Shown: piece by piece, positions 1-42,242 of the stretch
Position numbering within the stretch: position 1 is the stretch's first letter
Layout: each line of letters opens with the position of its first letter
Virus record (IMG/VR): IMGVR_UViG_2657245570_000016
Source of the DNA: a virus
Lineage: Duplodnaviria > Heunggongvirae > Uroviricota > Caudoviricetes
Length of the DNA: 42,242 nt
Direction: 5' to 3' (one strand)
Program-made: the position numbers and the translations under genes
The notes under the pieces: generated by a model
Seen by the model: the letters and a program-made list of their open reading frames with translations, nothing else
Databases searched by the model: none
What the model was told of the DNA's origin: nothing

Positions 1-270
<270 letters not shown>

Positions 271-476
271 TTACCGTTAAATCATTTTAAAAATCAGTAA
301 GTTGTATCGAGTTTGTATGCTTTACTGTCATTAACTTACTGTATGTTGATCCAGTGTATTTAACCTTGATAAACTCAGTCCAGTAACACAAAGCCGCAAC
401 ACATTGCATTTTGTCCCGTAGAAAAGACTTGTATGTGTGTGCTTGTTTTCTGCGCCTACGCAGATAAGGATTGAGA

Positions 477-1874
477 ATGCCGCGCACTGTAACACATAAT
501 CCGGATAGCCCCAATAATGACGATGTTTTAGCCGCATCTGAAAAATGGGACGCCTGTAAACCCCCCTATACCAGCGCACACATGAAAATCTGTGTTGCTG
601 CCGCCAAAATCATCCTCGCTGCTTCCGGCGTGGCTCGCCGTTCCAAATACGAAAAAGAGAACTATCTCCGTATCGATTTCAGCAAAGCCGGTAAGGTTAC
701 ATTTTACGCCGAGTTTCCAAAAAAGATGGGCCTCAAAGGTAAAAAGCTCGGCGAGTGGCCGGAGCTCGCTATCCAGCTGGCGCGCGAAAAAGCGCTAGGT
801 ATGGCTGACGGTGGCCTGCGGGCAGAGTCCGTACATGCAGCGCTGGAAATGTACCGGGATGACCTCAAAGCCAAAGTCGCCCGGCAGAAGCTGAGCCCGG
901 ACAGTTTCACAACCTACGGGGTGCGTATCGACCGGATTAAAGCAACGTTCGGCGAGCGCGAGGTGTTCAGCGACGTAACATACAATCGGCTGGTGGAAGT
1001 GCTGGACGAGTGGATCGCTACTCGCTCGAACAATAACGCCCTGGAGTTGTTTGCCGAGCTCCGTCGGTTCTGGAAGTTCTGCGCACCTACTCTTTGCAAC
1101 GGCCGCAATGTTGCCGCCAGTCTGCCAGATGATTATGTTTCCTCCCGCGTACAGAAACCTACCCCCACACGGCTTTTTACCGATATTGAATCAATCGCCC
1201 GACTCTGGCTCAATGTTGCTGCCTGCACCTCTGTACACCAGAAGAATGCTGTTCGCTTCATGATCATCACTGGTGTTCGTCCGATTAATGTCCATAACCT
1301 GCGCTGGGACTACGTTCACGAGGAGGCTGGTGAAATTGTTTATCCGGAAGGGGTTATCGGCATGCGAGGGGCTATGAAAACACAAAAGGCTTTCCGCCTG
1401 CCGATAACCCCTGAGATCCGGCGGATTATCGACGAGCAGAAAGCCTGGCGTGATTCAGTTCCTGAGTGCAACAGGGATTATGTATTTTTGCAGCCACGTG
1501 ATCCAATGCAGCCATTTTCAAAACGATCACTGGATAAGCTGGTGAAAACATACAGCCCGGACGGGGCTGTAAAAGGAATAAAACATGATGGGACTGTTAA
1601 AGGGAAAGACGGTGCATTTAATACGATGTGCCGTAAATTCCTTAAGAGCAATGTTATTGCCTTGATGAAGGAAAGAGGCTATTCCCGCTCAGACCGAAGG
1701 GAAATCAGCCTCCTTTGCCTTCACCACTCCAGCAAGTCAGATGACCCGATGGCAGAACATTACGACTTTTCTGATGAGATTTTACAGGAAGAGATTGCGT
1801 TGAAGCGCGAAGCTTTCGAGGCTCACGAGCGGAGCATACTTGCGCAGGTGGCATTGCTACGGCGGCGAGGTTAA
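477..1874 (+). CDS. int: Tyrosine-type site-specific integrase
   Basis: The ORF track starts at a TTG (471); the first ATG is at 477 with AGGA 7 nt upstream. C-terminal region has the spaced R...H..R...Y residues expected of a tyrosine recombinase (e.g. LLCLHHSS, AEHYDF). It sits at the prophage end next to an excisionase-like gene. Confidence 0.8.
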   Translation: MPRTVTHNPDSPNNDDVLAASEKWDACKPPYTSAHMKICVAAAKIILAASGVARRSKYEKENYLRIDFSKAGKVTFYAEFPKKMGLKGKKLGEWPELAIQLAREKALGMADGGLRAESVHAALEMYRDDLKAKVARQKLSPDSFTTYGVRIDRIKATFGEREVFSDVTYNRLVEVLDEWIATRSNNNALELFAELRRFWKFCAPTLCNGRNVAASLPDDYVSSRVQKPTPTRLFTDIESIARLWLNVAACTSVHQKNAVRFMIITGVRPINVHNLRWDYVHEEAGEIVYPEGVIGMRGAMKTQKAFRLPITPEIRRIIDEQKAWRDSVPECNRDYVFLQPRDPMQPFSKRSLDKLVKTYSPDGAVKGIKHDGTVKGKDGAFNTMCRKFLKSNVIALMKERGYSRSDRREISLLCLHHSSKSDDPMAEHYDFSDEILQEEIALKREAFEAHERSILAQVALLRRRG

Positions 1875-2071
1875 TACTGGCTGCGACATTTTTGAATAAA
1901 AGCGTCGATATTTCGGCGCTCATAACGAACTACTTTTGCACTGAAACGAATTGGTGCCAGGATAGCCCGATGACGATGCTTAATATTCCACTCACATAGC
2001 GTTTTCTGTGTAATACCTAACTTTTGGCATACTTCATCCGGGGTGAGTAAATCGTCGGGTTTCTCGCTCAT
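1871..2071 (-). CDS. AlpA-family helix-turn-helix regulator / excisionase
   Basis: 66-aa protein with an HTH-like segment (LLTPDEVCQKLGITQKTLCEW); position directly beside int; 4-nt overlap with the upstream helicase gene. Confidence 0.65.
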   Translation of the reverse strand: MSEKPDDLLTPDEVCQKLGITQKTLCEWNIKHRHRAILAPIRFSAKVVRYERRNIDAFIQKCRSQY

Positions 2072-3462
2072 GCTATACCTCTCTTTTTCATGGCATCGAG
2101 CAGGATGTCCTGCACTGTTCGTTTTGAGTTGCGCCGCTCCATCACCATTTCATCCATAGTGTCGGCAGCAATAATGTGGTGAATAAATACCGGACGATTG
2201 TGTCCGGCCTGTATCTGCCTGGTGGGGCCGATACGTTCAATAATTTGCTGATATTGCTCCAGGTCCCACCAGTGTGAGAAAAATACCAGTATATTTCCGC
2301 CGTCCTGCATGTTCAGGCCGTGGCCCGCGCTGGCTGGGTGTGCAAAGAGAACAGGAATCTTTCCGGAATTCCAGTCGCGCAGTGTCTGTGGATCCTGGTC
2401 GAGGTGACGACCGCGAGGGAATGCTTTAAGCAAGCGTTCAAGATCGTGTTTCCAGTGATAAGCAACCAGCACAGGTGCGCCAGCTGCTTCGGTCAGTATG
2501 CTGTCCAGCGCCTGTAGTTTGGTGTCATGCAGTTCTGACCAACTTCCGGTGTCATCTGTGTATACTGCGCCGCTGGCGATTTGCAGACACTTCAGTGTCT
2601 TTGCCGCGGCGTTCGGTGCTTCGATGCCTTCGCCATTCAGCTCGAGGAACATTTCCTTTTCCATTTCACGATACTGCTGACGGGCCTTCGGTGGCATATC
2701 CACGCGGATTACGTTATGGATGGGGTCTTTGATATCGAACCAGTCGGCCGCATCCAGCGAGAGGGTTACATCGGCTAACGCTCGCTGTATTTCACCCTGT
2801 GAGTGAGCAAAAGGCTCCAGTTTGGTCCAGCTCTGCCCCGGAAACTGTATCGAGTTGAACCAGCGTGAGGTAAACGCGCCGTAAGTGCGCCCGAGACGTT
2901 GCCCCTGGTCCACAAACCACGATTGTCCCCACAAATCTACCAGGCCGTTCGGTGCTGGCGTACCGGTGAGATTTATCCAGCGCCGGACATACTTATGCGC
3001 CACTTTGCCCAGCGCCGCCGCGCGCTTACCACCACCGCGCAGCCGGAAGGATTTTAGCCGGGTGCTTTCATCTGGAATGACAGTACCGAACGGCCATCGT
3101 TCTCCCAATTCTTCAATCAGCCAGACAAGGTTATCGTAGTTGATGGTGAACACGCTTGCGTTGCTGTTCGTCAGCGCCATAGAGCGCGCTTTGGCATTAC
3201 CAATAATTGGCTGCACCTCGATATTGCGCAAATGTCCCCACTTCAGTGCTTCATCCGGCCATGTGCTGGCAGCCACGCGCAGCGGCGCGAGGACCAGTGC
3301 GGGGCATGTTTCTGCCCCTGCCATAAAGAGATCTTCCAGCGCAGTGAGCGTTGCCACGGTTTTACCCATTCCCATCCCCGCCCAGATGTTGCCGCGCAGG
3401 GTTTCGGTTTCGTGGTTGATAATGAGAACTTGGTAGGGGCGAGGTATATATTTTGGGGGCAT
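2068..3462 (-). CDS. SNF2-family ATP-dependent helicase
   Basis: Motifs in the translation: Q-motif (PYQ), Walker A GMGMGKT, DExx-like VIPDESTRLK, motif III LTGTPAPN. Confidence 0.85.
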   Translation of the reverse strand: MPPKYIPRPYQVLIINHETETLRGNIWAGMGMGKTVATLTALEDLFMAGAETCPALVLAPLRVAASTWPDEALKWGHLRNIEVQPIIGNAKARSMALTNSNASVFTINYDNLVWLIEELGERWPFGTVIPDESTRLKSFRLRGGGKRAAALGKVAHKYVRRWINLTGTPAPNGLVDLWGQSWFVDQGQRLGRTYGAFTSRWFNSIQFPGQSWTKLEPFAHSQGEIQRALADVTLSLDAADWFDIKDPIHNVIRVDMPPKARQQYREMEKEMFLELNGEGIEAPNAAAKTLKCLQIASGAVYTDDTGSWSELHDTKLQALDSILTEAAGAPVLVAYHWKHDLERLLKAFPRGRHLDQDPQTLRDWNSGKIPVLFAHPASAGHGLNMQDGGNILVFFSHWWDLEQYQQIIERIGPTRQIQAGHNRPVFIHHIIAADTMDEMVMERRNSKRTVQDILLDAMKKRGIA

Positions 3463-3524
3463 ATAATATGGCTCCTAAACAACAAAAGGCCAATTTAGAC
3501 CTTTTGTTGTTTTAAAAATGTTAT

Positions 3525-4442
3525 TTATAATAGTGCTGTTACTATTGCATCTTTAAAAATATTTTCTTCTTCATTTATTAAAGGTGATGACAGATGAATA
3601 ATTACTTCTTTTCCTGTCAATACTATTTGCTCGACTTGAAATCCTGCGTTGTGTAGTCTTTGGCGTAACTTTTCTAGTGCTGATTTTGATATACTAAATC
3701 CTTCACTCCTTATAGTATAACTGGCAACTCCATTTTTAATAATATCTACAGAGTTGTCAATTTCCTGCTGCGAGTAATTTTTCGGTGAGTCGAAAAATCT
3801 GGATTTTGTCGTTGCTGTTGCCCTAAGAGATATCAATAATGATTTGATATCTTTAATCTCAGATGCCAGATACTCAGTTTCTGATACTTCTTTCTGGTCT
3901 AGTTGTGCAACTTTGAAAGTGCCAAAATGTTTGAGGAATGTTGTGTATTCAGGATCAGTTACTGACTTTAAATATGTTTCTTTTATCTTGCTCGCAAGTC
4001 TTTCTTTGAATAAATTGATTGATTGGTATCTTAAATCCGAAGGGTACTCTAAATGTTCAATTGATGAAATGTCAAAGCTATAAGGAGTGCGCTCGTCCTT
4101 AATAATTACGGTCGGTTTGTCAAATGCGAGACGCATTCCTAATTCAAACATTACATTAGCGTTTCGAGCACTTATATCGCAAACAACTATGGGGTTTTCA
4201 TAAAGATTTTGAACAATTCGTTTTTGTATTACTGCAACATCATCATCTGAACTTACCAAATTTGCCTTGAATCCGGCATCATTTGATGCTTCACAAATAA
4301 TGTCATGAACATTTCTCCAATGTCCAGTGGGATAACCTTCTATGTCCGCAATTGGCATAATAATGCCGCATATATGAGGTGGCATATTTTTGTTGTCTTT
4401 TACATCATCTTGGTTTATTTCTTTCGTTTGTTGCTTAGCCAT
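3525..4442 (-). CDS. Hypothetical protein: N-terminal TIR-like / nucleoside 2-deoxyribosyltransferase-like domain plus C-terminal domain of unknown function (about 170 aa)
   Basis: N-terminal ICGIIMPIA...IVVCDISARNANVMFELGMRLAFDKPTVIIKD...SFDISSIEHLEY resembles the conserved core (R.xNV.FE.G ... pSD..G..Y) of TIR-like/deoxyribosyltransferase-like folds. Visibly AT-rich relative to neighbours; good AGGAG Shine-Dalgarno before the ATG at 4440-4442. Confidence 0.5.
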   Translation of the reverse strand: MAKQQTKEINQDDVKDNKNMPPHICGIIMPIADIEGYPTGHWRNVHDIICEASNDAGFKANLVSSDDDVAVIQKRIVQNLYENPIVVCDISARNANVMFELGMRLAFDKPTVIIKDERTPYSFDISSIEHLEYPSDLRYQSINLFKERLASKIKETYLKSVTDPEYTTFLKHFGTFKVAQLDQKEVSETEYLASEIKDIKSLLISLRATATTKSRFFDSPKNYSQQEIDNSVDIIKNGVASYTIRSEGFSISKSALEKLRQRLHNAGFQVEQIVLTGKEVIIHLSSPLINEEENIFKDAIVTALL

Positions 4443-4457
4443 AGCTTACACAGACTC

Positions 4458-4742
4458 CTATTGTAATTTTTTGCCTAATATACATGAAAGCTCCTTACTA
4501 TCCAGTACTACCACGGTAAAGCCCAGTTTTCGCAGACGTTCATGCTCGCGCAACTGATCAGGTCGTGGTGGTTTGCCTGGTGCTTTGCATTCGACAAAGA
4601 CGATGCGACCGCCGGGTAGCAGAACAATGCGATCTGGTACCGAGCGGAGACCGGGAGATACGAACTTAAAGGCAACCCCGCCAGCCTTTTTTACTTCAGC
4701 GACGAGGTGCTTTTCGATTAGGTTTTCACGTTCATAGGCCAT
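4458..4742 (-). CDS. VRR-NUC domain nuclease (PD-(D/E)XK fold)
   Basis: VPDRIVLLPGGRIVFVECKAPGKPPRPDQL contains the PD...E-C-K catalytic arrangement of VRR-NUC proteins; commonly found beside SNF2 helicases in phages. Confidence 0.8.
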   Translation of the reverse strand: MAYERENLIEKHLVAEVKKAGGVAFKFVSPGLRSVPDRIVLLPGGRIVFVECKAPGKPPRPDQLREHERLRKLGFTVVVLDSKELSCILGKKLQ

Positions 4743-4936
4743 TAGCTTTCGCCTTCCTGCTTTTTGCGTTTCTTCATGCAGATAGCGCAGTTCTCAGGAT
4801 GGTCATGCCATTCGTCAATCCTGATACCTGTGAACATCCATTTTCCGCATAGTGATATGGCTTCCCCCGAATTAAAGAAATGTGCTTTTTTCGACAGGGC
4901 GGGGAACCCCCAACCTTTATTATCGATATTAGACAT
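4742..4936 (-). CDS. Small putative zinc-binding phage protein
   Basis: 64 aa with C-x12-H-x-H-x5-C-x2-C spacing (LCGKW...WHDHPENCAIC) and a basic tail; its stop overlaps the VRR-NUC start (TAATG on the minus strand). Confidence 0.45.
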   Translation of the reverse strand: MSNIDNKGWGFPALSKKAHFFNSGEAISLCGKWMFTGIRIDEWHDHPENCAICMKKRKKQEGES

Positions 4937-5120
4937 CGTCCACCTCCTTACGCTTTTCGCGCATGTTCTGCATCAGACAAAAATCAAACCGACGTTCGCT
5001 TTGGCCCAGACCTGCATCGCCCGGTCGTACCCGCTGGACTGTTCAAGGCGCAAAGCCTCCCGTGCAGTCCGGTAATAAAGCGGACTGTCCCGGTATTTAA
5101 ATGACATAGGGTTTTTATTC

Positions 5121-5147
5121 CCAAATAAAAAACCCCGCAATGCAGGG
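5121..5147 (-). terminator. Rho-independent terminator-like hairpin read on the minus strand
   Basis: Minus-strand RNA would form CCCUGC-AUU-GCGGGG (6-bp stem with one G-U pair) followed by UUUUUUAUUU. It lies about 25 nt downstream of the stop of the 5172..5933 gene. Confidence 0.5.
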
Positions 5148-5171
5148 TTGTAATCAACAATAAGGGGGTAA

Positions 5172-5933
5172 TTACGAGGAAGCGTTAGCTATTTGAGCTT
5201 GTGTAAATTCGAAACCAGAATTTTGTAACCGTTGCACTAGACGAGGAACTGTTTCACGTACATGGTCGTTGAAATTCAGATACAAAATCCCGTTAGCATC
5301 AGAAGGCTGTTCTAGGTGCTGTTTCTGAAGGATTGCTACATTGCTGCGCCCTAAGGACGAAAGAAGCATACCCATCTCGAGTACAACGTTCTGTCTTGCG
5401 CGGGGTTGGATTTCTGCTTCACCGGCGCGCTTTGAGTATCCCATATCATCAGGTGTCAAAAGAACAATCCCGAAACGAGTAGCAGTTTGTCCTTGCCCAA
5501 TTTCACGTTCAAGCTCTTCAATAATGGTGAGTCCAGTCCCTCCCGTATTCTGCAAAATGAAATGGTCTGGTAATCCAAGTTTATGAAGGATTAGCTCAAG
5601 TTGTTCCTTTGCAGTATGGTCATGGCCGTGAACAATGAATATCTTTTTGGGAAGCTCAGATGGCTGTTCTACGGCTAGTGGTGTTGCCGTGGGGGGCGTT
5701 CCTAAATGGGACATTATTGCAGTTTCAACATTGGGACGTTCTTGAGGGTTCCCTTGAAACTGAATGGTCCGGGTGGTGTAAAGGTTAACAATTACGCCAT
5801 TCGTTAAACGATAGCAGTCATAAGTCTCACGCTGTTCGTGGGAAAAATTGGTGAACCCACACTCCCTCAAAAAGTCAGGAAAAGATTCTCTCGGGTATGG
5901 ATAGTTGATCGGCATTTCAGTTAGTTCCTGCAT
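5172..5933 (-). CDS. Hypothetical protein: N-terminal domain of unknown function (about 90 aa) plus C-terminal TIR-like domain (Cap12/PycTIR-type predicted nucleotide-binding fold)
   Basis: C-terminal KKIFIVHGHDH...FGIVLLTPDD...RARQNVVLEMGMLLSSLGRSNVAILQK...PSDANGILYL matches my recollection of the TIR-like consensus (FIvHG ... TPDD ... RaRqNVvfElG ... pSD..G..y). GC content looks lower than the flanking pol gene. AAAGGA Shine-Dalgarno before the ATG. Confidence 0.55.
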   Translation of the reverse strand: MQELTEMPINYPYPRESFPDFLRECGFTNFSHEQRETYDCYRLTNGVIVNLYTTRTIQFQGNPQERPNVETAIMSHLGTPPTATPLAVEQPSELPKKIFIVHGHDHTAKEQLELILHKLGLPDHFILQNTGGTGLTIIEELEREIGQGQTATRFGIVLLTPDDMGYSKRAGEAEIQPRARQNVVLEMGMLLSSLGRSNVAILQKQHLEQPSDANGILYLNFNDHVRETVPRLVQRLQNSGFEFTQAQIANASS

Positions 5934-5997
5934 AAGTATTGTTCCTTTAATTTACTCGAATTCAGCATGTCGCCATAGCTCGATAAGGTGAGTTATA

Positions 5998-8061
5998 TCA
6001 ATCTTTTTTGTAGTGGTACGCCTCAAAGCCGCCAGCGTTCAGCGGAATATCGGGTGCCCATTCGGGGTTAGTGGAGAGAAGCGCGGAAAGCGCTTTATCG
6101 TTGAAATCTTCTGTGTCTGGTGCTTCGGTGATCACCTCGTCGTGTACCGTTAGCACAATGCTGTAACCGGCACCCTCGATCAGCGGCATGTTTCTGGCTA
6201 GAACGTCGCGGGCGGCCGCCTGGGTGACGTTCTCCACCAGCTTTCCGCCGTAGGTTTTGAGTCGTTGCCATTTACGCGAATAAGAGTTAACACCCATGTA
6301 GGTGATATTCCCTTGTTCGATAACCGGAGACGGGTAGCATACAGCGCGTCCGGATGGTAGCTGTATGCGCAGCCACGCGCCATCACGTCGGATTTTAAGA
6401 TAGCCGCAATACAATGTTTTTTGCGGTGTGGCGATTGCTGTGCGGACAGTGCGCTCCAGCTCGTACCAGAAATCGCAGGTCGCCGGGTGCGCCCTGCGCC
6501 ACAGGCGCTTGAGCGAGTCACATGCGATGAATACACGCTCGGACAGGCCAAAGGTCGACTTACGCTTAACCGATTCGTCGTACCAGCTTTTTGCCTCGCG
6601 GATAACATCGCGGGGAATGTTTGGCAGTGCGGCGTTCGCCAGCTCGTCGAGATCGAGACCGTAAACCAGAGCAAAAGTGATGAAAGCCGATACACCACCT
6701 CCATAACCCAGACCGAGTTCCATGACTTTACCGATCTGACGCATGTGTTTATCAACATCATCTGGTGCAATATCGAAAGCTTTTGCATACGCCAGTTTAT
6801 ATAAGTCCGGACCCGTTCCAGCGTCATACTCTCTGAATGCATTCAGTTTCCATTCTTCTCCCGCCAGCCATGCCAGCATACGGCCTTCAATGTTTGACAA
6901 GTCACTTACCACTAGTTTTTTGCCTGTTGGCGCGATAATGCAGCCACGTAACGCTGAACTGGTTAGTTCCATGATATTGTCAAACAGCAGGTCTGCACAT
7001 CCGGCTTTCAGTGCTTCGATGCCTTCGTCTATTTGTTCCTGTTTTAGTGAAGGGCGGGGAAGGTTCTGGGGCTGGAATAGCCGTCCGGCCCAACGACCGG
7101 TACGTGACGCCCCGCAGAACTGTAGCGTACCGCGTAAGCGCCCGTCGTGGCTTACGCCTTTCATCAGTGCCTTGTATTTACTGGTGCTGGTAGTACTGGC
7201 TTGCAGGCGGATAGCCAGCAGTTCTTTCACGGCAGATGATAAATCGGGGTCGGCCATACGACGTTCCAGGGTACTGCGTTGCATGTCTGGTAGCTCCACA
7301 CCGTAGGATTCAACGATGTGCTTAATCAACGCGTCCCGTTGTGTGGCTGCCTGCACTTCGCCATCAGTCATTTCCTGTGTACGCTTTGCCAGGCGCTTTT
7401 GCTCCTGGTCTACCGCTTCGATCGCAGCGCGCGCGAGTTGCATGTCCATGCAGACGCCCCGGTCGTTGATCTGCTGATCACGATGCCAGAGCGCCAGCTC
7501 TGTCCCCTGATAATTCCACTTCGGCAGACGTTTATAGACTTCACGCATTGCTTCGATATCCAGTCCGGCGTAAGCAACAAAGCGCCGCCATTCTTCCGGA
7601 TGGGTTTTACTGGTGGCCCGACGCAGTTTGCTGTTTTTCGGACGTGGCTTACAGAACAGCTGGATCAGCGCTTTACCTTCTTTGTCCTTCGCTTTGTCTT
7701 GCGGGACGCCTAGTACTTCGCAGAGTTCCCCCAGAGACCCCGGGAGACCGTGCGCCAGCGCCTGCACCATCGTGTCGCGCCAACGTTCGACTGGCGGTGC
7801 CAGTCGCGGCATTGCATAACGCAGAACGGTGCGGTCGAAGTGAGAGTTATGGAAATAAAGCAGGGTTTCAGGGTCTGCGATTGCTTCGTATAAGCCGTGT
7901 GGAATACCACCACCGGCAGTGATATCCCACACGTTTACTGGCCCGTCGTTGATAGCCCATGCGAAAAGCATCACTTCAACGCCTTCGGCATACGCATGGG
8001 TACCGTTCGTAATAGGGATTTCGCAATAGGTTTCCAGGTCGCCCCATAGTATATTGGACAT
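5998..8061 (-). CDS. Family A (Pol I-like) DNA polymerase with N-terminal 3'-5' exonuclease domain
   Basis: 687 aa; N-terminal exonuclease motif (GDLETY) then a long polymerase region; a typical partner of DUF2800/DUF2815/VRR-NUC/SNF2 replication modules. Confidence 0.8.
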
Positions 8062-8107
8062 GTGTTTACCTAGGTTTTTATTCTATTAACTGATTAAAAG
8101 ATTAATT

Positions 8108-8737
8108 ATGCATATGATCCAATACTTGATTGACCATACAGAGCATCTGGAGAAAATAGCTGGATATATTTTTTCATGTTTGATTGTTATGGGAGTCTGG
8201 ATAAGAAAGATCATTTTTAATTATAAGTATAAAGAGCCTAAATATGTCAAGAAGTTAATTTTATATTTAATTAAGTATGAACGTTATCTGGATAAGGAGG
8301 ATAAGAAAGCCATAGAAAAAAGAATAAATGATAAAATTATTCGTGATGCGCTGAAATTGCAATCCTCTTATAACCGAAGAGATGTTATTTACATTTGCAA
8401 TAGATTAGAAAAAAGACAGTATATAAATCAGTTGATTAAGCTTCAGAATTATATAGAGAAAGATAACGGAGTGTTTTTTATTAATGTTGATTTTTCAGGT
8501 TTTTTATTTATTATTAGTCGTCTGTTTTCCTTTCTGTGTTTTGTGCTGTTTACCCTTTTTTCTATTATCTGCATTATTTCCATAGGGCAAAATGAAGGCC
8601 TTTTAAATTATCTTGTGTATATGGTTATGATAATAGTTTTAGAGACTGTTGGTTTTTGGATGTATGATACTTTCCCGTCTAAGAAAAAGATCTGTGAACT
8701 AAATAAAGAATTGAGAAAGATTAAGATTCCTGAGTGA
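8108..8737 (+). CDS. Hypothetical integral membrane protein (AT-rich moron on the opposite strand)
   Basis: Strongly AT-rich coding sequence. Predicted N-terminal transmembrane helix (IAGYIFSCLIVMGVWI), a Lys/Tyr-rich soluble middle, and two C-terminal hydrophobic helices. Convergent with the flanking early genes. Confidence 0.55.
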   Translation: MHMIQYLIDHTEHLEKIAGYIFSCLIVMGVWIRKIIFNYKYKEPKYVKKLILYLIKYERYLDKEDKKAIEKRINDKIIRDALKLQSSYNRRDVIYICNRLEKRQYINQLIKLQNYIEKDNGVFFINVDFSGFLFIISRLFSFLCFVLFTLFSIICIISIGQNEGLLNYLVYMVMIIVLETVGFWMYDTFPSKKKICELNKELRKIKIPE

Positions 8738-8755
8738 TTATACGCCTAATCAGTA

Positions 8756-8774
8756 GCCCGGTGTTTAACCGGGC
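8756..8774. terminator. Hairpin between convergent genes (possible bidirectional terminator; no clear U-tract)
   Basis: GCCCGGT-GTTTA-ACCGGGC, a perfect 7-bp stem between the 8108..8737 (+) and 8790..9338 (-) stops. Confidence 0.3.
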
Positions 8775-8789
8775 GTCTATGAAGTAGGG

Positions 8790-9338
8790 TTAAATTAGTG
8801 CTTCAGCATCAGCACCTTCGCTGATATCGTCGAAATCGTCAGCGCTTGCCACTCCGCCGCCAGCGAATGCATCGCCGTCTCGCAGGAACTGGACTCCGCC
8901 GAGTGAGGCATTAATGCGTTTACCGAAATTATTGTCCTGTGCCCAGATATCGATAACGGCGTTTACATAGCACCCTGCATAAGGACGTCCGTCAGCCTGA
9001 ATAAGTGGCGAACGATCGCGATCAAGAACAGCTGGGCGCGCTTTGTTAGCAGCATTCAGGAAGAAATTGCCGGGGAAGCCTTCATACTCTGCTTTTTCAT
9101 CACCATCATGCAGGCACAGATTGAGTTTTTTCTCCAGCTGGTTATAAATGGGCTCCCACTTCTCTCCCCATTTTTCCTTCGCTACCTGCTTCATAGCTTT
9201 ACGGATTTCTTCCAGTTGTGGGTGTTTGGGAGACATTAAAAATACTGCGGAGAAACGCGGATCGCCTTCGCCGTTTACAGTTTTAGCTTCAAACAGAGAC
9301 GGGAAGGCCAGACGAACATTGTTCAGCTTCAGTTTCAT
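8790..9338 (-). CDS. DUF2815-like phage protein (putative ssDNA-binding / replication accessory)
   Basis: N-terminus MKLKLNNVRLAFPSLFEAK and acidic C-terminal tail as I recall for DUF2815 proteins; adjacent to a DUF2800-like nuclease. Confidence 0.6.
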   Translation of the reverse strand: MKLKLNNVRLAFPSLFEAKTVNGEGDPRFSAVFLMSPKHPQLEEIRKAMKQVAKEKWGEKWEPIYNQLEKKLNLCLHDGDEKAEYEGFPGNFFLNAANKARPAVLDRDRSPLIQADGRPYAGCYVNAVIDIWAQDNNFGKRINASLGGVQFLRDGDAFAGGGVASADDFDDISEGADAEALI

Positions 9339-9353
9339 GGGTATTTCCTTAAA

Positions 9354-10655
9354 TCAGATGAGGTCTGCGGTTAGCGTATCGTCGGATACGTCGTCGAAAT
9401 CATTTACAGGGTTGATATTGAGTGCGGGGCGTGGGTCTGACTCGGGAACGACGGTTGGTTTACCATCAGCTCGTGTTATCAGTGCCTCGACTTTTGACCA
9501 ACGGCGTGGACTGGCCTTTTTGATAAGTTTTTCGGCTTTTGTGGGACTAATAAGTTTAAAGTCGAATACTTCTTCAGTTTTGTACCTGAACTGGTCCTTC
9601 AGAAGTGCGCGAGCTGCCTCTTCATCACTCCAGGCCCGGTTACCTTGTTTTCCTGTTACCAGTTTAAACCCCGGTACCGGATGTCCGGCATTGAGTTCAT
9701 TGTGAACCCGGTCCCGTACTGCCTTTAGCCAGGACTCAATAAAGTCGGCCTGGCTATAGATCTCCGCAAGCTGCTCAATGGTTAACAGAGGTACACGTGC
9801 GCTGGCATTGGTGATTATTTCGCTGACAGGCTTTGTCAGATCTTCAAAGTCGCTGGCCGCTGTTTGTAAATGCTGCATTTTCTGGGCAGTGCAAATAGCT
9901 TTTGCTTTACAGAAGCGGCACTGCTTTTCTCCAGGTATGAAGTTTTCCAGCGGTAGTGTCTCAATGCCTTCGCATTCAGCAATATTGAGAACAAGGATCG
10001 CACTGGTTGCGGCCTCCTGTGCTCGTTTACCGAAAGACTGAAGTTCCTGCACGGTTAACGACCATTCTGAAACGTGGTTGAGCCTTGGCTGGTGAATAAA
10101 TAATCTTACAGTCTCAAAGTCATACAGCATGCTGAATTGTTCGAGAGCACCCAGAGCATACAGTTGTAGTTGCTCATTTTGTTCTGCATCAATGCGGACG
10201 CCTTTGCCATATTTCAGGTCGTGGATTTGTAATTCGCTACCAGCGATGATTATGCCGTCGGCAGTTCCGAAAGATTCTTCCACACCCGTTATATGTGAGA
10301 AATCAACACGTTGTTCAACCAATAGTTCATTATTCTGTGCAAGAGTCCAGACCGTATCAACATACCGGCCAACGGCTTCGACCATTTCATCATCCACCTG
10401 TGGGCCAGATGTATCATCAGGATTTTCGCGAAGGGGGTATGAGCCGAGAAACATAGAAACATTGCATCCGGCGTAGTGTTCCGGGTGGCTTTGCCTGTTT
10501 CGTAGAACTTTTTCAGCAAGCGCGTGCGCTGCAGTGCCCTCGATTGCAAAAGTTGTTTCTTTATCCGGTTGTGTGGCCTCCAGCGCCAGACTTCCTGGGC
10601 AGCGCATCCATCGATGCGCTGATGATGGAGAAAGTTGTGCATGAACGTCTGGCAT
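9354..10655 (-). CDS. DUF2800 / Cas4-like PD-(D/E)XK nuclease
   Basis: N-terminal [14 protein letters not shown] motif plus a cysteine cluster ([10 protein letters not shown]) consistent with Cas4/RecB-like nucleases. Confidence 0.65.
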
Positions 10656-10657
10656 GA

Positions 10658-11560
10658 TTAACCCTCCAGTGCTTTTTCAGCCAGGGTGATTACTTCAGCG
10701 AGATTTTCATCCGTTACTTCACCAAGTTTCCTGGCTCCCTGTTTTTCCAGAATTGCAATAGCTTCTGCCCGGTAACCCCCTTTTGCTAACTGGAGGATCA
10801 ACCCTTCAGCTTGTTTGCGTAGTGCCGCGAAATCAATTGTATGGTCATCTTTGGCGTCATTATTCTGGCTGGAATTTGCTGTGTCTCTGCGTGCAAATTC
10901 TTCCTGCAGCTGAAGGTACTCAACACGGTTGGTCTCGATATGGCCTTTTTTCAGCATCTCGTTCAACTTGCGTAAGGTGTGGAGTTCACTGGCTGCTGTG
11001 CCGGATACATTTTTGACGTAAAACGGCCCCGTGCGTTCTCCATCTTTGTTACTGGCCTTTTTCGGCTTAACTTCATCACGCCCATCCGCAGGTGCATCAA
11101 GTAGCTGCTCGGCAAAAGCACGTCGCTCGCCGATGGTTGGCAGGTCGTCCCAGAACTTAAGGATGTTACGGGACAGGTCCAGGAGAGCAGGTTTAAGCAG
11201 CGCCCTGGCTCGTTTGACGCCCTGCAATGCGCTGTCGAGAGCATCAATCTGAACTACTCGTTTATCGCCTTCAGCATCACGGTAGGCAACAGCACGTTGC
11301 AGCATGTCTTCTGTGATAGGGGTGGCTACTGGGTAGAAACCAGCCAGTGCGATAACGTCGCTGAACTCCAGATCATCCAGTGTCATTGCCGCTGACATAT
11401 TTTCAGTTTCAGTTGCTGTATCCCGACATTCCTGCACTCGTGAAATCGTGTCAGGATGCATAACAATACCTGATGCCATTGTGCGGATAAGACGTTCAAG
11501 CAGCGCATTATGTTGTGCCAGAAGTTGATTATTAAGTTCGAGACTGGTTTCTAAACTCAT
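10658..11560 (-). CDS. Hypothetical phage early protein
   Basis: 300-aa ORF in the early-left operon, 3 nt from the downstream gene; no recognisable motif. Confidence 0.5.
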
Positions 11561-11706
11561 ACTGTGGTCCTCGCTACAAGGAGAATGAAAGTGATGATCA
11601 GACCGAGCGCAGTGGCAACGGCCAGACCGGTCATCAAATCGAAGTTTTTACGGCGATAACGGAGAACATCGCGCCCCGTCAGTCGATAGAGGTGTTCAGG
11701 TTTCAT
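11557..11706 (-). CDS. Small hydrophobic protein (49 aa), first ORF of the early-left operon
   Basis: Hand translation [49 protein letters not shown]; its stop overlaps the start of the next gene (ATGA). Below the ORF-track length cutoff. Confidence 0.35.
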   Translation of the reverse strand: MKPEHLYRLTGRDVLRYRRKNFDLMTGLAVATALGLIITFILLVARTTV

Positions 11707-11761
11707 CGGTTGTATTCCTTTTTTCATATCGGGGAGCGCGCTGTTGCGAGTGCGCTTTCAG

Positions 11762-11791
11762 ACATAAAAAAGCCCGTCATTTGCGGCGGGC
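11762..11791 (-). terminator. Terminator-like hairpin in the early-left leader (minus-strand sense)
   Basis: Minus-strand RNA GCCCG-(10-nt loop)-CGGGC followed by UUUUUUAU; lies between the presumed leftward promoter region and the first early ORF. Confidence 0.4.
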
Positions 11792-11930
11792 AAAGACTAC
11801 ACACAGCAATTACATGGATATCATCGAGTGCCTGCTTTTAACCACATCAGGCGAGGTGGTTCTCCTTGTACCCCTACAGTGAGAAATCGTCTAATATCTC
11901 TTCACCCCTACAGTTTGAGAGAGATTAGAT

Positions 11931-12500
11931 ATGTCTGAAGAAAAAGGAATTCTTTCCCGGATAACTGAATCGTTATCCGGCGTGGGAGGAGCAATTAAAG
12001 GCGCGGTTGGAGCAGCAAGAGAGATTCAGAATCTGACTGTCGACTATGCAGTTAAAGAGAAGACGCACACCTTACTCGATAAGCTAATGGATGTTCAGAT
12101 GCAGCAAATGTCGCTTCAGGAGCTGCTGATTGCGGCTAAGGAGAAAATTGTTGAACTGGAAAATGAGAAAGTAAAGCAAGAGAACTGGGCCGCTGAAGCG
12201 GCGAGCTATGAACTTTACCAGCCTATGCGGGGTACTCTGGTCTATCGCAGCAAGCTTTCTGCAGATACTGACCAATCTCCGGTTTATATTTGTCCCAATT
12301 GCTACGAGCAAAAGAGAAAATCTATATTGCAAGCGGAAGGTCTGGTTATTAAGCCAGGCCTTGGGCGAGCCGTTAATATGGTTTGTTCGCACTGTAGGGC
12401 TTCCTATCTGTTCAACCGAAATGCTTTAGAGGCCAGACTGCCTGCTGAAGATGAAAATCCGGGGAAGGCAATCACGGATTACGATCCTTACAACCAGTAA
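11931..12500 (+). CDS. Hypothetical protein with N-terminal coiled-coil and C-terminal CxxC...CxxC zinc ribbon
   Basis: 189 aa; heptad-like QMQQMSLQELLIAAKEKIVELENEKVKQ region; CPNC ... CSHC pairs; own ATG; transcribed opposite to the early-left operon and convergent with cI. Confidence 0.55.
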   Translation: MSEEKGILSRITESLSGVGGAIKGAVGAAREIQNLTVDYAVKEKTHTLLDKLMDVQMQQMSLQELLIAAKEKIVELENEKVKQENWAAEAASYELYQPMRGTLVYRSKLSADTDQSPVYICPNCYEQKRKSILQAEGLVIKPGLGRAVNMVCSHCRASYLFNRNALEARLPAEDENPGKAITDYDPYNQ

Positions 12501-12807
12501 TTTCTTTAAGCATGGGTACCCTTCCGGCCACCCAGAGTTAAAGGAACTAAGCGCCCCATCGTCGGGGCGTTTCAACTTGCGTGACTTATCAGTTCGTCGC
12601 GGTGTTGTCCTCTACGCTTACCGTACGCATACGGACTCGGCGCTTACCTCGATCCCATCGGGTGCCATTTCATTTTGCCAGGAGTACTGCGGCTTACCTG
12701 TCACGCGGTTCAGTTTGTTAAAGAGCTGGTATTAAAAAACGCATTAATTATGCGGTATCGTATTTATATGCGTTATGGGATTTTGCGTCAATACGAAAAT
12801 GAATTAT

Positions 12808-12845
12808 TTTGCAAATAAGAAAACCGCCCTTGTGGAGAGCGGTTT
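12808..12845 (-). terminator. Rho-independent terminator downstream of the repressor gene (minus-strand sense)
   Basis: AAACCGC-(11-nt loop)-GCGGTTT perfect 7-bp stem; on the minus strand it is followed by CUUAUUUGCAAAAUAAUU; about 30 nt past the cI stop. Confidence 0.5.
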
Positions 12846-12875
12846 GATCAGAAGTAAGTTATCAGACTGTAAAGG

Positions 12876-13550
12876 TTAGTACATGCGTAGCGCGGATTTG
12901 GCGATCCCCGCCACGTAATGGATTTTTTCAATGTTTTCGCGTGGTACTCTGACTGGTGGATGATCTTCATTTACAGACATTAGATGGAACAGGCCATCGC
13001 GTTCGAACAAGAAGGTTTTAACCATGACCTCACCGTCCCGGGTAACCACAAGTACTTCATCACCAGGAGTGTAGTCGTGGTTGGGTTCGACGATTACGAA
13101 CTCACCCTCTTTGATTCTAGGCATCATTGAATCACCAACACATTTCAGGGCGTATGCATCTTCATCCTTTGTCGGCCAGTATATGAAACCATCACTGCTA
13201 CCTACTGAATATTGGGTGTCGCTCCAAAGTCCTCCAACGCCTAGCTGAGTGTTTCCCAAAACAGGTACTTTATTAAACCTAAGAGAAATATACGTTTTTA
13301 TACCCGTCGCGTCCTCTTTCTCCATTTCTTGAAGGCTCCTTTCTGCCAGGTCTATTGGTGACACGTGGAAGTAGTCGGCGATCTGCTTTAACGTTGCGTA
13401 TTTCGGATCTTTCACCTCTCCTGATACCAGCCTGTGTAGCGTTGGTTGGTTCAGTTGTAACCGACGTGCCAGCTCAGTTATCGAGCTTATCTTGGCTTTG
13501 TCCATCAGGTACTTGATGTTTTGAGAAAGGATATCGGTAGTATCAATCAT
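12876..13550 (-). CDS. cI: CI-like phage repressor (HTH plus S24 LexA-type peptidase domain)
   Basis: N-terminal HTH (ITELARRLQLNQPTLHRLVSGE) and C-terminal S24 motifs (GDSM serine, VMVKTF lysine); divergent from a Cro-like gene. Confidence 0.9.
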   Translation of the reverse strand: MIDTTDILSQNIKYLMDKAKISSITELARRLQLNQPTLHRLVSGEVKDPKYATLKQIADYFHVSPIDLAERSLQEMEKEDATGIKTYISLRFNKVPVLGNTQLGVGGLWSDTQYSVGSSDGFIYWPTKDEDAYALKCVGDSMMPRIKEGEFVIVEPNHDYTPGDEVLVVTRDGEVMVKTFLFERDGLFHLMSVNEDHPPVRVPRENIEKIHYVAGIAKSALRMY

Positions 13551-13691
13551 TTGGATTCATCCATGTTGTATACAGGGACGGTGATTATGCGTTATCGGAT
13601 ATTTTAATCCAGGATGATATAGAATTGCCGTATTGCTGAATAATCCGTTTTCGTATAAATTTGCGCTATAGACGAAAGTGGAGACTTAAAT
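13551..13691. promoter_or_regulatory. Immunity-region intergenic DNA (expected divergent promoters and operators)
   Basis: 141-bp AT-rich spacer between divergent cI and cro; individual operators not resolved by eye. Confidence 0.5.
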
Positions 13692-13892
13692 ATGTCCGGA
13701 CTAACACCACAAGAGATGGTCAAAAGCTTGATTGATTCAGGGTATACCCAAAACCAAATTGCCGAAATTGCAGGCGTGAAGCAGTCTTCTATTAGTCGGC
13801 TTCTCACCGGGGTTCATTCTGACCCTCGCTTTTCTACAGTACGTGCGATAGAAAAGCTTTTTCAGGAAGTGACAGCTAGACAAAAGGCGTAA
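13692..13892 (+). CDS. cro: Cro-like HTH regulator
   Basis: 66 aa with HTH (YTQNQIAEIAGVKQSSISRLLTG); divergent from cI; GGAG Shine-Dalgarno. Confidence 0.7.
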   Translation: MSGLTPQEMVKSLIDSGYTQNQIAEIAGVKQSSISRLLTGVHSDPRFSTVRAIEKLFQEVTARQKA

Positions 13893-13895
13893 CCC

Positions 13896-16157
13896 ATGTC
13901 TGATAACAAACCATGGGGAGCTACGCCCGATGAGTGGTTCCACTTCGATCTGGTGTTGGGGATGACAGACAGGCTTTTACCTGTGGTGTCCAATCCCTGT
14001 GCAGAACTGTCGCCTAATAGCAAGCTGTCTCATAATTTCGGCAAAACCCCCAGTCGCTACAATGGCCAACGTAAGGTTGTTGGTATCCCCGACTGGGCTA
14101 ACTATGTTGTTACGGAAAACGATTTTGCCCGGTGGTCGAACGAACCCGATTACGGTATTTGCGTTCGTACTGGCGACGGGGTGGTGGCTCTGGACTGCGA
14201 TATCAATGACGCCGGGATGCAGGAGATCGTACGCAATATTATCCTGTCATGCCTGGGGGAACTTCCGCCACGTCGCTGGCGGGCTGACAGTCATAAATGC
14301 CTGTACCTGATTGCTGTTGATGGCGACTACCGTAAACGTGGTCACCGCCTGGAAGGCGAAAACAAACAAATAGAGCTGCTCGCTAAGGGCCAGCAGTTTG
14401 TGGCTTGTGGTACCCATCCGGCAGGCGAACGTATTCAGTGGGACTGCGGTCTGCCCGGCGAACCTCTGAAAATTACATCTGAACAGCTCGAAAGCCTGTG
14501 GCAGCGTCTGGCGGATAACTTACCCGTGAAAGACAGCTATACCGCAGGTGCAGGACGTCAGCGTGATCTTTCCTGTGTTGATCCTTCCGCGACAGATGAT
14601 GTCGCCGACTGGCTTGACGCGAACGGGTGGACTCTGTCAGTCAGCTCTGATGGTTCCCGCAATCTGAAACCGTTTCGGGATGAGTCAGAATACAGCAACG
14701 GTTGCAGCGAAACATCCATTAAGTATTTCCCAAAAGGGACGGGGGGATTTGAACAGGGACATTTTAAAAGCATGCACAACACCGATGCGGGGCTTACTGA
14801 TGCCGACTGGCTGGAAGGCTACGGCTATACGCAATCCCTGTTCGAAGATCTCACGGTGGTTGAAGATGGCGATAAGCCTGAATTTACCGATATTAATACA
14901 GATATGACAGCTCATTTTCTGGAACGCTTTATCTACGTCATCGAGGGTGACCAGGTATGTGATCTTAGCCGACCGCCATATCAGTGCATGATGGATATGA
15001 AGTCGTTCAAAAACCTGATGGCGCCTTACCAGTTCCCGCCAGAAGGGAAAGGGCAACCAACTCCCGCAACCAAACGGTGGATAGAGCATCGGCATAAGAA
15101 GATTGCTGAGACGACAGGCTATAAGCCCGGTGCGGGACGTATTATCGAGCGTTTCGACGGGCGGTTTGAGATAAACGAATTTTATATGCCTGAGCATCCA
15201 CGTACAGCGGATACAAGTAAGGTGTCCACGTTCCTTAATCATATGGCGTATCTGGTACCTGATGCCTGGCAGCGCGAGTTTTTCATCGCCCGTCTGGGGT
15301 GGATGGTTCAGCGTCCGGAGCGTCGATGCCCGATTTCTATTCTGCATGTGGCTTCCGCACATGGTACGGGCAGAGGATGGGTCAGCCAGTTAATGGAGCG
15401 CGTGCTTGGTCCGTGGAACTGTGCTCGTACTCGCATGAAGATCCTGTGCGATAACCAGTTCCATGACTATCTGTACAATACGCTTCTATGCACCATTGAC
15501 GAGGTGCGCGAAAATGATAAGCGGTATGAGGTGAACGATAAGATCCGTGACGTGCTGACAGAACCACGGTTTGAAGTGAACCGCAAATATGGCAGCAAAA
15601 AAACGATGGATATATACACCGGCTTTCTGTTCTACACCAACCACTTTGATGCGCTGGCGCTGCCAGAGGAAGACCGACGTATCGCTGTGCTGGGGGGCCC
15701 TGACTTCGCCGCAACTGAAGAGCATTACGCCAGCCTGTACGGTGCGCTAAGCGACAGCGACTTTATCGCCCAGGTGTACTGGTATCTGATGGGCGTTGAC
15801 CTGTCTCGCTTTAACTGGCAGCGCGCCCCCGAGACGAAAGAACGCCTTCTGATGATTGAAAGCAATAAGAGCGATGTGGAGGCTGCTCTTATTGAAATCC
15901 TGGATAATCCGCCTGTGCCAGCAATGACTTATCAACAAATTGTTAACGCAATACTGGCAGAAGCAGGAATGGATGTAGAAATTAACCAGAAGCATATTAC
16001 TCGCATTTTGAAAGAAAGAACAAAGCGGGAACCCGTACGCGTAAAAATTGACGGGTTTGTATATAGGATTTGGATTCTTGTAAAAAATAACGATTTCAGC
16101 AACGAAGAATTGCGCGAAATATATAAATCTTGCGAAATTTTGCAATCTGGATTGTAA
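13896..16157 (+). CDS. Replication primase (prim-pol N-terminal domain with P4/D5-type primase-helicase-like C-terminal region)
   Basis: 753 aa directly after cro and directly before an iteron-rich origin; N-terminal acidic VALDCDINDAG-type segment; large C-terminal NTPase-like region. Assignment is by architecture and context. Confidence 0.6.
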   Translation: MSDNKPWGATPDEWFHFDLVLGMTDRLLPVVSNPCAELSPNSKLSHNFGKTPSRYNGQRKVVGIPDWANYVVTENDFARWSNEPDYGICVRTGDGVVALDCDINDAGMQEIVRNIILSCLGELPPRRWRADSHKCLYLIAVDGDYRKRGHRLEGENKQIELLAKGQQFVACGTHPAGERIQWDCGLPGEPLKITSEQLESLWQRLADNLPVKDSYTAGAGRQRDLSCVDPSATDDVADWLDANGWTLSVSSDGSRNLKPFRDESEYSNGCSETSIKYFPKGTGGFEQGHFKSMHNTDAGLTDADWLEGYGYTQSLFEDLTVVEDGDKPEFTDINTDMTAHFLERFIYVIEGDQVCDLSRPPYQCMMDMKSFKNLMAPYQFPPEGKGQPTPATKRWIEHRHKKIAETTGYKPGAGRIIERFDGRFEINEFYMPEHPRTADTSKVSTFLNHMAYLVPDAWQREFFIARLGWMVQRPERRCPISILHVASAHGTGRGWVSQLMERVLGPWNCARTRMKILCDNQFHDYLYNTLLCTIDEVRENDKRYEVNDKIRDVLTEPRFEVNRKYGSKKTMDIYTGFLFYTNHFDALALPEEDRRIAVLGGPDFAATEEHYASLYGALSDSDFIAQVYWYLMGVDLSRFNWQRAPETKERLLMIESNKSDVEAALIEILDNPPVPAMTYQQIVNAILAEAGMDVEINQKHITRILKERTKREPVRVKIDGFVYRIWILVKNNDFSNEELREIYKSCEILQSGL

Positions 16158-16159
16158 AA

Positions 16160-16424
16160 AGGTGACGGCTAGGTGACGGCAAAACGCTTAAGCGTCACCT
16201 TAAAAAGTATATATAAAACAATGGGAAATGTGCTAAAGGTGACAGGTGACGGCAGAATTTAAAACTATATACGCGATAGTGTGTATTTTAGGTATTATAC
16301 GATCGCTTATATATAGAGAACTAAAATCAACCGTCACCTGTCACCTAAAACATCTTCAGGCCTTATATGGCGCGCTTTGCAGCAGGTGACGGATATGTAA
16401 TTACGCGTCACCTAGCCGTCACCC
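16160..16424. repeat. Putative replication origin: about ten GGTGAC(R)G iterons in inverted blocks around an AT-rich centre
   Basis: GGTGACGGCTAGGTGACGGC (16161-16180) is mirrored by GCGTCACCTAGCCGTCACC (16406-16424); AGGTGACAGGTGACGG (16237-16252) is mirrored exactly by CCGTCACCTGTCACCT (16331-16346); AT-rich centre around 16200-16320. Confidence 0.6.
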
Positions 16425-16472
16425 GGAAATTAACTTGAAAAAATTAGCAAATAACTAAATGAGGATACGACG

Positions 16473-16763
16473 ATGTCAAAGATATTCCGCCAATGTATGC
16501 CTTACGGTATCCGCAAAACAGCTGAGGGGGCTTGGGAAGCATTCAACAGAGACTACCAGCCCTTAGGGGAGGCTTTTTTCTTCAAAAGAGCACTAACGCA
16601 GGCCACTCGAGATGTGTTGGCGCCACCGCCGGTAACTCAGCGCGACGACTGTGTATGGCTGTATAGCGATATCGAGCACCCGATGCACTCTGAGGCTTAC
16701 TGGAAAGCGTATTGCCAGCGGCTTAAACATCTTTCTAACCTCAAAATGAAAGATGAACGGTAA
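16473..16763 (+). CDS. Hypothetical phage protein
   Basis: 96-aa ORF with a Shine-Dalgarno (GAGGA), between the origin and the Q-like gene. Confidence 0.45.
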   Translation: MSKIFRQCMPYGIRKTAEGAWEAFNRDYQPLGEAFFFKRALTQATRDVLAPPPVTQRDDCVWLYSDIEHPMHSEAYWKAYCQRLKHLSNLKMKDER

Positions 16764-16788
16764 GTAGCAAAACGTAGAGGTCAGAGCT

Positions 16789-17211
16789 ATGCGTGATATT
16801 CGACTGGTTTTAGAGCGATGGGGGGGCTGGGCTGCGAGCGAAGGTTGCAGTGTCTACTATCCACCTGTTTCCGCTGGATTTAAGAATCTGCTACCTGCAA
16901 CGCAAGCCGGGCGGCTGAAGTGCAGTGACAATGACGGTCTGATCATCAGCTCTGCTATGAACTGCCTGAAGAAAAAAGATCCGTACCTGTGTACGCTCCT
17001 TGAGTGGCATTACATCCAGGCGATGCCTGTGAGGGCTATGGGTGTGAAGCTCGGCGTATCACACACTCAAGTTCTGAAGAGGCTCCAGGCTGCAGAGGGA
17101 TTTATCGACGGCTGCCTGGCTATGCTGGACGTGGTTCTGGAAATGGATCAAGCAGTTCAGTCAAAGCCTAAGGCTATCAGGACTTTGCGAAGGAGCTGCC
17201 CGGCGGCATAA
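16789..17211 (+). CDS. Late-gene antiterminator, Q-like
   Basis: N-terminus MRDIRLVLERWGGWAA resembles Q-family antiterminators as I recall them; positioned before a terminator and the lysis genes. Confidence 0.6.
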   Translation: MRDIRLVLERWGGWAASEGCSVYYPPVSAGFKNLLPATQAGRLKCSDNDGLIISSAMNCLKKKDPYLCTLLEWHYIQAMPVRAMGVKLGVSHTQVLKRLQAAEGFIDGCLAMLDVVLEMDQAVQSKPKAIRTLRRSCPAA

Positions 17212-17619
17212 TATCCAGTAATCAATCACGTAAGGGAATCAGATGGTATTCAGGATTGCCGTAAACACCTGACGGCTTCAGGTATCAAGGTAAGATAAAA
17301 AATAGTTGTGGAATTCCAAAAAGCCGATTAGCCTGATATCTGTTGAAAACAGTTCATCACGAAGAGGCTTCCGCAAGGGGGCCTTTTTTATTGCCCCATT
17401 CTGGGGAAAAGTTAATAAAACAGGGCTTTCGCTGCGAAAAAACGCTATGCAGTTTTTGCCCTTTTTTATGCACCTTTTATTCACTCGAATTTCGTCATTC
17501 TGGACCACTTAAGTTGATTAAATAGGCCTTTCATCGCAAATCTATTGCGAGCGGGGATCGTGTGGTTCCTATAACGTACATTATGTTAAATAACTTCCTT
17601 TTTTAACAAATTTAACAAG

Positions 17620-17642
17620 GTTCGCTATGGCGAACTTTTTTT
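17620..17642 (+). terminator. Rho-independent terminator between Q and the lysis cassette (tR'-like)
   Basis: GTTCGC-TATG-GCGAAC followed by TTTTTTT. Confidence 0.65.
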
Positions 17643-17743
17643 GTATTCAGGGCCCACCGAAGGACGGCTCATAACCCAATCCTACGGGCGTATACGCAGG
17701 GCCCGCCTTTCAACAACACCCCGTAATGGCGGAGGTGGGAAGT

Positions 17744-18085
17744 ATGAAAATGCACAATGCTCCTCATTCCTGGCCTGACTTACTGGAACTCTTACAAAGT
17801 TGGTGGCGTGGAGATACGCCGTTGGGCGCAGTGGTTATGTCAATTGTTATGGCTGGCTTGCGCATTGCCTATTTTGGCGGTGGCGGCGGCTGGAAACGAA
17901 AAACGCTTGAGATTTTGCTCTGTGGTGCTCTGACGCTGACTTTTGCATCCGCTCTTGAGTATGTCGGATGGCCTAAATCGCTTTCTGTTGCCATTGGTGG
18001 TGGTGTTGGGCTGATCGGTGTCGATGCTATTCGTGGGGCTGCAATGCGAGTAATCGGTAACAAGTTTGGTGGCTCTAAGGAGTAA
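17744..18085 (+). CDS. Holin (dual-start MKM motif)
   Basis: Hydrophobic helices, Gly-rich segment, charged C-terminus; GGAGGTGGG Shine-Dalgarno before ATG-AAA-ATG; immediately upstream of the endolysin. The ORF-track start at 17726 would place the Shine-Dalgarno inside the ORF. Confidence 0.7.
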   Translation: MKMHNAPHSWPDLLELLQSWWRGDTPLGAVVMSIVMAGLRIAYFGGGGGWKRKTLEILLCGALTLTFASALEYVGWPKSLSVAIGGGVGLIGVDAIRGAAMRVIGNKFGGSKE

Positions 18086-18088
18086 TTC

Positions 18089-18565
18089 ATGCAGACACTA
18101 AATTCCCAACGTAAAGCTTTCCTGGATATGGTGGCATGGTCAGAAGGAACGGATAACGGGCGACAACCGACACGTAATCACGGTTATGACGTTATCGTCG
18201 GAGGTGAGTTGTTCACTGATTACTCCGATCACCCTCGCAAACTTGTCACGCTAAACCCGAAGCTTAAATCAACAGCCGCAGGCCGGTATCAGCTTCTTTC
18301 ACGCTGGTGGGATGCCTACCGCAAGCAGCTTGGCCTGAAAGATTTTTCGCCAGAAAGTCAGGACGCTGTGGCGCTGCAGCAGATTAAAGAGCGTGGCGCT
18401 TTACCGATGATTGACCGTGGCGATATTCGTCAGGCAATCGACCGTTGCAGCAATATCTGGGCGTCGTTACCTGGTGCAGGTTACGGTCAGTATGAACATA
18501 AAATCGGTGACCTGATTTCCAGGTTTAAAGATGCTGGTGGGGTGGTAAATGAAGCTGACTTATAA
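18089..18565 (+). CDS. R: Endolysin, lambda R-type lytic transglycosylase
   Basis: 158 aa, near-identical over most of its length to lambda R as I recall it (QRKAFLDM.AWSEGTDNGRQ.TRNHGYDVIVGGELFTDYSDHPRKLVTLNPKLKST). Confidence 0.9.
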   Translation: MQTLNSQRKAFLDMVAWSEGTDNGRQPTRNHGYDVIVGGELFTDYSDHPRKLVTLNPKLKSTAAGRYQLLSRWWDAYRKQLGLKDFSPESQDAVALQQIKERGALPMIDRGDIRQAIDRCSNIWASLPGAGYGQYEHKIGDLISRFKDAGGVVNEADL

Positions 18566-19073
18566 GATTGTCATCGCGGCATTTTTCTTCTCTGCCTTTG
18601 GGGCGCTCGTCTGGTCTGCAAACCATTACCACAGCAAGTATCAGGCAGAAAAGTTGCGGGCTGATAAAGCGGAAGGTGAAGCTGAATATCAAGGGAAAGT
18701 GATAGCTAATCAGGCATTAAACTTCAATCGTTTTAACCAGATAGCAGAAAACGCAAGCCGATTAAATTCTCTGGTCGACATCGGTCACGAGAAGACAGTC
18801 ATCAAATACCGTGAGGTTCTGCTCCGTGAAAAGAACTGTGATTTCCCTGTTCCTGCTGATATTGCTGTCGGGTTGCTCAACTACGCGAACCGTTTACGCG
18901 CCAGCGCATTGCACGCCGATTCCGGGTACATTGACCCAGCCGGTGATCGTGCCACTACCACCAGAACGTTGACATATTGCCAGGCTGTTCTGTGGATTAA
19001 CCCATTGTTGGCAGCCATCGAGAAGGCGAATAACCAGTTGGCTGGTGTCCGACAAATAGAACAGTCCCGGTAA
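18549..19073 (+). CDS. Rz: Rz-like inner-membrane spanin
   Basis: N-terminal transmembrane helix then a coiled-coil-like periplasmic region; overlaps the endolysin end; contains an embedded +1-frame lipoprotein ORF. Confidence 0.7.
   Translation: MKLTYKIVIAAFFFSAFGALVWSANHYHSKYQAEKLRADKAEGEAEYQGKVIANQALNFNRFNQIAENASRLNSLVDIGHEKTVIKYREVLLREKNCDFPVPADIAVGLLNYANRLRASALHADSGYIDPAGDRATTTRTLTYCQAVLWINPLLAAIEKANNQLAGVRQIEQSR
18826..18972 (+). CDS. Rz1: Rz1-like outer-membrane spanin lipoprotein embedded in Rz
   Basis: Hand translation from GTG 18826: VKRTVISLFLLILLSGCSTTRTVYAPAHCTPIPGTLTQPVIVPLPPER, with lipobox LSGC and a proline-rich mature part; +1 frame relative to Rz. Confidence 0.65.
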   Translation: MKRTVISLFLLILLSGCSTTRTVYAPAHCTPIPGTLTQPVIVPLPPER

Positions 19074-19134
19074 TAGCATTACAGAAGCTCTTCCAGGAGG
19101 GGCTTCGATAATGACCTGATAACTGGAAAATAAA

Positions 19135-19707
19135 ATGACTAAGAAGCTGAAAGCAAAACACGAGGTGTTTTGTCGCGAGTTTCTTGTCGATCTGAATGCT
19201 ACACAAGCAGCTATTCGCGCAGGCTACGTCTCCAGGCGAGCACATGTTACGGGGGCTGAACTATACGGTAAACCTGAGATACGCGCCCGTATTAACGAGC
19301 TAAAGCAGGAGCGTATTGATCAACTGGGCATTGATGCGAATTATGTGCTGATGCGACTGGTTGAGATCGACAGGCTCGATGTGGCTGACATCCTAGAGGA
19401 CGATTTAAGTATTAAGCCTCTGTCTGCGTGGCCGGAATCGTGGCGTCGGTACCTGAGTGGATTTAACCTCGCTGAAATGTTTGAGGGGCGAGGAGATGAC
19501 AGAGAAATGGTCGGGATCCTTAAAAAGATTAAGTGGCCTGATAAGGTTAAAAACCTTGAGTTGCTTGGGCGTCATGTTTCTGTTCAGGCGTTTAAAGACA
19601 ACGTCAAAAATGAAGTGACTGGCGCTGATGGAGGACCAGTCAGAACAGAAATTACCAACTTAACGCCGGAGCAGGCTGCAGAGGCGTATAGAAAAATGAT
19701 GGGCTAA
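19135..19707 (+). CDS. Terminase small subunit
   Basis: 190 aa with N-terminal HTH-like region ([12 protein letters not shown]), directly upstream of the large terminase ORF. Confidence 0.7.
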
Positions 19708-19709
19708 GT

Positions 19710-21332
19710 ATGCCGTTACCATTCCCCTTCGATTTTAAACATCCTGATTACCAGATGGTTTTTGAATGGCGGATGGAACGCCTACAGCGCATTCGCCAGA
19801 ATCCTGAAATATTGCCTGCACTAAAACAGTTTTACCGAACCAATCCGGCTCAGTTCATCATCGACTGGGGCATGACAACGGACCCGCGTAATATTGATTA
19901 TGGCCTGCCGGTGACCATTCCGTTTTTACTCTTCCCTAAGCAGGAGGAGTGGATCCACTGGATTATGGAACGCTGGGGCAATCGGGAGAATGGTATTACC
20001 GAAAAATCCCGTGAAATGGGGCTCAGTTGGACCGCGATCGGACTGGCATGTTCGCTTTGTCTCTTCAACAAAGAAATGGTTATCGGTTTCGGCTCCCGTA
20101 AAGAGGAATACGTCGACAGCACCGGTGACCCGAAAGCATTGTTCTGGAAGGCGCGCAAGTTCGTGGAAACACTGCCTGTAGAGTTTCGCGGTTCGTGGAG
20201 CGAGAAGAAGCACGCGCCATATATGCGTGTTGAGTTTCCTGAAACTGGTGCCGTTATCAAAGGCGAGGCTGGCGATAATATTGGTCGTGGTGACCGTACC
20301 ACGCTTTATCTGGTTGATGAGGCTGCATTCCTTCAGCGTCCTCTGCTGATTGATGCGGCGTTGTCACAAACGACGCGTTGCCGTATCGACCTGAGTTCAG
20401 TTAACGGCATGGCTAACCCGTTCGCTCAGAAGCGTCATGGCGGGAAGATACCGGTATTCACATTCCACTGGCGGGATGATCCTCGCAAGGATGAAGAGTG
20501 GTATCGCAGGGAATGCGAGAAAATCGATAATCCGGTGGTGGTGGCACAGGAACTTGATCTGAACTACAGCGCATCAGCGGAAGGCGTCCTGATTCCATCC
20601 GAATGGGTACAGGCTGCCGTTGATGCGCATATCAAACTGGGTATCCAGCCAACAGGCAAACGACTTGGCGCGATGGATGTCGCCGACGAAGGCAGGGACA
20701 AAAATGCCTTTTCCACCCGTCATGGCTTCCTCCTGGAAAATGTGCGGGAATGGTCCGGTGTGGGCAGCGACATTTATCAGTCCGTCAAGAAGGTTTTCGG
20801 CTTTTGCGAACAGGACAACCTCGAAGAGTTTCGCTTTGACGAGGACGGGCTGGGCGCTGGCGTTCGCGGCGATGCACGCGCTATCAACGAACTGCGTAAC
20901 GCTGCGCGTCGACCGTCAATACTTGCCACACCGTTTCGAGGTAGTGGCGCGGTATTTGATCCGGATGATGAAGCTGTTCGCGGGGACAACGGGCAAGCCG
21001 CACGTCTGAACAAGGACTTCTTCGCTAACGCCAAAGCCCAGAGCTGGTGGCGGTTACGTAAACTTTTTCAGAATACCTGGCGCGCCGTGGTTGAAGGTAT
21101 GGCTTACAACCCGGACGAAATCATCTCAATCAGCAGTAGCATGGCACTCAAAGATAAACTCATCATCGAGCTTTCGCAGCCGACCTATTCCATTAATGGT
21201 GTGGGAAAAATAGTTATTGATAAACAGCCTGATGGAACCCGATCGCCAAACCTTGCCGACTCGGTGATGATCAACTATGCCCCAATGAATTCAGCCCTGA
21301 ACATCTGGGAGCTGCTAGGGAGACAGGCCTGA
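19710..21332 (+). CDS. Terminase large subunit
   Basis: 540-aa ORF between small terminase and portal; acidic nuclease-like C-terminal half; assignment mainly by position and size. Confidence 0.65.
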
Positions 21333-22798
21333 TGGCACGAAACAAACAAGCCCTGCGGCGAACTGCGCAGGCCACAGCTGATGGTTATGAGAATTTTATT
21401 GCCCGCGTAGGGATGCAGACACCTAACCAGCACTCAGCATCCACCTACCGGGCTAATTTCACCAGTCGTAACCGCATGCTGGTGGAATGGTCCTATCGTT
21501 CGTCCTGGATCATCGGCGAAGCAGTCGATGCTATCCCGGATGATATGACCCGCAAAGGCATTCGCATCACTTCGGAAATTGATGCAAAAGATCGTGGCAT
21601 TCTCGAATCACAACTGGATGAGTTGCAAATCTGGGATGCGCTGAATGACGTGCTGAAATGGTCGCGCCTCTACGGCGGCGCGGTGGGTTTCATCATGATT
21701 GAGGGGCAGGCACCAATGACCCCGCTGCGACCCGAAACCATCGGTAAGGGCAAGTTTAAGGGAATTCTCCCGCTCGACCGCTGGATGATTGACCCGGTAC
21801 TGACCCGCCGCATTAAAGATATGGGGCCGGACCTGGGTAAACCTGAGTTTTACGATGTGGTGACCACAGCAACGGGAATTCCTGCCTGGCGCATTCATCA
21901 CAGTCGACTGATTCGCTTTGATGGCGTCACGCTGCCATTTCAGCAGAAGATGACCGAGAACGAATGGGGAATGTCGGTTGTAGAGCGTATCTGGGATCGT
22001 CTTACCGCGTTCGACAGCGCTACTGTCGGCGCGGCGCAGCTGGTCTACAAAGCGCATTTGCGTACCTACAGCGTGGAGAAGCTACGCGAGCTTATCGCAC
22101 TTGGTGGTCCTGCGTATGAAGCGTTGCTGAAGAATATTGACCTGATTCGACAGTTCCAGAGCAATGAAGGCATGACTCTCATGGACTCGCGGGATAAGTT
22201 TGAAACCCATCAGTACAGCTTCAGTGGTCTGGATGACATCCTTTCACAGTTTGCAGAACAGATTAGTGGCGCTGTTGGTATCCCACTGGTGCGGTTGTTC
22301 GGACAGTCCCCGAAGGGATTTTCTACCGGCGATGCAGACCTTGCCAACTATTACGACCGGGTAAGCTCGTTGCAGGAGAGGCGTTTACGTCTTCCGGTGC
22401 GGCGGATACTGGACATCATGCATCGTTCGGAACTTGGCAAGCCGCTGCCGGACGATTTCACGTTTGAGTTTAACCCGCTCTGGCAAATGTCTGATGTCGA
22501 TCGCTCAACGGTGGCGTTAAACACTACCAACGCAATCAGTACAGCGCTGGGTGATGGTCTGATGACACTGAAAGCCGCTATGACTGATTTGCGAGAAAAT
22601 TCTGACGTAACCGGCATCGGGGCATCCATTACCGACGAGGACATCGAGAATGCCGAAGATGAAGCGCCGCCCGGCATCGGCGAACCTGATGACGAACCGC
22701 AGGAACCGTCAGGCGGAAATCCGGTATCGAACCAGCCTACGCAGGATAGCGCGGGCGGTCGGGGACATCGTAAATGGTCACTACGATGGTTCAAATGA
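21332..22798 (+). CDS. Portal protein
   Basis: 488 aa after terminase, acidic C-terminus; typical position and size. Confidence 0.7.
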   Translation: MARNKQALRRTAQATADGYENFIARVGMQTPNQHSASTYRANFTSRNRMLVEWSYRSSWIIGEAVDAIPDDMTRKGIRITSEIDAKDRGILESQLDELQIWDALNDVLKWSRLYGGAVGFIMIEGQAPMTPLRPETIGKGKFKGILPLDRWMIDPVLTRRIKDMGPDLGKPEFYDVVTTATGIPAWRIHHSRLIRFDGVTLPFQQKMTENEWGMSVVERIWDRLTAFDSATVGAAQLVYKAHLRTYSVEKLRELIALGGPAYEALLKNIDLIRQFQSNEGMTLMDSRDKFETHQYSFSGLDDILSQFAEQISGAVGIPLVRLFGQSPKGFSTGDADLANYYDRVSSLQERRLRLPVRRILDIMHRSELGKPLPDDFTFEFNPLWQMSDVDRSTVALNTTNAISTALGDGLMTLKAAMTDLRENSDVTGIGASITDEDIENAEDEAPPGIGEPDDEPQEPSGGNPVSNQPTQDSAGGRGHRKWSLRWFK

Positions 22799-23423
22799 CA
22801 GTATCACGGAAATTATTGAGGCGCTGGAGCGCTACAGTGAAATCATCACCCCCTGGGCGACAAAGGTCGCGGAAAACTTTACCGCCGATATTGTGCGCAA
22901 GAATGATGAGCAGTGGCGTAAACACAGCAAAACCATCAGCCGTGAGCTACGCAATCTGGTAAACAGTGCCCCGCCAGGGCAGGTGATGAAATCCATCGTT
23001 GCTGAACAGGTTAAGTACATTAAATCGCTACCCCTCGAGGCGGCTGACAGGGTGTACGACATCCAGAATCGGGCGATTGAAGCTGTTGTGACCGGTGGGA
23101 GAGCGGAACATTTTGCTAAAGAAATAGCCGCATCGGGTGATATAGCAAAGTCCAGAGCTGACCTGATTGCCCGTACTGAACTTGGACGTGCAACCGGCGC
23201 GCTGGATCAGGCGCGTGCGCTGGCAATTGGTTCGAATGGTTATATCTGGCGTACAGCCGAAGATGGTGACGTCAGGCATTCTCATCGGGAAATGGAAGGT
23301 AAATTTGTCGAATGGGGCAAACCTCCAACGCTTGATGGCATGACCGGTCACGCTGGCGAGCTCCCGAATTGCCGCTGTTATAAAGAAATCGTTTTTCCCA
23401 CCTCCCATTCTTATCCCGCCTGA
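22650..23423 (+). CDS. Head morphogenesis protein (Mu F / SPP1 gp7-like)
   Basis: Follows portal; C-terminal conserved region (GYIWRTAEDGDVRHSHREMEGKFVEW...NCRCY). Overlaps the portal 3' end by 149 nt in another frame, so the true start is uncertain. Confidence 0.6.
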   Translation: MPKMKRRPASANLMTNRRNRQAEIRYRTSLRRIARAVGDIVNGHYDGSNDSITEIIEALERYSEIITPWATKVAENFTADIVRKNDEQWRKHSKTISRELRNLVNSAPPGQVMKSIVAEQVKYIKSLPLEAADRVYDIQNRAIEAVVTGGRAEHFAKEIAASGDIAKSRADLIARTELGRATGALDQARALAIGSNGYIWRTAEDGDVRHSHREMEGKFVEWGKPPTLDGMTGHAGELPNCRCYKEIVFPTSHSYPA

Positions 23424-23437
23424 ATCGCAGGTAACAC

Positions 23438-24658
23438 ATGAAATATTTTTTCAATACCCGGCTGGGGGAAACCCGCTATCAGCTGGCTGACGGCTCGTTG
23501 CTGTGCAAAGACGTGCCGATAGGACGAACAGGTAAGCAGCTCTATGGTGCTGATGACCTGCCAAAACTGAAACCCGATAAGTTCGGTGAAATAGTCGTCA
23601 CGCGTTCTCCTGAGCAGGTATTCCATCCGGCCACGCTCGCCTCATTCGAAGGGATGAGCATCACGATCCTGCATCCTGAAGATGAAAACGGGAATGTGCG
23701 GCTGGTAAATCCCGAGAACTGGAAAGAGCTTGCTGTCGGGCACCTCCAGAATGTCCGGCGCGGGACGGGTGAGCAGTCTGATTTGATGCTGGCTGACCTT
23801 ATCGTCAAAGACGAAAACGCCATTCAGCTTATCGAAGATGGCCTGCGAGAAGTGTCGTGCGGCTATGACGCGGAGTACGAGCAGACCGAGCCAGGTAAAG
23901 CCGGGCAGGTCGATATTACCGGAAACCATGTGGCTCTTGTCCCCAAAGGCAGAGCCGGAAATCGTTGTGCAATTGGAGACAGAGACACAATGGCAAATCA
24001 AAAGAAAAACTGGTGGAACCGCATGCGTGCAGCCATCAAGACAGGAGATGCCGACACCATGAACGAACTGGTGGAGTCGGCTCCCGCATCGGTTACAGGA
24101 GATGAGGGGGATTTGCCGCAGGGCGTTAATCTCAACATCAACCTGTCCCCGCAGCAACCACTACCGGACAAAGCACCAGAGATGGGTGGAGGTCCAACCG
24201 GCGACAGTGATGATGACCTCAAAACATTACTGAAAGCCCTGCTGGCTAAGCTGGAAGGAAATGCCACGGGCGATAACGATAATAAGCCTGACGATAATCC
24301 GACCGGTGACGGCGAGGACGATGAAGAGGAAACCACGATTACTGGTGACTCAGCCTGGCGTGCCGAAGTTATCGTTCCGGGTATCGATCTGAGCCGTAAG
24401 ATGAAACCGACCGAGTTCAAACGCGAGGTTCTGGCTTCCGCAGATAAAACGCTGGTTCGCCAGATTGTCGGTGATGCGGATATCCGCAAATTGCCGAAAC
24501 AATCGGTCGACATGGCGTTTAATGCCGTGTCTGAGATTGCCAAAGGGCGAAACACCCGCGCCACCACCGGCGATGCACAGCGCCTAAACATGGGCATGAC
24601 CAGTATCGCTTCCCTGAACAAACAAAACGCTGAATTCTGGGCAAACCGTAAAGGGTAA
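23438..24658 (+). CDS. Putative scaffold/prohead-processing protein (DUF2213-like)
   Basis: 406 aa with an acidic low-complexity segment (GDSDDDL...DGEDDEEE); sits between head morphogenesis and capsid genes. Confidence 0.5.
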   Translation: MKYFFNTRLGETRYQLADGSLLCKDVPIGRTGKQLYGADDLPKLKPDKFGEIVVTRSPEQVFHPATLASFEGMSITILHPEDENGNVRLVNPENWKELAVGHLQNVRRGTGEQSDLMLADLIVKDENAIQLIEDGLREVSCGYDAEYEQTEPGKAGQVDITGNHVALVPKGRAGNRCAIGDRDTMANQKKNWWNRMRAAIKTGDADTMNELVESAPASVTGDEGDLPQGVNLNINLSPQQPLPDKAPEMGGGPTGDSDDDLKTLLKALLAKLEGNATGDNDNKPDDNPTGDGEDDEEETTITGDSAWRAEVIVPGIDLSRKMKPTEFKREVLASADKTLVRQIVGDADIRKLPKQSVDMAFNAVSEIAKGRNTRATTGDAQRLNMGMTSIASLNKQNAEFWANRKG

Positions 24659-24661
24659 AAA

Positions 24662-25168
24662 ATGAATAATGTATTTCTGTACCGGATGCCTGTTGGCATT
24701 GCCGGGGCTGTCTCTCGCCCGCAGGACTTAACCGTCGAACCGGTGGTCCTTAAATCCGATAACGCCTTCGCTGCCTATGGCCTGGCTGGTAAATACGATG
24801 ATGACGGTTTTTTCGTGCCGCTGGCAGATGGTGATACCGCAGACAAGGTAAAGGGGATCTACGTGCGCCCTTATCCGACCACGTCGCAGCCGGACATGGT
24901 TCGCCAGGTGGGAACAGGCAAGAACTTCCCGGGCGACGCCATGAAGCGTGGCTACGTGACTGTTAATCTCGGTTCTGATTTTGATGCCAGCACCATCAAA
25001 AAAGGCGACCCGGTATACGTTGTCGTCTCCACTGATGAATCCATCAAAGTGCCGCTGGGGGGATTCATGTCCACGTCAGTCAGTGGCAAAAATGTGGTGC
25101 TGACCAACGCTGAATTCACAGGTGCCGGTGATGCTGACGGCAATGCAGAAATTTCCTGGAAGATTTAA
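24662..25168 (+). CDS. Head structural protein (decoration/cement-like)
   Basis: 168-aa ORF immediately upstream of the major capsid gene. Confidence 0.45.
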   Translation: MNNVFLYRMPVGIAGAVSRPQDLTVEPVVLKSDNAFAAYGLAGKYDDDGFFVPLADGDTADKVKGIYVRPYPTTSQPDMVRQVGTGKNFPGDAMKRGYVTVNLGSDFDASTIKKGDPVYVVVSTDESIKVPLGGFMSTSVSGKNVVLTNAEFTGAGDADGNAEISWKI

Positions 25169-25179
25169 GGAACAGACGA

Positions 25180-26121
25180 ATGATTACTTTTGATCAGGCA
25201 ACCGTTGACAGCTCTGGTGCCTTTCTCATCGGGGAGCTGGAGCGACTCGACCAGACGCTGAACCTGCCACTGGTGGGGTACACCTGGACCCGCGATATTC
25301 AGTTGCGTGAAGATGTCTCTATCGCAGATGACATTTCCAGCTGGACGAATACCAGCTTCGCCGCTGCGGGTACTGGTGCAAATCCGAATGGCAAAAACTG
25401 GGTAGGCAAAGACTCAACCGCTATTGCTGGCGTGAACGTGGATATCGGCAAATCCGGTAACCCGCTGAACCTGTGGGGGATGGAACTTGGCTGGACGGTC
25501 ATAGAATTGCAGGCTGCTCAGCAGGTCGGCCGCCCGATTGATACGCAGAAGTATGACGGTATGCAACTGAAATGGCAGATGGATAACGATGAACAGGTAT
25601 ATGTTGGCGATTCCGCATTAAACCTGAAAGGCCTTGTTACCCTGGACGGCGTGCCTGTCAACAACGCTGCCAAAACGTGGGCAACCTCAACACCGGACGA
25701 AATCCGCGCAAGCATTAACCAGGTGCTGTCTGATGCGTGGGCCGCTTCCGGTTACTCTGTGGTTCCGCGTGATTTGCTGATCCCGCCTGAGCAGTTTGCT
25801 CTGTTGTCCAGCATCATCGTTTCATCTGCGGGTAACCAGTCCCTGTTGACGTATCTTCAGACCAACACCATCAGCTATCACCAGAACGGTGTTCCGCTGA
25901 ATATCCGCGCGGTTAAATGGCTGAAAGGCCGTGGTGTGAGGAAAAAGGATCGCATGGTTGCGTACACCAACGATAAAAAATACGTTCGCTACCCGCTGGT
26001 TCCGCTTCAGAGCGTGCCGGTGCAGTATCGCGGTCTGTATCAGATCGTCACTTACTACGGCAAGCTGGGTGCGGTTGAGCCAGTGTACAAAGAAACCATT
26101 TCGTACGTTGATGGCATTTAA
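25180..26121 (+). CDS. Major capsid protein
   Basis: 313 aa in the canonical position after scaffold and decoration genes. Confidence 0.65.
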   Translation: MITFDQATVDSSGAFLIGELERLDQTLNLPLVGYTWTRDIQLREDVSIADDISSWTNTSFAAAGTGANPNGKNWVGKDSTAIAGVNVDIGKSGNPLNLWGMELGWTVIELQAAQQVGRPIDTQKYDGMQLKWQMDNDEQVYVGDSALNLKGLVTLDGVPVNNAAKTWATSTPDEIRASINQVLSDAWAASGYSVVPRDLLIPPEQFALLSSIIVSSAGNQSLLTYLQTNTISYHQNGVPLNIRAVKWLKGRGVRKKDRMVAYTNDKKYVRYPLVPLQSVPVQYRGLYQIVTYYGKLGAVEPVYKETISYVDGI

Positions 26122-26162
26122 CAGCCACATGGCCCCCTGGCGGGGCCATTAAGGATGACCCG

Positions 26163-26384
26163 ATGGCAAAAAATAATGCAGTAATACACGTACATACCCC
26201 GTTTGTGCTCACGCTTCCCGACGGTTCACGGCGCGAGTTTGTTAAAGGCCGTCATGCTGTGGAGGAAGACGTTGCCACGCACTGGTTCACTCGTGCGCAC
26301 GCGGAAGTATCCGTTGGCAAAGCCACAGACGCGCGTAACGAGGTAAAAAATGCCAAAGAATCAAAATCTGCCAGCGGTAAGTGA
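26163..26384 (+). CDS. Hypothetical small head-module protein
   Basis: 73-aa ORF with Shine-Dalgarno (AAGGATGA); overlaps the next gene by 35 nt. Confidence 0.4.
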
Positions 26385-26757
26385 TTTTCGCCGCGACTTC
26401 CCGCAGTTTGCTGACCCTGCCAAATATCCCGAAGCGCAAATCCAGTTTCGTCTGAATCTGGCCGATGAACTGCTGAGCGAAAACGTCACCGGCAAAAAGT
26501 TGTTTCCGTATTTTGCCGGATTGTTCGTTGCACACTACATGACGCTCTGGGCGGCAGACAGCCGGGCGATGCTGGCTGGCGGGCCGGGCGGTTCAACCAA
26601 TGGTGTTCAGTCCTCAAAGTCCGTTGACAAGGTAAGCGTCAGCTATGACACCAGCGCGACGCTGAATCCTGATGCAGGTTTCTGGAATAACACCCGATAT
26701 GGCGCTGAATTTTATCAGTTGATCACGATGTTCGGTGCAGGCGGTCGCCAGCTATGA
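26350..26757 (+). CDS. Putative head-tail connector protein (DUF4054-like)
   Basis: 135-aa ORF in the head-tail joining block; translationally coupled to neighbours. Confidence 0.45.
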
Positions 26758-27308
26758 GTTTCAAAAGCGGTGTAACAACGAGGGTGGATAACGCTAAGGC
26801 CATTCTGGATGCGCTCAGGTCGTTAACCAAAAAAGATGTGCTGGTCGGCATCCCTTCGGAAGACAGCGGGCGGGATGATGTTCCGTTTGGTAATGCGGGC
26901 ATCGGTTACCTCAACGAATACGGCTCACCAGAGCAGAACATCCCGCCACGACCTCACCTGGTCCCCGGCGTTAAATCGGCAGAAGAGCAGACGGTGCCGC
27001 AGCTCAAAACCGCGGCGCAGGCTGCTCTTGATGGTAATGCTGCGGGAGCAGAACGCGCACTCAACCGTGCCGGAACGCTGGCCGCTAATGGCGTCAGGCG
27101 TTACATGACTATTACCGGCTTTACGCCGCTTGCTGACAGCACTGTTGAAGCCCGGGCTCGTCGGGGGCGCAAGGGGGCAACACTGGAACTTGCCCGGCGT
27201 GTTGCTGGCGAATCTCCCGGAACCGATCTGGCGAAACCATTAATTGACACCGGGCAATATCGCAGAGCTATTACCCATGTAGTGAGGGATAAAGATGCCG
27301 ACTCTTGA
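26754..27308 (+). CDS. Putative head completion/adaptor protein
   Basis: 184 aa, overlapping start/stop with neighbours in the late operon. Confidence 0.4.
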
Positions 27309-27684
27309 TGTAACAGATGTGCTTTTTGACCCCGATTTTTGCGGCTTCAATTTGTGGGTAACACGCCGAGTGCAAACGGTGGATGAGGACGGGATCGGCA
27401 GCGACAGTGAAGTTAAAAAGCAGTTTGCCGGAGTCGTAACTGTTGATCGCTCTCTGGAAAACCGTCGTATGCAGGCCGGGCAGGTAATCAGTGGTGCAAT
27501 TCTGATTGTGACGACTGAGCGACTGACACAGGGACAGACTGGCCGTGATGCCGATATCGTGACGTATCAGGGCCGTGATTATCGTGTGACTTTCGTCGAC
27601 CCGTATACAGCGTATGGTGCCGGATTCGTTCAGGCGCATTGTGAGTTGATGCCGTTTGATGGGGGAACTCCGGTTGAGCAATAA
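27295..27684 (+). CDS. Putative head-tail joining protein
   Basis: 129 aa, coupled ORF in the late operon. Confidence 0.4.
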   Translation: MPTLDVTDVLFDPDFCGFNLWVTRRVQTVDEDGIGSDSEVKKQFAGVVTVDRSLENRRMQAGQVISGAILIVTTERLTQGQTGRDADIVTYQGRDYRVTFVDPYTAYGAGFVQAHCELMPFDGGTPVEQ

Positions 27685-28222
27685 CACCAGTACAGAGCGC
27701 GGATGGTTAATACCAACCAGTGGCGATCCGGATTATGACGAAGCGCTCGACAGGCTGTTAAGCCAGTGGATGCGTAACGTTTCCGGCCTGTCTGCCGGGA
27801 TGGTTCGCCCGCGCTGGCAGAAAGAGCAGCCGCCACTGCTACCGGTTGAAACGAACTGGTGTGCGTTTGGGGTTATCGGATGGTCAGGTGATGACAGTCC
27901 GGCATTCACCAGACAGACCGATGATGGCTCTCAGCTCTGGCGGCATGAAACGATTGAGTGTATGGCTTCGTTTTATGGACCGGCGGGGATGGTGTATGCG
28001 TCCCGGTTTCGTGACGGTATATCTGTGCCGCAGAACAATGCAGCACTGAATGCGCTGGGGCTGTCTCTTGGCGATTACACAGGTCTGACTCCCTTCCCTG
28101 AACTTATTAATCAGCAATGGGTCCGCCGCTACGATATGACGGTGCGCCTGCGCCGGAAGGTTGTGCGCGAGTACGGTATTAAATCGCTGGTGGAAGCACC
28201 AGTCATCTTTTTCGGAGATTAA
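27656..28222 (+). CDS. Putative tail completion/terminator protein
   Basis: 188 aa immediately upstream of the sheath gene. Confidence 0.4.
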   Translation: MMGELRLSNNTSTERGWLIPTSGDPDYDEALDRLLSQWMRNVSGLSAGMVRPRWQKEQPPLLPVETNWCAFGVIGWSGDDSPAFTRQTDDGSQLWRHETIECMASFYGPAGMVYASRFRDGISVPQNNAALNALGLSLGDYTGLTPFPELINQQWVRRYDMTVRLRRKVVREYGIKSLVEAPVIFFGD

Positions 28223-28225
28223 GCT

Positions 28226-29371
28226 ATGGCACAGGGCTTGCCTGTATCAAACGTTGTTAATGTTGATGTGATCATGTCGCCGCGTGCAGCATCAGGGCGA
28301 AATTTTGGTGCATTACTCATTCTCGGCCCGTCCACAATCATTCCGGTAAGTGAGCGCATTCGCCGTTATTCTGCCGCGGAAGATATTGGAAAAGATTTTG
28401 GCGTGGAATCACCAGAATATAAAGCTGCGCAGGTGTTTTTCTCACAATCACCGAAACCTCAGGAGGTTTTTGTTGGTCGTTGGGTGAAAACGAAGGGAGA
28501 CAGCGAACAGGCCACGCCTGAGACGCTGGAGCAGGCTGTGAATGCCATGCTTGATTATACTTCATGGTATGGGCTGGGGATTGCAGACGATGCAGATATT
28601 CCGGATGCAGACTGGCTGAAAGTGGCTGCGGCGATCGAATCCTCTTCTGTAAGCCGTATTCTGGCGATTACGACAAGCGATGAGAAATGCCTGCAGACTG
28701 CATCCAGAGATGATTTGGCATCAAAACTGAAAAGCGCCGGATATTCACGCAGTTTTATACAATATTCATCGGGTAATAAATTCGCTGCGTTATCTGCATT
28801 TGGCCGGGCATTCACGGTTAATTTCAATGGCAGTAATACCGCGATTACGCTCAAGTTTAAGCAGGAGCCGGGTGTCGGGTATGAAACACTGACAGTCAGC
28901 CAGGCATCGGCACTTGATGCAAAAAACTGCAATGTGTTCGTGTACTACCAGAATGATACAGCTATCCTCCAGCAGGGAGTGATGGCTAACGGCGATTTCT
29001 TTGATGAACGCCACGGCCTGGACTGGTTACAGAATTATGTGCAGACCAACCTCTATAACCTGCTTTATACCAGCACCACGAAGGTTCCCCAGACTGAAGC
29101 CGGTATTACCCGACTGTTATCAAATGTTGAAAAATCACTGGATCAGGCCGTTCAGAATGGACTGATTGCTCCGGGCGTATGGAACGGTGGCGACCTTGGC
29201 CAGTTGTCATCAGGTGACACGCTGCCCAAAGGTTATTACGTATACGCCCAGCCGCTGGATGAACAGGCACAATCAGAACGTGAAGCCCGTAAGGCTCCGG
29301 TGATTCAGGCTGCAATAAAACTTGCAGGCGCGGTTCATTACGCTGACGTACAGATTAACGTTGTTCGCTAA
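28226..29371 (+). CDS. Tail sheath protein (DUF3383-like)
   Basis: 381 aa directly upstream of the tube, chaperone and tape measure genes. Confidence 0.6.
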
Positions 29372-29381
29372 GGGGAAGTGA

Positions 29382-29822
29382 ATGTCTACCTATTCTTTTA
29401 TGGATGTCACTGCGACGCTGACCGGGCCGACCGGTTCGATTGACCTCGGGTACGGTTCGGCAAGTTCTGAAGAGGGGATTGTGGTTGCGATGGGCGGTCC
29501 TAAAAACACCATGACCATCGGTGCTGATGGTGAAGTGATGCACAGCCTCCATGCAGATAAAAGCGGGACGATTACCGTTAACCTTCTGAAGACATCACCG
29601 ACAAATAAAAAATTGTCGCTGGCGTATAACGCACAGAGCCAGTCTTCTGCCACATGGGGGAATAACGTTATCGTTATCCGCAACAAGGTCAGCGGCGACA
29701 TCATCACGGCACGCAGTGTTGCGTTCCAGAAACAACCGGATAACGCCAACGCTAAAACCGGTAATACGATGCCGTGGGTGTTTGACTGCGGCAAGATTGA
29801 CCAGGTTCTCGGGGAGTTTTAA
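29382..29822 (+). CDS. Tail tube protein
   Basis: 146 aa between sheath and chaperone genes. Confidence 0.55.
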   Translation: MSTYSFMDVTATLTGPTGSIDLGYGSASSEEGIVVAMGGPKNTMTIGADGEVMHSLHADKSGTITVNLLKTSPTNKKLSLAYNAQSQSSATWGNNVIVIRNKVSGDIITARSVAFQKQPDNANAKTGNTMPWVFDCGKIDQVLGEF

Positions 29823-29825
29823 TGC

Positions 29826-30278
29826 ATGGAATTCGAAATTAAAGGCGTGAAATATCGCACGGCAAAACTCAGCGTTTTTGACCAGCTGAAAGTGACCCGC
29901 AAACTTCTGCCGGTGCTGGCAGGAATGATGTCAGATTTCGGGAGTATTCGCTCCCGTTTGCCTGCTGACGGCAAAATCGACACCGTGAAATTCGAACAGT
30001 TAAAACCGGTGTTTGAAACCATGCTCCCGCGTATCGCTGAGGAACTGTCTTCCCTGACCGAAGATGACACCGATGCGATTATTCATCCCTGTCTTGCGGT
30101 GGTATCGCGGCGTCATATGGACGGATGGGTGCCGGTATTTACCCAGGGCGAACTGATGTTTGATGATATTGACTTGCTGGTCATGCTGCAGCTGGTGGCG
30201 CGGGTGGTCGCCGATTCGCTGGGAAATTTTTTGCCTACACCCCTTACCAGCACGACGCAGAGCCTGCAACAGGGCTGA
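29826..30278 (+). CDS. Tail assembly chaperone (G-like)
   Basis: 150 aa just upstream of the tape measure; contains a TTTTTTG slippery heptamer near its 3' end with an open -1 frame extending to the tape measure start. Confidence 0.55.
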   Translation: MEFEIKGVKYRTAKLSVFDQLKVTRKLLPVLAGMMSDFGSIRSRLPADGKIDTVKFEQLKPVFETMLPRIAEELSSLTEDDTDAIIHPCLAVVSRRHMDGWVPVFTQGELMFDDIDLLVMLQLVARVVADSLGNFLPTPLTSTTQSLQQG

Positions 30279-30466
30279 CGTTTAACAGCCTGCCGGACGG
30301 GCTGTCCTACCTTCTCAATCCGGTTGACGCCGGGTTAATTCCTTATACAGCACTTAAAGATGGCTCTGTCGATTTGTATGACATTGCTCTCTTGAATGAC
30401 CATCTGGCGGTAAAAGCGGATAACCAGCGACGCATTGAGAAATGGAGAGAGGATAATGAACGCTGA
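30227..30466 (+). CDS. Predicted -1 frameshift extension of the tail assembly chaperone (GT-like product)
   Basis: Heptamer T TTT TTG at 30227-30233 in the zero frame; the -1 frame is open for 79 codons to a TGA at 30464-30466 (checked codon by codon). Confidence 0.45.
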   Translation, partial: FFAYTPYQHDAEPATGLTFNSLPDGLSYLLNPVDAGLIPYTALKDGSVDLYDIALLNDHLAVKADNQRRIEKWREDNER

Positions 30467-32441
30467 AACTATTAAAGATTTCCTCGTCTCGCTTGGCTTC
30501 CGTGTGGATGATGCAGGAGCGAAAAAGTTCGGTTCTGTCCTCGCCGGTACAACTGCAAATGTCATCAAAATGGGGCTGGCTGTTGAAGGGGCTGCGCTGT
30601 CCGTGGTGGCCTTCACGGCTAAGATCGCCTCCGGCCTGGATAATCTTTACTGGGCGTCACAGCGCACCGGCGCGACGGTCCAGGGAATTCAGTCTATTGG
30701 CTATGCGGTTTCGCAGGTTGGCGGCAGTGTGGACGCTGCGCGATCTTCTCTGGAAAGCCTCTCCCGGTTTATTCGTAACAATCCCGGAGCAGAAGGCTTT
30801 CTGAATCGCCTGGGCGTACAGACCCGTGATGCCAGCGGTAACATGCGTGACATGGCTGCTATCTTTACGGGCGTTGGACAGAAACTCAGCAGCATGCCGT
30901 ATTACCGGGCTAACCAGTATGCGCAGATGCTGGGCATTGACGAAAATACCCTGATGGCTATGCGTCGCGGAGTGGGGCAGTTCAGCGCTCAGTATTCAGA
31001 AATGGTGAAAGCGATCGGATTTAATGCCGATCAGGCTGCCTTATCGTCAAACCGGTTTATGACCTCGCTGAAATCGCTCGGTGAAATGGCCAGGATGGCG
31101 CGGGACAAAATCGGATCGAATCTTGCGGACGGACTGGCGGGGCAGATTGATAACCTGCGCAAAAAGATAATTGAAAATTTTCCCAAAATTGAAGTCACCA
31201 TCACAAAGGTCATAAAGGGGATCCTCTGGCTGGGTGAGATAGTCGGGCGGGTAGCATTTCGGATAGTCGATGGTGTCGGAGATATCATCGAGTGGTGGGG
31301 GAAACTGGATGCCGAAACGAAAACCCTGATAGAGGTTATCGGCGGTCTGGTTGTCGCCATGCGGATACTTAACTCTACTTTCTGGATGTCACCTATAGGG
31401 CTGATTACCGGTCTGATCGTGGCTCTCGGTCTCTTGTGGGAAGACTACAAAACATGGAAAGAAGGCGGTAACAGTCTTATCGACTGGGAAAAATGGCAAC
31501 CGGCAATAGATAAAGCGAAGGATGCGATCACCTGGCTTCGTGATCACCTTCTGGAACTAAAAGATGGTGTTGGCGGCTGGCAAAATGCACTGGAAATCCT
31601 TGGTACATTCATCGCGGGTGTCTGGGTATCCAGGGTTCTGGGGGCTTTCGGGAAAATATCAGGTTTGCCGGTCCCGCCGTGGTTAAAAGGCTGGATGGCT
31701 TATGCTGCGTATTTGTACTCTGATCGCGAAAATATTGGTGCCAGTGCGAAGTCATCCTGGGATTACACGAAACAAAATATTGGAGATTCATTGCGCTGGC
31801 TTGGCATTGATACCGATTTTGGTCGTAATCCTCATACCGTAAAAGGCGCAAATATTCAGTCAGATATTCCAGGTGCTGAGCCGGAACAATATGCACAGGC
31901 TACGAAACGAGGAGAACGGAATAACAATCCGGGAAACCTTAATTTTGCTGGTCAGGCAGGGGCTTCTCTTGAACGCCCGGGCGGGCGATTTGCCAGATTT
32001 GAAACTGCCTTTGATGGATTACGGGCTCTTGCTCGTCAGTTAATGCTGTACGCCGGACGGGGAATAAACAGTGTGGAGAAAATTATCTCTACCTGGGCAC
32101 CTGCGTCTGATAATAACAACACAACAGCGTATATCAGGGCTGTATCGCAACGACTGGGAGTGGATCCCCGGGCTGCCCTGAATATGAGCGATCCGCAAAC
32201 CATGTCAGCATTGATGAGCAGCATTATCCAGCATGAGAATGGAAGAAATATCTATTCTCGAGAGCTGATTAATAAGGCTGCCGTGGCGGGAATTAGTGGC
32301 AAAGTGACAGAGGTTAACCAGCAAAATACCTACCACATTTACGGTGGCGGAGATCCGCACGCTGTCGGTAATGAGGTTGCACGTCGGCAACAGTCTGCAA
32401 ATGCTCAGGTCATGCGAAGTAATCAGGTGAGGGTGGGTTAG
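30456..32441 (+). CDS. Tail tape measure protein
   Basis: Long alpha-helical, partly hydrophobic protein after the chaperone. ATG at 30456 has a GGAGAGAGG Shine-Dalgarno; the ORF-track start at 30435 is a TTG. Confidence 0.7.
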   Translation: MNAETIKDFLVSLGFRVDDAGAKKFGSVLAGTTANVIKMGLAVEGAALSVVAFTAKIASGLDNLYWASQRTGATVQGIQSIGYAVSQVGGSVDAARSSLESLSRFIRNNPGAEGFLNRLGVQTRDASGNMRDMAAIFTGVGQKLSSMPYYRANQYAQMLGIDENTLMAMRRGVGQFSAQYSEMVKAIGFNADQAALSSNRFMTSLKSLGEMARMARDKIGSNLADGLAGQIDNLRKKIIENFPKIEVTITKVIKGILWLGEIVGRVAFRIVDGVGDIIEWWGKLDAETKTLIEVIGGLVVAMRILNSTFWMSPIGLITGLIVALGLLWEDYKTWKEGGNSLIDWEKWQPAIDKAKDAITWLRDHLLELKDGVGGWQNALEILGTFIAGVWVSRVLGAFGKISGLPVPPWLKGWMAYAAYLYSDRENIGASAKSSWDYTKQNIGDSLRWLGIDTDFGRNPHTVKGANIQSDIPGAEPEQYAQATKRGERNNNPGNLNFAGQAGASLERPGGRFARFETAFDGLRALARQLMLYAGRGINSVEKIISTWAPASDNNNTTAYIRAVSQRLGVDPRAALNMSDPQTMSALMSSIIQHENGRNIYSRELINKAAVAGISGKVTEVNQQNTYHIYGGGDPHAVGNEVARRQQSANAQVMRSNQVRVG

Positions 32442-33028
32442 TGGATATTCTCTCTACACTTTTTCATCAGCAGAGCAGAAAAATAGGAATGATTGTTCCC
32501 AGTGTTGTTATTTCAGAGAAGCATACAGATATGCTTGAAATAACAGAGCATCCGGTAGAGGTCGGGGCCGCTGTCGCTGATCATGCCTATAAAAAACCGT
32601 CAGAAGTGGTGATGGAGGTTGGTTTCGCCGGTGGCGGCGCATTGCTGGATTTTGCCAGTAACCTGACGGCTACCAGCCTGCTCGGCCTGAGTCCTCAGCA
32701 GACGTATCAGGAGCTACTGGGTCTGCAGGAAAGCCGTATCCCCTTCGATGTGGTAACCGGTAAACGGCTGTACAGCAACATGTTGATCCGGGCGCTGGAA
32801 GTGACGACGGACAAGACAACCGAAAACGTCCTGTCCGCCGTCCTCACCCTGAGGGAGGTCATTATCTCCCGGACACAGCAGATTACCGTCGCGGATAAAA
32901 CCAACATGAAGGAAGGGGCCAGCACGTCGGCGGTACAGAACAGCGGCAACAAAACCACAAAGCCTCCAGATACTTCACTGCTGAAAAGCATCACGGGTAA
33001 CGTGGCGTCATTACTGGGGGGCGGCTAA
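32441..33028 (+). CDS. Tail/baseplate protein
   Basis: 195 aa, coupled ORF after the tape measure. Confidence 0.4.
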   Translation: MDILSTLFHQQSRKIGMIVPSVVISEKHTDMLEITEHPVEVGAAVADHAYKKPSEVVMEVGFAGGGALLDFASNLTATSLLGLSPQQTYQELLGLQESRIPFDVVTGKRLYSNMLIRALEVTTDKTTENVLSAVLTLREVIISRTQQITVADKTNMKEGASTSAVQNSGNKTTKPPDTSLLKSITGNVASLLGGG

Positions 33029-33330
33029 TGACAATTCAGGAAATTCCGCTGACAGCGGACAACCAGCAGTTCAGCATCGTCCTGGGTGGTGTCACCTGGC
33101 GGATTAGCATCATATGGCGCGATCTGTACTGGATTATGGACCTGCAGAACGACAGAGGGGAGCCGGTAATCTCCGGTATTCCTCTCGTCACTGGTGCTGA
33201 CCTGCTGGCGCAGTACGCCTGTATGGGGCTTGGTTTTAAGCTGGTGGTGGTCTGTGATGACAACACACAGGATTACCCCACAAAAACTGACCTGGGCGGT
33301 CGCAGCCATTTACTGGTATCAACGGAGTAA
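33028..33330 (+). CDS. Tail/baseplate protein
   Basis: 100 aa, coupled ORF. Confidence 0.4.
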   Translation: MTIQEIPLTADNQQFSIVLGGVTWRISIIWRDLYWIMDLQNDRGEPVISGIPLVTGADLLAQYACMGLGFKLVVVCDDNTQDYPTKTDLGGRSHLLVSTE

Positions 33331-33332
33331 GC

Positions 33333-34397
33333 ATGTCACAGAACTGGATGAGACATTTCGAGCTGCAGCTTGTGGACGGGAACGGTCAGGGAATTGAGCT
33401 AAGTGATTTCAAAGTCACCTTTACGATCGACTGGTTCAACATCAGCAGCGCGTCCCGGGTAGGGACTATCAAAATTTATAACCTCTCGGCAGATACTGTG
33501 AACCGAATTACCGGGCAGGAGTTTTCGAAAGTGCGTCTGATTGCCGGTTACGACGGTATCGCGCCGGAGGTGTCAGCAAGCGACGTAGGGACCGTGCGGG
33601 AAGTTGACGCGGCGGACGTGGGCCAGAGAGATGGCCGCAACTACGGACTGATTTTCAGCGGTGAAATTCGCTACTCGGTCACAGGAAAAGACAGTCCGGT
33701 TGATACCTACGTCCTGATTCAGGCAGCAGATACTGATCTGGCTTTTGCTACCAGTATAACCTCACAGACGCTGGCTGCCGGTTACACGGTCGCTGATGTG
33801 AACCGTGCGCTGATGAAAGACTTCGAAGCCAAAGGCGCGACCGAAGGCCTGACGCCTGAAATGCCTGCTACTGTATTCCCCCGGGGGCGGGTACTCTTTG
33901 GCATGACGCGGCATCTAATGGATAACGTAGCCGGACAATGTGGCGCAACATGGCAATTCGTGGACGGTCAGCGCCAGATGGTGGTGAATAACGAATATGT
34001 TCACGAAGCGATTGTGCTCAACAGCGCTACCGGGCTTATTGGAATGCCGCAGCAGACTATCGGTAACGGCGTAAACGTCCGCGCGCTTATTAATCCGAAC
34101 ATCCGGGTTAACGGGCTCATTCAGCTGGATCAGGCTTCCGTCTATCGTACCGCGTTGTCGAACAACGATATTGCGATGGCTGGTGGTCAGATCACCGACC
34201 AGAACACGGACGGAAATATCACGCTCAGCGGCACCACATCGCAGCCTGCCAGCATCGCAACGGATGGCGTTTATATTGTGCGCGGGATTATGTACACTGG
34301 CGACACAAGGGGCCAGGCGTGGTACATGGATATGATGTGTGAAGCGCGTGGCGCGGCGGATCTTGTTTCCTCATCAGCGAGGGAAAGAGGGCTTTAA
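33333..34397 (+). CDS. Putative baseplate hub / late control D-like protein
   Basis: 354 aa between tape measure-proximal genes and the spike gene. Confidence 0.4.
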   Translation: MSQNWMRHFELQLVDGNGQGIELSDFKVTFTIDWFNISSASRVGTIKIYNLSADTVNRITGQEFSKVRLIAGYDGIAPEVSASDVGTVREVDAADVGQRDGRNYGLIFSGEIRYSVTGKDSPVDTYVLIQAADTDLAFATSITSQTLAAGYTVADVNRALMKDFEAKGATEGLTPEMPATVFPRGRVLFGMTRHLMDNVAGQCGATWQFVDGQRQMVVNNEYVHEAIVLNSATGLIGMPQQTIGNGVNVRALINPNIRVNGLIQLDQASVYRTALSNNDIAMAGGQITDQNTDGNITLSGTTSQPASIATDGVYIVRGIMYTGDTRGQAWYMDMMCEARGAADLVSSSARERGL

Positions 34398-34732
34398 TGA
34401 AACGGTTATGTTTGGCGTTAGTTATGATGGTTACTGCTCCGGCGATGGCTGCAATTCAGTGCGGCAACTACACGATGACCGGTGACGGAATGACTGTTAT
34501 TAACGGTGAAACTGTCACATCACAGAAGATAAAATTTCTGGGAAAAGATGGTGACTATTCAAACATGAAAATGGACATGGGCCTGATGCCTTCCCGTGAT
34601 GGTAACAATTACGGCTTTGAGTTTGTGAAACGTAACGGAAAAGCTTTCCTGAACGTCCAGCTGCTGCAGAACAGCATGGACGCGCCGAAAATCATTGGAT
34701 CTTTCCCGTGTAAAAAAGTGAGCAGCAAGTGA
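34397..34732 (+). CDS. Secreted small protein (signal peptide), moron-like
   Basis: N-terminal signal peptide MKRLCLALVMMVTAPAMA|A; lower GC than flanking tail genes; TAATG overlap with the upstream gene. Confidence 0.5.
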   Translation: MKRLCLALVMMVTAPAMAAIQCGNYTMTGDGMTVINGETVTSQKIKFLGKDGDYSNMKMDMGLMPSRDGNNYGFEFVKRNGKAFLNVQLLQNSMDAPKIIGSFPCKKVSSK

Positions 34733-35241
34733 CAGTTGATGATGATCCTTTGAATTCATTTCAAGACCCTGACTTTCAGGAACTTCTCGGCGGAATTGAT
34801 ATTACTCTTGTTATAAGGTTTTTTAATTATTTTTCGCGTTTCGAATATGCGTTAAAAAGAATTAATTTCAAAAAAACTGATCGTAGAAATTATCTAATCG
34901 GTGCTGACTGGAGCCGCTACGCTACTGATGATACGCGGCCTTTATATCCTACTGGAAATAGAAATGTCGATAGGGCAGTTGAGTATCTATGTCAGCAACC
35001 TGTGAAGCAGCAGAGGCATGATTTTTCGTGGGAGGATAAACCTCCAATCGAACCTCATTCTCTTGCTGAAGCATTAAAGCAGATCCCGTATATAAGAAAT
35101 AATCTCTTTCACGGCGGGAAGTATTTACGTCCCGCCCCCGTTCGTGATGAAAAGTTATTGAAATACTCTATTTATTTGATGCAGTTGTGTTTGATAACTG
35201 ATAATCAGCTTTCTGAATACTTTAATACTATCCACCGATAG
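34729..35241 (+). CDS. Hypothetical AT-rich protein with an Rx4H (HEPN-like) motif, moron-like
   Basis: Strongly AT-rich; GTG start overlapping the previous stop; contains IRNNLFHGGKY; followed by a terminator. Confidence 0.45.
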   Translation: MTVDDDPLNSFQDPDFQELLGGIDITLVIRFFNYFSRFEYALKRINFKKTDRRNYLIGADWSRYATDDTRPLYPTGNRNVDRAVEYLCQQPVKQQRHDFSWEDKPPIEPHSLAEALKQIPYIRNNLFHGGKYLRPAPVRDEKLLKYSIYLMQLCLITDNQLSEYFNTIHR

Positions 35242-35261
35242 TCATTCTTCATGAGATAAAA

Positions 35262-35290
35262 CCTGCCACCCGGCGGGTTTTTTGCTTTTT
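35262..35290 (+). terminator. Rho-independent terminator after the tail-module moron cassette
   Basis: CCTGCC-ACCC-GGCGGG (6-bp stem with one G-U pair) followed by TTTTTTTGCTTTTT. Confidence 0.6.
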
Positions 35291-35301
35291 GGAGCCTACC
35301 A

Positions 35302-36054
35302 ATGGCAGTAACTGACCAGACCCGCAGTGGCGATCTTGCCGAAACATTTAAATCTGAACGGGAAACAACAAAGAACCAGATCCGTGTCGCCTTGCCTGGC
35401 ATTATTCAGTCATTCGATCCTGACGCGGTGACGGCGGTTGTGCAGCCAGCTATCCGGTCAGTTGAAAAGGATAACGACGGTAACCGCATTACCAAAAATT
35501 ACCCATTGCTGGTGGATGTGCCAGTGGTATTCCCGCGCGGCGGAGGCTGTACGTTGACTTTTCCGGTAAAAGCTGGGGATGAGTGTCTTGTCGTTTTTGC
35601 CGATCGTTGTATTGATTTCTGGTGGCAGAGCGGCGGGATACAGGAGACGGTTGATGACAGAATGCATGATTTATCGGATGCGTTTTGTATTGTCGGTCCC
35701 CAGTCGCAGGCTAGGAAGATTAGCGGTATTAATACCAGTGCCACACAGTTGCGTAGTGACGACGGCAGCACCTATTTTGAGCTTAATCCTGATACCAGGA
35801 AAATTAAAATTGTCGCTCCGGGGGGGCTTGATGTGGTTGCCCCCCTGGCTGATTTTTCTGAGAAAGTAACCATTCATGGCCTGTTAACCTGGATGGGGGG
35901 CATGGTGGGGTCTGTGGTTTCTGGTGTGGCTTCAAAAATCACTGGTGCTGTTGAGTTTTTGGGGAGCGTGAAGGCTAACGGCAAGCCAATCGATGATACG
36001 CACACTCATGGTGGTGTTCAGCGCGGTGGAAGCAGTACCGACGGGGTAAACTGA
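35302..36054 (+). CDS. Baseplate spike / assembly protein V-like
   Basis: 250 aa; N-terminal OB-fold-like region; C-terminal THTHGG motif as seen at spike tips of V-type proteins. Confidence 0.5.
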   Translation: MAVTDQTRSGDLAETFKSERETTKNQIRVALPGIIQSFDPDAVTAVVQPAIRSVEKDNDGNRITKNYPLLVDVPVVFPRGGGCTLTFPVKAGDECLVVFADRCIDFWWQSGGIQETVDDRMHDLSDAFCIVGPQSQARKISGINTSATQLRSDDGSTYFELNPDTRKIKIVAPGGLDVVAPLADFSEKVTIHGLLTWMGGMVGSVVSGVASKITGAVEFLGSVKANGKPIDDTHTHGGVQRGGSSTDGVN

Positions 36055-36407
36055 TGCGATACAGACGTGAAGACGCCGATGGCGATTACACCTTTGGCAG
36101 CGGTGATGACACCTGGCTGATTAACTCACCGGAGGCCGTGGCGCAGGCGGTAAAAACGCGATTCGAATTGTGGTATGGGCAATGGTTTCTCGACACCACC
36201 GAGGGGACTCCGTGGATCCAGTCCGTACTCGGTAAGCAGAAGCCGGAAACCTACAACCTGGCGATCCGTAAGCGCATCCTCGAAACGCAGGGCGTTAAAT
36301 CAATCCTCTCTTTCAATACGACGCTGGATACCACGACCCGACGTGTCATGTTTTCCGCTGAAATCGACACTCTTTATGGAATAACGACTGTTACATCGGA
36401 GGCGTAA
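36054..36407 (+). CDS. Baseplate wedge protein (W/gp25-like)
   Basis: 117 aa between the spike and the J-like gene. Confidence 0.45.
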   Translation: MRYRREDADGDYTFGSGDDTWLINSPEAVAQAVKTRFELWYGQWFLDTTEGTPWIQSVLGKQKPETYNLAIRKRILETQGVKSILSFNTTLDTTTRRVMFSAEIDTLYGITTVTSEA

Positions 36408-37606
36408 TGGCTCTGAACCTTGATTCTCTCGGTTTATCTGCAAAGGTAACCGCGGAGGGGATCAGTGCGCCTGATTATCAGACGATACTCAGCACCCTGA
36501 TTAGCTATTTTCAGCAGATTTATGGCAGTGATGCCTACCTCGAACCGGACAGCAAAGACGGCCAGATGGTGGCTCTGATGGCGCTGGCGATTCATGATGC
36601 CAATAATACTGCGATAACTGTCTACAACTGTTTTTCACCGGCAACCGGCTATGGGGCTGCACTGACCTGTAACGTGAAAATAAATGGTATTTCACGTAAA
36701 GGCGCGACGAACTCTACGGTTGATTTGCTTCTTACAGGAACTGCCGGAACAACCATCATTAATGGCAGCGTGAAAGACAGTAATAATGTGATATGGCGTT
36801 TGCCTGCTTCAGTGGTGGTAGGCGTGGATGGTACAGTGATGGTGACCGCAACATGTTCCGTCAGTGGTGCAGTGGCGGCGCTGGCTGGAACTATCACTGA
36901 AATTAATACGCCAACCCGTGGCTGGGTTTCGGTAACCAATCCTGCTGCAGCCACTGTGGGCACTCCGGCAGAAACTGACGCTGAGTTACGTATCCGCCAG
37001 TCGCAAAGTGTTGCGTTGCCATCAATAACCCCATTTGAAGCACTGGATGGTGCTGTTTCTAATGTTACCGGTGTAACCCGCCACAAACTCTATGAAAACG
37101 ATACTGGTTCGGAGGACGGTAACGGGTTACCGCCACACTCTGTTGCTGTAATTGTGGATGGCGGTGATGTAACGGATATTGCTCAGGCTATCAGAGGGAA
37201 TAAAGGCCAGGGGACAGCCACTCACGGTACAACATCCGTTACGGTTCCGGATAAATACGGCAATCCCCATGTAATCAAATTCTCGCGTTCCAGTGATGTG
37301 CCTGTTTATGCCCTGATTAAATTAAAAGTTTTTACGGGTTATACCTCACAGATAGGGCAGCAGATCCAGCAGGCTATTTCCGACTATATCAATAGTCTGA
37401 TGATTGGTGATTCGGTCCTTTTAAGTCGCATTTACTCACCGGCGAATCTTGGCGTGGTGAGTGGCGGGAATGCACGCTATTACGATATTCAGGAACTGAC
37501 GATTGGGAAATCCCCGGGGGCTTTGTCGTCATCAAACATTGATATCAGATACAACGAATCTGCGTCCTGTACCCCGAAAAATATCGTTATAACGGTGGAG
37601 TCATGA
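36407..37606 (+). CDS. Baseplate J-like protein
   Basis: 399 aa in the canonical position. Confidence 0.6.
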   Translation: MALNLDSLGLSAKVTAEGISAPDYQTILSTLISYFQQIYGSDAYLEPDSKDGQMVALMALAIHDANNTAITVYNCFSPATGYGAALTCNVKINGISRKGATNSTVDLLLTGTAGTTIINGSVKDSNNVIWRLPASVVVGVDGTVMVTATCSVSGAVAALAGTITEINTPTRGWVSVTNPAAATVGTPAETDAELRIRQSQSVALPSITPFEALDGAVSNVTGVTRHKLYENDTGSEDGNGLPPHSVAVIVDGGDVTDIAQAIRGNKGQGTATHGTTSVTVPDKYGNPHVIKFSRSSDVPVYALIKLKVFTGYTSQIGQQIQQAISDYINSLMIGDSVLLSRIYSPANLGVVSGGNARYYDIQELTIGKSPGALSSSNIDIRYNESASCTPKNIVITVES

Positions 37607-38283
37607 GCAAATACACCGAACTAATCACGAACTACCACGCCACCAAACCTAAATTTCTTGCGCATGTTGATCTGATGACCCGGCCACTTATTGATGTTGC
37701 GGCTGCCACCAGAGGGCTGATTAGTGCATTTGATATTGACTCTGCGGTTGGTGTGCAACTTGACATCCTTGGATTGTGGATCGGACGTAGCCGTGTTGTC
37801 AGCCAGCCTATCTCAGGTGTCTATTTCAGCTGGGATACCGACGGGCTTGGATATGATCAGGGGGTATGGCAGGGACCATACGATCCTGATTCAGGATACA
37901 TGTATCTCAGCGATGAAACTTATCGTGTCATTCTTAAAGCGAAGATTGCGATTAATAACTGGGACGGACGGAATGATTCGCTTCCGGCAATTCTTGACGC
38001 GGCAACAGCAGGATCCGGGCTGCGAATGCAGATAGTCGATAACCAGGACATGACGATATCGGTCTGGGTCTTTCCTGATACTGATATTTCAGATGTATCG
38101 CGTGAGTTAATTGCGGCAATTAAACAGGGGTATCTCACAGTAAAAGCCGCCGGGGTATGGGCGGGTGGCATTGAAACACCTTCGGTGGAAACCCCATCGG
38201 AAGGCTCAAAATTTTTTGGTTTTGATATGGATAACGAATTCATCAGTGGTTTTGATGTAGGAGCATGGGGAGTATTACTCTGA
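37603..38283 (+). CDS. Baseplate/tail protein (I-like)
   Basis: 226 aa between J-like and tail fibre genes. Confidence 0.45.
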
Positions 38284-38978
38284 TGGCGAAAAATGACTTT
38301 AAAGCGTTTGCAACGGATCGAAATGCCAATGTTATATCGCAGGAGGAATGGGAAGCGTTGCCCGCGCTTTTATCTGGATTTACAGCAGGGAAAGCCTCCA
38401 GTGCGCAAGTCAATAAGGTTATTCGGCAGGCCAGCTTTATTGCTGCAGCTCTGGCCCAGTTTGTAAGTGATAAAACGCAACGGGATGTGCTTGATAATGG
38501 TGATCTGCCCGGTTTTGTTGAATTGCTGGGATCGGGGTTTGCTGTTGAATACCTGAGCCGCAAGAATCCGTTTGGCGATATCAAATCGGACGGCACGGTG
38601 AAAACAGCTCTCGAAAACCTTGGTTTGGGAGAAGCGGCAAAACGGAATGTGGGCACAGGAGATAATCAGATACCGGATATGGGAGCATTCGCTTCTGGTT
38701 CGGGATGGTTCAGGCTACCAGGTGGATATATTGTTCAGTTTGGCACTTTTTCAGGAAACACGACCCGCTTTATCAGTGGACACTTCCCTATACCATTCCC
38801 TAATCAGCCGATGATTTCAGTCAGTGTTATGTCTGATGCCGTTCAGTCAGACCCGTCGAATCCTGCCCCGCAGGTTTTGTCTGTAAATTTTGAACATATC
38901 AGTAATTCAGCGTGGCGTGTGGCAACCAGTGATATCTCACAGCAATACAGATTCAGTTATATTTCGATAGGACGGTAG
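38265..38978 (+). CDS. Tail fibre protein (constant part plus currently expressed variable C-terminus)
   Basis: Contains the left inversion site at 38611-38634 inside the coding sequence; followed by a tail fibre assembly gene. Alternative ATG at 38283. Confidence 0.6.
38611..38634. repeat. Invertase recombination site, left (hix/gix-like)
   Basis: TCGAAAACCTTGGTTTGGGAGAAG; its left half resembles the hix half-site as I recall it; matches the reverse complement of 40429-40452 at 21 of 24 positions. Confidence 0.6.
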
Positions 38979-38980
38979 AA

Positions 38981-39421
38981 ATGCAGAAATATATTTTCAG
39001 TGCCGATAAAAATGCGTTTTTCCCTGTGGAGCTTAAAATCGCTTATCAGGAATCCGGCGAATGGCCCGATGATGGAATCGAAATTGACGACACTGTTGCT
39101 GCCGAATTTATGAAGGAAGCACCAGAAGGAAAATACAGAGGTGTCATCGACGGAATGCCTGCATGGATTGATATTCCACCGCCAACTCATGAGGAACAAA
39201 TTGCCGCAGCCGAACTGAAAAAGCAGCAATTGATTAATCAGGTCAACGAATACATAAACAGTAAGCAATGGCCTGGTAAAGCGGCGATTGGTCGCCTGAA
39301 AGGTGAGGAACTGGTGCAATATAATTTGTGGCTGGATTATCTGGACGCACTGGAACTGGTCGATACTTCCGGTGCGCCAGATATTGAATGGCCTACGCCT
39401 CCGGCAGTTCAGGCCAGATGA
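38981..39421 (+). CDS. Tail fibre assembly protein (Tfa/U-like)
   Basis: 146 aa; conserved C-terminal ELVDTSGAPDIEWPTPP, mirrored by the opposite-strand paralogue (DTSTAPDVIWPELP). Confidence 0.7.
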   Translation: MQKYIFSADKNAFFPVELKIAYQESGEWPDDGIEIDDTVAAEFMKEAPEGKYRGVIDGMPAWIDIPPPTHEEQIAAAELKKQQLINQVNEYINSKQWPGKAAIGRLKGEELVQYNLWLDYLDALELVDTSGAPDIEWPTPPAVQAR

Positions 39422-39989
39422 CATCCGGCGCGGTGCTGGTATCTGTTGCCGTCACCGCGTCAATGTAATCCAGCACAGCGTTAAGCCGGGTTGTTTCTGC
39501 CTGCGTCAGTTTCCGCCCGGCTTGTAATTTCAGCTGAATCAGACTAATGGAAGCCATTGCTGCATCAATCAGTGACTGGCGCTGTGCTTCTGACGCGTCT
39601 ACTGCGGCGCTATGCTGTGCCTCGGTATCCGTCACCCATTTCTCACCATCCCATTTATCGTATGGCATTAACGGTGAAAGCGTGACATAACCATCTTTGA
39701 TGGCACCGATATAATCCACTGTAACAGCTGCGCCATTTTCGATTGAGTAAACAGTCTCATTGCGATGGTCCTCTTCATGGCTCCATCCCTTACCTGTAAA
39801 TACAGCCACTTTTCCCGGAATGTTTTCGCCAGGGTTAATTCCAGTGGAACAGGCGGGCATACTTACGCCAGTATTAATATATTCATCAGACCAGCCCGTA
39901 TACTCAGATGTTTCAGCATCATAATAAAAACAACGCATATCGCCCGGCACTGTAGCCAGTCCATTTTCATCAAAAATTGGGGTCATCAT
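39393..39989 (-). CDS. Alternative tail fibre assembly protein (Tfa') inside the invertible segment
   Basis: 198 aa on the opposite strand with a Tfa-like C-terminus; convergent and overlapping with tfa. Confidence 0.65.
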   Translation of the reverse strand: MMTPIFDENGLATVPGDMRCFYYDAETSEYTGWSDEYINTGVSMPACSTGINPGENIPGKVAVFTGKGWSHEEDHRNETVYSIENGAAVTVDYIGAIKDGYVTLSPLMPYDKWDGEKWVTDTEAQHSAAVDASEAQRQSLIDAAMASISLIQLKLQAGRKLTQAETTRLNAVLDYIDAVTATDTSTAPDVIWPELPEA

Positions 39990-40441
39990 TTAGCCCTCAC
40001 CAGAAAGTTAAATGCAATATTTCGCGGTCTGACGGCAACAAAATTCACACCATCACCCACAGAGTTACTGGTGAAATTAAATCGTGAAAATCCTGGCTGA
40101 TTTCCGGCGATACCATCATGAAAATTAATTGTGTGGCCCGCACCATCGCCTATATTCCCGGCAAACTGAGAAAAGTTTGTAGCTGCCTGCCAGCTTAATA
40201 ATTCGCGACCACCGTCTGCACCTCGCCCGTCATCCCAGATACGAATGAAATCACCGCGGGCTTCAGGTAATACCAGCGAAGGAAACACTTTCGCCAGCAC
40301 AGGGTAATCAGAGGCAGAAAATTTCGCCCCGTTAAACTTCAAAAACACCATACCGGACCAGCTGTCGATGACAGAATTTGGCATTGCAGCGGACGGCCAG
40401 AAGAACGGAACGCCAATAGCTGGGGCACCTTCTCCCAAACC
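39986..40441 (-). CDS. Alternative tail fibre C-terminal segment (Sv'-like; promoterless, expressed only after inversion)
   Basis: Open frame on the minus strand starting at the right inversion site; encodes a Gly-rich fibre-like C-terminus; no plausible own start. The ORF-track Met at 40483 lies outside the invertible segment. Confidence 0.55.
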   Translation of the reverse strand, partial: GLGEGAPAIGVPFFWPSAAMPNSVIDSWSGMVFLKFNGAKFSASDYPVLAKVFPSLVLPEARGDFIRIWDDGRGADGGRELLSWQAATNFSQFAGNIGDGAGHTINFHDGIAGNQPGFSRFNFTSNSVGDGVNFVAVRPRNIAFNFLVRAK

Positions 40442-40452
40442 AACGTTTATGA
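40429..40452. repeat. Invertase recombination site, right (hix/gix-like)
   Basis: CTTCTCCCAAACCAACGTTTATGA is the inverted copy of 38611-38634; lies 57 bp upstream of the invertase start. Confidence 0.6.
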
Positions 40453-40509
40453 AAATGCAGAAATAACGAGCAAATGGCATCATTCCTGCTTTTGTCAGAG
40501 GGATCCACT

Positions 40510-40824
40510 ATGCTTATTGGCTATGTACGTGTGTCAACAAATGACCAGAACACAGATCTACAACGTAATGCGCTGAACTGTGCAGGATGCGAGCTGTTTT
40601 TTGAAGACAAGATAAGCGGTACAAAGTCCGAAAGGCCGGGACTGAAAAAACTGCTCAGGACATTATCGGCAGGTGACACTCTGGTTGTCTGGAAGCTGGA
40701 TCGGCTGGGGCGCAGTGTGCGGCATCTTGTCGTGCTGGTGGAGGAGTTGTGCGAACAAGGTGTTAATTTTAGTAGTTATGTTATTACAGGTGGGGGATTT
40801 CTCCCCCTTATGCAGATTTTCTAG
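40510..40824 (+). pseudogene. Serine DNA invertase (Hin/Gin/Pin/Cin family), truncated after about 96 codons
   Basis: MLIGYVRVSTNDQNTDLQRNAL...DTLVVWKLDRLGRSV closely matches the Pin/Hin N-terminal catalytic domain; after EQGVNF the sequence diverges (SSYVITGGGFLPLMQIF*) into AT-rich DNA. Typical family members are about 185-190 aa. Confidence 0.75.
40787..40802. other. GC hairpin at the junction between the truncated invertase and AT-rich DNA
   Basis: GGGGGA-TTTC-TCCCCC perfect 6-bp stem, about 27 nt downstream of the stop of the minus-strand 281-aa gene. Confidence 0.4.
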
Positions 40825-40828
40825 TTAA

Positions 40829-41674
40829 CTATTGGCGAAGTGGCCATATTTTTCTGTTTTTTAAAAAACTATCTTCAACTATATAACTGCAACAATGTTC
40901 ACTAAGGCCATAAAAACTAATTATTCCATATTTATGAGAAGCTATATCAGACAGTTCTGCTAATACTGTGGCAAGCCAACGAGCGATGCTAAGAGAATAG
41001 AATCTTCCCCACTTTTGAACAATGGTATTTTGTCCAGTACGGATGGAGGCTGATATAAGGTCTTGCATAATGTTGGTACTTTCATTCATATACATGACCG
41101 TTGTATACGGTGAAAGAGTGGCATTGATAAACCTAGCATTTTCTTCAACACGTCTTTGTTCAACTGTATAATAATAATGTTTTTCAAGGATACTCTCGGC
41201 TACTTCTCCCCACCATTTATTAATAGGTTCATTATTGGTTAAATTGGGGCTGCTTAATGAGGAGAAATTTGCGTAACGTCCCCGTCGGGCATCAGCAAAG
41301 GAATCTAAACATTCAAGTATTTTGTAGGTAATTTTATGTGTAGGACGTGAATATCTCAGAGATAGTTGCATTTTTTTAGAAATACTATCAACCTCGTTGG
41401 TTAATTCAATGAGCTTATGTCCAAATTTTCTTACAATATTCTCATCAGGCATTTTCCCTTTGTGTTCAATGGCATAGTGTGCAACAAGTATTAGTTTAGC
41501 AAGTCTCTCAAAACCTACAGAAAGCCCAAAAAATGCTGTGTAATATTCACCTATTTTGTCTGCATAATTGGCTTTACCTATGGCTGTTGCCCCAGAACCA
41601 ATGAGCTGTGTAACTAAAGATGCTTCTCGGCCCAGAGCGTGCCATGCTGGAATATCCCAGGGATTTTTATTCAC
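40829..41674 (-). CDS. Hypothetical protein (281 aa), AT-rich cargo gene
   Basis: Long ORF in visibly AT-rich DNA; no motif I can assign confidently. Confidence 0.5.
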   Translation of the reverse strand: MNKNPWDIPAWHALGREASLVTQLIGSGATAIGKANYADKIGEYYTAFFGLSVGFERLAKLILVAHYAIEHKGKMPDENIVRKFGHKLIELTNEVDSISKKMQLSLRYSRPTHKITYKILECLDSFADARRGRYANFSSLSSPNLTNNEPINKWWGEVAESILEKHYYYTVEQRRVEENARFINATLSPYTTVMYMNESTNIMQDLISASIRTGQNTIVQKWGRFYSLSIARWLATVLAELSDIASHKYGIISFYGLSEHCCSYIVEDSFLKNRKIWPLRQ

Positions 41675-41801
41675 TTTATTATTTTCCTTTGCTCATAAAT
41701 TTAAATTGTTTGAGTATCTCATAAAATATAAGGAGATGGTTAAGGTTGTTGATCGCATATAATAGCTATTGAAAGTCAAGAACTCGGTTTTATGTTCTAC
41801 C

Positions 41802-41842
41802 ACTAATTAATATATTGTGAGTTTGACAATATATTAATTAGT
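41802..41842. repeat. Perfect palindrome (16-bp arms, 9-bp spacer) upstream of the 281-aa gene
   Basis: ACTAATTAATATATTG-TGAGTTTGA-CAATATATTAATTAGT; the arms are exact reverse complements. Confidence 0.6.
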
Positions 41843-41975
41843 ATGATCAAACCAGCCATCAACTGATTCCTTGTATCTTTCAGAGTCTCCAGAACAAAAG
41901 CCTTAACGAATTCCTTATTTGTGAGTGCCTTACCAAAAGCCCATTGTTGCAGGGAACGAGTATAAAACTCGCCAG

Positions 41976-42242
41976 CTACTGGAGCAGGCTACCTGATTGT
42001 CGATCGATTCCTGCGTCCATATAGTCGATGGTCTTCTGGAGCTCTTCGATTAGGGCAATAGCTTTTGCTCGAGAAATGCATATTAGTTGATCCGGAAATT
42101 CTTGTAAGGGCCAGTTTGGTATACAGGCCATGTTATCAGTGAAGGATGCAGACAAGTAAACTTCATTGGTAACTAGGGAATAGCTTACCTCAAAATTGGT
42201 GAGTTCCGGCAAACTGCTAACGTTTGATTCTTTTCTGCGCAT
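41976..42242 (-). CDS. Hypothetical protein (apparent Met is at the window edge; may extend beyond the window)
   Basis: 88-aa ORF whose ATG coincides with the last 3 nt of the window; AT-rich. Confidence 0.35.
   Translation of the reverse strand: MRRKESNVSSLPELTNFEVSYSLVTNEVYLSASFTDNMACIPNWPLQEFPDQLICISRAKAIALIEELQKTIDYMDAGIDRQSGSLLQ

What the first reader, a model, noticed from the sequence alone, without database searches (positions are those of the whole stretch)
3525..4442. 305-aa protein: N-terminal TIR-like / deoxyribosyltransferase-like domain fused to an unassigned 170-aa C-terminal domain, very AT-rich
The N-terminal core IVVCDISARNANVMFELGMRLAFDKPTVII resembles the catalytic-Glu region of nucleoside 2-deoxyribosyltransferase and TIR-like folds. 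The C-terminal half has no motif I recognise. The coding sequence is markedly AT-rich compared with the adjacent helicase and VRR-NUC genes, suggesting recent acquisition. The deoxyribosyltransferase-like fold also raises the possibility of a nucleoside or DNA base-exchange function.
Basis: partly seen in the sequence, partly recalled or inferred. Interest (0 to 1): 0.7.

Follow-up and report, generated by a model that had tools for sequence, protein, structure and literature searches.

The report
Orphan Thoeris-like effector gene in prophage
This AT-rich prophage gene belongs to a large, unnamed family of single-gene proteins that join the likely nucleotide-cleaving effector domain of a recently described bacterial immune system (type VIII Thoeris) to a small, fast-evolving tail, so it is probably a new stand-alone anti-phage gene.

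Summary
Window 3525-4442 (-) is a real 305-aa gene with 34% GC against 49% for the window, and GC3 of 26% against 55-59% in the flanking genes.

It sits in a swappable cargo slot between the VRR-NUC and SNF2 helicase genes of an E. coli prophage integrated at yfhL.

The N-terminal about 200 aa form a TIR/deoxyribosyltransferase-like (TDS-class) Rossmann-type domain. [quoted passage not shown]

Profile comparison shows that this module is homologous to the N-terminal "CMP hydrolase" effector domain of ThsI, the effector of type VIII Thoeris (hhalign 98.9%, E 4e-17).

The target lacks ThsI's TPR-S domain and has no ThsB TIR partner. It ends instead in a hypervariable ACT-like domain of about 75 aa.

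The family has at least 900 strong 50%-identity clusters across many phyla and no Pfam or PADLOC model. No conserved neighbour was found. In 73 of 73 loci the gene is more AT-rich than its flanks.

Members occur as prophage cargo, in lysogeny modules and as an integron cassette.

Best reading, inferred and not shown: a stand-alone abortive-infection N-glycosidase. The DNA base-exchange idea has no support.

The parts
3525..4442 (-). Coding sequence of the 305-aa protein (WP_001551510.1, annotated 'hypothetical protein'); stop codon at 3525-3527
   Evidence: ORF list. RefSeq annotation. 100% identical in phages vB_EcoM-689R2 and vB_EcoM-611R5 (99% in 606R2).
4377..4442 (-). Residues 1-22: variable, charged N-terminal tail predicted to be disordered
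   Evidence: pLDDT below 50 for residues 1-19. Poorly aligned and variable in length in A1.
3948..4376 (-). Residues 23-165: TIR/DrHyd-like Rossmann-type core with five beta-alpha units; presumed N-glycosidase effector domain
4113..4190 (-). Residues 85-110: strand 3 plus the following loop and helix. Signature: V-C-D89-I-S-x-x-N94-x-N96-V-M-F-E100-L-G-x-R104-L-A-F-D-K-P. This is the predicted active site.
   Evidence: D89, N96, E100, L101, G102 and R104 are invariant in 79 sequences that include Gram-positive phage homologues. The same motif is invariant in ThsI-like proteins as D-I-S-T-x-N-x-N-A-x-Y-E-L-G-x-R. It aligns with NVVLEMGM of the neighbouring PF10137 TIR.
3813..3947 (-). Residues 166-210: conserved extension (DPxYTTFLKHFGxF) plus a long helix; homology to ThsI continues through this stretch to about aa 204
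   Evidence: hhalign of A4 against A6 aligns query residues 17-204. Helix at 188-210.
3756..3812 (-). Residues 211-229: disordered, non-conserved linker
   Evidence: pLDDT below 50 for residues 211-226. 23% mean pairwise identity over residues 187-229.
3528..3755 (-). Residues 230-305: hypervariable C-terminal domain (beta-beta-alpha-beta-beta-alpha) with an ACT-like / permuted ferredoxin-like fold; presumed sensor, regulatory or oligomerisation domain
4455..4459 (-). AGGAG Shine-Dalgarno sequence, overlapping the VRR-NUC stop codon, 12 nt upstream of the ATG
   Evidence: Read directly from the sequence.
3472..3518 (-). Strong hairpin (14-bp stem) just after the stop codon and directly before the helicase ribosome-binding site; part of the cargo module; possibly a weak terminator or an RNA-stabilising stem
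   Evidence: RNA fold -21 kcal/mol, z = -4.4, with 0 of 200 shuffles as stable. The consensus terminator scan did not call it.
3445..4494 (.). Exchangeable cargo module of the prophage. Homology to sister prophages breaks inside the 5' end of the SNF2 gene and the 3' end of the VRR-NUC gene.
   Evidence: blastn breakpoints at 3426-3444 and 4476-4495 against L002, L003 and L004. Alternative cargo in the slot: BstA, DUF6338, a 265-aa hypothetical protein, cytosine methyltransferases.

Best explanation
The gene encodes a stand-alone, single-protein conflict (anti-phage) module carried as cargo by a temperate phage.

Its N-terminal about 200 residues are a TIR/DrHyd-class N-glycosidase domain of the same family as the effector domain of ThsI (type VIII Thoeris). 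I expect this domain to use the invariant Glu100, with Asp89, Asn94, Asn96 and Arg104, to cleave the N-glycosidic bond of an essential nucleotide. The substrate would be NAD+ or a (d)NMP or NTP, and cleavage would deplete it and stop phage replication by abortive infection or growth arrest.

In ThsI the effector is controlled by a TPR-S domain and by cADPR made by a partner TIR protein. Here that control is replaced by a helical stalk and a small, hypervariable ACT-like C-terminal domain. I propose that this domain keeps the enzyme inactive until it meets a phage-derived trigger, most likely a phage protein, and that activation involves oligomerisation.

Shown: gene reality, fold class, homology to ThsI's effector domain, absence of a partner gene, family-wide foreign base composition, and the rate contrast between the two domains.

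Inferred: enzymatic activity, substrate, defence phenotype, and the sensor role of the C-terminal domain.
For: Homology to ThsI:
- The family profile against ThsI-like TPR-S proteins gives hhalign 98.9%, E 3.6e-17 over 180 columns. Against a single such protein it gives 98.3%.
- phmmer with that protein hits all family members.
- Those TPR-S proteins are flanked or followed by ThsB_TIR genes.
- This matches type VIII Thoeris, described as a 'CMP hydrolase and TPR' effector plus ThsB. That system was shown experimentally to defend against T2 and T6 and to respond to cADPR (preprint 10.64898/2025.12.03.692087).

Enzyme-like domain:
- The active-site-type residues are invariant exactly where the TDS class has them.
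- Fold hits include Cap12 TIR, MilB, NDT and DNPH1.

Autonomy and mobility:
- There is no conserved neighbour or small ORF in 77 loci.
- One homologue is a single-gene cassette in a Vibrio superintegron.
- The gene is more AT-rich than its flanks in 73 of 73 loci, by 13 points on average.

Positions typical of genes expressed in the lysogen or carried as cargo:
- Between the CI repressor and the integrase in a P2-like element.
- On the integrase/repressor strand in Streptococcus phage Javan306.
- Directly after the integrase in Klebsiella phage 1 LV-2017.
- In the lambdoid nin region.
- Within 4 kb of the ends of viral contigs in 19 of 47 cases against 9.8 expected, P about 0.002.
- The same slot in sister prophages holds the known defence gene BstA.

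Domain contrast: the effector domain is conserved and the C-terminal domain hypervariable (71% against 12.6% identity; dN/dS 0.02 against 0.39).

Functional precedent: Swarozyc is a single protein with a TIR-like NADase, a stalk and an auxiliary domain that senses the phage portal protein (10.64898/2026.05.01.722283).
Against: - No experiment exists on any member of this family, and no paper mentions it.
- Even for ThsI the enzymatic activity is only hypothesised.
- Immediate neighbours in diverse genomes are mostly housekeeping genes. Defence, toxin-antitoxin and mobile-element hits among the two genes on either side are only modestly frequent, and the counts are not rigorous.
- In this window the gene lies on the same strand as the early replication genes, 15 nt after VRR-NUC, with no clear promoter of its own. 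Expression in the lysogen is therefore not established here.
- The C-terminal domain has dN/dS below 1, so positive selection is not demonstrated.
- Fold searches also return generic receiver-like and flavodoxin-like folds at similar scores.
Confidence: 0.45

Rival explanations
1. Orphan Thoeris effector working in trans. The protein is activated by a small nucleotide signal, such as a cADPR isomer, made by a TIR protein encoded elsewhere. That source could be the PF10137 TIR gene 730 bp upstream in this prophage or a host ThsB. The ACT-like C-terminal domain would be the ligand sensor.
For: ACT domains are classic small-ligand sensors (established knowledge), and the fold match is. The effector domain is shared with the signal-activated ThsI. 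A TIR gene lies in the same prophage and next to the closest homologue P0002. One family locus (L040) has a TIR_2 gene immediately downstream.
Against: A sensor for a conserved small ligand would not be expected to be hypervariable at 12.6% identity. The TIR gene and this gene occur independently: the TIR gene is found with other slot cargo, and the K. aerogenes homologue has no TIR gene. TIR neighbours are rare, about 1-2 among 77 loci. PF10137 TIRs are typically effectors rather than signal generators (established knowledge).
Confidence: 0.12
2. Anti-defence enzyme or sponge. The phage uses a ThsI-like domain without its sensor to hydrolyse or sequester TIR-derived immune signals such as cADPR, and so disarms host Thoeris systems.
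For: In this window the gene is co-oriented with early lytic replication genes. The DrHyd/ARC superfamily includes cADPR-metabolising enzymes (PMC9503650). Related lambdoid prophages carry anti-CBASS/anti-Thoeris Acb2/Tad1-type genes as cargo. 139 viral contigs encode relatives.
Against: The 77 analysed chromosomal loci lie mostly among housekeeping genes, with no conserved neighbouring family, and one homologue is an integron cassette. These are atypical settings for anti-defence genes. Several phage copies lie in lysogeny-expressed positions. A hypervariable C-terminal domain has no obvious role in a signal hydrolase.
Confidence: 0.1
3. Fused toxin-antitoxin or addiction module. The N-domain is a toxin held in check by the C-terminal domain, and the gene persists by stabilising mobile elements or as a selfish gene, with no specific sensing of phage.
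For: The gene is autonomous, always looks foreign by base composition, and is spread widely by horizontal transfer. Toxin-antitoxin genes (BrnA, Phd/YefM, Fic) recur among its neighbours.
Against: A cis-fused antitoxin cannot give post-segregational killing by the usual differential-stability route (inference). The cargo positions in prophages and the homology to an immune effector fit defence better.
Confidence: 0.1
4. One reading: a nucleoside or nucleotide deoxyribosyltransferase or hydrolase serving phage nucleotide metabolism or DNA base modification.
For: Sub-threshold PF05014 hits in many members. Foldseek hits to NDT and DNPH1. The gene sits among replication genes. Sister prophages carry the NDT-like DUF4406 in the neighbouring slot.
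Against: No accompanying modification or transglycosylase genes and no conserved partners. The gene is dispensable cargo, present in only 24 of the 159 E. coli genomes that carry related prophage sequence. The family is mostly non-viral. The hypervariable C-terminal domain would be left unexplained.
Confidence: 0.05
5. A non-catalytic receiver-like or flavodoxin-like regulatory domain. The fold hits to CheY-type receivers, KaiA and LacI-type domains would then reflect the true relationship.
Against: There is no acidic pair after strand 1. The 'KP' motif precedes strand 4 rather than following strand 5. The invariant residues follow the TDS pattern after strand 3. Sequence-profile links go to PF10137, PF05014 and ThsI, and never to Response_reg.
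Confidence: 0.03

Closest known systems
ThsI, the effector of type VIII Thoeris ('CMP hydrolase and TPR'; bioRxiv 10.64898/2025.12.03.692087)
   Same: The N-terminal about 190-200 residues are homologous (hhalign 98.9%, E 3.6e-17). The two share the invariant signature D-I-S-x-x-N-x-N-x-x-[FY]-E-L-G-x-R, the 'FD' motif and the conserved Tyr. Both are mobile and frequent in Pseudomonadota.
   Different: The target has no TPR-S domain and no adjacent ThsB TIR gene, so it has no evident cADPR signalling input. It has a helix, a linker and a hypervariable ACT-like domain of about 75 aa instead. It is about 300 aa long against about 410-430 aa.
Swarozyc / Evangelion (DUF4062 TIR-like NADase, single-protein defence; bioRxiv 10.64898/2026.05.01.722283 and 10.64898/2026.06.25.731849)
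   Same: The logic is the same: one protein with an N-terminal TIR/NDT-like domain carrying a catalytic Glu (E97 there, E100 here), a helical stalk, and a C-terminal auxiliary domain needed for sensing. Both are spread by horizontal transfer.
   Different: The domain family differs: no DUF4062 hit at E <= 1 or at E <= 0.1 in eight other family members. The auxiliary domain there is an HTH/winged-helix module that binds the portal protein; here it is a small ACT-like domain. No NADase activity has been shown here.
CAP12/Pycsar TIR effectors (Pfam PF10137), including the neighbouring PDC-S35 gene at 5172-5933
   Different: The Pfam score is below the gathering threshold (16.2 against 24.7 bits). 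Profile-profile similarity is weak (E 0.002, probability 14%). The strand-1 motif differs (C-G-I-I-M-P-I against F-I-V-H-G-H-D). There is no cyclic-nucleotide sensor domain.
Nucleoside 2-deoxyribosyltransferase / DNPH1 / MilB CMP hydrolase (DrHyd superfamily; Pfam clan CL0498)
   Different: Only sub-threshold Pfam similarity (13-17 bits against a 28.8-bit cut-off). The target has an extra conserved extension and a C-terminal domain, and it occurs as mobile cargo rather than in a metabolic context.
CapRel-type fused toxin-sensor defence proteins (recalled from the literature, not tested here)
   Same: A conserved N-terminal toxic enzyme, a hypervariable C-terminal sensor in the same polypeptide, and prophage carriage.
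   Different: Unrelated folds and chemistry (tRNA pyrophosphorylation against presumed N-glycosidase). The analogy is conceptual only.

Membership tests
TIR-DrHyd-SLOG (TDS) class of Rossmann-type domains (Aravind lab definition, PMC9503650) | [quoted passage not shown] | tested here: met
TIR-DrHyd-SLOG (TDS) class of Rossmann-type domains | [quoted passage not shown] | tested here: met
   D89, N96, E100, L101, G102 and R104 are invariant and N94 is conserved in at least 90% of 79 sequences from many phyla and from Gram-positive phages; all lie directly after strand 3, which spans residues 85-89.
TIR-DrHyd-SLOG (TDS) class of Rossmann-type domains | Hydrolysis or transglycosylation of an N-glycosidic bond (or nucleotide binding, in inactive versions) | not testable with these tools
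   Needs biochemistry.
Thoeris type VIII effector ThsI | N-terminal 'CMP hydrolase'-type effector domain | tested here: met
   hhalign of A4 against A6 gives 98.9%, E 3.6e-17. The comparator proteins combine this N-domain with TPR-S and have ThsB_TIR neighbours. Caveat: the comparators were identified as ThsI by architecture and by one ThsB similarity (26% identity, E 6e-12), not by the authors' own model.
Thoeris type VIII effector ThsI | C-terminal TPR (TPR-S, PF20308) domain | tested here: not met
   No TPR hit in the target. The C-terminal domain is about 75 aa and ACT-like.
Thoeris type VIII effector ThsI | Operon partner ThsB (a TIR protein that generates the signal) | tested here: not met
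   The flanking genes are VRR-NUC and the SNF2 helicase. No conserved neighbour in 77 loci, and no ThsB hit by phmmer. The only TIR gene nearby is a PF10137 type three genes away, and it varies independently.
Thoeris type VIII effector ThsI | Activation by canonical cADPR | not testable with these tools
   Needs ligand-feeding or binding assays.
Pfam PF10137 (CAP12/Pycsar TIR) | Score at or above the gathering threshold (24.7 bits) | tested here: not met
   16.2 bits, E 0.011. hhalign against a PF10137 alignment gives E 0.002 and probability 13.7%.
Pfam PF05014 (nucleoside 2-deoxyribosyltransferase) | Score at or above the gathering threshold (28.8 bits) | tested here: not met
   13.2 bits in the target and 13.9-16.8 bits in eight other members and relatives. 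The hits recur over overlapping profile positions (about 31-116 of 117, most within 42-104) but are always sub-threshold.
DUF4062 / Swarozyc-Evangelion | DUF4062 domain | tested here: not met
   No DUF4062 hit at E <= 1 in the target or at E <= 0.1 in eight other family members.
ACT domain (C-terminal domain) | beta-alpha-beta-beta-alpha-beta ferredoxin-like fold that forms ligand-binding dimers | tested here: inconclusive
CheY-like receiver domain | Acidic pair after strand 1, phospho-acceptor Asp after strand 3, and Lys-Pro after strand 5 | tested here: not met
   Strand 1 is followed by M-P-I, and K109-P110 precede strand 4. No Response_reg hit.
Known or candidate defence systems in PADLOC-DB v2.0.0 | A match to a system-specific model | tested here: not met
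   The only hit is partial, to a generic CBASS 'Effector TIR' model (E 1.1e-6, residues 54-134).

The most novel reading that the evidence does not exclude
This is the founding example of a widespread, unnamed single-gene immune system. The Thoeris type VIII effector domain has been freed from TIR/cADPR signalling and coupled directly to a fast-evolving ACT-like receptor that recognises phage proteins. On this reading it kills or arrests the cell by hydrolysing a nucleotide other than NAD+, for example CMP, a dNMP or an NTP. That would show how signalling immune pathways and autonomous sensor-effector proteins exchange modules. It would also give the first biochemical handle on the ThsI effector.
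Probability: 0.3. Interest if true: 0.75.

Novelty: new variant of a known kind. Interest (0 to 1): 0.6.

Why it matters
Defence-system catalogues are still incomplete. This family has no Pfam, NCBIfam or PADLOC model and no solved structure, and it is annotated only as 'hypothetical protein' or, wrongly, as 'RNA helicase'.

It is large. 909 clusters at 50% identity match at E < 1e-30, and 335 relatives were found in a collection holding one genome per species, spanning many phyla.

Linking it to the ThsI effector gives an immediate, cheap experimental programme: plaque assays, an E100 mutant, and nucleotide profiling.

If confirmed, it would add a new single-gene system and reveal the still-unknown chemistry of the type VIII Thoeris effector. 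It would also illustrate how an immune effector swaps its sensor: TPR-S plus a TIR partner in one case, a hypervariable ACT-like tail in the other.

For prophage biology, it defines a cargo hotspot between VRR-NUC and the SNF2 helicase in a common family of E. coli, Klebsiella and Enterobacter prophages.

Tried and rejected
- Sequence search of the PDB with the protein and with the family profile found nothing meaningful.
- NCBIfam gave no hit. PHROGs gave only families of unknown function, phrog_3634 and phrog_10872.
- Literature searches by phage name, WP accession and 'PDC-S35' found no papers.
- I looked for a conserved partner gene and for a small adjacent ORF such as an antitoxin in 77 diverse loci and found none.
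- Defence-island enrichment, from Pfam and PADLOC scans of the two genes on either side (276 proteins in all), was only modest and heterogeneous, so I do not use it as strong evidence.
- phmmer with a handful of integrase seeds found an integrase within 3 kb in only 10 of 79 viral loci, which is uninformative.
- hhalign against the neighbouring PF10137 TIR family was weak (E 0.002, probability 14%), so I do not claim membership.
- Foldseek against the PDB did not separate TIR/NDT folds from receiver-like folds. The afdb50 library was unavailable.
- A positive-selection test by pairwise dN/dS gave a C-domain omega of 0.39, which is below 1. More distant pairs were saturated.
- The consensus promoter and terminator scan found no more than chance would give in the region.
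- I considered and rejected the receiver-domain reading, the polymorphic-toxin reading (no variable immunity gene downstream) and the DNA-modification reading.
Full report
**1. The observation**

The window holds an ORF at 3525..4442 on the minus strand that encodes 305 aa.

The gene is real.
- It has more than 4,466 homologues in the 90%-identity protein collection.
- An exhaustive HMMER search of 50%-identity representatives finds 4,823 clusters at E < 1e-3 and 909 at E < 1e-30.
- The exact protein occurs on at least 1,000 contigs.
- The N-terminal domain is under very strong purifying selection, with dN/dS 0.019 against the closest syntenic homologue.

The base composition is as described.
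- GC is 34.4% against 49.2% for the window (z = -3.3).
- GC3 is 25.8% against 59% in the SNF2 helicase gene, 57% in polA and 44% in VRR-NUC.

**2. Genomic setting**

The window is a prophage integrated next to yfhL. The aligned region is 100% identical to the induced E. coli phages vB_EcoM-689R2 and vB_EcoM-611R5, and 99.9% identical to vB_EcoM-606R2.

Related prophage sequence occurs in 159 of 5,426 complete E. coli genomes. Only 24 of these carry this gene, and all copies are at least 99% identical.

Homology to sister prophages breaks at about 3426-3444, inside the 5' end of the helicase gene, and at about 4476-4495, inside the 3' end of VRR-NUC. The gene therefore sits in an exchangeable cargo module of about 1 kb.

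Sister prophages fill this slot with other cargo:
- a BstA C-terminal-domain protein (BstA is a known abortive-infection defence gene)
- DUF6338 plus a small ORF
- a 265-aa hypothetical protein
- cytosine methyltransferases
- Rha/Arc regulators
- nothing.

Close homologues (69-89% identity) occupy the same slot in prophages of Klebsiella aerogenes and Enterobacter and in an unassigned metagenomic contig.

The gene follows VRR-NUC by 15 nt and has an AGGAG ribosome-binding site. A strong hairpin (-21 kcal/mol, z = -4.4) follows it, just before the helicase ribosome-binding site. No convincing promoter of its own was found.

**3. Anatomy of the protein**

AlphaFold2 with a 64-sequence alignment gives the following layout.

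| Residues | Feature |
|---|---|
| 1-22 | disordered tail |
| 23-162 | five-unit beta-alpha Rossmann-type domain |
| 163-186 | conserved but poorly modelled stretch |
| 188-210 | long helix |
| 211-229 | disordered linker |
| 230-305 | compact beta-beta-alpha-beta-beta-alpha domain |

Modelled on its own, the C-terminal domain reaches pLDDT 91.

Conservation is sharply bimodal. Mean pairwise identity is 71% for residues 24-186, 23% for residues 187-229 and 12.6% for the C-terminal domain. Against the closest homologue, dN/dS is 0.019, 0.18 and 0.39 for the same three regions.

Across 77 sequences from Pseudomonadota, Bacteroidota, Acidobacteriota, Verrucomicrobiota, Planctomycetota, Desulfobacterota and Nitrospinota, 56 positions are at least 95% conserved. 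Those that also survive in Gram-positive phage homologues of about 31% identity are D89, N94, N96, E100, L101, G102, R104, A106, P110, F123, D124 and Y133.

**4. What the N-domain is**

No curated model covers it.
- Pfam gives only sub-threshold hits to PF10137 (CAP12/Pycsar TIR, 16 bits) and PF05014 (nucleoside deoxyribosyltransferase, 13 bits).
- The same two families recur over the same profile region in eight other members and relatives.
- A PADLOC CBASS 'Effector TIR' model hits at E 1e-6.

Fold searches place it in the right class but do not discriminate.
- Foldseek is equally non-discriminating. It returns NDT, DNPH1 and TcpB TIR among KaiA and PhoP receivers.

What discriminates is the placement of the invariant residues. 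[quoted passage not shown]

I rejected a receiver-domain reading. There is no acidic pair after strand 1, and the KP motif is in the wrong position.

**5. The key link: ThsI**

A tblastn search of plasmids found distant relatives (26% identity) annotated as TPR proteins. One of them, on an Acinetobacter conjugative plasmid, has this architecture:
- an N-terminal domain homologous to the target
- a TPR-S domain (PF20308)
- a ThsB_TIR gene on each side
- a surrounding island with BrnTA, a PIN-like gene and a restriction gene.

Its N-domain hits every member of the target family by phmmer (E 1e-13 to 1e-6). Profile-profile comparison gives 98.3% against that single protein. Against an alignment of 35 such proteins it gives 98.9%, E 3.6e-17 over 180 columns, covering query residues 17-204.

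In a Klebsiella plasmid-like contig and in a Pseudomonas chromosome, these proteins are each followed by a ThsB_TIR gene.

This two-gene architecture matches type VIII Thoeris from a December 2025 preprint (10.64898/2025.12.03.692087).
- The ThsB protein makes canonical cADPR on infection.
- The effector ThsI is described as 'CMP hydrolase and TPR'.
- The systems from Yersinia enterocolitica and from a Pseudomonas scaffold protect E. coli against T6 and T2.
- The authors hypothesise that ThsI manipulates the nucleotide pool, but this has not been shown.

One Acinetobacter ThsB is 26% identical (E 6e-12) to the Yersinia type VIII ThsB TIR.

The target's N-terminal module is therefore a ThsI-type effector domain. 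I identified the comparators as ThsI by architecture, not with the authors' own model.

**6. What differs from ThsI**

The target has no TPR-S domain and no ThsB partner.

In 77 diverse loci, no neighbouring gene family is conserved beyond generic ABC ATPases and sensor kinases. There is also no conserved small ORF.

**7. Ecology of the family**

In 73 of 73 loci with enough flanking sequence, the gene is more AT-rich than its surroundings. The mean difference is 13 points and the largest is 31. This also helps to explain 55-66% identity across phyla.

Settings in which members were found:
- a single-gene cassette in a Vibrio parahaemolyticus superintegron that also holds a BstA_C cassette
- the edge of a small integrase-bearing element in Pseudomonas
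- the nin region of lambdoid Klebsiella prophages
- directly after the integrase in Klebsiella phage 1 LV-2017
- the integrase/repressor strand of Streptococcus phage Javan306
- between the CI repressor and the integrase of a P2-like element in Pantoea, which is a position expressed in the lysogen.

139 IMG/VR contigs encode relatives. In contigs of at least 25 kb, the gene lies within 4 kb of a contig end in 19 of 47 cases against 9.8 expected (P about 0.002).

Immediate neighbours in non-phage genomes are mostly housekeeping genes, with a modest sprinkling of toxin-antitoxin, integrase, transposase and defence-model hits. I treat this as weak evidence.

**8. Mechanism (inferred)**

The N-domain is the only enzyme-like part of the protein, both in ThsI and here. 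It is therefore the effector: an N-glycosidase using E100.

The substrate is unknown. NAD+ fits TIR and Cap12. A nucleotide monophosphate fits MilB and DNPH1 and the ThsI hypothesis.

Control must come from the stalk and the hypervariable C-terminal domain. The best functional precedent is Swarozyc, a single-protein DUF4062 TIR-like NADase. Its C-terminal auxiliary domain binds the phage portal protein and switches on NAD+ depletion (10.64898/2026.05.01.722283). The target is not DUF4062.

The rivals are set out above with the tests that would separate them: an orphan Thoeris effector working in trans, an anti-Thoeris enzyme, an addiction module, and nucleotide or DNA modification.

**9. Verdict**

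The domain boundaries need correcting, and the base-exchange idea has no support.

The gene is a new architectural variant built on a recently described immune effector domain, in a large family that is so far unnamed. Function has not been tested. I give the stand-alone defence reading a confidence of about 0.45.

Noticed in passing
window 5172-5933 (-): A second TIR-type cargo gene lies 730 bp upstream. It is a 253-aa protein with a PF10137 CAP12/Pycsar TIR domain (E 3e-31) and it matches the PADLOC candidate system PDC-S35 (E 1e-108). It has more than 2,700 homologues of about 250 aa. It is followed by a terminator-like hairpin at 5149-5131. It occupies a second variable slot, which holds DUF4406 (NDT-like) or nothing in sister prophages.
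   Followed up: partly
window 8108-8737 (+): A very AT-rich ORF (28.7% GC) of 209 aa lies on the opposite strand between polA and the DUF2815 gene. It is lysine-rich with hydrophobic C-terminal segments. It matches phrog_10579 (unknown function) and has no Pfam or PADLOC hit. It looks like another moron (extra cargo gene).
   Followed up: partly
window 40829-41674 (-): An AT-rich 281-aa ORF (region GC about 36%) lies at the far end of the prophage, next to a truncated resolvase/invertase gene (40474-40824, PF00239). It has no Pfam hit. It contains an R-x4-H motif (RKFGH) reminiscent of HEPN domains. It may be further defence-type cargo.
   Followed up: partly
window about 3445-4494, with L002, L003 and L004: The junction between VRR-NUC and the SNF2 helicase is a recombination hotspot for cargo. 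Among the 159 E. coli genomes with related prophage sequence, the slot holds BstA-C, DUF6338, a 265-aa hypothetical protein, one or two DNA methyltransferases, Rha/Arc regulators, or nothing. The breakpoints lie inside the ends of the two conserved genes.
   Followed up: yes
window about 4929-5107 (-): RefSeq annotates a frameshifted ANR-family transcriptional regulator pseudogene here, between the 64-aa ORF (4742-4936) and the TIR gene. It is intact in some sister prophages, for example L003.
   Followed up: no
L100 (Acinetobacter baumannii plasmid NZ_CP103340.1), 4591-6806: A three-gene variant of the apparent type VIII Thoeris system: ThsB_TIR, then the ThsI-like protein (N-domain plus TPR-S), then a second and divergent ThsB_TIR. 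It lies on a conjugative plasmid beside BrnTA, a PIN-like gene and an AlwI restriction enzyme gene.
   Followed up: partly
L040 (Desulfuromonadaceae MAG), 11012-12520: One family member is followed 145 bp downstream, on the same strand, by a 502-aa protein with a TIR_2 domain. This may be a rare paired version of the ACT-type family.
   Followed up: no
L005-L008 (Klebsiella lambdoid prophages): The same prophages that carry a family member in the nin region also encode an Acb2/Tad1-hairpin protein (PF24729, an anti-CBASS/anti-Thoeris sponge family) near the lysis genes, and a DUF6414 gene next to the repressor.
   Followed up: no
family-wide annotation (P0047, P0057, P0086, P0100): Several members are named 'RNA helicase' in NCBI and UniRef. 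Nothing in the sequence or the model supports a helicase, so the name appears to be a propagated annotation error.
   Followed up: partly

Follow-up and report, generated by a model that had tools for sequence, protein, structure and literature searches.

A prophage-borne TIR protein of Escherichia coli with a putative TBP-like N-terminal domain and some relatives operonic with RNase HI

The window—the whole 42,242-nucleotide stretch of DNA analyzed here—is an Escherichia coli prophage integrated beside yfhL. Apart from the gene described below, its genes are those of replication, lysis, and the virion, as annotated by RefSeq in an identical E. coli region. The window ORF list gives an ATG-to-stop frame of 253 aa at 5172..5933 on the minus strand (Table 1). 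The earlier note had reported an ORF of this length and position; coordinates and length stand, and the strand, which it left unstated, is minus. Every peptide quoted in that note is found in the translation: VIVNLYTTRTIQFQG at aa 47–61, FIVHG at aa 99–103, TPDD at aa 160–163, RARQNVVLEMG at aa 178–188, and PSDANGILY at aa 210–218. That the frame is not a chance ORF follows from its match to PF10137 at 108.4 bits (cut-off 24.7) and from a homologue search that returned 2703 matches with lengths near 250 aa.

The expression signals read from the letters are both present. The gene has its own Shine–Dalgarno sequence (AAGGA, 5943–5947), 9 nt before the ATG, and a terminator-like hairpin of 8 pairs, 5 of them G-C, lies 23 nt past the stop (5149..5131, minus strand) and is followed by a T-run. 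M7 is a possible alternative start, and some homologues begin there. A sigma-70 scan found no promoter-like site directly upstream of the TIR gene at the scan threshold.

Table 1. Coordinates of the TIR gene, its domains, and its flanking signals in the window
Feature	Position	Strand	Basis
TBP-like/TIR CDS	5172..5933	-	ORF list; RefSeq WP_001551506.1 "TIR domain-containing protein"; PDC-S35; PHROG 16442
Putative N-terminal TBP-like domain, aa 10–77, beta-alpha-beta4-alpha	5703..5906	-	
Flexible linker, aa 78–96	5646..5702	-	pLDDT <50 at aa 80–93; gapped and variable in homologue alignment
CAP12/PycTIR-type TIR domain, aa 97–222	5268..5645	-	PF10137, Foldseek, and PDB-chain profile matches
E186 codon, predicted catalytic glutamate (NVVLEMG)	5376..5378	-	Alignment to Cap12 NVVFEFG
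Shine–Dalgarno AAGGA, 9 nt 5' of ATG	5943..5947	-	Read from sequence
Intrinsic-terminator-like hairpin AACCCTGCATTGCGGGGTT, then TTTTATTT	5121..5149	-	Terminator scan
Inserted cargo module (RBS + gene + terminator)	5114..6009	-	blastn vs. empty-site prophage; GC

The TIR gene sits among the replication genes and shares the strand of its neighbors. Comparison of related prophages shows that what lies between the genes for the DNA polymerase and an ANR-family regulator varies, and this is the slot that the TIR gene occupies. The slot is empty in strain B379, where 5 nt separate the two backbone genes; the BH100 prophage carries a 68-aa ORF there instead of the TIR gene, and the ECZP248 prophage a divergent allele of it. 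When the window is aligned by blastn with the empty site of B379 (L020), homology ends at 5113 and restarts at 6010, with ~10 nt in B379 at that point. This break delimits a cargo module of ~0.9 kb that comprises the RBS, the gene, and the terminator, with a GC content of ~45% vs. 54–58% for the flanking genes. The terminator precedes the backbone genes that adjoin the polymerase gene in empty-site phages. Neighboring slots in the same phage family hold methyltransferases and DUF4406 genes. The neighboring ORF at 3525–4442 was considered as a partner and set aside: It is missing from several prophages that bear the TIR gene. A PDB sequence search with it gave no useful match.

The module is sporadic in E. 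coli. The gene is present in 47 of 5,426 complete genomes (~1%), 37 with a close and 10 with a divergent allele. Its region recurs at 100% identity in many complete E. coli genomes, as well as in the phages vB_EcoM-689R2, vB_EcoM-611R5, and vB_EcoM-606R2.

The C-terminal domain is a PF10137-family TIR domain of the Cap12/PycTIR type, the assignment that the earlier note had made from motifs in the sequence. PF10137 (CAP12/Pycsar effector TIR domain) matches aa 97–222 (E 2.9e-31) across positions 1–118 of its 119-position profile, and the conserved region runs beyond aa 222 to the C terminus. A profile of 34 homologues matches chains of Cap12 (7un8 and 9lmq) and PycTIR (8jsj) in the PDB. Foldseek with an AF2 model, in which confidence for the TIR part is only moderate, returned TIR-STING structures as its top matches (9lmq, 9lmr, and 7un8; E 7.5e-6 to 1e-3), and SPARTA TIRs were among the further matches.

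A predicted catalytic glutamate, for which the earlier note proposed to look, is present. E186, the Glu of NVVLEMG, is aligned in 9lmq and 7un8 with the Glu of NVVFEFG. Counting residues identifies the latter as ElSTING E86, described as catalytic and inactive as the E86A mutant. E186 is unchanged in all 75 sequences of a conservation set (the window protein plus 74 relatives at species level, drawn from many phyla), as are ~25 further TIR positions, at ~50% overall identity. We predict that the domain would hydrolyze NAD+ once TIRs gather in ordered assemblies.

Family membership of the TIR domain does not make the protein Cap12 or PycTIR in the system sense, because it has no STING, SAVED, or cNMP-binding domain, falls far below the NCBIfam Cap12 cut-off (35 vs. 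450 bits), and has no cyclase partner. The TBP-like N-domain is the sole other domain in the 253-aa protein; its scores for the NCBIfam Cap12 equivalogs are 34.8 and 30.5 bits, where 450 would be required, and the PADLOC PycTIR model matches the TIR part alone (E 1e-8). No nucleotide cyclase is annotated anywhere in the window (RefSeq, identical region), and Pfam and PADLOC scans of its unnamed ORFs revealed none. The earlier note's view that no cyclase lies nearby holds for the whole window, and no cyclase family recurs among 577 neighboring ORFs of 77 related loci. Activation by a cyclic nucleotide, which that note had kept in play, finds no support, given that no STING, SAVED, or cNMP-binding domain is present. 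Three known systems were compared and rejected on these grounds: a CBASS Cap12 effector (no STING/SAVED domain, no CD-NTase operon in the window, and no cyclase-like family recurrent near the 77 relatives), a Pycsar PycTIR (no cNMP-binding domain and no adjacent pyrimidine cyclase), and Thoeris-like two-gene signaling (no ThsA-like or other effector family recurrent near the 77 loci). In the architecture of CBASS and Pycsar effectors, the place held by STING, SAVED, or cNMP-binding domains is here taken by the TBP-like domain.

The N-terminal ~90 aa had been left unassigned in the earlier note, with the suggestion of a sensor or targeting role; the present analysis supports that suggestion and gives the region a putative identity. 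[quoted passage not shown] Between this domain and the TIR lies a low-confidence, length-variable linker rich in P/A/T. Profile searches point the same way at low scores. The N-domain profile weakly matches RNase HIII (E 0.029) and the LsoA NRD (E 0.037) in the PDB, and the window protein matches PF15935 at E 0.023, under the Pfam threshold. Among 28 homologues, 12 match PF15935 (RnlA; best 8.9e-5) and 4 match PF11858 (best 0.0042), all sub-threshold. These weak PDB and Pfam matches converge on RNase HIII and LsoA/RnlA, and we name the region, from its modeled fold and these sub-threshold similarities, a putative TBP-like domain of the RNase HIII-N/RnlA-NRD type.

Conservation within the N-domain concentrates on residues that in RNase H3 touch the ligand. 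The most conserved positions form the motif aromatic52-x-T54-G55-T56-x3-Q60-G61, retained among 75 sequences as an aromatic residue in 73, T/S in 57, G in 66, T/S in 66, Q in 74, and G in 73. In Thermovibrio ammonificans RNase H3, the contacts to the hybrid are Y43, S45, S47, and G52, and the isolated N-domain bound RNA/DNA hybrid only (PMC4132731). The motif in the window protein (Y52, T54, T56, Q60, and G61, with R55 in place of the motif G) has the spacing of these contacts, and an alignment with Aquifex aeolicus RNase HIII sets the corresponding positions directly opposite one another. Binding of RnlA to its RNA substrate requires the equivalent domain, TBP1 (PMC8266594). The enterobacterial prophage clade to which the window protein belongs departs from the consensus at several conserved positions, where Y13 replaces G, C40 replaces Q, L51 replaces W, and R55 replaces G, so its ligand may differ.

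The N-domain is also found on other proteins. An exhaustive search with an N-domain-only profile gave 796 cluster representatives at E <= 1e-3, comprising TIR fusions and many fragments, along with a few other architectures. In P0249 (617 aa), the N-domain precedes a match to the PADLOC defense dCTP deaminase (E 7e-173; positions 142–552 of the 630-position model) and a Pfam deaminase domain; P0217 (267 aa, possibly truncated) matches the N-terminal part of the same model; in P0242 (428 aa), the N-domain is followed by a long hydrophobic stretch that apparently crosses the membrane several times; P0178 carries a C-terminal region of no assigned family; and P0229 has two tandem N-domain copies. 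In defense proteins, the pairing of one input domain with several different outputs usually marks a sensor or regulatory module.

Gene neighborhoods of the relatives tie the family to RNase HI. We clustered the 577 ORFs within four genes of 77 loci, and only one neighbor family recurs in more than four of them: RNase HI, at 11 of the 77 species loci. Its gene lies directly downstream of the TIR gene on the same strand, with an ATG that overlaps or abuts the TIR stop (TGATG or TAATG). The translationally coupled loci belong to Verrucomicrobiota (3), Chloroflexota (7), and Vicinamibacterales of the Acidobacteriota (1). The neighbor is identified by PF00075 (E about 1e-43 to 1e-46), and its catalytic residues are present in the sequences. 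The flanks of the 11 loci are non-syntenic and their TIR proteins are 48–79% identical, so the pair behaves as a conserved two-gene module. Smaller recurrent families include type I RM subunits and integrases.

A connection between a TBP-like domain and RNase HI has been described for RnlA. RNase HI associates with the RnlA NRD, which is TBP-like, as seen in extract pull-downs and not in vitro, and it is required both for activation of RnlA and for RnlB-mediated repression of RnlA (PMC5308261). This dependence was reported in 2014, and its mechanism was still unexplained in 2017.

The family as such is already catalogued, as the candidate PDC-S35. The PADLOC profile of that name (PDLC05003) matches the full-length protein at E 1.2e-108, with aa 10–253 on profile positions 3–245 of 245, and the protein also falls, at E 7.5e-107, in PHROG 16442, a family with no assigned function. 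The PDCs are 145 candidates listed as untested by Payne et al., chosen because they lie within loci of BREX, DISARM, or type I RM (guilt-by-embedding; bioRxiv 10.1101/2024.01.29.577857). Our loci include such cases: L100 reads HsdM-HsdS-[TIR]-x-HsdR, confirmed by Pfam, and L095, L075, and L094 show similar type I RM embedding; the window copy sits in a prophage slot, outside any RM locus. Literature searches turned up neither a mention of PDC-S35 nor a description of the TBP-like/TIR architecture, and no report of what the N-domain is, of its recurrence on other defense effectors, or of the operon link to RNase HI.

Relatives are sporadic and widely scattered, and individual look-ups place them in varied mobile contexts. 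With one genome scanned per species, they appear in 237 of 185,579 species, among Proteobacteria, Acidobacteriota, Verrucomicrobiota, Chloroflexota, Planctomycetota, Bacteroidota, Cyanobacteria, and other phyla. Both domains lie in one ORF at 74 of the 77 loci with a callable ORF. IMG/VR holds 152 viral contigs with a relative, ~45 of them full length, and GenBank phage records only 4 out of 50,697. A Vibrio cholerae relative adjoins an integrase and a TrwC relaxase, one from an uncultured bacterium lies in an integrase-adjacent island with Mrr and PemK, a Vicinamibacterales relative is on a conjugative (T4SS-bearing) element, and others stand beside IS transposases. Serratia and Salmonella relatives occupy other slots of related prophages.

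Comparison with characterized systems places the protein among several of them. It shares with CBASS Cap12 (SfSTING 7un8; ElSTING 9lmq/9lmr) the PF10137 domain, the N-V-V-x-E-x-G glutamate, and the best structural matches; Cap12, however, has a STING domain and a CD-NTase operon, whereas the window protein has an N-terminal TBP-like sensor candidate. PycTIR (8jsj) is likewise a PF10137 TIR effector, but one with a cNMP-binding domain and a pyrimidine cyclase, both missing here. [quoted passage not shown] They are mobile-element-borne, require their catalytic residue, and give an abortive-infection type phenotype; their triggers are phage proteins, and none has been described with a TBP-like domain or a link to RNase HI. 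A survey of E. coli TIR proteins (Wang et al. 2024) assayed 32 clusters, and the present protein may be among them.

Other parallels concern the candidate sensor. SPARTA (short Argonaute with TIR-APAZ) offers a similar concept, in which a guide RNA/target DNA duplex leads to TIR oligomerization and NAD+ depletion, although there an Argonaute recognizes sequence, whereas here a small TBP-like domain would read the type of duplex. RnlA/LsoA (TBP1-TBP2-HEPN) shares the domain type, an anti-phage role, and the tie to RNase HI through the NRD, but carries a HEPN RNase under the control of the RnlB antitoxin where the window protein has a TIR. The N-domain of RNase HIII (DUF3378, PF11858) is the best fold match and shares the hybrid-contact motif Y-x-[ST]-G-[ST]-x3-Q-G; it belongs to a housekeeping enzyme, in which an RNase H catalytic domain is attached to it, and the sequence similarity is below the Pfam threshold. 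In some members of the defense dCTP deaminase family (PADLOC dCTPase), P0249 and P0217, the N-domain stands before a kinase-like/deaminase body, and the output is depletion of dCTP, vs. the NAD+ predicted for the TIR protein.

We consider it moderately probable that the gene encodes a stand-alone, one-protein sensor-effector defense module of the abortive-infection type, carried as cargo by a temperate E. coli phage. In the mechanism that we infer, the N-domains would bind a nucleic-acid polymer during infection, with RNA/DNA hybrids as the most plausible cue, and several protomers would align along it. The TIR domains, each tethered to its N-terminal sensor by the flexible linker, would then assemble—activation by ordered assembly being suggested by TIR-STING filaments and SPARTA—and deplete NAD+, halting phage growth and so protecting against the phage. 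RNase HI, host-supplied in E. coli and in some relatives the product of an operon partner, may act as a safeguard by keeping self hybrids low, and would thereby set the threshold. RNA/DNA hybrids as the trigger are a tentative proposal, put forward as one possibility.

The same architecture and effector could instead serve a sensor for a phage protein, for example a portal or tail fiber, rather than for nucleic acid. Other single-protein TIR systems of E. coli do answer to phage portal or tail-fiber proteins, but a protein trigger leaves the operon link to RNase HI (11 of 77 loci) hard to account for; the top conserved residues of the N-domain fall on the motif through which RNase H3 contacts nucleic acid, and both characterized relatives of the domain, RNase H3 and RnlA, bind nucleic acid. 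We regard a protein trigger as unlikely. Three further readings are less likely. One keeps the nucleic acid and changes the output: The TBP-like domain would bring a TIR-type N-glycosidase or nuclease to RNA/DNA hybrids together with RNase HI, and NAD+ depletion would not be the result; its role would be processing or that of a nucleic-acid-directed toxin. Some plant TIRs act on nucleic acids, the RNase HI encoded in the operons of Chloroflexota, Verrucomicrobiota, and Acidobacteriota retains its catalytic residues, and the role of the domain in RNase HIII and RnlA is to place substrates for a catalytic domain. We nevertheless find this reading improbable, since the distribution is sporadic and mobile (237 of 185,579 species; 47 of 5,426 E. 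coli), the closest characterized TIRs are NADases, and a long flexible linker is better suited to tethering a sensor than to clamping a substrate in place.

The remaining two readings concern whom the protein serves and what switches it on. As a counter-defense or takeover enzyme in lytic growth, it would benefit the phage by destroying NAD-derived immune signals or remodeling nucleotide pools, and it is consistent with this that the gene lies within the replication cluster on the common strand with no promoter detected, that methyltransferases and DUF4406 occupy neighboring slots, and that relatives occur on 152 IMG/VR viral contigs. Most relatives, however, are cellular, including those in type I RM operons and non-phage islands, with only 4 among the 50,697 phage records, and the catalytic site is that of the clade of NAD-depleting effectors; a phage-serving role therefore strikes us as quite improbable. 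An orphan CBASS or Pycsar effector, fed a cyclic nucleotide by a cyclase elsewhere in the host genome, is by far the least credible. The TIR does belong to the Cap12/PycTIR Pfam family, and one TIR-SAVED effector has been reported active without its own cyclase, but the protein has no STING, SAVED, or cNMP-binding domain to receive such a signal and scores 35 bits against the NCBIfam Cap12 cut-off of 450, and no cyclase is found in the window or recurs among the 577 ORFs near the 77 loci.

TIR NADase effectors with various sensors are well known. As to how stand-alone TIRs detect infection, the family suggests a concrete hypothesis that would be cheap to test: A 70-residue sensor domain that binds hybrids, with RNase HI as its safeguard. 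It is backed by the operon link in three phyla and by the presence of the N-domain on other defense effectors. Should the hybrid hypothesis be wrong, the gene would be an ordinary catalogued candidate defense gene, PDC-S35, carried as prophage cargo. A broader reading, which we offer as doubtful, is that the TBP-like domain may be a portable bacterial receptor for phage-made RNA/DNA hybrids of the R-loop type, with RNase HI as negative regulator and several effectors. The hybrids would arise in phage replication or transcription, and the outputs would comprise the TIR NADase, dCTP deaminase, membrane effectors, and the HEPN RNase of RnlA/LsoA. If true, such a receptor would account for the RNase HI dependence of RnlA and would constitute a branch of bacterial innate immunity that senses nucleic-acid structure.

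Prophages of this family have at least three cargo slots in their replication module (window 4400–6100 and loci L018–L021). Slot 1, between the DNA polymerase and ANR-family regulator genes, holds the TIR gene—encoding the 253-aa protein with an N-terminal TBP-like domain and a PF10137 TIR domain—or a 68-aa ORF, or is empty. Slot 2, between the ANR-family and VRR-NUC genes, contains DUF4406, a class I SAM methyltransferase, or DUF7446, and in the window a 64-aa ORF; slot 3, between VRR-NUC and SNF2, is variable and carries ORF305, a Dcm methyltransferase, or others. The ANR-family gene is a frameshifted pseudogene according to the annotation of the identical RefSeq region, and in related prophages it is intact.

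Positions of the ORFs and the regulator gene in the window
Feature	Window position	Strand	GC	Location
ORF305 (305 aa)	3525-4442	-	34%	Slot 3
64-aa ORF	4742-4936			Slot 2
ANR-family regulator gene	4929-5107	-		Immediately downstream of the TIR-gene terminator
209-aa ORF	8108-8737	+	29%	Between DNA polymerase and DUF2815 genes, opposite strand
281-aa ORF (GTG start)	40829-41674	-		Prophage far end, past the tail-fibre and invertase-remnant region

ORF305 lies ~730 bp from the TIR gene and matched no Pfam family above threshold. Its own family is very large (4466 matches), with conservation in the N-terminal ~200 aa and variation at the C-terminus; the "RNA helicase" label on some members is a mislabelling. 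Weak similarity to TIR proteins was recorded against PF10137 (E 0.011), against a PADLOC TIR effector (1.1e-6, classed weak), and by hhalign against the TIR family (32% probability), where NVMFELG and HLEYPSD of ORF305 align opposite NVVLEMG and HLEQPSD. These weak matches suggest that ORF305 may contain a second, remote TIR-like domain. Co-presence of ORF305 and the TIR gene is not constant.

Neither the 209-aa nor the 281-aa ORF has Pfam or PADLOC matches. The former contains hydrophobic segments, matches PHROG 10579 (unknown function), and looks like a separate moron; in a Serratia prophage, a DUF4145 protein is encoded at the corresponding site. The far end of a prophage, where the latter lies, is a typical place for lysogen-expressed cargo.

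A search of the plasmid collection returned 1160 records, mostly from Klebsiella and Escherichia, whose encoded proteins match the 253-aa protein in its TIR part only, at <60% identity, and are annotated "nucleotide-binding protein." They seem to form a distinct PF10137 family that is abundant on plasmids and differs at the N-terminus.

Elsewhere, the TBP-TIR gene is translationally coupled to an RNase HI gene at position +1 through a stop/start overlap (TGATG or TAATG), at loci L026, L069, L072, L080, L082, L088, L089, L090, L093, L098, and L102. Coupled pairs were found in Verrucomicrobiota, Chloroflexota, and Vicinamibacterales, and synteny is absent from their flanks.

The TBP-like domain also occurs on other proteins retrieved with that domain alone, preceding a defence-type dCTP deaminase (P0249 and P0217), an apparently multi-pass membrane region (P0242), or an unassigned domain (P0178). 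In one further protein (P0229) it forms a tandem pair, which resembles the NTD-NRD arrangement of RnlA.

Follow-up and report, generated by a model that had tools for sequence, protein, structure and literature searches.

The early genes of the phages APSE, BPP-1, Bcep, Xfas53 and YeP4 have been stated to be syntenic (PMC8579659), and a 'second variable region around the DNA polymerase gene' has already been published for APSE (PMC7313666), so a variable region beside the polymerase is not new. A duf2800-gp2.5-polA module has been described in Enc34, Chi and Jersey-like phages and in many temperate phages of Firmicutes (PMC8093625). In the Eru10 non-lambdoid Stx phages the interval from cI to the late genes consists of a PF09250 primase-polymerase and Q only (Fagerlund et al. 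2022, PMC8951638).

The window, the whole 42 242-nucleotide stretch of DNA analysed here (IMG/VR record IMGVR_UViG_2657245570_000016), was compared with these systems. A sequence-only reading had implied that the combination of a lambda-type immunity region with a self-encoded family-A polymerase is rare. This was contradicted by the comparison, as the backbone is standard in Bordetella phage BPP-1, Hamiltonella phage APSE-1 and Yersinia phage YeP4 and the same type of polymerase is encoded in 1727 phage records, many of them temperate. The locus is, with good confidence, best explained as the central part of the leftward early operon in a prophage of the BPP-1/APSE/YeP4 lineage, controlled by CI and containing three junctions at which cassettes are exchanged.

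Identity and distribution of the prophage

The window was found to be 100 % identical to the phages vB_EcoM-611R5, vB_EcoM-689R2 and vB_EcoM-606R2 (ON470582, ON470588 and ON470579 respectively) and to 25 Escherichia coli chromosomes. Relatives were present in 159–178 of 5426 complete genomes, all sampled ones adjoining yfhL, which in the RefSeq annotation of the identical locus lies directly to the left. The left prophage end carries a tyrosine integrase gene (471–1874, plus strand; PF00589), for which the RefSeq start lies a few codons inside the ORF. Complete lysis, terminase, head and contractile-tail genes are present in the window, and backbone synteny extends to prophages of Trabulsiella, Pectobacterium, Pluralibacter, Morganella, Serratia and Limnobaculum. 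The host element is a temperate E. coli myovirus beside yfhL with early genes of the BPP-1/APSE/YeP4 lineage.

Layout and core genes of the replication operon

The leftward operon is encoded on the minus strand in the order 49-aa ORF, 300-aa gene, DUF2800 exonuclease, Gp2.5-like single-stranded DNA-binding protein (SSB), PolA, VRR-NUC, SNF2 and Xis, with CI, Cro, PrimPol-DUF5906 and Q to its right. All gene identities named in the sequence-only reading (PolA, prim-pol, SNF2, Cas4-like nuclease, DUF2815 and VRR-NUC) were verified. The interval that it had assigned to the immunity region and replication module, 5998–11560, contains PolA, a 209-aa ORF, DUF2815, DUF2800 and the 300-aa gene, but prim-pol, SNF2, VRR-NUC and CI/Cro/Q lie outside; likewise, one of the interrupting genes is inside it (8108–8737, plus strand), and the TIR and 305-aa genes are to its left.

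The 687-aa core protein (5998–8061) is a family-A DNA polymerase with a 3'–5' exonuclease domain, as had been proposed, matching PF00476 DNA_pol_A at 53.5 bits (cut-off 34.3) and phrog_17 at 1.5e-126. Its exonuclease motifs (ExoI D8/E10, ExoIII Y164/D168) and polymerase motifs (A D387..E392, B R441/K445/Y453-G454, C H640-D641-E642) are intact, and it is 73, 67.5 and 64 % identical to the YeP4, BPP-1 and APSE polymerases respectively. Upstream in the operon are the core genes for a Gp2.5-like ssDNA-binding/annealing protein of the Enc34 type (DUF2815, 8790–9338; PF10991 7.6e-44, phrog_112) and a DUF2800 Cas4-like PD-(D/E)XK exonuclease (9354–10655; PF10926 1.2e-109), the latter with a Cas4/AddB-type four-cysteine set (C19 and C246-x2-C249-x5-C255); both proteins have the same acidic C-terminal tail. 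The conserved hypothetical 300-aa core protein (10658–11560; phrog_6784 3e-178) is homologous to APSE-1 P53, to which its C-terminal domain is 56 % identical, and gave zero matches in PDB and Pfam searches. The operon begins with a 49-aa ORF (11557–11706; RefSeq annotation).

Downstream of the polymerase, the core VRR-NUC endonuclease gene (4458–4742; phrog_93 3.4e-31) was found in all relatives compared, with a sub-threshold PF08774 match in the window (18.5 versus 23.8 bits). The core SNF2-family helicase (2068–3462; PF00176 8.4e-11, phrog_62 6.6e-156) has counterparts of 79–93 % identity in prophages from other genera. The operon ends with the gene for an Xis-like HTH_17 protein (1871–2071; PF12728 1.1e-5, slightly under the Pfam cut-off), which adjoins SNF2 in the relatives as well. 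None of the core replication ORFs is disrupted, and the catalytic motifs are in place.

Immunity switch and promoters

The module lies next to a CI/Cro/Q switch with operators on both sides of cI, in agreement with the regulatory scheme first proposed. The CI repressor (12876–13550, minus strand) has an HTH and an S24 peptidase domain (PF13443; PF00717 2.6e-18), and the rightward early operon (13692–17211, plus strand) comprises Cro (13692–13892), the PrimPol-DUF5906 primase/helicase (13896–16157), a 96-aa ORF (16473–16763) and the Q antiterminator (16789–17211). Five exact operator palindromes were found in the window against 0.89 expected, three of them in two clusters flanking cI, and exact copies of the longer operator motif occur solely in these clusters. 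The OR cluster between cI and cro (13585–13660) has exact palindromes at 13587 and 13643. The OL cluster (12745–12815) has the palindrome ATNCG-N4-CGNAT at 12750 and degenerate copies at 12768 and 12795, together with the hexamers of a candidate leftward PL (−35 TTGACG at 12791–12786, 17-nt spacer, −10 TATAAA at 12768–12763). Four heteroimmune relatives have another palindrome (AATTCA-N4-TGAATT) at the same two positions, and in one relative (L013) a TTGACA-17-TATAAA promoter lies among the operators, some 200 bp upstream of the gene homologous to the 49-aa ORF.

In the window, PL is separated from the first operon gene by approximately 1.05 kb containing an opposite-strand gene. A conserved leader (11707–11818) precedes the 49-aa ORF, and homology with the heteroimmune relatives ends at 11818/11819. 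Within this leader a weak hairpin and T-run (11795–11765) may act as a terminator or may instead overlap a local promoter (TTGCCC-17-TTTTAT), and the replication module may have an additional promoter of its own besides PL. Matches in a consensus promoter and terminator scan were no commoner than in shuffled sequence. Neither an N-like antiterminator nor, in Rfam, a nut-type or put-type RNA was detected, although the operon contains a terminator-like hairpin.

From these features and knowledge of the families, we infer that in the lysogen CI would bind the palindromic operators on both sides of cI, shutting PR (cro, PrimPol-DUF5906 and Q) and PL. On inactivation of CI, PL would transcribe leftward through the 49-aa ORF, 300-aa gene, DUF2800, Gp2.5-like SSB, PolA, VRR-NUC, SNF2 and xis, and replication would then rely on a primase-helicase and a proofreading polymerase that the phage itself encodes. 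Recombination would be the task of the exonuclease and the annealing SSB, and the processing of branched DNA that of VRR-NUC and SNF2.

Variable junctions and their cargo

Junction lengths were measured across 24 related loci, and slot contents were taken from 18 annotated E. coli loci and seven loci of other genera, a diversity sample of approximately 25 loci out of 159 genomes. Three junctions varied in both length and content: SSB/PolA (slot A, 93–1887 bp), PolA/VRR-NUC (slot B, 218–2225 bp) and VRR-NUC/SNF2 (slot C, 354–2448 bp), the empty or minimal states being the 93 bp of slot A in L012 and the 218 bp of slot B in L007. Across the same loci the SSB/DUF2800 junction was 17–44 bp and the DUF2800/300-aa gene junction 5–8 bp, except for a 516-bp HNH insert in two loci; the DUF2800-side junctions thus remain at 5 and approximately 18 bp. 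Homology breakpoints against the relatives coincide with gene ends. The slots contained TM proteins, SIR2, Nmad5, Ant, BRO-N, TIR, an ATP-binding protein, YfbU, SAM methyltransferase, Dcm, BstA-C, Rha/Arc, LAPAL, DUF6338, SprT-like and HNH genes. The three junctions are therefore shown here to be exchange points at which unrelated cassettes have been swapped via recombination at gene boundaries, which bears out the suggestion that the early operon is a cargo hotspot. This order of genes is standard for the core of the group, yet it contains variable positions. Some of the swapped accessory genes resemble anti-phage defence genes. The GC content of the window's cargo (28.7 % for the 209-aa gene, 34.4 % for the 305-aa gene, and 45.1 %) compares with 54.1 % for PolA and 49.2 % for the prophage.

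The slot A cassette (8062–8789 by homology boundaries) encodes a 209-aa three-TM membrane protein on the plus strand, opposite to the operon (8108–8737), with a hairpin at 8757–8775. The same position, in the same orientation, is filled by divergent homologues in prophages of Morganella and Serratia and by 199-aa alleles in E. coli; the family is tiny, with 10 representative clusters among 1.84 billion. Because PL would be silent in the lysogen, the 209-aa protein is probably lysogen-expressed. Slot D, between PL and the operon, holds a 189-aa coiled-coil, zinc-ribbon-like moron (11931–12500, plus strand, opposite to the operon), for which no family match was found; this gene is missing in L005 and L017–19.

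The slot B cassette (boundaries 5110 and 5997/6010; cassette 5111–5997) encodes a 253-aa TIR-domain protein on the minus strand (5172–5933; PF10137 2.9e-31), which matches the PADLOC candidate PDC-S35 end to end (1.2e-108) and is predicted to be of the CAP12/Pycsar type. A terminator-like hairpin (5149–5131) lies 3' of this gene, inside the operon. The remainder of slot B, in the RefSeq annotation of the identical locus, consists of a 64-aa ORF (4742–4936, minus strand) and a frameshifted remnant of an ANR-family regulator (approximately 4929–5107, minus strand, in segment 4742–5110); relatives have an intact ANR at the same position, with or without DUF4406. The TIR cassette is missing in L003, L004, L020 and L022–24, in which ANR directly follows PolA.

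Slot C (3445–4494), where homology to the relatives breaks at approximately 3444 and 4495, encodes a 305-aa protein on the minus strand (3525–4442) with a deoxyribosyltransferase/TIR-like N-terminal domain and a variable C-terminal domain. It has 4466 homologues; PF05014 was matched below threshold in 23 of 25 family members, Foldseek returned nucleoside 2'-deoxyribosyltransferase and DNPH1, and a PADLOC TIR-effector match was weak (1.1e-6). Many temperate phages of Klebsiella, Streptococcus and Staphylococcus encode homologues of the N-terminal domain. Homologues of both the 209-aa and 305-aa proteins are also found stand-alone in unrelated mobile elements, the 305-aa family in a Vibrio cassette array and a Pseudomonas island without a polymerase. 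The TIR and 305-aa genes run in the same direction as the lytic operon and have no obvious promoter of their own, which fits lytic-phase expression rather than lysogen-expressed defence.

Alternative explanations

It is possible, though we consider it unlikely, that the interspersed genes are exchangeable accessories of replication and nucleotide metabolism, co-expressed with the polymerase in lytic growth, rather than arbitrary cargo. Deoxyribosyltransferase/TIR-fold N-glycosidases, Nmad5, DUF4406, Dcm and SAM methyltransferases would then act on nucleotide pools or phage DNA, modifying or cleansing them to counter restriction or defence. Many slot genes do lie on the operon strand and share a nucleotide- or DNA-modification theme (PF10137 TIR and the NDT/DNPH1-like 305-aa protein in the window; DUF4406, Nmad5, Dcm and SAM methyltransferase in relatives), the TIR gene lacks an evident promoter, and the temperate-phage distribution of the 305-aa N-terminal domain is in keeping with such a role. 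However, the slots also contain membrane proteins, Ant/Rha/BRO-N regulators, BstA-C, SIR2, YfbU and LAPAL, or are empty or minimal, and the end-to-end defence-candidate match of the TIR protein and the stand-alone 305-aa homologues likewise argue against it.

Control of the operon by a promoter in the 110-bp leader instead of by CI at PL, with the operators downstream of cI serving only cI autoregulation, looping or termination, is more doubtful still. The 1.05-kb gap and convergent gene between OL and the operon and the possible leader promoter would favour this, as would the homology with heteroimmune relatives that starts exactly at 11818, from which it follows that the leader travels with the operon and not with the immunity region. 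Against this, the leader promoter is weak (−35 3/6, −10 4/6), the operator-flanked promoter of the compact relative L013 is aimed at the first operon gene, and the candidate PL has the same design and orientation. Moreover, since several relatives lack the 189-aa gene, an insertion accounts for the long gap between PL and the operon. Decay of the replication genes in a defective prophage remnant or satellite is highly improbable: some relatives are damaged, with a frameshifted PolA in L004, a split one in L006 and IS elements in L005, L020, L026 and H27, and ANR is frameshifted in the window, but the window is identical to deposited phages, its virion and lysis modules are complete and its core replication ORFs are intact.

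Comparison with known systems

One of the closest known systems is BPP-1 (Rauchvirus; NC_005357), in which bbp29–bbp50 share order and orientation: primase, cro, then cI, DUF2800 exonuclease, Gp2.5-like SSB, PolA, VRR-NUC endonuclease, SNF2 helicase, excisionase and integrase, with the same acidic tail on both SSB and exonuclease. BPP-1 differs in being a podovirus with a diversity-generating retroelement, in having an adenine methylase between cro and primase and other small slot genes (bbp41; bbp44–46), and in lacking the TIR, NDT-like and 209-aa membrane proteins; bbp36 showed no detectable relation to the 300-aa gene. APSE-1 to APSE-8 (Sendosyvirus) share the module 1 backbone P53, P51, P50, P45 PolA, P44, P41, xis and int, and their published variable region corresponds to slots A–C, with P47 encoded on the opposite strand between SSB and PolA, and with Ant and a regulator between VRR-NUC and SNF2. 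P47 of APSE-1 (DUF1640) has zero sequence similarity to the 209-aa protein, and APSE differs in its P22-like virion module, in the intein/HNH within its PolA and in a cassette downstream of Q for a toxin directed at eukaryotes.

The cI-PrimPol-Q arm of the window matches the description of the Eru10 phages, a comparison by description of the rightward arm only; the window lacks stx, but its close relative L005 (E. coli JNEC-KY203) has stx2b directly after Q. Lambda resembles the window in its CI with S24 self-cleavage domain, in a cro that diverges from cI, and in having several palindromic operators to either side of cI. Both also have two early operons, one leftward and one rightward, with the Q antiterminator preceding the lysis genes and xis/int placed last in the leftward arm. 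In contrast to lambda, the window has no O/P or red/gam and no detected N protein or nut site, encodes its own primase-helicase and PolA, and has int convergent to xis. The Enc34, Chi and Jersey-like module has the same three-gene core, and Bacillus SPO2 and Streptococcus Javan prophages are among the temperate carriers of this PolA type, but identity is 30–41 %, many carriers are virulent, and flanking genes and regulation differ.

The operon layout is thus ordinary for its phage lineage. As in moron and defence hotspots (P2/P4; BstA next to the repressor, PMC8585504), near-identical prophages exchange unrelated genes at fixed intergenic positions; these genes are compositionally foreign and often on the opposite strand, and include BstA-C, SIR2, TIR and Dcm. 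Unlike those hotspots, which lie at the ends of prophages or next to cos or the repressor, the slots of the window are inside a replication operon, between essential-looking genes. The pattern noted from the sequence alone is real, and it is explained as the early operon of a known type of E. coli prophage.

Phage identity and gene content of the early region

The window was 100% identical to Escherichia phages vB_EcoM-689R2, -611R5 and -606R2 (a literature search by name for vB_EcoM-611R5 found no papers), and a prophage identical to it adjoins yfhL in about 25 complete E. coli chromosomes. Among 5426 complete E. coli genomes, relatives of the region were found in 178 and of the leftward operon in 159. 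The remainder of the window comprises a complete lysis, terminase, head and contractile-tail module. The reading as a defective prophage was rejected, given a sequence identical to those of induced phages and a complete virion module; the phage is a functional temperate myovirus.

Every gene identity proposed in the sequence-only reading was verified by the ORF listing and profile searches. The range over which that reading placed the replication module, 5998–11560, spans the polymerase to the 300-aa gene, and the remaining genes that it named fall outside. From right to left, the minus strand encodes a 49-aa ORF (11557–11706), a 300-aa conserved hypothetical protein (10658–11560, phrog_6784), a DUF2800 PD-(D/E)XK exonuclease (9354–10655; PF10926, 1.2e-109), a Gp2.5-like/Enc34-type ssDNA-binding protein (SSB, 8790–9338; PF10991, 7.6e-44), a 687-aa family-A DNA polymerase (PolA, 5998–8061), a TIR-domain protein (5172–5933; PF10137, 2.9e-31), a frameshifted ANR remnant (about 4929–5107), a 64-aa ORF (4742–4936), VRR-NUC (4458–4742), a 305-aa hypothetical protein (3525–4442), an SNF2 helicase (2068–3462) and a Xis-like HTH protein (1871–2071). 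Two genes lie on the plus strand, a 209-aa ORF between SSB and PolA (8108–8737) and a 189-aa ORF (11931–12500). Beyond these are CI (HTH and S24 domains, 12876–13550), Cro (13692–13892), PrimPol-DUF5906 (13896–16157), a 96-aa ORF between PrimPol-DUF5906 and Q, and Q itself (16789–17211; PF06530, 8.3e-41), which is followed by a lambda-family holin.

At the right prophage end (38957–41674), RefSeq annotation of the identical locus places tail-fibre assembly genes in opposite orientations together with a truncated recombinase, apparently left over from an invertible tail-fibre switch. After this remnant comes a 281-aa hypothetical gene (40829–41674, minus strand, 37.2% GC), likely another moron. 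An exact-repeat search comparing the two ends of the window detected nothing of 12 nt or more, leaving the attL/attR core undefined.

Replication and recombination proteins

The 687-aa protein scored 53.5 bits against PF00476 (gathering score 34.3) and matched phrog_17 over its full length (1.5e-126). All catalytic motifs could be assigned: motif A at D387-LSNI-E392, motif B at R441/K445/Y453-G454, motif C at H640-D641-E642, ExoI at D8-L-E10, ExoII as HNSHFD at about residues 71–76 (read from the translation) and ExoIII at Y164...D168. The Pfam exo1 match was sub-threshold, and a sequence search of the PDB matched solved polymerases only across motifs A and B. The profile score and the motif set support the earlier assignment of this protein as a polymerase.

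The DUF2800 exonuclease scored 367 bits against PF10926 and also matched PF12705 (7.5e-10). It has a PD-(D/E)XK core at D133...D146-x-K148 and the Cas4/AddB-type cysteine set, C19 with C246-x2-C249-x5-C255, of the C...CxxCx5C Fe-S signature. Identification as a CRISPR Cas4 was ruled out, the PADLOC Cas4 match being only 0.009. The SSB, of the Enc34 ORF6 type, scored 149.9 bits against PF10991 over residues 1–175 and has an acidic C-terminal tail ending ...DDFDDISEGADAEALI. The same acidic tail is present on the exonuclease, with the shared motif [DE][DE]F[DE][DEN][IV][ST], 5–7 residues, [DE].L[IV]. BPP-1 and YeP4 conserve the motif on the SSB as well as the exonuclease, and APSE-1 does so in part. 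If the tail works as that of T7 gp2.5 does, the two proteins may dock at a common site on the polymerase or helicase.

Over its C-terminal domain, the 300-aa protein shares 56% identity with APSE-1 P53. Similarity to BPP-1 bbp36 was undetectable, so that the analogy with this gene is by position only. Sequence searches of the PDB with the 300-aa and 305-aa proteins returned nothing useful. Just upstream of the 300-aa homologue in Pectobacterium odoriferum (L008, 6313–6906), a 27-bp unit is present in 16 tandem copies; BPP-1 bbp36, which corresponds in position to the 300-aa gene, is annotated with a ‘variable region 2’ repeat.

Immunity region and control of the leftward operon

CI and Cro are divergently encoded with repeated operators at both OR and OL, and a Q-type late antiterminator lies upstream of the lysis genes, both lambda-like features. 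A 14-bp palindrome, ATNCG-N4-CGNAT, matched exactly at five places in the 42-kb window, where 0.89 would be expected, and three of these matches (12750, 13587 and 13643) fall in two clusters flanking cI. The longer operator motif TATGCGKTATSGNAT was found exactly only in these two clusters. Within the left cluster, the minus strand carries TTGACG-17 nt-TATAAA (12791–12763), a good candidate leftward sigma-70 promoter (PL) overlapped by operators.

In four heteroimmune relatives these two positions are occupied by a different palindrome, AATTCA-N4-TGAATT. In the compact Limnobaculum prophage (L013), TTGACA-17-TATAAA lies between such operators and is aimed at the homologue of the 49-aa gene, about 200 bp downstream. 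A changed operator in a conserved layout is good evidence for control of the leftward operon by an OL/PL unit immediately downstream of cI, and a CI-controlled PL probably drives this operon in the window as well. Here PL is 1.05 kb from the first operon gene because the 189-aa opposite-strand gene, which is absent from several relatives, intervenes. Two copies of CCCCTACAGT precede the 189-aa gene (11871–11916) and an inverted one lies inside it (12386–12399); the sequence may mark where a regulator of this moron binds.

Searches for an antitermination system in the window were negative. No N-like antiterminator or nut site was matched in Pfam, PHROG or Rfam, and a small or novel factor is possible; Rfam, scanned over the full window at its gathering thresholds, returned nothing, including no put-like or c4-like RNA. 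The conserved leader contains, at 11765–11795, a weak hairpin with a T-run or possibly a weak promoter. Predicted folds of the PL leader (12500–12760, minus strand; z-score -0.28) and of the region around the leader hairpin (11740–11830; z-score -0.09) were no more structured than shuffled sequences, and therefore no antitermination RNA is claimed. A generic promoter and terminator scan likewise found sites no more numerous than in shuffles and was relied on for two hairpins only; it missed the candidate PL because it demands T at position 6 of the -10 hexamer.

In heteroimmune E. coli relatives (L017–L019 and L021), a VapE-domain primase/helicase replaces PrimPol-DUF5906 to the right of cro and the repressor is another of the LexA family, with the leftward operon still 95–98% identical. 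Immunity and primase are therefore exchanged together, without involving the polymerase operon.

From knowledge of the protein families, SOS-triggered self-cleavage of CI through its S24 domain would open PR and PL, after which PrimPol-DUF5906 would prime and unwind and PolA would synthesise with proofreading. The SSB and the DUF2800 exonuclease would form a recombination pair, branched intermediates would be processed by VRR-NUC and SNF2, and xis at the operon end would aid excision.

Cargo slots within the early operon

The core proteins of the window were mapped onto 24 related loci; 26 were fetched, including two identical copies of the window’s prophage. The SSB–DUF2800 junction was 17–44 bp, and that between DUF2800 and the 300-aa gene was 5–8 bp, except for a 516-bp HNH/NUMOD4 insert in E. 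coli L005 and Serratia L012. This junction is otherwise invariant. In the former (about 12183–12701) the insert is annotated as a NUMOD4 domain protein, and in the latter (Serratia sp. H1w, about 7520–8037) it is alike in length and unannotated. Three junctions were variable, namely SSB–PolA (slot A, 93–1887 bp), PolA–VRR-NUC (slot B, 218–2225 bp) and VRR-NUC–SNF2 (slot C, 354–2448 bp). In pairwise comparisons with E. coli relatives whose core is 95–99% identical, DNA homology breaks at gene ends, at 8061/8062 and 8757/8790 for slot A, at 5110 and 5997/6010 for the TIR cassette and at about 3444 and about 4495 for slot C.

The contents of the slots in annotated relatives were diverse. Slot A holds a 209-aa or 199-aa membrane protein on the opposite strand, SIR2, Nmad5 with a small opposite-strand gene, Ant/AntB or BRO-N. 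In slot B the commonest state is ANR with DUF4406, the others being TIR with ANR, TIR with BRO-N, Ant, an opposite-strand ATP-binding protein, YfbU with a hypothetical, a SAM methyltransferase and HNH. Slot C holds the 305-aa gene, Dcm with an opposite-strand hypothetical, BstA-C, Rha with Arc, LAPAL with two hypotheticals, DUF6338, a SprT-like gene or BRO-N. The composition of the cargo is foreign: GC content is 28.7% for the 209-aa gene, 34.4% for the 305-aa gene and 45.1% for the TIR gene, compared to 54.1% for PolA and 49.2% for the prophage. The proposal that the early operon is a hotspot for cargo insertion is thus supported by slots that vary in length and content, by breakpoints at gene ends and by foreign GC.

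An ANR-family regulator directly follows PolA in many relatives; the frameshifted copy in the window (4929–5107, minus strand) adjoins the TIR cassette and a terminator-like hairpin on their downstream side. The gap between Q and the holin (17212–17725) contains a strong terminator-like hairpin (17617–17638) reminiscent of a PR'-tR' unit. In relatives this gap carries a phiTE_015-family gene (L003, L004 and L006) or stx2b (L005), and it is therefore a fourth cargo position. In L005 (E. coli JNEC-KY203), a close relative with the integrase and leftward operon as in the window, TIR and an IS1-disrupted 305-aa gene, tRNA-Arg and stxA2b lie directly downstream of Q (18843–19890), so the prophage family includes Stx2b-converting phages. 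Other relatives are decaying: PolA is frameshifted in EPSSH018 (L004, 4870–6934) and split by an insertion in VL40 (L006, 6805–9640), an IS21 element lies inside the aligned early region (1900–17300) of strain 82.0312 (NZ_CP122451.1), and IS1 and IS2 insertions occur elsewhere among them.

Predicted functions of the cargo genes

The 209-aa protein of slot A contains a single hydrophobic segment towards its N terminus and two or three more towards its C terminus. Homologues with 24–25% identity occupy the same slot in unchanged orientation in Morganella and Serratia prophages, and these link to the E. coli 199-aa alleles. A word-indexed search recovered only its own 90% cluster, and an exhaustive search was needed for the ten remote clusters; this placed the family in 10 representative clusters among 1.84 billion proteins. 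Members also turn up beside Q in a different prophage and in an element that carries TraG. Similarity to APSE-1 P47, in a like position, was undetectable, making this an analogy by position only. The protein is a mobile, fast-evolving membrane-protein moron. Its gene runs antisense to transcription from PL, so that expression plausibly occurs mainly in the lysogenic state.

The 253-aa TIR protein of slot B scored 108.4 bits against PF10137 (threshold 24.7) and matched the PADLOC phage defence candidate PDC-S35 (PDLC05003) end-to-end over residues 10–253 (1.2e-108); a literature search by name for PDC-S35 found no papers. The gene points in the direction of the operon, lacks an evident promoter of its own and precedes a terminator-like hairpin (5149–5131). 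A role as a CBASS or Pycsar effector was considered and rejected. Matches to CBASS Cap12 and PycTIR were distant only, the score against the NCBIfam Cap12 equivalog was 34.8 bits, far under the cut-off of 450, and no CD-NTase, pyrimidine cyclase or sensor partner lies beside the gene, its neighbours being PolA and the ANR remnant. The protein is at most a stand-alone TIR protein.

The family of the 305-aa protein in slot C comprises 4466 clusters and has no Pfam model; the N-terminal domain, of ~190 aa, is almost invariant in its members, and the C-terminal domain, of ~100 aa, varies. PF05014 matched 23 of 25 members, all below threshold. The fold may be flavodoxin-like and of the nucleoside 2'-deoxyribosyltransferase (NDT)/DNPH1 type: Foldseek matched the AlphaFold model (mean pLDDT 72) to structures of these proteins with E of 2e-4 to 5e-3 and target-normalised TM of 0.45–0.6, and E100, a candidate for the conserved Glu in F-E-L-G, is invariant within NVMFELG. 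Stand-alone homologues are found in a Pseudomonas island and, close to a BstA-C gene, in a Vibrio cassette array.

A tentative and rather unlikely reading is that the three junctions serve the exchange of defence and counter-defence genes and that, among the uncharacterised cargo genes of the window, at least one constitutes by itself a new system of anti-phage defence or superinfection exclusion. The candidates under this reading would be the 305-aa deoxyribosyltransferase/TIR-fold protein, the 209-aa three-TM antisense-encoded protein and the stand-alone TIR protein PDC-S35. Antisense placement would then confine expression of the 209-aa gene to lysogeny by transcriptional interference from PL.

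The analysis provides a precise map of the three exchange junctions (8062–8789, 5111–5997 and 3445–4494) in a prophage family that occurs in about 3% of complete E. coli genomes and has Stx2b-converting members. The slots are a compact source of candidate defence and counter-defence genes, such as TIR/PDC-S35, SIR2, BstA-C, the NDT-like family without a Pfam model and orphan membrane proteins, and the family could be used to study cargo tolerance within an essential operon.

Comparison with known phages

The sequence-only reading implied that lambda-like immunity is rarely combined with a self-encoded family-A polymerase. The polymerase and the cargo slots of that interpretation stand, and the implied rarity does not. 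PolA shares 73.5% identity with its counterpart in Yersinia phage YeP4, 67.5% with those of Bordetella phages BPP-1/BMP-1/BIP-1, about 64% with those of Hamiltonella phages APSE-1 to APSE-8 and 56–58% with those of Burkholderia BcepC6B and Xylella Xfas53, and this polymerase type occurs in 1727 phage records, including temperate Bacillus SPO2 and many streptococcal and staphylococcal prophages. The annotated genomes of BPP-1, APSE-1 and YeP4 (NC_005357, NC_000935 and MK733262) share the whole backbone with the window in like order and orientation: primase, cro, then cI, exonuclease, Gp2.5-like SSB, PolA, VRR-NUC, SNF2, xis and int. The window thus has the divergent cro–primase arm and the collinear exonuclease-to-xis/int arm of these phages, and the core order recurs in prophages of Trabulsiella, Pectobacterium, Pluralibacter, Morganella, Serratia and Limnobaculum.

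This synteny has been stated previously for APSE, BPP-1, Bcep, Xfas53 and YeP4 (PMC8579659), and the duf2800-gp2.5-polA module is common in phages of both Gram types (PMC8093625). A variable region beside the polymerase is also not new in kind, as a ‘second variable region around the DNA polymerase gene’ was already defined in APSE (Rouil et al. 2020, PMC7313666). As an architecture the region has been described before, with the phage sequence deposited and the replication module and regulation textbook for the BPP-1/APSE lineage, and as a discovery the finding matters little.

In type ‘Eru10’ Stx phages of E. coli, only a PF09250 primase-polymerase and Q separate cI from the late genes (PMC8951638). 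Unlike lambda, the window has no O/P-type initiators recruiting host DnaB and Pol III, and only PrimPol-DUF5906 and the 96-aa ORF lie between cro and Q. The phage is lambda-like in its regulation and not lambdoid by its replication genes.

Follow-up and report, generated by a model that had tools for sequence, protein, structure and literature searches.

What is the role of a single AT-rich gene that is read against the direction of a phage's leftward operon, and why is it found between a polymerase gene and the gene of a DNA-binding protein? We addressed this question for the open reading frame (ORF) at 8108..8737 on the plus strand of the window, i.e., the whole stretch of 42,242 nucleotides that was analysed. 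The element carrying this ORF is a myovirus prophage of E. coli at yfhL with a leftward integrase-to-immunity operon.

An AT-rich gene on the opposite strand of the leftward operon

The ORF starts with ATG and encodes 209 aa (the stop codon is included in the coordinates), and the PGAP entry for the identical DNA is the same call, WP_000551014.1, a hypothetical protein. It is flanked on the left by the gene of a family A DNA polymerase (5998..8061, minus strand; Pfam DNA_pol_A, 2.4e-14) and on the right by that of a DUF2815/Enc34-type ssDNA-binding protein (8790..9338, minus strand; Pfam PF10991, 7.6e-44). The GC content of the ORF was 0.287, compared with 0.54 and 0.486 in the flanking 1.4 kb on the left and right, respectively, and 0.492 in the entire window. 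A low GC content (0.26–0.31) characterized the whole variable cargo cassette of 728 bp (8062..8789, no strand assigned), whose ends abut exactly the start codon of pol (8059–8061) on one side and the stop codon of DUF2815 (8790–8792) on the other, both on the minus strand. A sequence-only reading of this DNA had placed a strongly AT-rich ORF on this strand between the polymerase and DUF2815 genes, and these results bear it out. The same reading had called the ORF the only plus-strand gene of the leftward operon; as expected, every other gene in the annotated identical prophage was on the minus strand over the stretch bounded by the excisionase-like HTH gene and the operon start (L002 2972–12807, approximately 1871–11706 of the window).

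A stop-free run of 209 codons has a chance of ~3e-9 at the base composition of the ORF. The Shine–Dalgarno sequence is weak. M1 or M3, not M28, is the supported start because homologues align from residue 1–4 to the end. Within the subfamily of 199-aa homologues described below, dN/dS was 0.11–0.15 at dS above 1; among near-identical E. coli alleles it was only ~0.3, a value derived from 13 differences. Two of the six E. coli alleles inspected were damaged, by K63* in DEC5B and by an in-frame 31-codon deletion in F1022; these two had been chosen since they were flagged as unannotated or partly matching. In ETEC H10407, the gene was intact though the prophage polymerase was frameshifted. Judged from its sequence, ORF 8108..8737 is a real protein-coding gene under selection.

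The cassette occupies a hypervariable slot

Homology of the flanks to relatives stopped at ...tattggacat on the left and restarted at ttaaattagtgcttcag on the right. The flanks of the slot were present in 159 of 5426 complete E. coli genomes (about 3%); 67 of the 159 carried the present gene, and 13 carried the gene of a 199-aa distant homologue with 18% identity and an unchanged layout, which occupied the same slot in one Klebsiella aerogenes prophage as well. The remaining flank-bearing genomes held unrelated cargo, namely BRO-N, AntA/AntB, Nmad5 with or without other plus-strand ORFs, or HNH. Kinship with the other plus-strand cargo of the slot (an 89-aa protein with two transmembrane (TM) segments and a 229-aa protein) was considered, and the comparison gave no homology. 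The ribosome-binding region of the polymerase gene sits within the cassette, and the sequence just ahead of the pol ATG is supplied by the cassette and differs in each alternative one. Nothing specific on the slot, on the accession of the protein, or on the phages by name turned up in the literature searched, nor did any mention of a PolA–DUF2815 SSB hotspot.

The locus resembles morons and hotspot cargo (HK97 gp15; P2 Orf30, old, and tin; P2/P4 defence hotspots) in its presence or absence between collinear genomes, its deviant base composition, its solitary gene, and a homologue in the P2 S–V slot of the nonessential Orf30. The protein is, however, not homologous to P2 Orf30 (hhalign 0.8%), and HK97 gp15 has only 62 aa. 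The earlier interpretation of the gene as a moron held up: the cassette is of foreign composition, close relatives have unrelated genes in the slot, and solitary homologues occur in other slots and in defence islands. We consider it very probable that the locus is a moron: a cargo cassette that is self-contained and mobile by horizontal transfer, housed in a hypervariable slot within the leftward replication operon of a temperate myovirus. Six of eight randomly picked loci of unknown function in P4 hotspots gave phage resistance (PMC13586616), and genes of unknown function in hotspots of this kind frequently turn out to be defensive (PMC13586616; see also PMC9122126).

The product is a small inner-membrane protein

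ORF 8108..8737 encodes a small inner-membrane protein. Three TM helices had been proposed from the letters of this DNA. TM2 (about residues 129–160) was clear-cut, with a Kyte–Doolittle (KD) value of 2.85 and an additive Hessa dG of −4.6 kcal/mol, whereas TM1 and TM3 were only marginal: KD was 1.7 and additive Hessa dG +1.9 to +3.6 for TM1 (codons 17–33; 8156..8206, plus strand), and KD was 1.94 and dG +0.8 to +2.4 for TM3 (residues 165–186), which contains E178. Both were nevertheless much more hydrophobic than the soluble part, which scored +15 to +21, and both were long helices in the AF2 model and were kept among homologues. TM1 falls inside one long AF2 helix (residues 2–37). TM2 and TM3, joined by a QNEG loop (residues 161–164), form the C-terminal TM hairpin (codons 129–186; 8492..8665, plus strand) according to KD, dG, and AF2, which placed helices at 132–160 and 165–188. 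The AF2 model from a single sequence was useless (pLDDT 54), and that from the 18-sequence alignment had a pLDDT of 80.7.

The Lys/Tyr-rich cytoplasmic region of the sequence-only reading was likewise recovered. The whole protein contains 11.0% K and 7.2% Y, and the basic segment at codons 34–128 (8207..8491, plus strand) contains 23 K+R against 13 D+E; therefore, it should be cytoplasmic according to the positive-inside rule. AF2 predicted four helices (43–56, 63–82, 90–99, and 103–111) and a beta-hairpin (116–119/122–125) in this domain, whose motif YLxKYxxYLxxxDKxxIxxxIxxEI is common to the 199-aa subfamily. Three acidic residues and one basic residue precede TM1 and a K/R-rich stretch follows it, suggesting that the N-terminus lies outside. 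At the other end, codons 187–209 (8666..8734, plus strand) are predicted from alignments and charge to form a cytoplasmic amphipathic helix; it contains 7 K+R and holds the only family-invariant residues (N199 and L202) as well as the near-invariant I195 and K204. The probable topology, as modelled, is thus a short N-terminus outside, TM1, a basic cytoplasmic domain of ~95 aa, the TM2–TM3 hairpin, and a cytoplasmic C-terminal helix, and only 16 aa of the N-terminus and the 4-aa loop would be exposed to the periplasm.

A narrow family on mobile elements of Enterobacterales

Starting from the single sequence, k-mer seeding across 5.8 billion proteins brought up only its own cluster; relatives came within reach only with an exhaustive HMMER search. 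This search gave 10 matches among 1.84 billion representatives, i.e., the family is very narrow. It is confined to Enterobacterales, and its members are always AT-rich, solitary, and located on mobile elements. Length and layout were kept in homologues at 23–43% identity and held down to 18–26% identity. The 199-aa protein of the slot is a full-length distant homologue (hhalign probability 96.5%, E 7e-10, 190 columns), compared with 0.1–0.8% for five phage proteins that are not related to it, among them another TM protein of the slot. In the family alignment (A3), homology was full-length and the common layout was TM1, the basic cytoplasmic domain, the TM hairpin, and a C-terminal PxxxxIxxxNxxLxK helix. 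The full profile of phrog_10579 (PHROGs v4) matched at E 7e-107 and represents one and the same protein family; it carries no function, and it differs in that it opens at M28 and omits the N-terminal 27 residues common to distant homologues.

Searches of Pfam, NCBIfam, PDB, and BFVD gave no similarity to a validated defence, Sie, or Abi family, and the profile search of PDB sequences returned nothing. PADLOC-DB v2.0.0 HMMs did not match the protein of the window, and across 18 family members they gave only stray weak partial matches (PDC-S47 at 4e-4 over 77 residues in one member; other stray scores were REase_II at 0.005 and a SLATT model at 0.085). No match was obtained with tblastn against plasmids, and tblastn against phages gave three identical phages and nothing else. 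As far as these comparisons of sequence and profile reach, the family is one that was not described before and has no relative among Pfam, NCBIfam, PADLOC, PDB, and BFVD. Separately, a PDC-S35 TIR gene was observed inside the window, 2 kb from ORF 8108..8737.

The surroundings of the homologues were diverse. One homologue was in the P2 S–V slot, in the place that Orf30 has in P2, one adjoined Q in a lambdoid prophage, and a P8-type homologue of a metagenomic phage lay antisense between RecT and a PAPS-reductase gene. A Serratia homologue with 44% identity, found in a search for related loci built on the four closest sequences, lay in an integrase island, with a PtuA/PtuB-like (Septu-like) pair and a type I HsdS as neighbours. 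Another adjoined a dGTPase defence gene (5.5e-144) and a GAPS4 nuclease, one was near a Tlde1-domain gene, and some were solitary chromosomal islets. An Enterobacter island retained just the cassette with ~80 bp per flank, and this copy was still under purifying selection. The association of the family with defence genes is drawn from a handful of contexts. Retention of the gene beside a frameshifted polymerase, in the Enterobacter remnant island, and in solitary islets argues for a phage-independent value to the host.

Comparison with known exclusion proteins

SieB excludes superinfecting phages abortively and has its own promoter, which is active in the prophage. According to the record annotations, lambda sieB lies at 34482–35036 on the plus strand, and P22 sieB has its own promoter with a mapped RNA start. 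Both SieB proteins (Pfam PF14163) are membrane proteins of ~190 aa, and their genes run against the leftward early (pL) operon in which they are embedded. By analogy of placement alone, the position of our gene on the opposite strand of a leftward early operon mirrors that of lambda and P22 sieB. However, hhalign of A3 against lambda SieB and P22 SieB gave 0.1% each, and the Pfam search of the ORF protein gave no SieB match at E<=1, whereas lambda SieB itself matched PF14163 at 1e-29. The hydrophobic segments of SieB are in the N-terminal half and are followed by a soluble C-terminal domain, whereas here TM1 is followed by a soluble domain and a TM hairpin. An Esc-like internal start, considered at M28, was rejected: M28 is not conserved, whereas the N-terminal 27 residues are in homologues. 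In addition, our gene is carried by a myovirus, whose replication module is of the PolA/DUF2815/DUF2800 kind, and not by a lambdoid phage.

[quoted passage not shown] Our protein is likewise small and located in the inner membrane, with three TM helices predicted, and it is further similar in having conserved residues in the cytoplasmic C-terminal part and in the divergent types at one locus (here two subfamilies with 18% identity); in SieA, the single gene is expressed by the prophage. It differs in that hhalign gave a probability of 0.3%, SieA has no cytoplasmic domain of ~95 aa, and the SieA gene is located between the ejection-protein and tailspike genes rather than in a replication operon. 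The FxRYPxEAxxFNK motif of SieA (PMC10883804) was missing from family alignment A3. Homology to SieB, SieA, or P2 Orf30 was rejected on the hhalign values of 0.1%, 0.3%, and 0.8%, respectively.

Promoter-like match and hairpin

Upstream of the ORF, the consensus scan gave a weak promoter-like match, TGGACA-18-TATTCT (8055..8084, plus strand), whose −35 element overlaps the polymerase start codon. The scan found 5 sites in the region and 4.3 +/- 1.9 in shuffles, which is chance level, and the match was not kept upstream of the 199-aa allele. A conserved promoter within the 5' end of pol was also considered and rejected, as no acceptable −35/−10 pair was found there.

Downstream, the hairpin that had been described as shared with the convergent gene was confirmed in part. 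The cassette contains a GC-rich 7-bp hairpin (8756..8774, no strand assigned), GCCCGGU/ACCGGGC at 8756–8762/8768–8774 with a loop of 5 nt, between both convergent stop codons. The wider fold around it was stable (dG −22.8 kcal/mol; z against shuffles −3.4 on the plus strand and −2.8 on the minus strand). However, a terminator role was not borne out: the hairpin has a U-tract on neither strand, which counts against an intrinsic bidirectional terminator, and the terminator scan gave no call. The hairpin was missing downstream of the alternative cargo of L003, and an Rfam scan of 7800–9000 gave no match.

Possible function and alternative explanations

The architecture and neighbourhood make it plausible that the gene is expressed in lysogeny for superinfection exclusion or abortive infection. 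Anti-phage exclusion of any kind has close to an even chance of being the function; the mechanism that we favour, a post-entry one that is SieB-like or of the abortive-infection type, is more doubtful. In the proposed scheme, a plus-strand promoter of its own would drive the gene as long as the repressor holds the leftward early operon off, and the product would protect the lysogen from other phages. DNA of 29% GC is likely H-NS-silenced in E. coli, which counts against expression. [quoted passage not shown] Upon induction, early transcription on its way to the polymerase would have to run antisense through the whole gene and may therefore damp it, as would be the logic for sieB of lambda and P22. 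Nearly all of the mass and all invariant residues of the modelled protein are cytoplasmic, and sensing from inside fits this better than a periplasmic block.

An entry block like that of SieA would disturb the genome-delivery conduit and keep DNA out, such that the cell survives and nothing is aborted. The shared pattern of about 200 aa, three TM segments, and invariant residues in a cytoplasmic C-terminal helix speaks for it, as do the two subfamilies with 18% identity in one slot, comparable to the SieA types that are ~25% identical (PMC10883804). However, we regard it as rather unlikely in view of the hhalign result against P22 SieA, the tiny periplasmic exposure, and the fact that homologues adjoin Septu-like, RM, and dGTPase genes in defence islands outside prophages. 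To our knowledge, classic homotypic Sie genes are typically absent from such defence islands. Lysogenic conversion unrelated to phages is unlikely, too; the protein would be, for example, an orphan immunity protein against toxins that target membranes (pore-forming colicins, T6SS effectors, or CDI effectors), or else it would modulate envelope stress or a protein of the host's inner membrane. A solitary small membrane protein that is found on mobile elements, under purifying selection, and kept outside phages would suit this explanation, and one homologue is near the Tlde1-domain gene. Immunity genes of pore-forming colicins are likewise AT-rich, encode multi-TM proteins, and stand opposite to their operon, which favours the immunity reading. 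On the other hand, the Pfam search gave no colicin or immunity family match, a large basic cytoplasmic domain is atypical of proteins conferring immunity to pore-forming toxins, and no toxin gene was consistently adjacent in the contexts inspected.

The gene may also be a selfish or near-neutral passenger, either a membrane-toxic gene of the addiction type or an H-NS-silenced xenogeneic insert with a near-inert protein, which would persist because the slot tolerates insertions. Its extreme AT-richness, weak translation signals, and very narrow family (10 matches) are consistent with this, as are the dN/dS of ~0.3 and the nonsense and in-frame-deletion alleles in E. coli. We nevertheless hold it to be improbable: between subfamily members dN/dS was 0.11–0.15 at saturating dS, length and layout were conserved to 18–26% identity, the gene was kept where the surrounding prophage was lost, and no partner antitoxin gene was evident. 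That the gene serves the lytic cycle of its phage, for instance in lysis timing (holin- or antiholin-like), anchoring of replication to the membrane, or control of polymerase expression, is highly improbable. The site between replication genes is suggestive, each cassette brings its own pol ribosome-binding region, and there was a faint PHROG holin match; however, its E value was only 0.37, and the prophage encodes its own lambda-family holin and endolysin cassette elsewhere. Moreover, close prophages have unrelated genes, or no TM protein, in the slot, the gene is antisense to the operon active in lytic growth, and homologues exist outside phages.

Returning to anti-phage exclusion, we tentatively propose, at somewhat less than an even chance, that the family is an unrecognised single-gene inner-membrane anti-phage family that PADLOC, Pfam, and NCBIfam miss, with divergent alleles across unrelated temperate-phage slots (PolA–DUF2815, P2 S–V, lambdoid Q-proximal, and RecT-proximal) and chromosomal Enterobacterales defence islands. 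Even without an anti-phage function, the locus shows cleanly, and with well-defined boundaries, how cassettes are exchanged at a junction between phage genes. If the protein does exclude phages, its presence in the ST38, ETEC H10407, and O55:H7 lineages would bear on host range in phage therapy. If phage exclusion is true, a compact single-gene membrane defence family would be added to the catalogue of prophage-encoded immunity, and the PolA–SSB junction of a prophage type that about 3% of complete E. coli genomes contain would be a defined and previously undescribed defence hotspot. Early transcription of the phage itself would then turn off the antisense-embedded genes of this slot, and with this antisense-in-operon layout self-exclusion would have been solved in the manner of sieB a second time, independently.

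Results

A swappable cassette between the polymerase and DUF2815 genes

The window was a complete temperate myovirus prophage inserted between the E. coli genes yfhL and yfhH, and the region was identical in phages vB_EcoM-606R2, -689R2 and -611R5 and in many chromosomes. We confirmed an ATG-initiated ORF of 209 codons at 8108-8737 on the plus strand (WP_000551014.1, a 'hypothetical protein' at NCBI), hereafter the cargo gene. Its GC content was 0.287, compared with 0.540 and 0.486 in the 1.4 kb on either side and 0.492 in the whole window; it was the window's deepest AT trough, in line with the strong AT-richness described in the sequence-only reading. The chance of 209 stop-free codons at this composition was ~3e-9, indicating a coding sequence rather than an accidental ORF. 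The earlier claim that it is the sole plus-strand gene in the leftward operon held in the NCBI annotation of identical DNA, where it stood alone within a minus-strand run from an excisionase-like gene to the leftward operon start. This run includes SNF2 helicase, VRR-NUC, ANR, TIR, PolA, DUF2815 and DUF2800 genes, among others.

Homology to related prophages broke off exactly at the polymerase start codon (...tattggacat) and resumed exactly at the DUF2815 stop codon (ttaaattagtgcttcag...), which defines a variable cassette at 8062-8789. Among 5426 complete E. coli genomes, 159 contained the flanks of this slot. The cargo gene filled it in 67 genomes (97.7-100% identity, all chromosomal, single copy each) and a different plus-strand gene of 199 aa in 13; the remaining flank-bearing genomes carried Nmad5, BRO-N, AntA/AntB or HNH genes. 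Nmad5 occurred alone or with an extra plus-strand ORF between it and the polymerase, encoding either a 229-aa soluble protein (2224-2913 in relative L005) or an 89-aa 2-TM protein (2219-2488 in relative L006). Neither had a Pfam match or was related to the cargo-gene family, indicating that the slot repeatedly houses antisense genes of differing kinds. The sequence directly upstream of the polymerase ATG differed by cassette and was brought by each; therefore, the cassette provides the polymerase's translation-initiation region. The cargo gene is mobile and travels as a one-gene cassette; its product is a conserved, predicted inner-membrane protein.

A 7-bp GC-rich hairpin (8756-8762/8768-8774) was present 3' of the cargo gene between the two convergent stop codons, as proposed earlier, and the wider fold around it reached -22.8 kcal/mol (z = -3.4); neither strand carried a U-run, and scanning for terminators gave no call. 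The only promoter-like match upstream of the gene was TGGACA-18-TATTCT (8055-8084), and such matches were no commoner than in shuffled sequence. The Shine-Dalgarno sequence was weak. The gene had been read as a moron, and the comparative and compositional evidence upheld this; with the promoter match at chance level and the hairpin lacking a U-run, a promoter and terminator of its own are putative.

Topology and family of the cargo protein

Hydropathy of the 209-aa protein supported one unambiguous TM helix, TM2 (residues 129-160; Kyte-Doolittle 2.85; additive Hessa dG -4.6 kcal/mol). The other two of the three helices first predicted were marginal, namely TM3 (165-186; 1.94; +0.8 to +2.4 kcal/mol) and TM1 (17-33; 1.7; +1.9 to +3.6 kcal/mol); all other residues formed the soluble part (+15 to +21 kcal/mol). 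The N-terminal 16 residues contained 3 acidic and 1 basic, segment 34-128 contained 23 K+R and the C-terminal tail 7 K+R, and a 4-residue loop, QNEG, joined TM2 to TM3. Lys made up 11% and Tyr 7.2% of all residues of the protein, in keeping with the Lys/Tyr-rich cytoplasmic region of the sequence-only reading. We considered the charge distribution decisive for orientation; in the likely topology, TM1 follows an outside N-terminus and leads into a ~95-aa cytoplasmic domain, and the TM hairpin after it returns the chain to a C-terminal helix that is also cytoplasmic. Without TM1 insertion, only the hairpin loop would be non-cytoplasmic, and both models predict that nearly the whole protein faces the cytoplasm.

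A k-mer-seeded search did not reach beyond the 90% cluster of the protein itself (456 members, all 'hypothetical'), and the exact sequence occurred on at least 986 contigs. Searched exhaustively with HMMER, 1.84 billion representatives gave just 10 matches, including full-length relatives of 209-218 aa, and one of 261 aa, at 23-43% identity. Relatives aligned from residue 1-4 through to the end, supporting M1 or M3 as the start. By profile match (7e-107), the protein is a member of phrog_10579, a PHROG with no assigned function. The PHROGs profile begins at M28, which is not conserved. The 27 residues before it (8108-8188; Y6, H10, E12 motif) are conserved in distant homologues, so phrog_10579 and some phage annotations seem to be missing N-terminal sequence.

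The ~210-aa subfamily profile matched the 199-aa slot protein in hhalign at 96.5% probability (E 7e-10, 190 collinear columns, 18% identity). Controls against lambda SieB, P22 SieB, P22 SieA and P2 Orf30, and against the slot's two other plus-strand cargo proteins, one of them 2-TM, scored 0.1-0.8%, indicating that the match was not a composition artefact. On this profile comparison, the 199-aa protein is a distant homologue of the cargo protein. Only N199 and L202 were invariant in the family, with I195 and K204 near-invariant, and all four lay within the predicted cytoplasmic C-terminal helix; the cytoplasmic domain was marked by the motif YLxKYxxYLxxxDKxxIxxxIxxEI. Family members had no meaningful match in Pfam, NCBIfam or PADLOC, and the family profile had none in the PDB.

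Selection and occurrence outside the slot

Between 199-aa members, dN/dS was 0.11-0.15 at dS 1.3-1.7, and in the ~210-aa subfamily synonymous sites were saturated (pN 0.27-0.40). Of the changes among the near-identical E. coli alleles, 8 were non-synonymous and 5 synonymous (dN/dS ~0.3-0.4, a weak signal), and the flanking genes of the slot gave 0.05-0.16. Two alleles were damaged, that of O55:H7 DEC5B by a nonsense change (K63*) and that of strain F1022 by an in-frame deletion of 31 codons.

All relatives were AT-rich compared with their surroundings (GC 0.28-0.40 vs 0.41-0.58), solitary, and on or adjoining a mobile element. The 199-aa homologue occupied the same PolA/DUF2815 slot in a Klebsiella aerogenes prophage. 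Another relative lay between gpS and gpV of a Rahnella P2-like prophage, the slot that in P2 holds the nonessential, opposite-strand Orf30. In a lambdoid prophage, a relative directly upstream of antiterminator Q adjoined a dGTPase defence gene (5.5e-144), a GAPS4-type nuclease and a methylase/HNH pair. Relatives also lay antisense between RecT and PAPS-reductase genes (metagenomic phage contig), antisense beside a DUF1367 gene with an integrase nearby (another prophage), near TraG_N genes (another element), alongside Tad2-like and HicA genes (another island), and as a lone chromosomal islet flanked by thrS and an SLT gene. The Serratia sp. Ag1 relative (44% identity) was in a P4-type-integrase island, adjoining a PtuA/PtuB-like (Septu-type) pair and a type I HsdS.

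In ETEC H10407 (L008 926-3000), the prophage polymerase was frameshifted and the cargo gene intact; the polymerase was also interrupted in strain VL40 (L004 1-2072). Members of this prophage group are thus decaying in some hosts with their slot cargo intact. Enterobacter sp. ECC-019 (CP143759, L029 5920-6683) had lost all of the prophage except the 199-aa cargo gene with ~80 bp on each side, from the 5' end of the polymerase gene (start codon destroyed) and the 3' end of the DUF2815 gene. This remnant sat in a CbtA/CbeA/antirestriction island, and its cargo copy was constrained as much as prophage copies. The cargo gene is dispensable for the phage and kept outside phages.

Other genes of note in the prophage

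Directly downstream of the polymerase was a gene for a 253-aa CAP12/Pycsar-type TIR protein (5172-5933, minus; Pfam PF10137, 2.9e-31; PADLOC candidate single-gene system PDC-S35, 1.2e-108). It was missing in several relatives, where the ANR regulator abutted the polymerase, indicating a second variable cargo site in the same operon. The ANR-family gene here (~4929-5107, minus), between the TIR gene and an upstream small ORF, was frameshifted according to NCBI in the identical prophage L002 (6030-6208).

The genes for SNF2 helicase and VRR-NUC enclosed a second AT-rich island (GC ~0.31). Its 305-aa ORF (3525-4442, minus) had no Pfam family and only a weak, partial PADLOC TIR-effector match (1.1e-6, residues 54-134). 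A third island (GC ~0.34), at the prophage right end after a tail-fibre and truncated-recombinase segment, held a GTG-initiated 281-aa ORF (40829-41674, minus) with no match in Pfam or PADLOC, probably a further cargo gene at the prophage-host junction. Between the leftward operon start and the repressor gene, a 189-aa ORF (11931-12500, plus), with two CxxC pairs and an N-half resembling a coiled coil, had no Pfam or PADLOC family; the Klebsiella aerogenes relative conserved this ORF at the same position (L028 9789-10358).

Discussion

Judging from the architecture, a gene antisense to a repressor-silenced operon could be expressed in the lysogen, and early leftward transcription would have to cross it en route to the polymerase; therefore, cargo-protein synthesis should drop on induction. 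Neighbourhood and precedent suggest that the product may exclude other phages. In P4 hotspots, six of eight randomly picked unknown-function loci gave phage resistance (PMC13586616). The same build is found in lambda, where sieB (34482-35036, plus) has ral and N as its neighbours, and in P22, where sieB lies between ral and gene 24 and has its own promoter with a mapped RNA start. By analogy, the cargo gene may be likened in placement and action to sieB-type and sieA-type exclusion genes. Membership in the SieB or SieA family itself was rejected on the sequence features that define them.

Because nearly all of the protein is predicted to be cytoplasmic and its relatives occur in general defence islands, our tentative first choice is a mechanism that acts after entry, SieB-like or abortive: on sensing an infection-specific factor through its cytoplasmic domain, the protein would damage the membrane with its TM hairpin. 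A SieA-like block of entry ranks next and seems unlikely; the parallel is a real one, as SieA has three TMs and a cytoplasmic motif conserved near its C-terminus, and occurs as divergent types at one locus (PMC10883804). We regard as somewhat less probable still, and equally so, a lysogenic-conversion role unrelated to phages, such as toxin immunity, and a selfish or silenced passenger. A lytic-cycle role is highly improbable; the H10407 and ECC-019 cases point to retention for the benefit of the host rather than for lytic growth of the phage.

We found no mention of a PolA-DUF2815 hotspot in the literature searched. The protein family is novel in sequence; its category, a prophage membrane-protein moron, is familiar and would not surprise a specialist. 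The cargo gene offers an unusually clean case, and it occurs in clinically relevant lineages.

What the first reader, a model, noticed from the sequence alone, without database searches (positions are those of the whole stretch)
11707..12500. Coiled-coil / zinc-ribbon protein beside the immunity region, preceded by direct CCCCTACAGT repeats and partial dyad symmetry
11931..12500 is transcribed convergently with cI and opposite to the early-left operon. Upstream, CCCCTACAGT occurs twice 34 bp apart (11871-11880 and 11905-11914), flanked by an imperfect inverted repeat (TCTAATATCTCT / AGAGAGATTAGA). The position next to the repressor is where lysogeny-expressed exclusion or regulatory genes often sit, and the repeats are candidate operator or promoter elements.
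Basis: seen in the sequence. Interest (0 to 1): 0.45.

Follow-up and report, generated by a model that had tools for sequence, protein, structure and literature searches.

The report
Rip1 anti-phage gene with antisense switch
The gene is a prophage copy of the recently described Rip1 anti-phage pore protein, and the repeats and dyad in front of it belong to a promoter-plus-antisense-RNA cassette already known from the sieB exclusion genes of phages P22 and lambda, so the finding is real but largely explained by known biology.

Summary
In detail: ACCCCTACAGT occurs twice, 34 bp apart (11870-11880, 11904-11914), an 11/12 dyad flanks the second copy, and a 189-aa ORF lies at 11931-12500.

The ORF is a Rip1 ("ring interacting pore 1") homologue. 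It matches phage HK446 Rip1 (PDB 9OOX) at E=8.5e-48, about 52% identity, TM-score 0.89. Rip1 is a single-protein defence that forms a membrane pore when it meets small-terminase or portal rings.

The 105 bp upstream (11828-11933) is 81-87% identical to the region upstream of sieB in lambda, P22 and HK620. P22's record annotates the sieB promoter and RNA start there. By alignment, copy 1 overlaps the -35/spacer and copy 2 starts at +1. The minus strand of this block corresponds to P22's sas antisense RNA.

Across 30 variants, three helices covary, and both repeat copies sit in hairpin loops. CI-operator-like repeats lie elsewhere (12749-12814, 13586-13656).

The same cassette drives SieB, Rip1 or other small cargo in many phages. 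The verdict is a new member of known kinds, of modest interest.

Side leads: repeat pairs that covary between cassette variants, and a phage-borne mimic of processed RprA at 11811-11766.

The parts
11931..12500 (+). rip1 homologue, 189 aa. It has an N-terminal Gly/Ala-rich amphipathic helix (about residues 7-34), a long helix (39-90), a four-Cys beta/zinc-ribbon domain (93-162), and a 23-aa C-terminal tail ending in DYDPYNQ that HK446 Rip1 lacks.
   Evidence: phmmer against PDB 9oox_L 'ring interacting pore 1 (Rip1)' gives E=8.5e-48 over residues 3-166; the profile search gives E=1.5e-66. Foldseek of the AF2 model against 9oox_M gives TMt 0.89, rmsd 2.1 A, 50% identity. phrog_1244 matches at E=6e-40 with function listed as unknown.
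11867..11897 (+). P_sieB-type promoter, placed by alignment to the annotated P22 sieB promoter. The -10 is TAATAT at 11892-11897. The -35 region TGTACC at 11867-11872 is poor, with a 19-nt spacer.
   Evidence: P22 record BK000583 annotates 'sieB promoter' at 29690-29720 and 'sieB RNA start site' at 29727. Assignment to the window is by homology only.
11904..11904 (+). Inferred transcription start of rip1. It is the A that begins the second ACCCCTACAGT copy.
   Evidence: It aligns to the P22 sieB RNA start site. It lies 7 nt after the -10 hexamer.
11870..11880 (+). Direct repeat copy 1. It overlaps the -35/spacer of the promoter. On the minus-strand RNA it is the loop (CUGUAGGGGU) of hairpin H2.
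11904..11914 (+). Direct repeat copy 2. It forms +1 to +11 of the rip1 mRNA. On the minus-strand RNA it is the loop of hairpin H1.
11828..11936 (-). H2 has stem 11884-11880 / 11865-11861. H3 has stem 11860-11856 / 11845-11841. H3 is interleaved with a pseudoknot helix 11852-11848 / 11834-11830.
   Evidence: The region is 86% identical to the P22 region whose reverse complement is the 127-nt sas RNA sequence found by sRNA-seq (PMC13397905 Table 2). Covariation is shown (96.6% of cells paired, 5 pairs changed on both sides, 0/500 shuffles as high). The window's MFE structure shows H1, H2 and H3, with z=-2.3. The ends of the RNA in this phage are not known.
11820..12551 (.). Extent of the mobile cassette (antisense/promoter module plus rip1) within this phage family's variable slot.
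   Evidence: Homology to rip1-less relatives such as the O55:H7 DEC5B prophage stops at 11819. The conserved leader block shared with relatives of other immunity or other cargo starts at about 12540-12552. The lambda-like prophage L005 and HK446 carry the same module plus rip1 in the sieB slot.
12551..12572 (+). GC-rich hairpin (GCGCCCC-6 nt-GGGGCG) followed by TTT, 50 nt after the rip1 stop codon. It is a weak terminator candidate and is usable on either strand.
   Evidence: Read from the sequence. The terminator scan did not call it because the T-run is short.
12763..12791 (-). pL-like early-left promoter candidate, TTGACG-17 nt-TATAAA. It sits inside operator-like repeats and points leftward, so it would transcribe antisense through rip1.
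   Evidence: Read from the minus-strand sequence. The region 12749-12814 shares 18-nt direct and 24-nt inverted matches with the cI/cro intergenic region 13586-13656. The scan tool did not list it because its rule requires T at the last position of the -10 hexamer. This part is an inference.
11766..11811 (-). RprA(processed)-like element. It consists of 24 nt identical to E. coli K-12 rprA (AATTGCTGTGTGTAGTCTTTGCCC), then a terminator hairpin and U6. It lies directly downstream of the sas-like region and upstream of the left operon.
   Evidence: Rfam RF00034 scores 50.2 bits (gathering score 70), E=1e-5, with high posterior probability only over model positions 62-108. The element is present in rip1-less relatives.

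Best explanation
The window is an E. coli temperate phage or prophage, identical to vB_EcoM-606R2/611R5. The stretch 11820-12551 is a portable 'moron' cassette with two parts.

(1) The cargo gene is a member of the Rip1 family, single-protein abortive-type defences. As published for P. aeruginosa and HK446 Rip1, the protein is harmless alone. When an infecting phage makes ring-shaped small-terminase or portal oligomers, the C-terminal zinc-ribbon half docks around the ring. The N-terminal amphipathic helices then assemble into a membrane pore that kills or lyses the cell before progeny mature.

(2) The 105 bp upstream is the P_sieB/sas module known from P22 and lambda. On the plus strand it is a promoter that is presumably active in the lysogen. 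The inferred +1 is the A at 11904, so the mRNA begins with the second ACCCCTACAGU copy. [quoted passage not shown] Both repeat copies sit in the loops of two consecutive hairpins.

Inferred regulation: in the lysogen CI represses the pL-like promoter at about 12790, so only rip1 mRNA is made. On induction, or in a superinfecting relative, leftward early transcription runs antisense through rip1. It yields the sas-like RNA, whose loop pairs with the 5' end of the mRNA, as in IS10 RNA-OUT/RNA-IN. Rip1 synthesis is shut off, so the phage's own terminase and portal rings do not trigger suicide.

Shown here: homology, fold, promoter-region homology, RNA covariation, cassette mobility. Inferred: expression timing, the source of the antisense RNA, the self-protection role, and the trigger specificity of this allele.
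For: Protein:
- phmmer against 9OOX Rip1 gives E=8.5e-48; the profile search gives E=1.5e-66.
- Foldseek gives TMt 0.89 and rmsd 2.1 A to 'HK446 Rip1 in complex with T6 small terminase'.
- The four Cys are invariant. Helix 7-34 is predicted and scores a moderate hydrophobic moment, muH about 0.35-0.42.
- The family is large: 3411 representatives at E<=1e-3. It includes Pseudomonas D3112/DMS3/JBD30-type phages. That fits the review's account of Patel et al. 2026, Nature 651:1060 (PMC13434031; PMC13601566).

Cassette:
- Window 11828-11933 matches lambda 34395-34499, P22 29651-29736, HK620 and others at 81-87% identity.
- The P22 promoter and RNA start are annotated there. Both repeat copies are invariant in the alignments.
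- HK446 rip1 itself, and HK620 hkaP, sit behind the same module in the sieB slot, convergent with N.
- Among loci carrying the double repeat, 93 have SieB cargo, 28 have Rip1/HkaP cargo, and 2 have other cargo.

Antisense RNA:
- The published P22 sas sequence is the reverse complement of this block.
- Helices H2, H3 and the pseudoknot are 96.6% paired, with 5 pairs changed on both sides and 0/500 shuffles as high. Wobble pairs (U-G, G-U) are tolerated only on the minus strand.
- The H1 stem re-forms from different sequences in 22 of 30 variants at z<=-1.7.
- The window's own fold shows H1, H2 and H3 with z=-2.3.
- Conservation stops at the start codon whatever the cargo, and no consensus minus-strand promoter lies inside the rip1 5' region. 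Both points fit an antisense RNA derived from read-through rather than from its own promoter.
- A pL-like promoter and operator-like repeats lie at 12749-12814.
Against: - There are no expression or phenotype data for this allele.
- The ring-binding half is only 47% identical to HK446 Rip1, and there is an extra 23-aa tail. Trigger specificity, and even activity, are therefore untested.
- PADLOC (2023), Pfam and NCBIfam give no hit, presumably because these libraries predate the family's description.
- The primary Rip1 paper could not be read. The mechanism is taken from a review and a PDB title.
- The P_sieB -35 is poor and its spacer is 19 nt. The consensus scan did not call this promoter.
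- Between the pL-like promoter and rip1 there are terminator-like hairpins (12754-12740, 12569-12551), and no N-like antiterminator was identified. Read-through is therefore assumed, not shown.
- That P22 sas comes from pL transcripts is my recollection and was not verified in the papers available.
- No Esc-like internal start is evident in rip1, so the P22 'switch' logic may not transfer fully.
- The motif-anchored set fixes both repeat copies by construction. Their invariance in that set is not independent evidence.
Confidence: 0.78

Rival explanations
1. The cassette's promoter half works here, so rip1 is made in the lysogen, but the antisense half is only inherited baggage. No functional sas-like RNA is made in this non-lambdoid phage. 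The repeats and dyad matter only as DNA, as promoter architecture or as binding sites for some protein.
For: No dedicated minus-strand promoter was found. Terminator-like hairpins lie between the pL-like promoter and rip1. No N-like antiterminator was identified. Copy 1 overlaps the -35/spacer and copy 2 the start site, positions where DNA-binding regulators often act.
Against: Wobble pairs in the helices fit only the minus-strand RNA. The H1 stem is rebuilt from unrelated sequences in different cargo variants. The repeat sequence differs between cassette variants but matches within each locus. A host DNA-binding factor cannot explain that, and the cassette encodes no regulator. In the window the helices are intact and the region folds better than all 200 shuffles.
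Confidence: 0.15
2. The CCCCTACAGT repeats and the dyad are operators for the phage CI repressor or for the 189-aa protein itself, which would be a zinc-ribbon autoregulator or anti-sigma factor.
For: The position is next to the immunity region. The direct repeats have a helical-turn-like spacing of 34 bp. The protein has a four-Cys motif.
Against: The same repeats occur in phages with unrelated repressors: lambda, P22, HK620, HK446, and an O121 prophage with a different LexA-family repressor. They also occur in front of unrelated cargo, SieB membrane proteins. Sequences shared with the cI/cro operator region lie at 12749-12814, not here. The protein matches a pore-forming defence protein at E=8.5e-48 and TM 0.89. 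It matches no DNA-binding or anti-sigma family.
Confidence: 0.04
3. The ORF is a decayed or neofunctionalised Rip1 relative that no longer defends. For example, its divergent C-terminal half and extra tail might recognise something other than packaging rings.
For: Only 47% identity over residues 93-166, and a 23-aa tail absent from HK446 Rip1. A neighbouring allele in the same phage family (SEC470, 174 aa) is only 39% identical in this half. That shows rapid turnover of the sensor region.
Against: The ORF is intact and 97-100% conserved across dozens of E. coli genomes. All four Cys and the other family-invariant residues are kept. The fold is retained. Fast divergence of a sensor domain is what an arms race predicts.
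Confidence: 0.08

Closest known systems
Rip1 (ring interacting pore 1) of Escherichia phage HK446 and P. aeruginosa prophages (Patel et al. 2026, Nature 651:1060; PDB 9OOX)
   Same: Same family and fold: about 52% identity over 164 aa, TM 0.89. It has an N-terminal amphipathic helix, a long helix and a four-Cys C-terminal domain. It is a single prophage gene. In HK446 it sits behind the same upstream cassette, on the strand opposite to early-left transcription.
   Different: It is 25 aa longer, with a conserved DYDPY tail. The ring-binding half is only 47% identical. The host phage is not lambdoid in its replication module (PolA, DUF2800, DUF2815, D5-like primase). In P. aeruginosa the gene lies between the terminase genes rather than near the immunity region. 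Activity and trigger are untested here.
P22 / lambda sieB-esc-sas superinfection exclusion locus (Ranade & Poteete 1993)
   Same: The upstream 105 bp are homologous (81-87%). They include the annotated promoter, the RNA start and the whole region encoding the sas antisense RNA. The gene has the same orientation, antisense to pL transcription.
   Different: The cargo is Rip1, not the SieB membrane protein; no SieB Pfam hit was found. No Esc-like in-frame second start is evident. Here the module is followed within 20 nt by an RprA-like seed and terminator.
IS10 RNA-OUT / RNA-IN antisense control (works like, not a member)
   Same: The target mRNA's very 5' end is complementary to the loop of a stable antisense hairpin, and the hairpin's arm covers the ribosome-binding site. 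This is inferred from the TSS mapping and the H1 structure.
   Different: The sequences are unrelated. Here a second hairpin carries the same loop sequence, and a 3' pseudoknot follows. The antisense RNA probably derives from an early-operon transcript rather than from its own promoter.
E. coli RprA sRNA, processed 47-nt form
   Same: The 24-nt single-stranded segment is 100% identical, and it is followed by a terminator hairpin of the same shape and a U-run. The processed 47-nt form of RprA is active in regulation (PMC9262595).
   Different: The 5' 60 nt of RprA are absent. The Rfam score is below the gathering threshold (50.2 against 70). The element is phage-borne and sits as a 3' element of early-left transcripts.

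Membership tests
Rip1 family | Significant sequence homology to an experimentally characterised Rip1 | tested here: met
   phmmer E=8.5e-48 over residues 3-166 against 9oox_L. Profile search E=1.5e-66. tblastn to HK446 gp37 gives 52% identity.
Rip1 family | Same three-dimensional fold as the solved Rip1 | tested here: met
   The AF2 model (pLDDT 70.9) against 9oox_M gives TMt 0.89, rmsd 2.1 A and probability 1.00. The next hit has E=0.29.
Rip1 family | N-terminal amphipathic helix (the pore-forming part) | tested here: met
   Helix 7-34 is predicted. The hydrophobic moment is 0.35-0.42 over residues 7-39, with a Gly/Ala-rich face. This segment is 63% identical to HK446 Rip1. Membrane insertion was not tested.
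Rip1 family | C-terminal ring-binding domain with conserved CxxC...CxxC | tested here: met
   C121, C124, C152 and C155 are invariant in 14 homologues. A beta domain is modelled at 93-162. Zinc binding and ring binding were not tested.
Rip1 family | Activation by oligomeric phage rings (small terminase or portal) and pore formation; protection against phage | not testable with these tools
   This needs phage challenge, co-expression and liposome assays. It is known only for HK446 and P. aeruginosa Rip1 (review PMC13434031; PDB title).
Rip1 family | Single gene carried by a prophage | tested here: met
   The window is identical to phage vB_EcoM-606R2/611R5 and lies on the chromosome in 169 of 5426 E. 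coli genomes. No partner gene is in the cassette.
P_sieB / sas regulatory cassette (P22, lambda) | Sequence homology to the mapped P22 sieB promoter and RNA start | tested here: met
   86% identity over 86 nt to P22 29651-29736. The annotated promoter 29690-29720 and start 29727 align to window 11867-11897 and 11904.
P_sieB / sas regulatory cassette (P22, lambda) | Minus strand corresponds to the sas antisense RNA and overlaps the cargo's translation start | tested here: met
   The P22 sas sequence from sRNA-seq is the reverse complement of the aligned block. In the window the block runs through the rip1 ATG.
P_sieB / sas regulatory cassette (P22, lambda) | Conserved RNA secondary structure supported by covariation | tested here: met
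   One search covers H2, H3 and the pseudoknot: 5 pairs with changes on both sides, 0/500 shuffles as high. One search covers H1 folded per sequence. One search shows RNAalifold recovering H2 and the pseudoknot helix. Caveat: the sequences were ascertained by the repeat motif.
P_sieB / sas regulatory cassette (P22, lambda) | Actual transcription of mRNA in the lysogen and of antisense RNA during lytic growth | not testable with these tools
   No transcript data exist for this phage. For P22 there are the annotation and sRNA-seq from infected cells.
P_sieB / sas regulatory cassette (P22, lambda) | Second in-frame product (Esc) that antagonises the full-length protein | tested here: inconclusive
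   Internal Met53, Met57 and Met60 exist, but I saw no convincing Shine-Dalgarno sequence on reading. Met53 is not invariant in homologues.
SieB protein family | Homology to SieB | tested here: not met
   No SieB domain among the Pfam hits at E<=10. The cargo clusters with HK446 Rip1 and HK620 HkaP, separately from P22 and lambda SieB.
CI operator | Sequence shared with the cI/cro operator region and specific to this immunity type | tested here: not met
   Repeats shared with 13586-13656 lie at 12749-12814, not at 11870-11930. The CCCCTACAG repeats occur in phages of other immunity types.
RprA (Rfam RF00034), for the element at 11762-11875 minus strand | Score at or above the Rfam gathering threshold over the full model | tested here: not met
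   50.2 bits against a gathering score of 70. Only model positions 62-108 align with high posterior probability. The element is a mimic of the processed 3' part, not a full RprA.

The most novel reading that the evidence does not exclude
The P_sieB/sas block may be one variant of a widespread, portable 'self-silencing' expression platform for suicide-type defence genes in enterobacterial prophages. The platform has a 3' pseudoknot, two antisense hairpins, and a promoter whose transcript starts inside the repeat.

The two 9-13-nt direct repeats, 33-34 bp apart, differ between platform variants but are identical within each locus. Examples are ACCCCTACAG, TTCCACAGTCAA, TCCCCAACAAC, TCCCCAACGA, CCCCAATGCAA and CCCCCACAA. 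This implies that both antisense loops must match the 5' end of the cargo mRNA.

In this phage the antisense unit would in addition be fused to a mimic of processed RprA. Early-left transcription would then release an Hfq-type regulator of host genes at the moment Rip1 is switched off.
Probability: 0.35. Interest if true: 0.6.

Novelty: new member of a known kind. Interest (0 to 1): 0.38.

Why it matters
The result gives a function to a 'hypothetical protein' (WP_001551500-type, phrog_1244). The prophage region carrying it (11500-13000) matched 169 of 5426 complete E. coli genomes, 49 of them over at least 80% of its length. Thousands of related sequence clusters exist, and current defence-finder and family libraries missed the protein.

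It also shows that Rip1 in E. coli phages rides on the old sieB promoter/antisense cassette. That suggests how a prophage can carry a pore-forming suicide protein triggered by packaging rings without killing itself on induction. This is a testable link between a 1993 antisense-RNA story and a 2026 defence mechanism.

The allelic diversity of the C-terminal half in one prophage slot offers natural material for mapping trigger specificity. None of this overturns current understanding.

Tried and rejected
- Pfam, NCBIfam and PADLOC scans of the ORF gave only noise-level zinc-ribbon hits. PHROGs gave a family of unknown function.
- The first word-indexed homologue search found only 16 proteins. 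The exhaustive profile search was needed to see the size of the family.
- The primary Rip1 paper is not in the library, and a phrase search found nothing. The mechanism was therefore taken from a review, a conference report and the PDB title.
- I looked for a statement on how P22 sas is made. The sequence was found but not its promoter or processing.
- The second P22 record (NC_002371) uses different coordinates and gave no help.
- The CI-operator idea was rejected.
- The third, one-mismatch copy of the motif inside rip1 (12391-12400) and the 14-nt inverted match (pair I3) were judged to be at chance level.
- The consensus promoter scan called neither P_sieB nor the pL-like promoter, so both rest on homology or direct reading.
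- Folding of the 12535-12760 leader gave no signal, z=+0.6.
- The Rfam hits to L20 leader and anti-hemB are noise.
- An Esc-like internal start was considered and left open.
Full report
**What the window is.** The stretch 11500-13000 is 100% identical to Escherichia phages vB_EcoM-606R2, -689R2 and -611R5. It lies on the chromosome in 169 of 5426 complete E. coli genomes, 49 of them with at least 80% coverage. Both sets of records annotate the ORF as 'hypothetical protein'.

The neighbourhood reads as follows:
- A leftward operon runs from 11706 on the minus strand. It holds a small TM protein, a 300-aa protein, DUF2800, DUF2815 and PolA.
- The 189-aa ORF sits on the plus strand.
- A cI-like S24 repressor lies at 12876-13550 (-).
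- A cro-like gene lies at 13692-13892 (+).
- A D5/DUF5906 primase, a Q antiterminator and lysis genes follow.

**Observation.**
- ACCCCTACAGT occurs at 11870-11880 and 11904-11914, 34 bp apart. It is 11 nt long, not 10.
- The dyad TCTAATATCTCT / AGAGAGATTAGA lies at 11890-11901 and 11918-11929, 11 of 12 complementary.
- The ORF 11931-12500 is convergent with cI.
- An exact repeat of this length and spacing in a 230-bp spacer is expected about 0.0025 times by my arithmetic.
- A loose whole-window motif count is not significant by itself.
- Conservation settles the matter (see below).

**The protein.** Pfam, NCBIfam and PADLOC give nothing meaningful. PHROGs places it in phrog_1244, of unknown function.

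A search of PDB sequences gives one overwhelming hit. It is 9OOX chain L, 'ring interacting pore 1 (Rip1)', at E=8.5e-48 for the single sequence and 1.5e-66 for a 14-sequence profile. The match covers residues 3-166.

An AF2 model (pLDDT 70.9) has helices 7-34 and 39-90 and a beta domain at 93-162. It matches 9oox_M with TM 0.89, rmsd 2.1 A and 50% identity. That entry is titled 'Escherichia phage HK446 Rip1 in complex with the Enterobacteria phage T6 small terminase'. No other PDB chain comes close. C121, C124, C152 and C155 are invariant among homologues.

The published account comes from a review of Patel et al. 2026 (Nature 651:1060; PMC13434031), with PMC13601566 and PMC12908700:
- Rip1 is a prophage-encoded single protein that is not toxic alone.
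- Escapers map to portal in Pseudomonas phages and to small terminase in coliphages.
- Twelve Rip1 subunits ring an 11-mer small terminase.
- The N-terminal amphipathic helix forms the pore, and the C-terminal half contacts the ring.
- Pores release dye from liposomes, and infected cells die prematurely.

I could not read the primary paper.

The family is large. An exhaustive profile search gives 3411 cluster representatives at E<=1e-3. tblastn finds it in HK446, ev099, HK620/HK629/HK630 (as 'HkaP', a putative superinfection exclusion protein), Klebsiella phages and many Pseudomonas D3112/DMS3/JBD-type phages.

Compared with HK446 Rip1, identity falls from 63% (residues 1-35) to 53% (36-92) and 47% (93-166). 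The last 23 residues, ending DYDPYNQ, have no counterpart. That tail is shared by two other 188-aa homologues.

Within this phage family the same slot holds two alleles. One is a 97-100% identical allele next to a different repressor, in an O121 strain. The other is a 174-aa allele only 39% identical in the C-terminal half, in SEC470. This pattern is expected for a sensor domain under diversifying selection.

**The upstream region.** A sensitive blastn of 11560-12060 against E. coli genomes gave an unexpected result. Window 11828-11913/11933 matches more than a thousand genomes at 80-90% identity, always in unannotated DNA. The matches lie immediately upstream of sieB, or of a Rip1 homologue, in lambda-like prophages, between ral/ea10 and N.

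In phage records the same block matches lambda 34395-34499, P22 29651-29736, HK620, HK140 and 150 others. The P22 record BK000583 annotates 'sieB promoter' at 29690-29720 and 'sieB RNA start site' at 29727 under the match.

From the alignments:
- The promoter corresponds to window 11867-11897, with -10 TAATAT at 11892-11897.
- The start corresponds to A11904, the first base of repeat copy 2.
- Copy 1 covers the -35/spacer.

HK446 rip1, the experimentally studied gene, and HK620 hkaP have the same block and the same orientation, convergent with N.

**The minus strand.** An sRNA-seq study of P22 lists the sequence of sas, the antisense RNA of sieB (PMC13397905 Table 2). It is the reverse complement of exactly this block. 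It runs from just inside the sieB start codon to about 17 nt past the AACCAC...GTGGTT hairpin. sas is known to switch translation of sieB (reviews).

I collected the block from viral contigs by the double repeat: at least 120 loci and about 50 unique sequences. I aligned 30 unique minus-strand sequences. Three helices covary:
- H2: UUCUC(G)/(C)GAGAA, enclosing CUGUAGGGGUAC.
- H3: AACCAC/GUGGUU.
- An interleaved helix, GCCUG/CAGGC, which makes H3 a pseudoknot.

In total, 96.6% of cells are paired and 5 pairs are changed on both sides. None of 500 shuffles reaches these values, and slid controls collapse to 24-46% paired. The U-G and G-U cells would be A-C mismatches on the plus strand, so the structured molecule is the minus-strand RNA. 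RNAalifold independently recovers H2 and the pseudoknot helix.

H1 could not be aligned by MAFFT because its arms differ between cargo types. Folded one sequence at a time, with the motif held unpaired, 22 of 30 variants form a stem around the first CUGUAGGGGU at z<=-1.7. The window scores z=-4.9. The whole window segment 11940-11758 (-) folds into H1, H2, H3 and a terminator, better than all 200 shuffles (z=-2.3).

The 5' arm of H1 lies upstream of the plus-strand start. H1 therefore cannot form in the rip1 mRNA, only in the antisense RNA.

**What the repeats are.** On the mRNA, copy 2 is the 5' end. On the antisense RNA, both copies are hairpin loops.

To avoid circularity I re-ascertained loci by the pseudoknot sequence alone. 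Downstream of that anchor, at fixed offsets and 33-34 bp apart, different cassette variants carry different direct repeats: TTCCACAGTCAA, TCCCCAACAAC, TCCCCAACGA, CCCCAATGCAA, CCCCCACAA and ACCCCTACAG. In each locus the two copies are identical, and 0-5 of 200 shuffles reach the observed repeat length. The second copy again follows a TATAAT-like hexamer by about 7 nt.

The two copies therefore co-evolve. The simplest reading is that both antisense loops must stay complementary to the 5' end of the mRNA. This resembles IS10 RNA-OUT/RNA-IN, where pairing starts between a loop and a 5' end. A DNA-binding factor is a weaker alternative. The cassette encodes no regulator, a host factor would not change specificity, and the repeat type does not track the cargo (SieB or Rip1 behind the same repeat).

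The cargo behind these cassettes is diverse: Rip1-like proteins, SieB, small zinc ribbons and small membrane proteins.

**Where the antisense RNA would come from.** Conservation of the block stops at the cargo's start codon whatever the cargo. No consensus minus-strand promoter lies in the rip1 5' region. A dedicated promoter is therefore unlikely.

Left of cI there is a strong terminator at 12845-12821 (-). A region at 12749-12814 follows that shares an 18-nt direct repeat and a 24-nt inverted match with the cI/cro intergenic region. That region contains TTGACG-17 nt-TATAAA on the minus strand, at 12791-12763.

I read this as OL/pL. As in lambda, P22 and HK446, the defence gene then lies inside the early-left transcription unit but on the other strand.

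The inferred regulation runs as follows. CI keeps pL off in the lysogen, so rip1 is expressed. On induction, leftward transcription produces antisense RNA across rip1, including the sas-like structured part, and Rip1 synthesis stops. A phage whose own terminase and portal rings could trigger its own Rip1 would need such a switch.

Weak points:
- Hairpins at 12754-12740 and 12569-12551 could terminate transcription.
- No N-like factor was found.
- The origin of P22 sas from pL is my recollection, not something I could verify.

**Cassette limits.**
- Relatives without rip1, such as the O55:H7 DEC5B prophage, share the left flank up to 11819 and then diverge.
- Relatives with other cargo or other immunity share the block 12552-12726.
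- The cassette is therefore about 11820-12551.
- Its GC content (46%) is not distinctive.

**Comparison and verdict.**
- The protein passes every membership test for Rip1 that can be run in silico. The functional tests remain open.
- The upstream block passes the tests for the P_sieB/sas cassette, apart from an Esc-like second product, for which I see no evidence.
- The protein is not SieB.
- The repeats are not CI operators.
- This is a new member of known kinds, found in a non-lambdoid phage backbone and with a divergent sensor half.
The mechanism guesses (operators, DNA-binding zinc ribbon) were wrong.

**Side observation inside the finding's coordinates.** Rfam reports a sub-threshold RprA match at 11762-11875 (-), 50.2 bits against a gathering score of 70, E=1e-5.
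- Only the 3' part aligns well.
- 24 nt (AATTGCTGTGTGTAGTCTTTGCCC, 11811-11788) are identical to K-12 rprA. A terminator hairpin and U6 follow at 11791-11766.
- This corresponds to the last 47 nt of RprA, the processed form that exists in vivo and regulates on its own (PMC9262595).
- The exact 24-mer plus a covarying terminator occurs in 64 viral contigs and 40 unique contexts. These include positions directly after tRNA-like 3' ends. None has the RprA 5' part.
- I found no paper describing this.

Noticed in passing
window 11766-11811 (-); also L009 3700-3760 (-) and loci L235-L298: A phage-borne mimic of processed RprA. It has 24 nt identical to E. coli rprA, then a terminator. The Rfam RprA hit is below threshold (50.2 against 70 bits). 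The same 24-mer plus a covarying terminator occurs in 64 viral contigs and 40 unique contexts, several directly after tRNA-like 3' ends, and none has the RprA 5' half. In the rip1-less relative L009 it follows the stop codon of a small CxxC ORF. It could supply RprA-like regulation, or Hfq titration, from early-left transcripts.
   Followed up: partly
loci L137-L234 (anchor CTTTTAACCACNTCAGGC); window 11830-11860: The pseudoknot/hairpin at the 3' end of the sas-like RNA is a much more widespread element. It precedes many cassette variants. Their two direct repeats, 33-34 bp apart, differ between variants but match within each locus. The cargo is diverse: Rip1-like proteins, SieB, 66-76-aa zinc ribbons and small membrane proteins.
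   Followed up: partly
window 12552-12726: A 175-nt block between the pL-like promoter and rip1. It is conserved at 85-98% in relatives with different repressors and different cargo. On the minus strand it carries three GGTAAGC(G/C) repeats. It has no Rfam hit and no fold signal (z=+0.6). One relative annotates a 75-aa ORF over it. It may be a leader or antitermination element of the early-left transcript.
   Followed up: partly
window 12749-12814 and 13586-13656: Operator-like repeats shared between the region left of cI and the cI/cro intergenic region: an 18-nt direct family and a 24-nt inverted match. A TTGACG-17 nt-TATAAA promoter candidate on the minus strand lies at 12791-12763. The palindrome CGCATAATTAATGCG plus T6 follows at 12754-12740.
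   Followed up: partly
window 5172-5933 (-) and 3525-4442 (-): A second defence candidate in the same prophage. The 253-aa protein matches PADLOC PDC-S35 (E=1e-108) and the CAP12/Pycsar TIR domain PF10137 (E=3e-31). The neighbouring 305-aa ORF has a weak TIR-effector hit (E=1e-6).
   Followed up: partly
window 8108-8737 (+): A 209-aa ORF with hydrophobic stretches, in a 28% GC island. It lies on the opposite strand between PolA and DUF2815. It has no Pfam or PADLOC hit and looks like another moron inserted in the replication operon.
   Followed up: partly
window 11757-11766 and 11930-11939: A perfect 10-nt inverted repeat, TTCAGACATA / TATGTCTGAA. It pairs the complement of the rip1 start region with the sequence just past the RprA-like terminator, and it closes the whole predicted minus-strand structure in the MFE fold. 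The left arm is also present in rip1-less relatives, so the match may be coincidence (expected about 0.06) or a recombination microhomology.
   Followed up: no
L134 1894-2418 (E. coli SEC470) compared with window 11931-12500: The same slot of the same phage family, with the same cI, holds a 174-aa Rip1 allele. It is 57% identical in the N-terminal helix but only 39% identical in the ring-binding half. DNA homology of a relative breaks about 38 nt into rip1. This suggests recombinational swapping of sensor domains.
   Followed up: partly

Follow-up and report, generated by a model that had tools for sequence, protein, structure and literature searches.

An iteron array downstream of a fused primase-helicase gene as the probable replication origin of a temperate Escherichia coli phage

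The DNA analysed here (42,242 nt; referred to as the window) is that of a temperate E. coli phage. The stop codon of its 753-aa primase-helicase gene ends at 16157 and is followed by a 315-bp non-coding gap before a 96-aa ORF. This gap contains an array of short repeats, the first of which starts 4 nt after the stop codon, at 16161. What is the array for, and which protein reads it? A preliminary description of the region had taken it for an origin of replication, directly downstream of the primase gene and bound by the adjacent initiator or primase. The array, its relatives in other genomes and the neighbouring protein were therefore analysed computationally.

The iteron array and its surroundings

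A CI-type repressor with an S24 peptidase domain (12876-13550, minus strand) and a Cro-type HTH protein (13692-13892) are encoded ahead of the initiator gene (13896-16157, plus strand). The array is followed by the 96-aa ORF (16473-16763) and the antiterminator Q (16789-17211), after which come holin, endolysin and terminase; an integrase gene lies at 471-1874 (plus strand). Holin, endolysin, terminase, head, tail, baseplate and tail fibres are encoded both by the window and by an identical phage record. A private replisome set is located in a leftward operon (2068-11560, minus strand), apart from the initiator and presumed origin in the rightward operon. Its members, all on the minus strand, are an SNF2-type helicase (2068-3462), a family-A DNA polymerase (5998-8061), an Enc34-type ssDNA-binding protein (8790-9338) and a DUF2800 PD-(D/E)XK nuclease (9354-10655). 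Inserted among these replication genes is the gene (5172-5933, minus strand) of a 253-aa protein that contains a CAP12/Pycsar-effector TIR domain (E = 3e-31); the gene is perhaps a passenger with a role in defence or counter-defence.

Ten GGTGAC cores, five per strand, were located within 16161-16423. Iterons 1 and 2 (16161-16168 and 16172-16179, plus strand) both read GGTGACGG and iteron 3 (16192-16199, minus strand) reads GGTGACGC. Iterons 4 (GGTGACAG, 16238-16245) and 5 (GGTGACGG, 16245-16252) are on the plus strand and have one base in common. They are followed on the minus strand by iterons 6 (GGTGACGG, 16331-16338) and 7 (GGTGACAG, 16338-16345). Iteron 8 (GGTGACGG, 16385-16392) is on the plus strand, and iterons 9 (GGTGACGC, 16405-16412) and 10 (GGTGACGG, 16416-16423) are on the minus strand. 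The motif GGTGACRG is matched by eight of the ten, all except the two GGTGACGC sites, in agreement with the preliminary count of about ten GGTGAC(R)G copies in mirrored blocks. Going by the frequency of the core in the rest of the window, 0.16 copies of GGTGAC would be expected in the array [Poisson P(≥10) = 3e-15]. GGTGACRG occurs 13 times in the window (2.07 ± 1.45 expected), with eight copies inside the 263-bp array; the other five GGTGACGG copies are scattered singletons, so that the array is the single cluster in 42 kb.

The sites are laid out as an outer triplet (+ + -), an inner pair (+ +), an AT-rich centre, an inner pair (- -) and an outer triplet (+ - -), with core-to-core spacings of 11, 22, 44, 7, 88, 7, 45, 22 and 11 bp. 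The outer triplets have an exact mirror axis at 16292.0, and the axis of the inner pairs is at 16291.5. The segment 16237-16252 is, as previously described, an exact inverted copy of 16331-16346, and 16161-16179 matches the inverted 16405-16423 at 18 of 19 positions. The large-scale dyad symmetry that had been proposed holds for site placement and for the short central arms; it does not extend to the spacers, the ungapped identity of the whole array to its own reverse complement being 39% (25 ± 4% for shuffled sequences).

The centre (approximately 16253-16330, 77 bp) has a GC content of 26%, compared with 49% for the window, which bears out the AT-rich centre described earlier; it is presumed to be the unwinding element. 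It carries a conserved TATATACGCG palindrome with a left arm TATATACGCGATAGT (16266-16280; 87% complementary, inverted repeat I4) and a conserved right arm ACGATCGCTTATATA (16299-16313). Within the left arm, TATATACGCGAGA hardly varies from genus to genus. A conserved non-coding tail (16424-16472, plus strand) separates the array from the next ORF and includes TTGAAAAAATTAGCAA at 16435-16450; the tail motif CGGnAATTAAC-TTGCAGAAAAnTGCAAATAAC is kept in E. coli, Klebsiella, Izhakiella, Erwinia and Serratia.

Several smaller features were noted around these elements. A palindrome, TTGCGAAATTTTGCAA, lies within the last codons of the initiator gene (16130-16145) and is resembled by TTGAAAAAATTAGCAA (TTGCAGAAAAnTGCAA in relatives). 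The two palindromes bracket the ten iterons and both are conserved across genera; further copies of the TTGC-N8-GCAA palindrome were not found in the window. The right spacer contains GCCTTAYRTGGCG (16363-16377), conserved in the E. coli, Klebsiella and Salmonella relatives, whereas its mirror image on the left is variable and rich in A and T; in this respect the otherwise symmetric element is asymmetric. An IHF-like site picked out by eye in the left spacer was dropped as unconserved. GC skew tracks the direction of transcription and is uninformative on the origin.

The initiator and its relatives

[quoted passage not shown] The protein matches PHROG 1156 ('DNA primase'). The DUF5906 helicases of its clade are D5-like SF3 helicases (PMC9611036). 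When the whole protein was searched against PDB sequences, the helicase domain of NrS-1 was the sole match (4e-8), with none for the C-terminal tail. The full-length AF2 model (pLDDT 80) was matched by Foldseek to the phage NrS-1 polymerase (E = 1e-15) and also to ASFV PrimPol, MPXV E5/vaccinia D5 and the pRN1 prim-pol (3m1m). SaPI5 PriRep5 (7OLA/7OM0) was matched with E values of 8e-6 to 2.6e-5, a probability of 1.0 and a TM score (target) of 0.42-0.50, whereas at the sequence level PriRep5 gave no match at E ≤ 1. Specific similarity to the DNA-binding domain of P4 alpha was not seen among the matches listed. In the structure model residues ~672-753 (15909-16154, plus strand) form a winged helix, with a predicted recognition helix at residues 698-709 (15988-16023) and predicted wing strands at residues 714-718 and 721-727 (16036-16077). 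These computations show the protein to be a predicted fusion of an AEP primase, a D5-like SF3 helicase and a C-terminal winged helix.

In many enterobacterial 'replication proteins' (P0046-P0120 and L012-L014) the partner of this same N-terminal Prim-Pol is a VapE/VirE-type helicase (PF05272), and the identity of the Prim-Pol reaches 97% over 44% of the query. The primase half and the helicase-plus-binder half are here shuffled as domains. Loci L012-L014, whose match is limited to the Prim-Pol domain and whose helicase partners are of the VapE type, were left out of the analysis.

The segment 15800-16800 is 100% identical in the deposited phages vB_EcoM-606R2, -611R5, -689R2 and -683R1, the only four deposited phage records in which the module was found. 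The segment 16100-16480 was found in 45 of 5,426 complete E. coli genomes, as one chromosomal copy each and in three bands of identity; 22 genomes have a copy that is at least 99% identical. The homologues number roughly 460. Twenty related loci were compared, from E. coli, Salmonella, Klebsiella, Serratia, Erwinia, Izhakiella, Xenorhabdus, Arsenophonus, Limnobaculum, Avibacterium and metagenomes. The wider sample (Izhakiella, Erwinia, two Serratia, Klebsiella aerogenes, two Xenorhabdus, two Arsenophonus, Limnobaculum, Avibacterium and metagenomes) has initiators 36-82% identical to the 753-aa protein. One of the E. coli copies belongs to an Stx2b-converting prophage, in which a module of the GG class (see below) is followed by Q, tRNA-Arg and stxA2b/stxB2b (strain STEC435; locus L003, 1297-6184).

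The 3+2 / AT / 2+3 geometry recurs among the 20 loci. The cores lie 4 (+), 15 (+), 37 (-), 81 (+) and 88 nt (+) from the stop codon on the near side of the AT-rich segment and about 176 (-), 183 (-), 228 (+), 250 (-) and 261 nt (-) from it on the far side. These standard offsets are kept in about 14 of the 20 loci, down to a protein identity of about 57%; the array is shifted or enlarged in four and differently arranged in two. The first iteron lies 4 nt past the stop codon in about 15 related loci and 20-110 nt further on in five. An AT-rich segment between the inner pairs is present in all related loci. The order cI-cro-initiator-gap-(small ORF)-Q was found in 11 of the 13 wider loci with called genes. 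The exceptions are a contig that ends just past the gap and a locus (L022, 47% identical over the helicase part) in which the gene context differs and no array lies downstream of the gene.

Some individual loci depart from this picture. Arrays of 14 sites in Arsenophonus (L024, 3541-3940) and of 12 sites in a metagenome (L020, 3586-3990) have extra iteron blocks upstream of the standard layout, so that the number of sites is not fixed at ten. In Erwinia tracheiphila (L011, 1501-3745) the initiator frame stops after 139 codons and the downstream array is intact, which suggests a decaying prophage. In Xenorhabdus bovienii (L021, 3820-3999) a second, unrelated set of repeats, GTAACAACC, is present just past the array in at least seven copies and in both orientations. 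No close relatives were found in the plasmid collection, in which the helicase homologues are only 21-28% identical and are carried on small circles. Two of these, P. mirabilis pW47-1 (L026, 6590-6870) and E. coli pRHB04-C06_4 (L027, 4690-4975), are 8.9-kb circles with GGTTACA repeats, arranged bidirectionally around a gap, downstream of a DUF5906 helicase that is 25-28% identical. They may be satellites or defective phages, one of them encoding a tape-measure protein; GGTTACA arrays after a helicase gene on such circles fit a self-sufficient module.

Co-variation of iterons and winged helix

When six diverged E. coli copies were aligned, the positions of the sites were found to be kept and the core to be changed in all ten together. 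Across the relatives the core switches in concert at eight to ten of the ten sites per genome, being GGTGAC, GGTGGC, GGTAAC, GGTGTC, GGTAGC or TGACACAG. In E. coli the iterons are GGTGACGG in the window, GGTGGCAG in C11, STEC435, O121 and TB06051, and GGTAACAG in B771 and CUVET16. The E. coli initiators show a few scattered differences in residues 1-702 and otherwise differ only in residues 703-745, where the differences follow the iteron class. These variable residues map to the recognition helix and wing of the confidently modelled winged helix. Compared as DNA, the window and C11 share 99.6% identity over 13896-15995, 65-92% over 15996-16415 and 97-100% over 16416-16775. The comparison delimits an exchangeable specificity cassette (15996-16423, plus strand) consisting of the DNA-reading part of the predicted winged helix and the whole array, and shows by computation that a cassette of 420 bp (winged-helix tail and iterons) has been swapped as a unit among the E. 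coli relatives.

The protein motif ..REPVRVKIDGFVYRIW pairs with GA iterons and ..REAVKLKVDGMTVRMW with GG iterons. The wing ..PTDLVKxxGMGYRFW pairs with AA in backbones from E. coli, Serratia and Arsenophonus whose identity is just 64-69%, ..GCTNRFW pairs with GT and ..GVPQRFW pairs with AG. Wings that differ essentially only at residues 721-723 and 725 are found with different iterons (FVY..I with GA, CTN..F with GT). For two Salmonella initiators the core was predicted from the wing and the prediction was recorded before look-up: GGTGAC for P0004 and GGTGGC for P0008. Both were found, at ten of ten sites and in the standard layout.

The co-varying protein segment adjoins the iterons and linkage alone could carry both. 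The argument therefore rests on the concerted change of ten sites, on the recurrence of the pairing in unrelated backbones and on the exclusion of other candidates. The B771 prophage has a Cro 100% and a CI 99% identical to those of the window, yet AA iterons; C11 has a downstream ORF identical to that of the window, yet GG iterons. O121 and CUVET16 have one repressor in common and differ in their iterons, and the type of terminase varies inside one iteron class. Of the proposal that the adjacent primase binds the array, the adjacent gene product thus stands and the primase domain does not: the comparison supports the C-terminal winged-helix domain of the fused PrimPol/SF3-helicase initiator as the probable recognizing part.

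The origin reading and its alternatives

Because the motif and the DNA-binding tail change together in related phages, the array is very probably a replication origin. We put at roughly 85% the probability that it is the phage's origin of vegetative replication and forms one unit with its initiator gene. The origin layout proposed in the preliminary description is thus supported by the comparison with relatives. Between cro and Q only the primase-helicase and the 96-aa ORF are encoded, the latter without a family match, and no other initiator was found there.

A mechanism can be proposed by analogy with the SaPI Reps (PMC9371898) and other SF3 initiators, from which the docking, self-loading, priming and extension steps are taken. 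After induction, transcription from the cro promoter would produce the initiator protein. Its winged-helix domains would dock on two mirror-image half-origins, each of five sites (the outer + + - triplet and the inner tandem pair), and two oppositely oriented hexameric helicases would load themselves, one on each flank of the 77-bp AT-rich centre. The centre would then melt, possibly assisted by cruciform extrusion, and the N-terminal PrimPol domain would prime. Bidirectional synthesis would be carried out with the family-A DNA polymerase, the Enc34-type SSB and the accessory nuclease and helicase of the leftward operon. It is speculative that binding between the initiator gene and Q also modulates the timing of late-gene expression.

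The array lies within the pR transcript, between the replication gene and Q, and a consensus scan gave no promoter or terminator on the plus strand in or after it, which makes read-through likely; dense binding could modulate this. The array might accordingly be mainly a transcriptional control element, its sites, occupied by the primase-helicase or some other factor, acting as a roadblock that times read-through into the late-gene activator Q or as a means of autoregulation, rather than a start of replication. We consider this very unlikely. An AT-rich centre with a conserved palindrome and inverted sets of sites is the architecture of an origin and not of an operator (PMC9371898, PMC6092414), the proposed binder is fused to a helicase and a primase, and the layout is the same whether Q follows directly or other genes intervene. 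A transcriptional role would moreover add to an origin function and not exclude it. Much the same low probability is given to a functional element of about 110 nt (up to 265 nt) that is read by its shape as a stem-loop or cruciform, the repeats being incidental to the stem. As single-stranded DNA 16237-16346 folds with -25.5 kcal/mol (z = -8.3) and 16158-16426 with -57.6 kcal/mol (z = -8.6), and in pRN1 a 100-nt stem-loop located 3' of a gene of this domain architecture serves as the origin (PMC4234260). A stem, however, needs only that each arm match its partner; here five arm pairs per genome share one core and change together, and the direct repeats (sites 1-2 and 4-5) co-vary too, which calls for a common reader of sequence. 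Consensus folding of the centre over 14 loci gave the iteron stem as the only conserved pairing, and the structure-only explanation was rejected on this basis.

Linkage could also mimic co-variation if the sites were bound by a different factor (a host factor, a partition or packaging protein or another phage regulator) and the initiator tail varied independently; the genomes of the relatives were examined in part. This we regard as extremely improbable, because none of CI, Cro, the downstream ORF, Q and terminase follows the iteron class and at least five specificities within E. coli and Salmonella are inexplicable by a host factor. The prophage is chromosomal in all 45 genomes, no par genes were seen, and the wing-to-iteron rule correctly predicted new cases. 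That the stretch encodes a small protein or a small RNA is almost certainly wrong. A 47-codon ORF with a GTG start (16246-16389), the array's only one, is present, but it is never annotated and contains 1-nt and 4-nt indels in relatives. The repeats themselves, for which a coding role in relatives had been named as the finding that would speak against an origin, are never annotated as coding in six E. coli genomes and the 13 loci with called genes. The weak, hairpin-type Rfam matches in 15900-16800 are to eukaryotic miRNA models only and score 21-27 bits against gathering scores of 76-117; being sub-threshold, they are a mere echo of the inverted repeat.

If the array is the origin, an origin and an initiator, their function inferred, are assigned for a widespread and unstudied family of enterobacterial temperate phages that includes an Stx2b-converting prophage. 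For the replication regions of non-lambdoid Stx phages, the literature states that nothing is known of the proteins involved (PMC8951638). The module of the STEC435 Stx2b prophage is a candidate for one such region and may be one of the primase-bearing 'Eru' types of that paper. Since an element of this kind is expected beside a phage initiator gene, the result is useful rather than surprising. It indicates that the 'PICI-type' origin layout is not confined to satellites, and the near-isogenic natural variants would allow direct tests in E. coli of protein-iteron recognition, of replicon orthogonality and of the way a D5-like primase-helicase melts an origin.

A more far-reaching proposal is tentative and, taken as a whole, rather doubtful. 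The 420-bp cassette would be a freely exchangeable module that defines, inside a single phage family, at least five to six mutually orthogonal replicon types (GA, GG, AA, GT, AG and TGACACAG), in which wing residues 712-716 and 721-723 may set the central dinucleotide of GGTnnCAG. Its diversification could be driven by selection against cross-activation of co-resident prophages or against piracy by satellites, and the module would supply the origin and initiator of one 'Eru' Stx-phage replication region. If true, this proposal would give a simple natural code of protein-DNA recognition.

Comparison with known replicons

SV40 large T and papillomavirus E1 are SF3 initiators that assemble as two hexamers on dyad-symmetric short sites beside AT-rich or palindromic melting elements. 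Their SF3 relationship has been described (PMC9611036). The phage module resembles them in its SF3 helicase initiator with a separate, predicted origin-binding domain and in its dyad-symmetric short sites. It differs in that T and E1 belong to eukaryotic viruses, have an origin binder of another fold N-terminal to the helicase and lack a primase domain. In lambda, the DNA-binding part of the initiator O and its iterons form an exchangeable specificity unit beside an AT-rich region. Examples of such exchangeable initiator-iteron units are found in Stx phages (PMC7466680). The cI-cro-replication-Q setting and the exchangeable initiator-iteron specificity are common to lambda and the present phage. 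In lambda, however, the O gene itself contains the origin, host DnaB is recruited via P and O is not a helicase; here the array is intergenic and no O or P homologue was found.

[quoted passage not shown] The domain order, the position of the presumed origin just 3' of the gene and the stem-loop potential are the same here. The pRN1 origin is without iterons (PMC4234260), whereas in the phage array iterons make up the stem arms and co-vary with the protein, and there is no conserved pairing outside them. The alpha protein of P4 reportedly combines a primase, a D5-like SF3 helicase and a C-terminal winged-helix iteron binder (Ziegelin and Lanka 1995; Yeo et al. 2002, cited in PMC4234260 and PMC9611036). 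The phage protein likewise has a D5-like SF3 helicase followed by a predicted winged-helix DNA binder in one polypeptide. P4 depends on ori and crr, two cis sites that lie apart, whereas the phage has a single iteron cluster; the motif also differs. The P4 primase is of the Toprim/DnaG type (PMC4234260), unlike the AEP Prim-Pol found here, in which Pfam detected no Toprim.

The closest known kind is the Pri-Rep-ori of the SaPIs and PICIs (SaPIbov1, SaPI1, SaPI5 and EcCICFT073). In these elements 6-12 short iterons form two opposed sets around an AT-rich region, the origin being 3' of the initiator; the latter is a self-loading SF3 helicase (primase-fused in SaPI5), and each element has its own matched set of initiator and iterons (PMC9371898, PMC6092414). 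The winged-helix C-terminal domain of PriRep5 binds iterons that lie directly 3' of its gene and flank an AT-rich region (PMC9371898), and the same iteron/AT organization drives plasmid replication in the E. coli PICI EcCICFT073 (PMC6092414). Experiments have thus established the function of such modules both in SaPIs and in EcCICFT073 (PMC9371898, PMC6092414). The phage module has its presumed origin 3' of the initiator gene, opposed sets of iterons (ten, five per side) around an AT-rich centre and an SF3 helicase with a predicted C-terminal winged helix, and it has a matched initiator-iteron pair as judged from co-variation, cassette swap and blind prediction. It differs in its 8-bp GGTnnC(A/G)G iterons, in a 3+2 / 2+3 geometry that is rigid across genera and in that the phage supplies its own PolA, SSB and nuclease set. 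It also belongs to a temperate phage that is complete, with genes for lysis, terminase, head and tail, and not to a satellite. Given this full set of virion and lysis genes the element is not a PICI, and the type of replicon alone is shared: the module can be placed, as a probable member, in the known SaPI/PICI/P4-type class of self-loading initiator-origin units.
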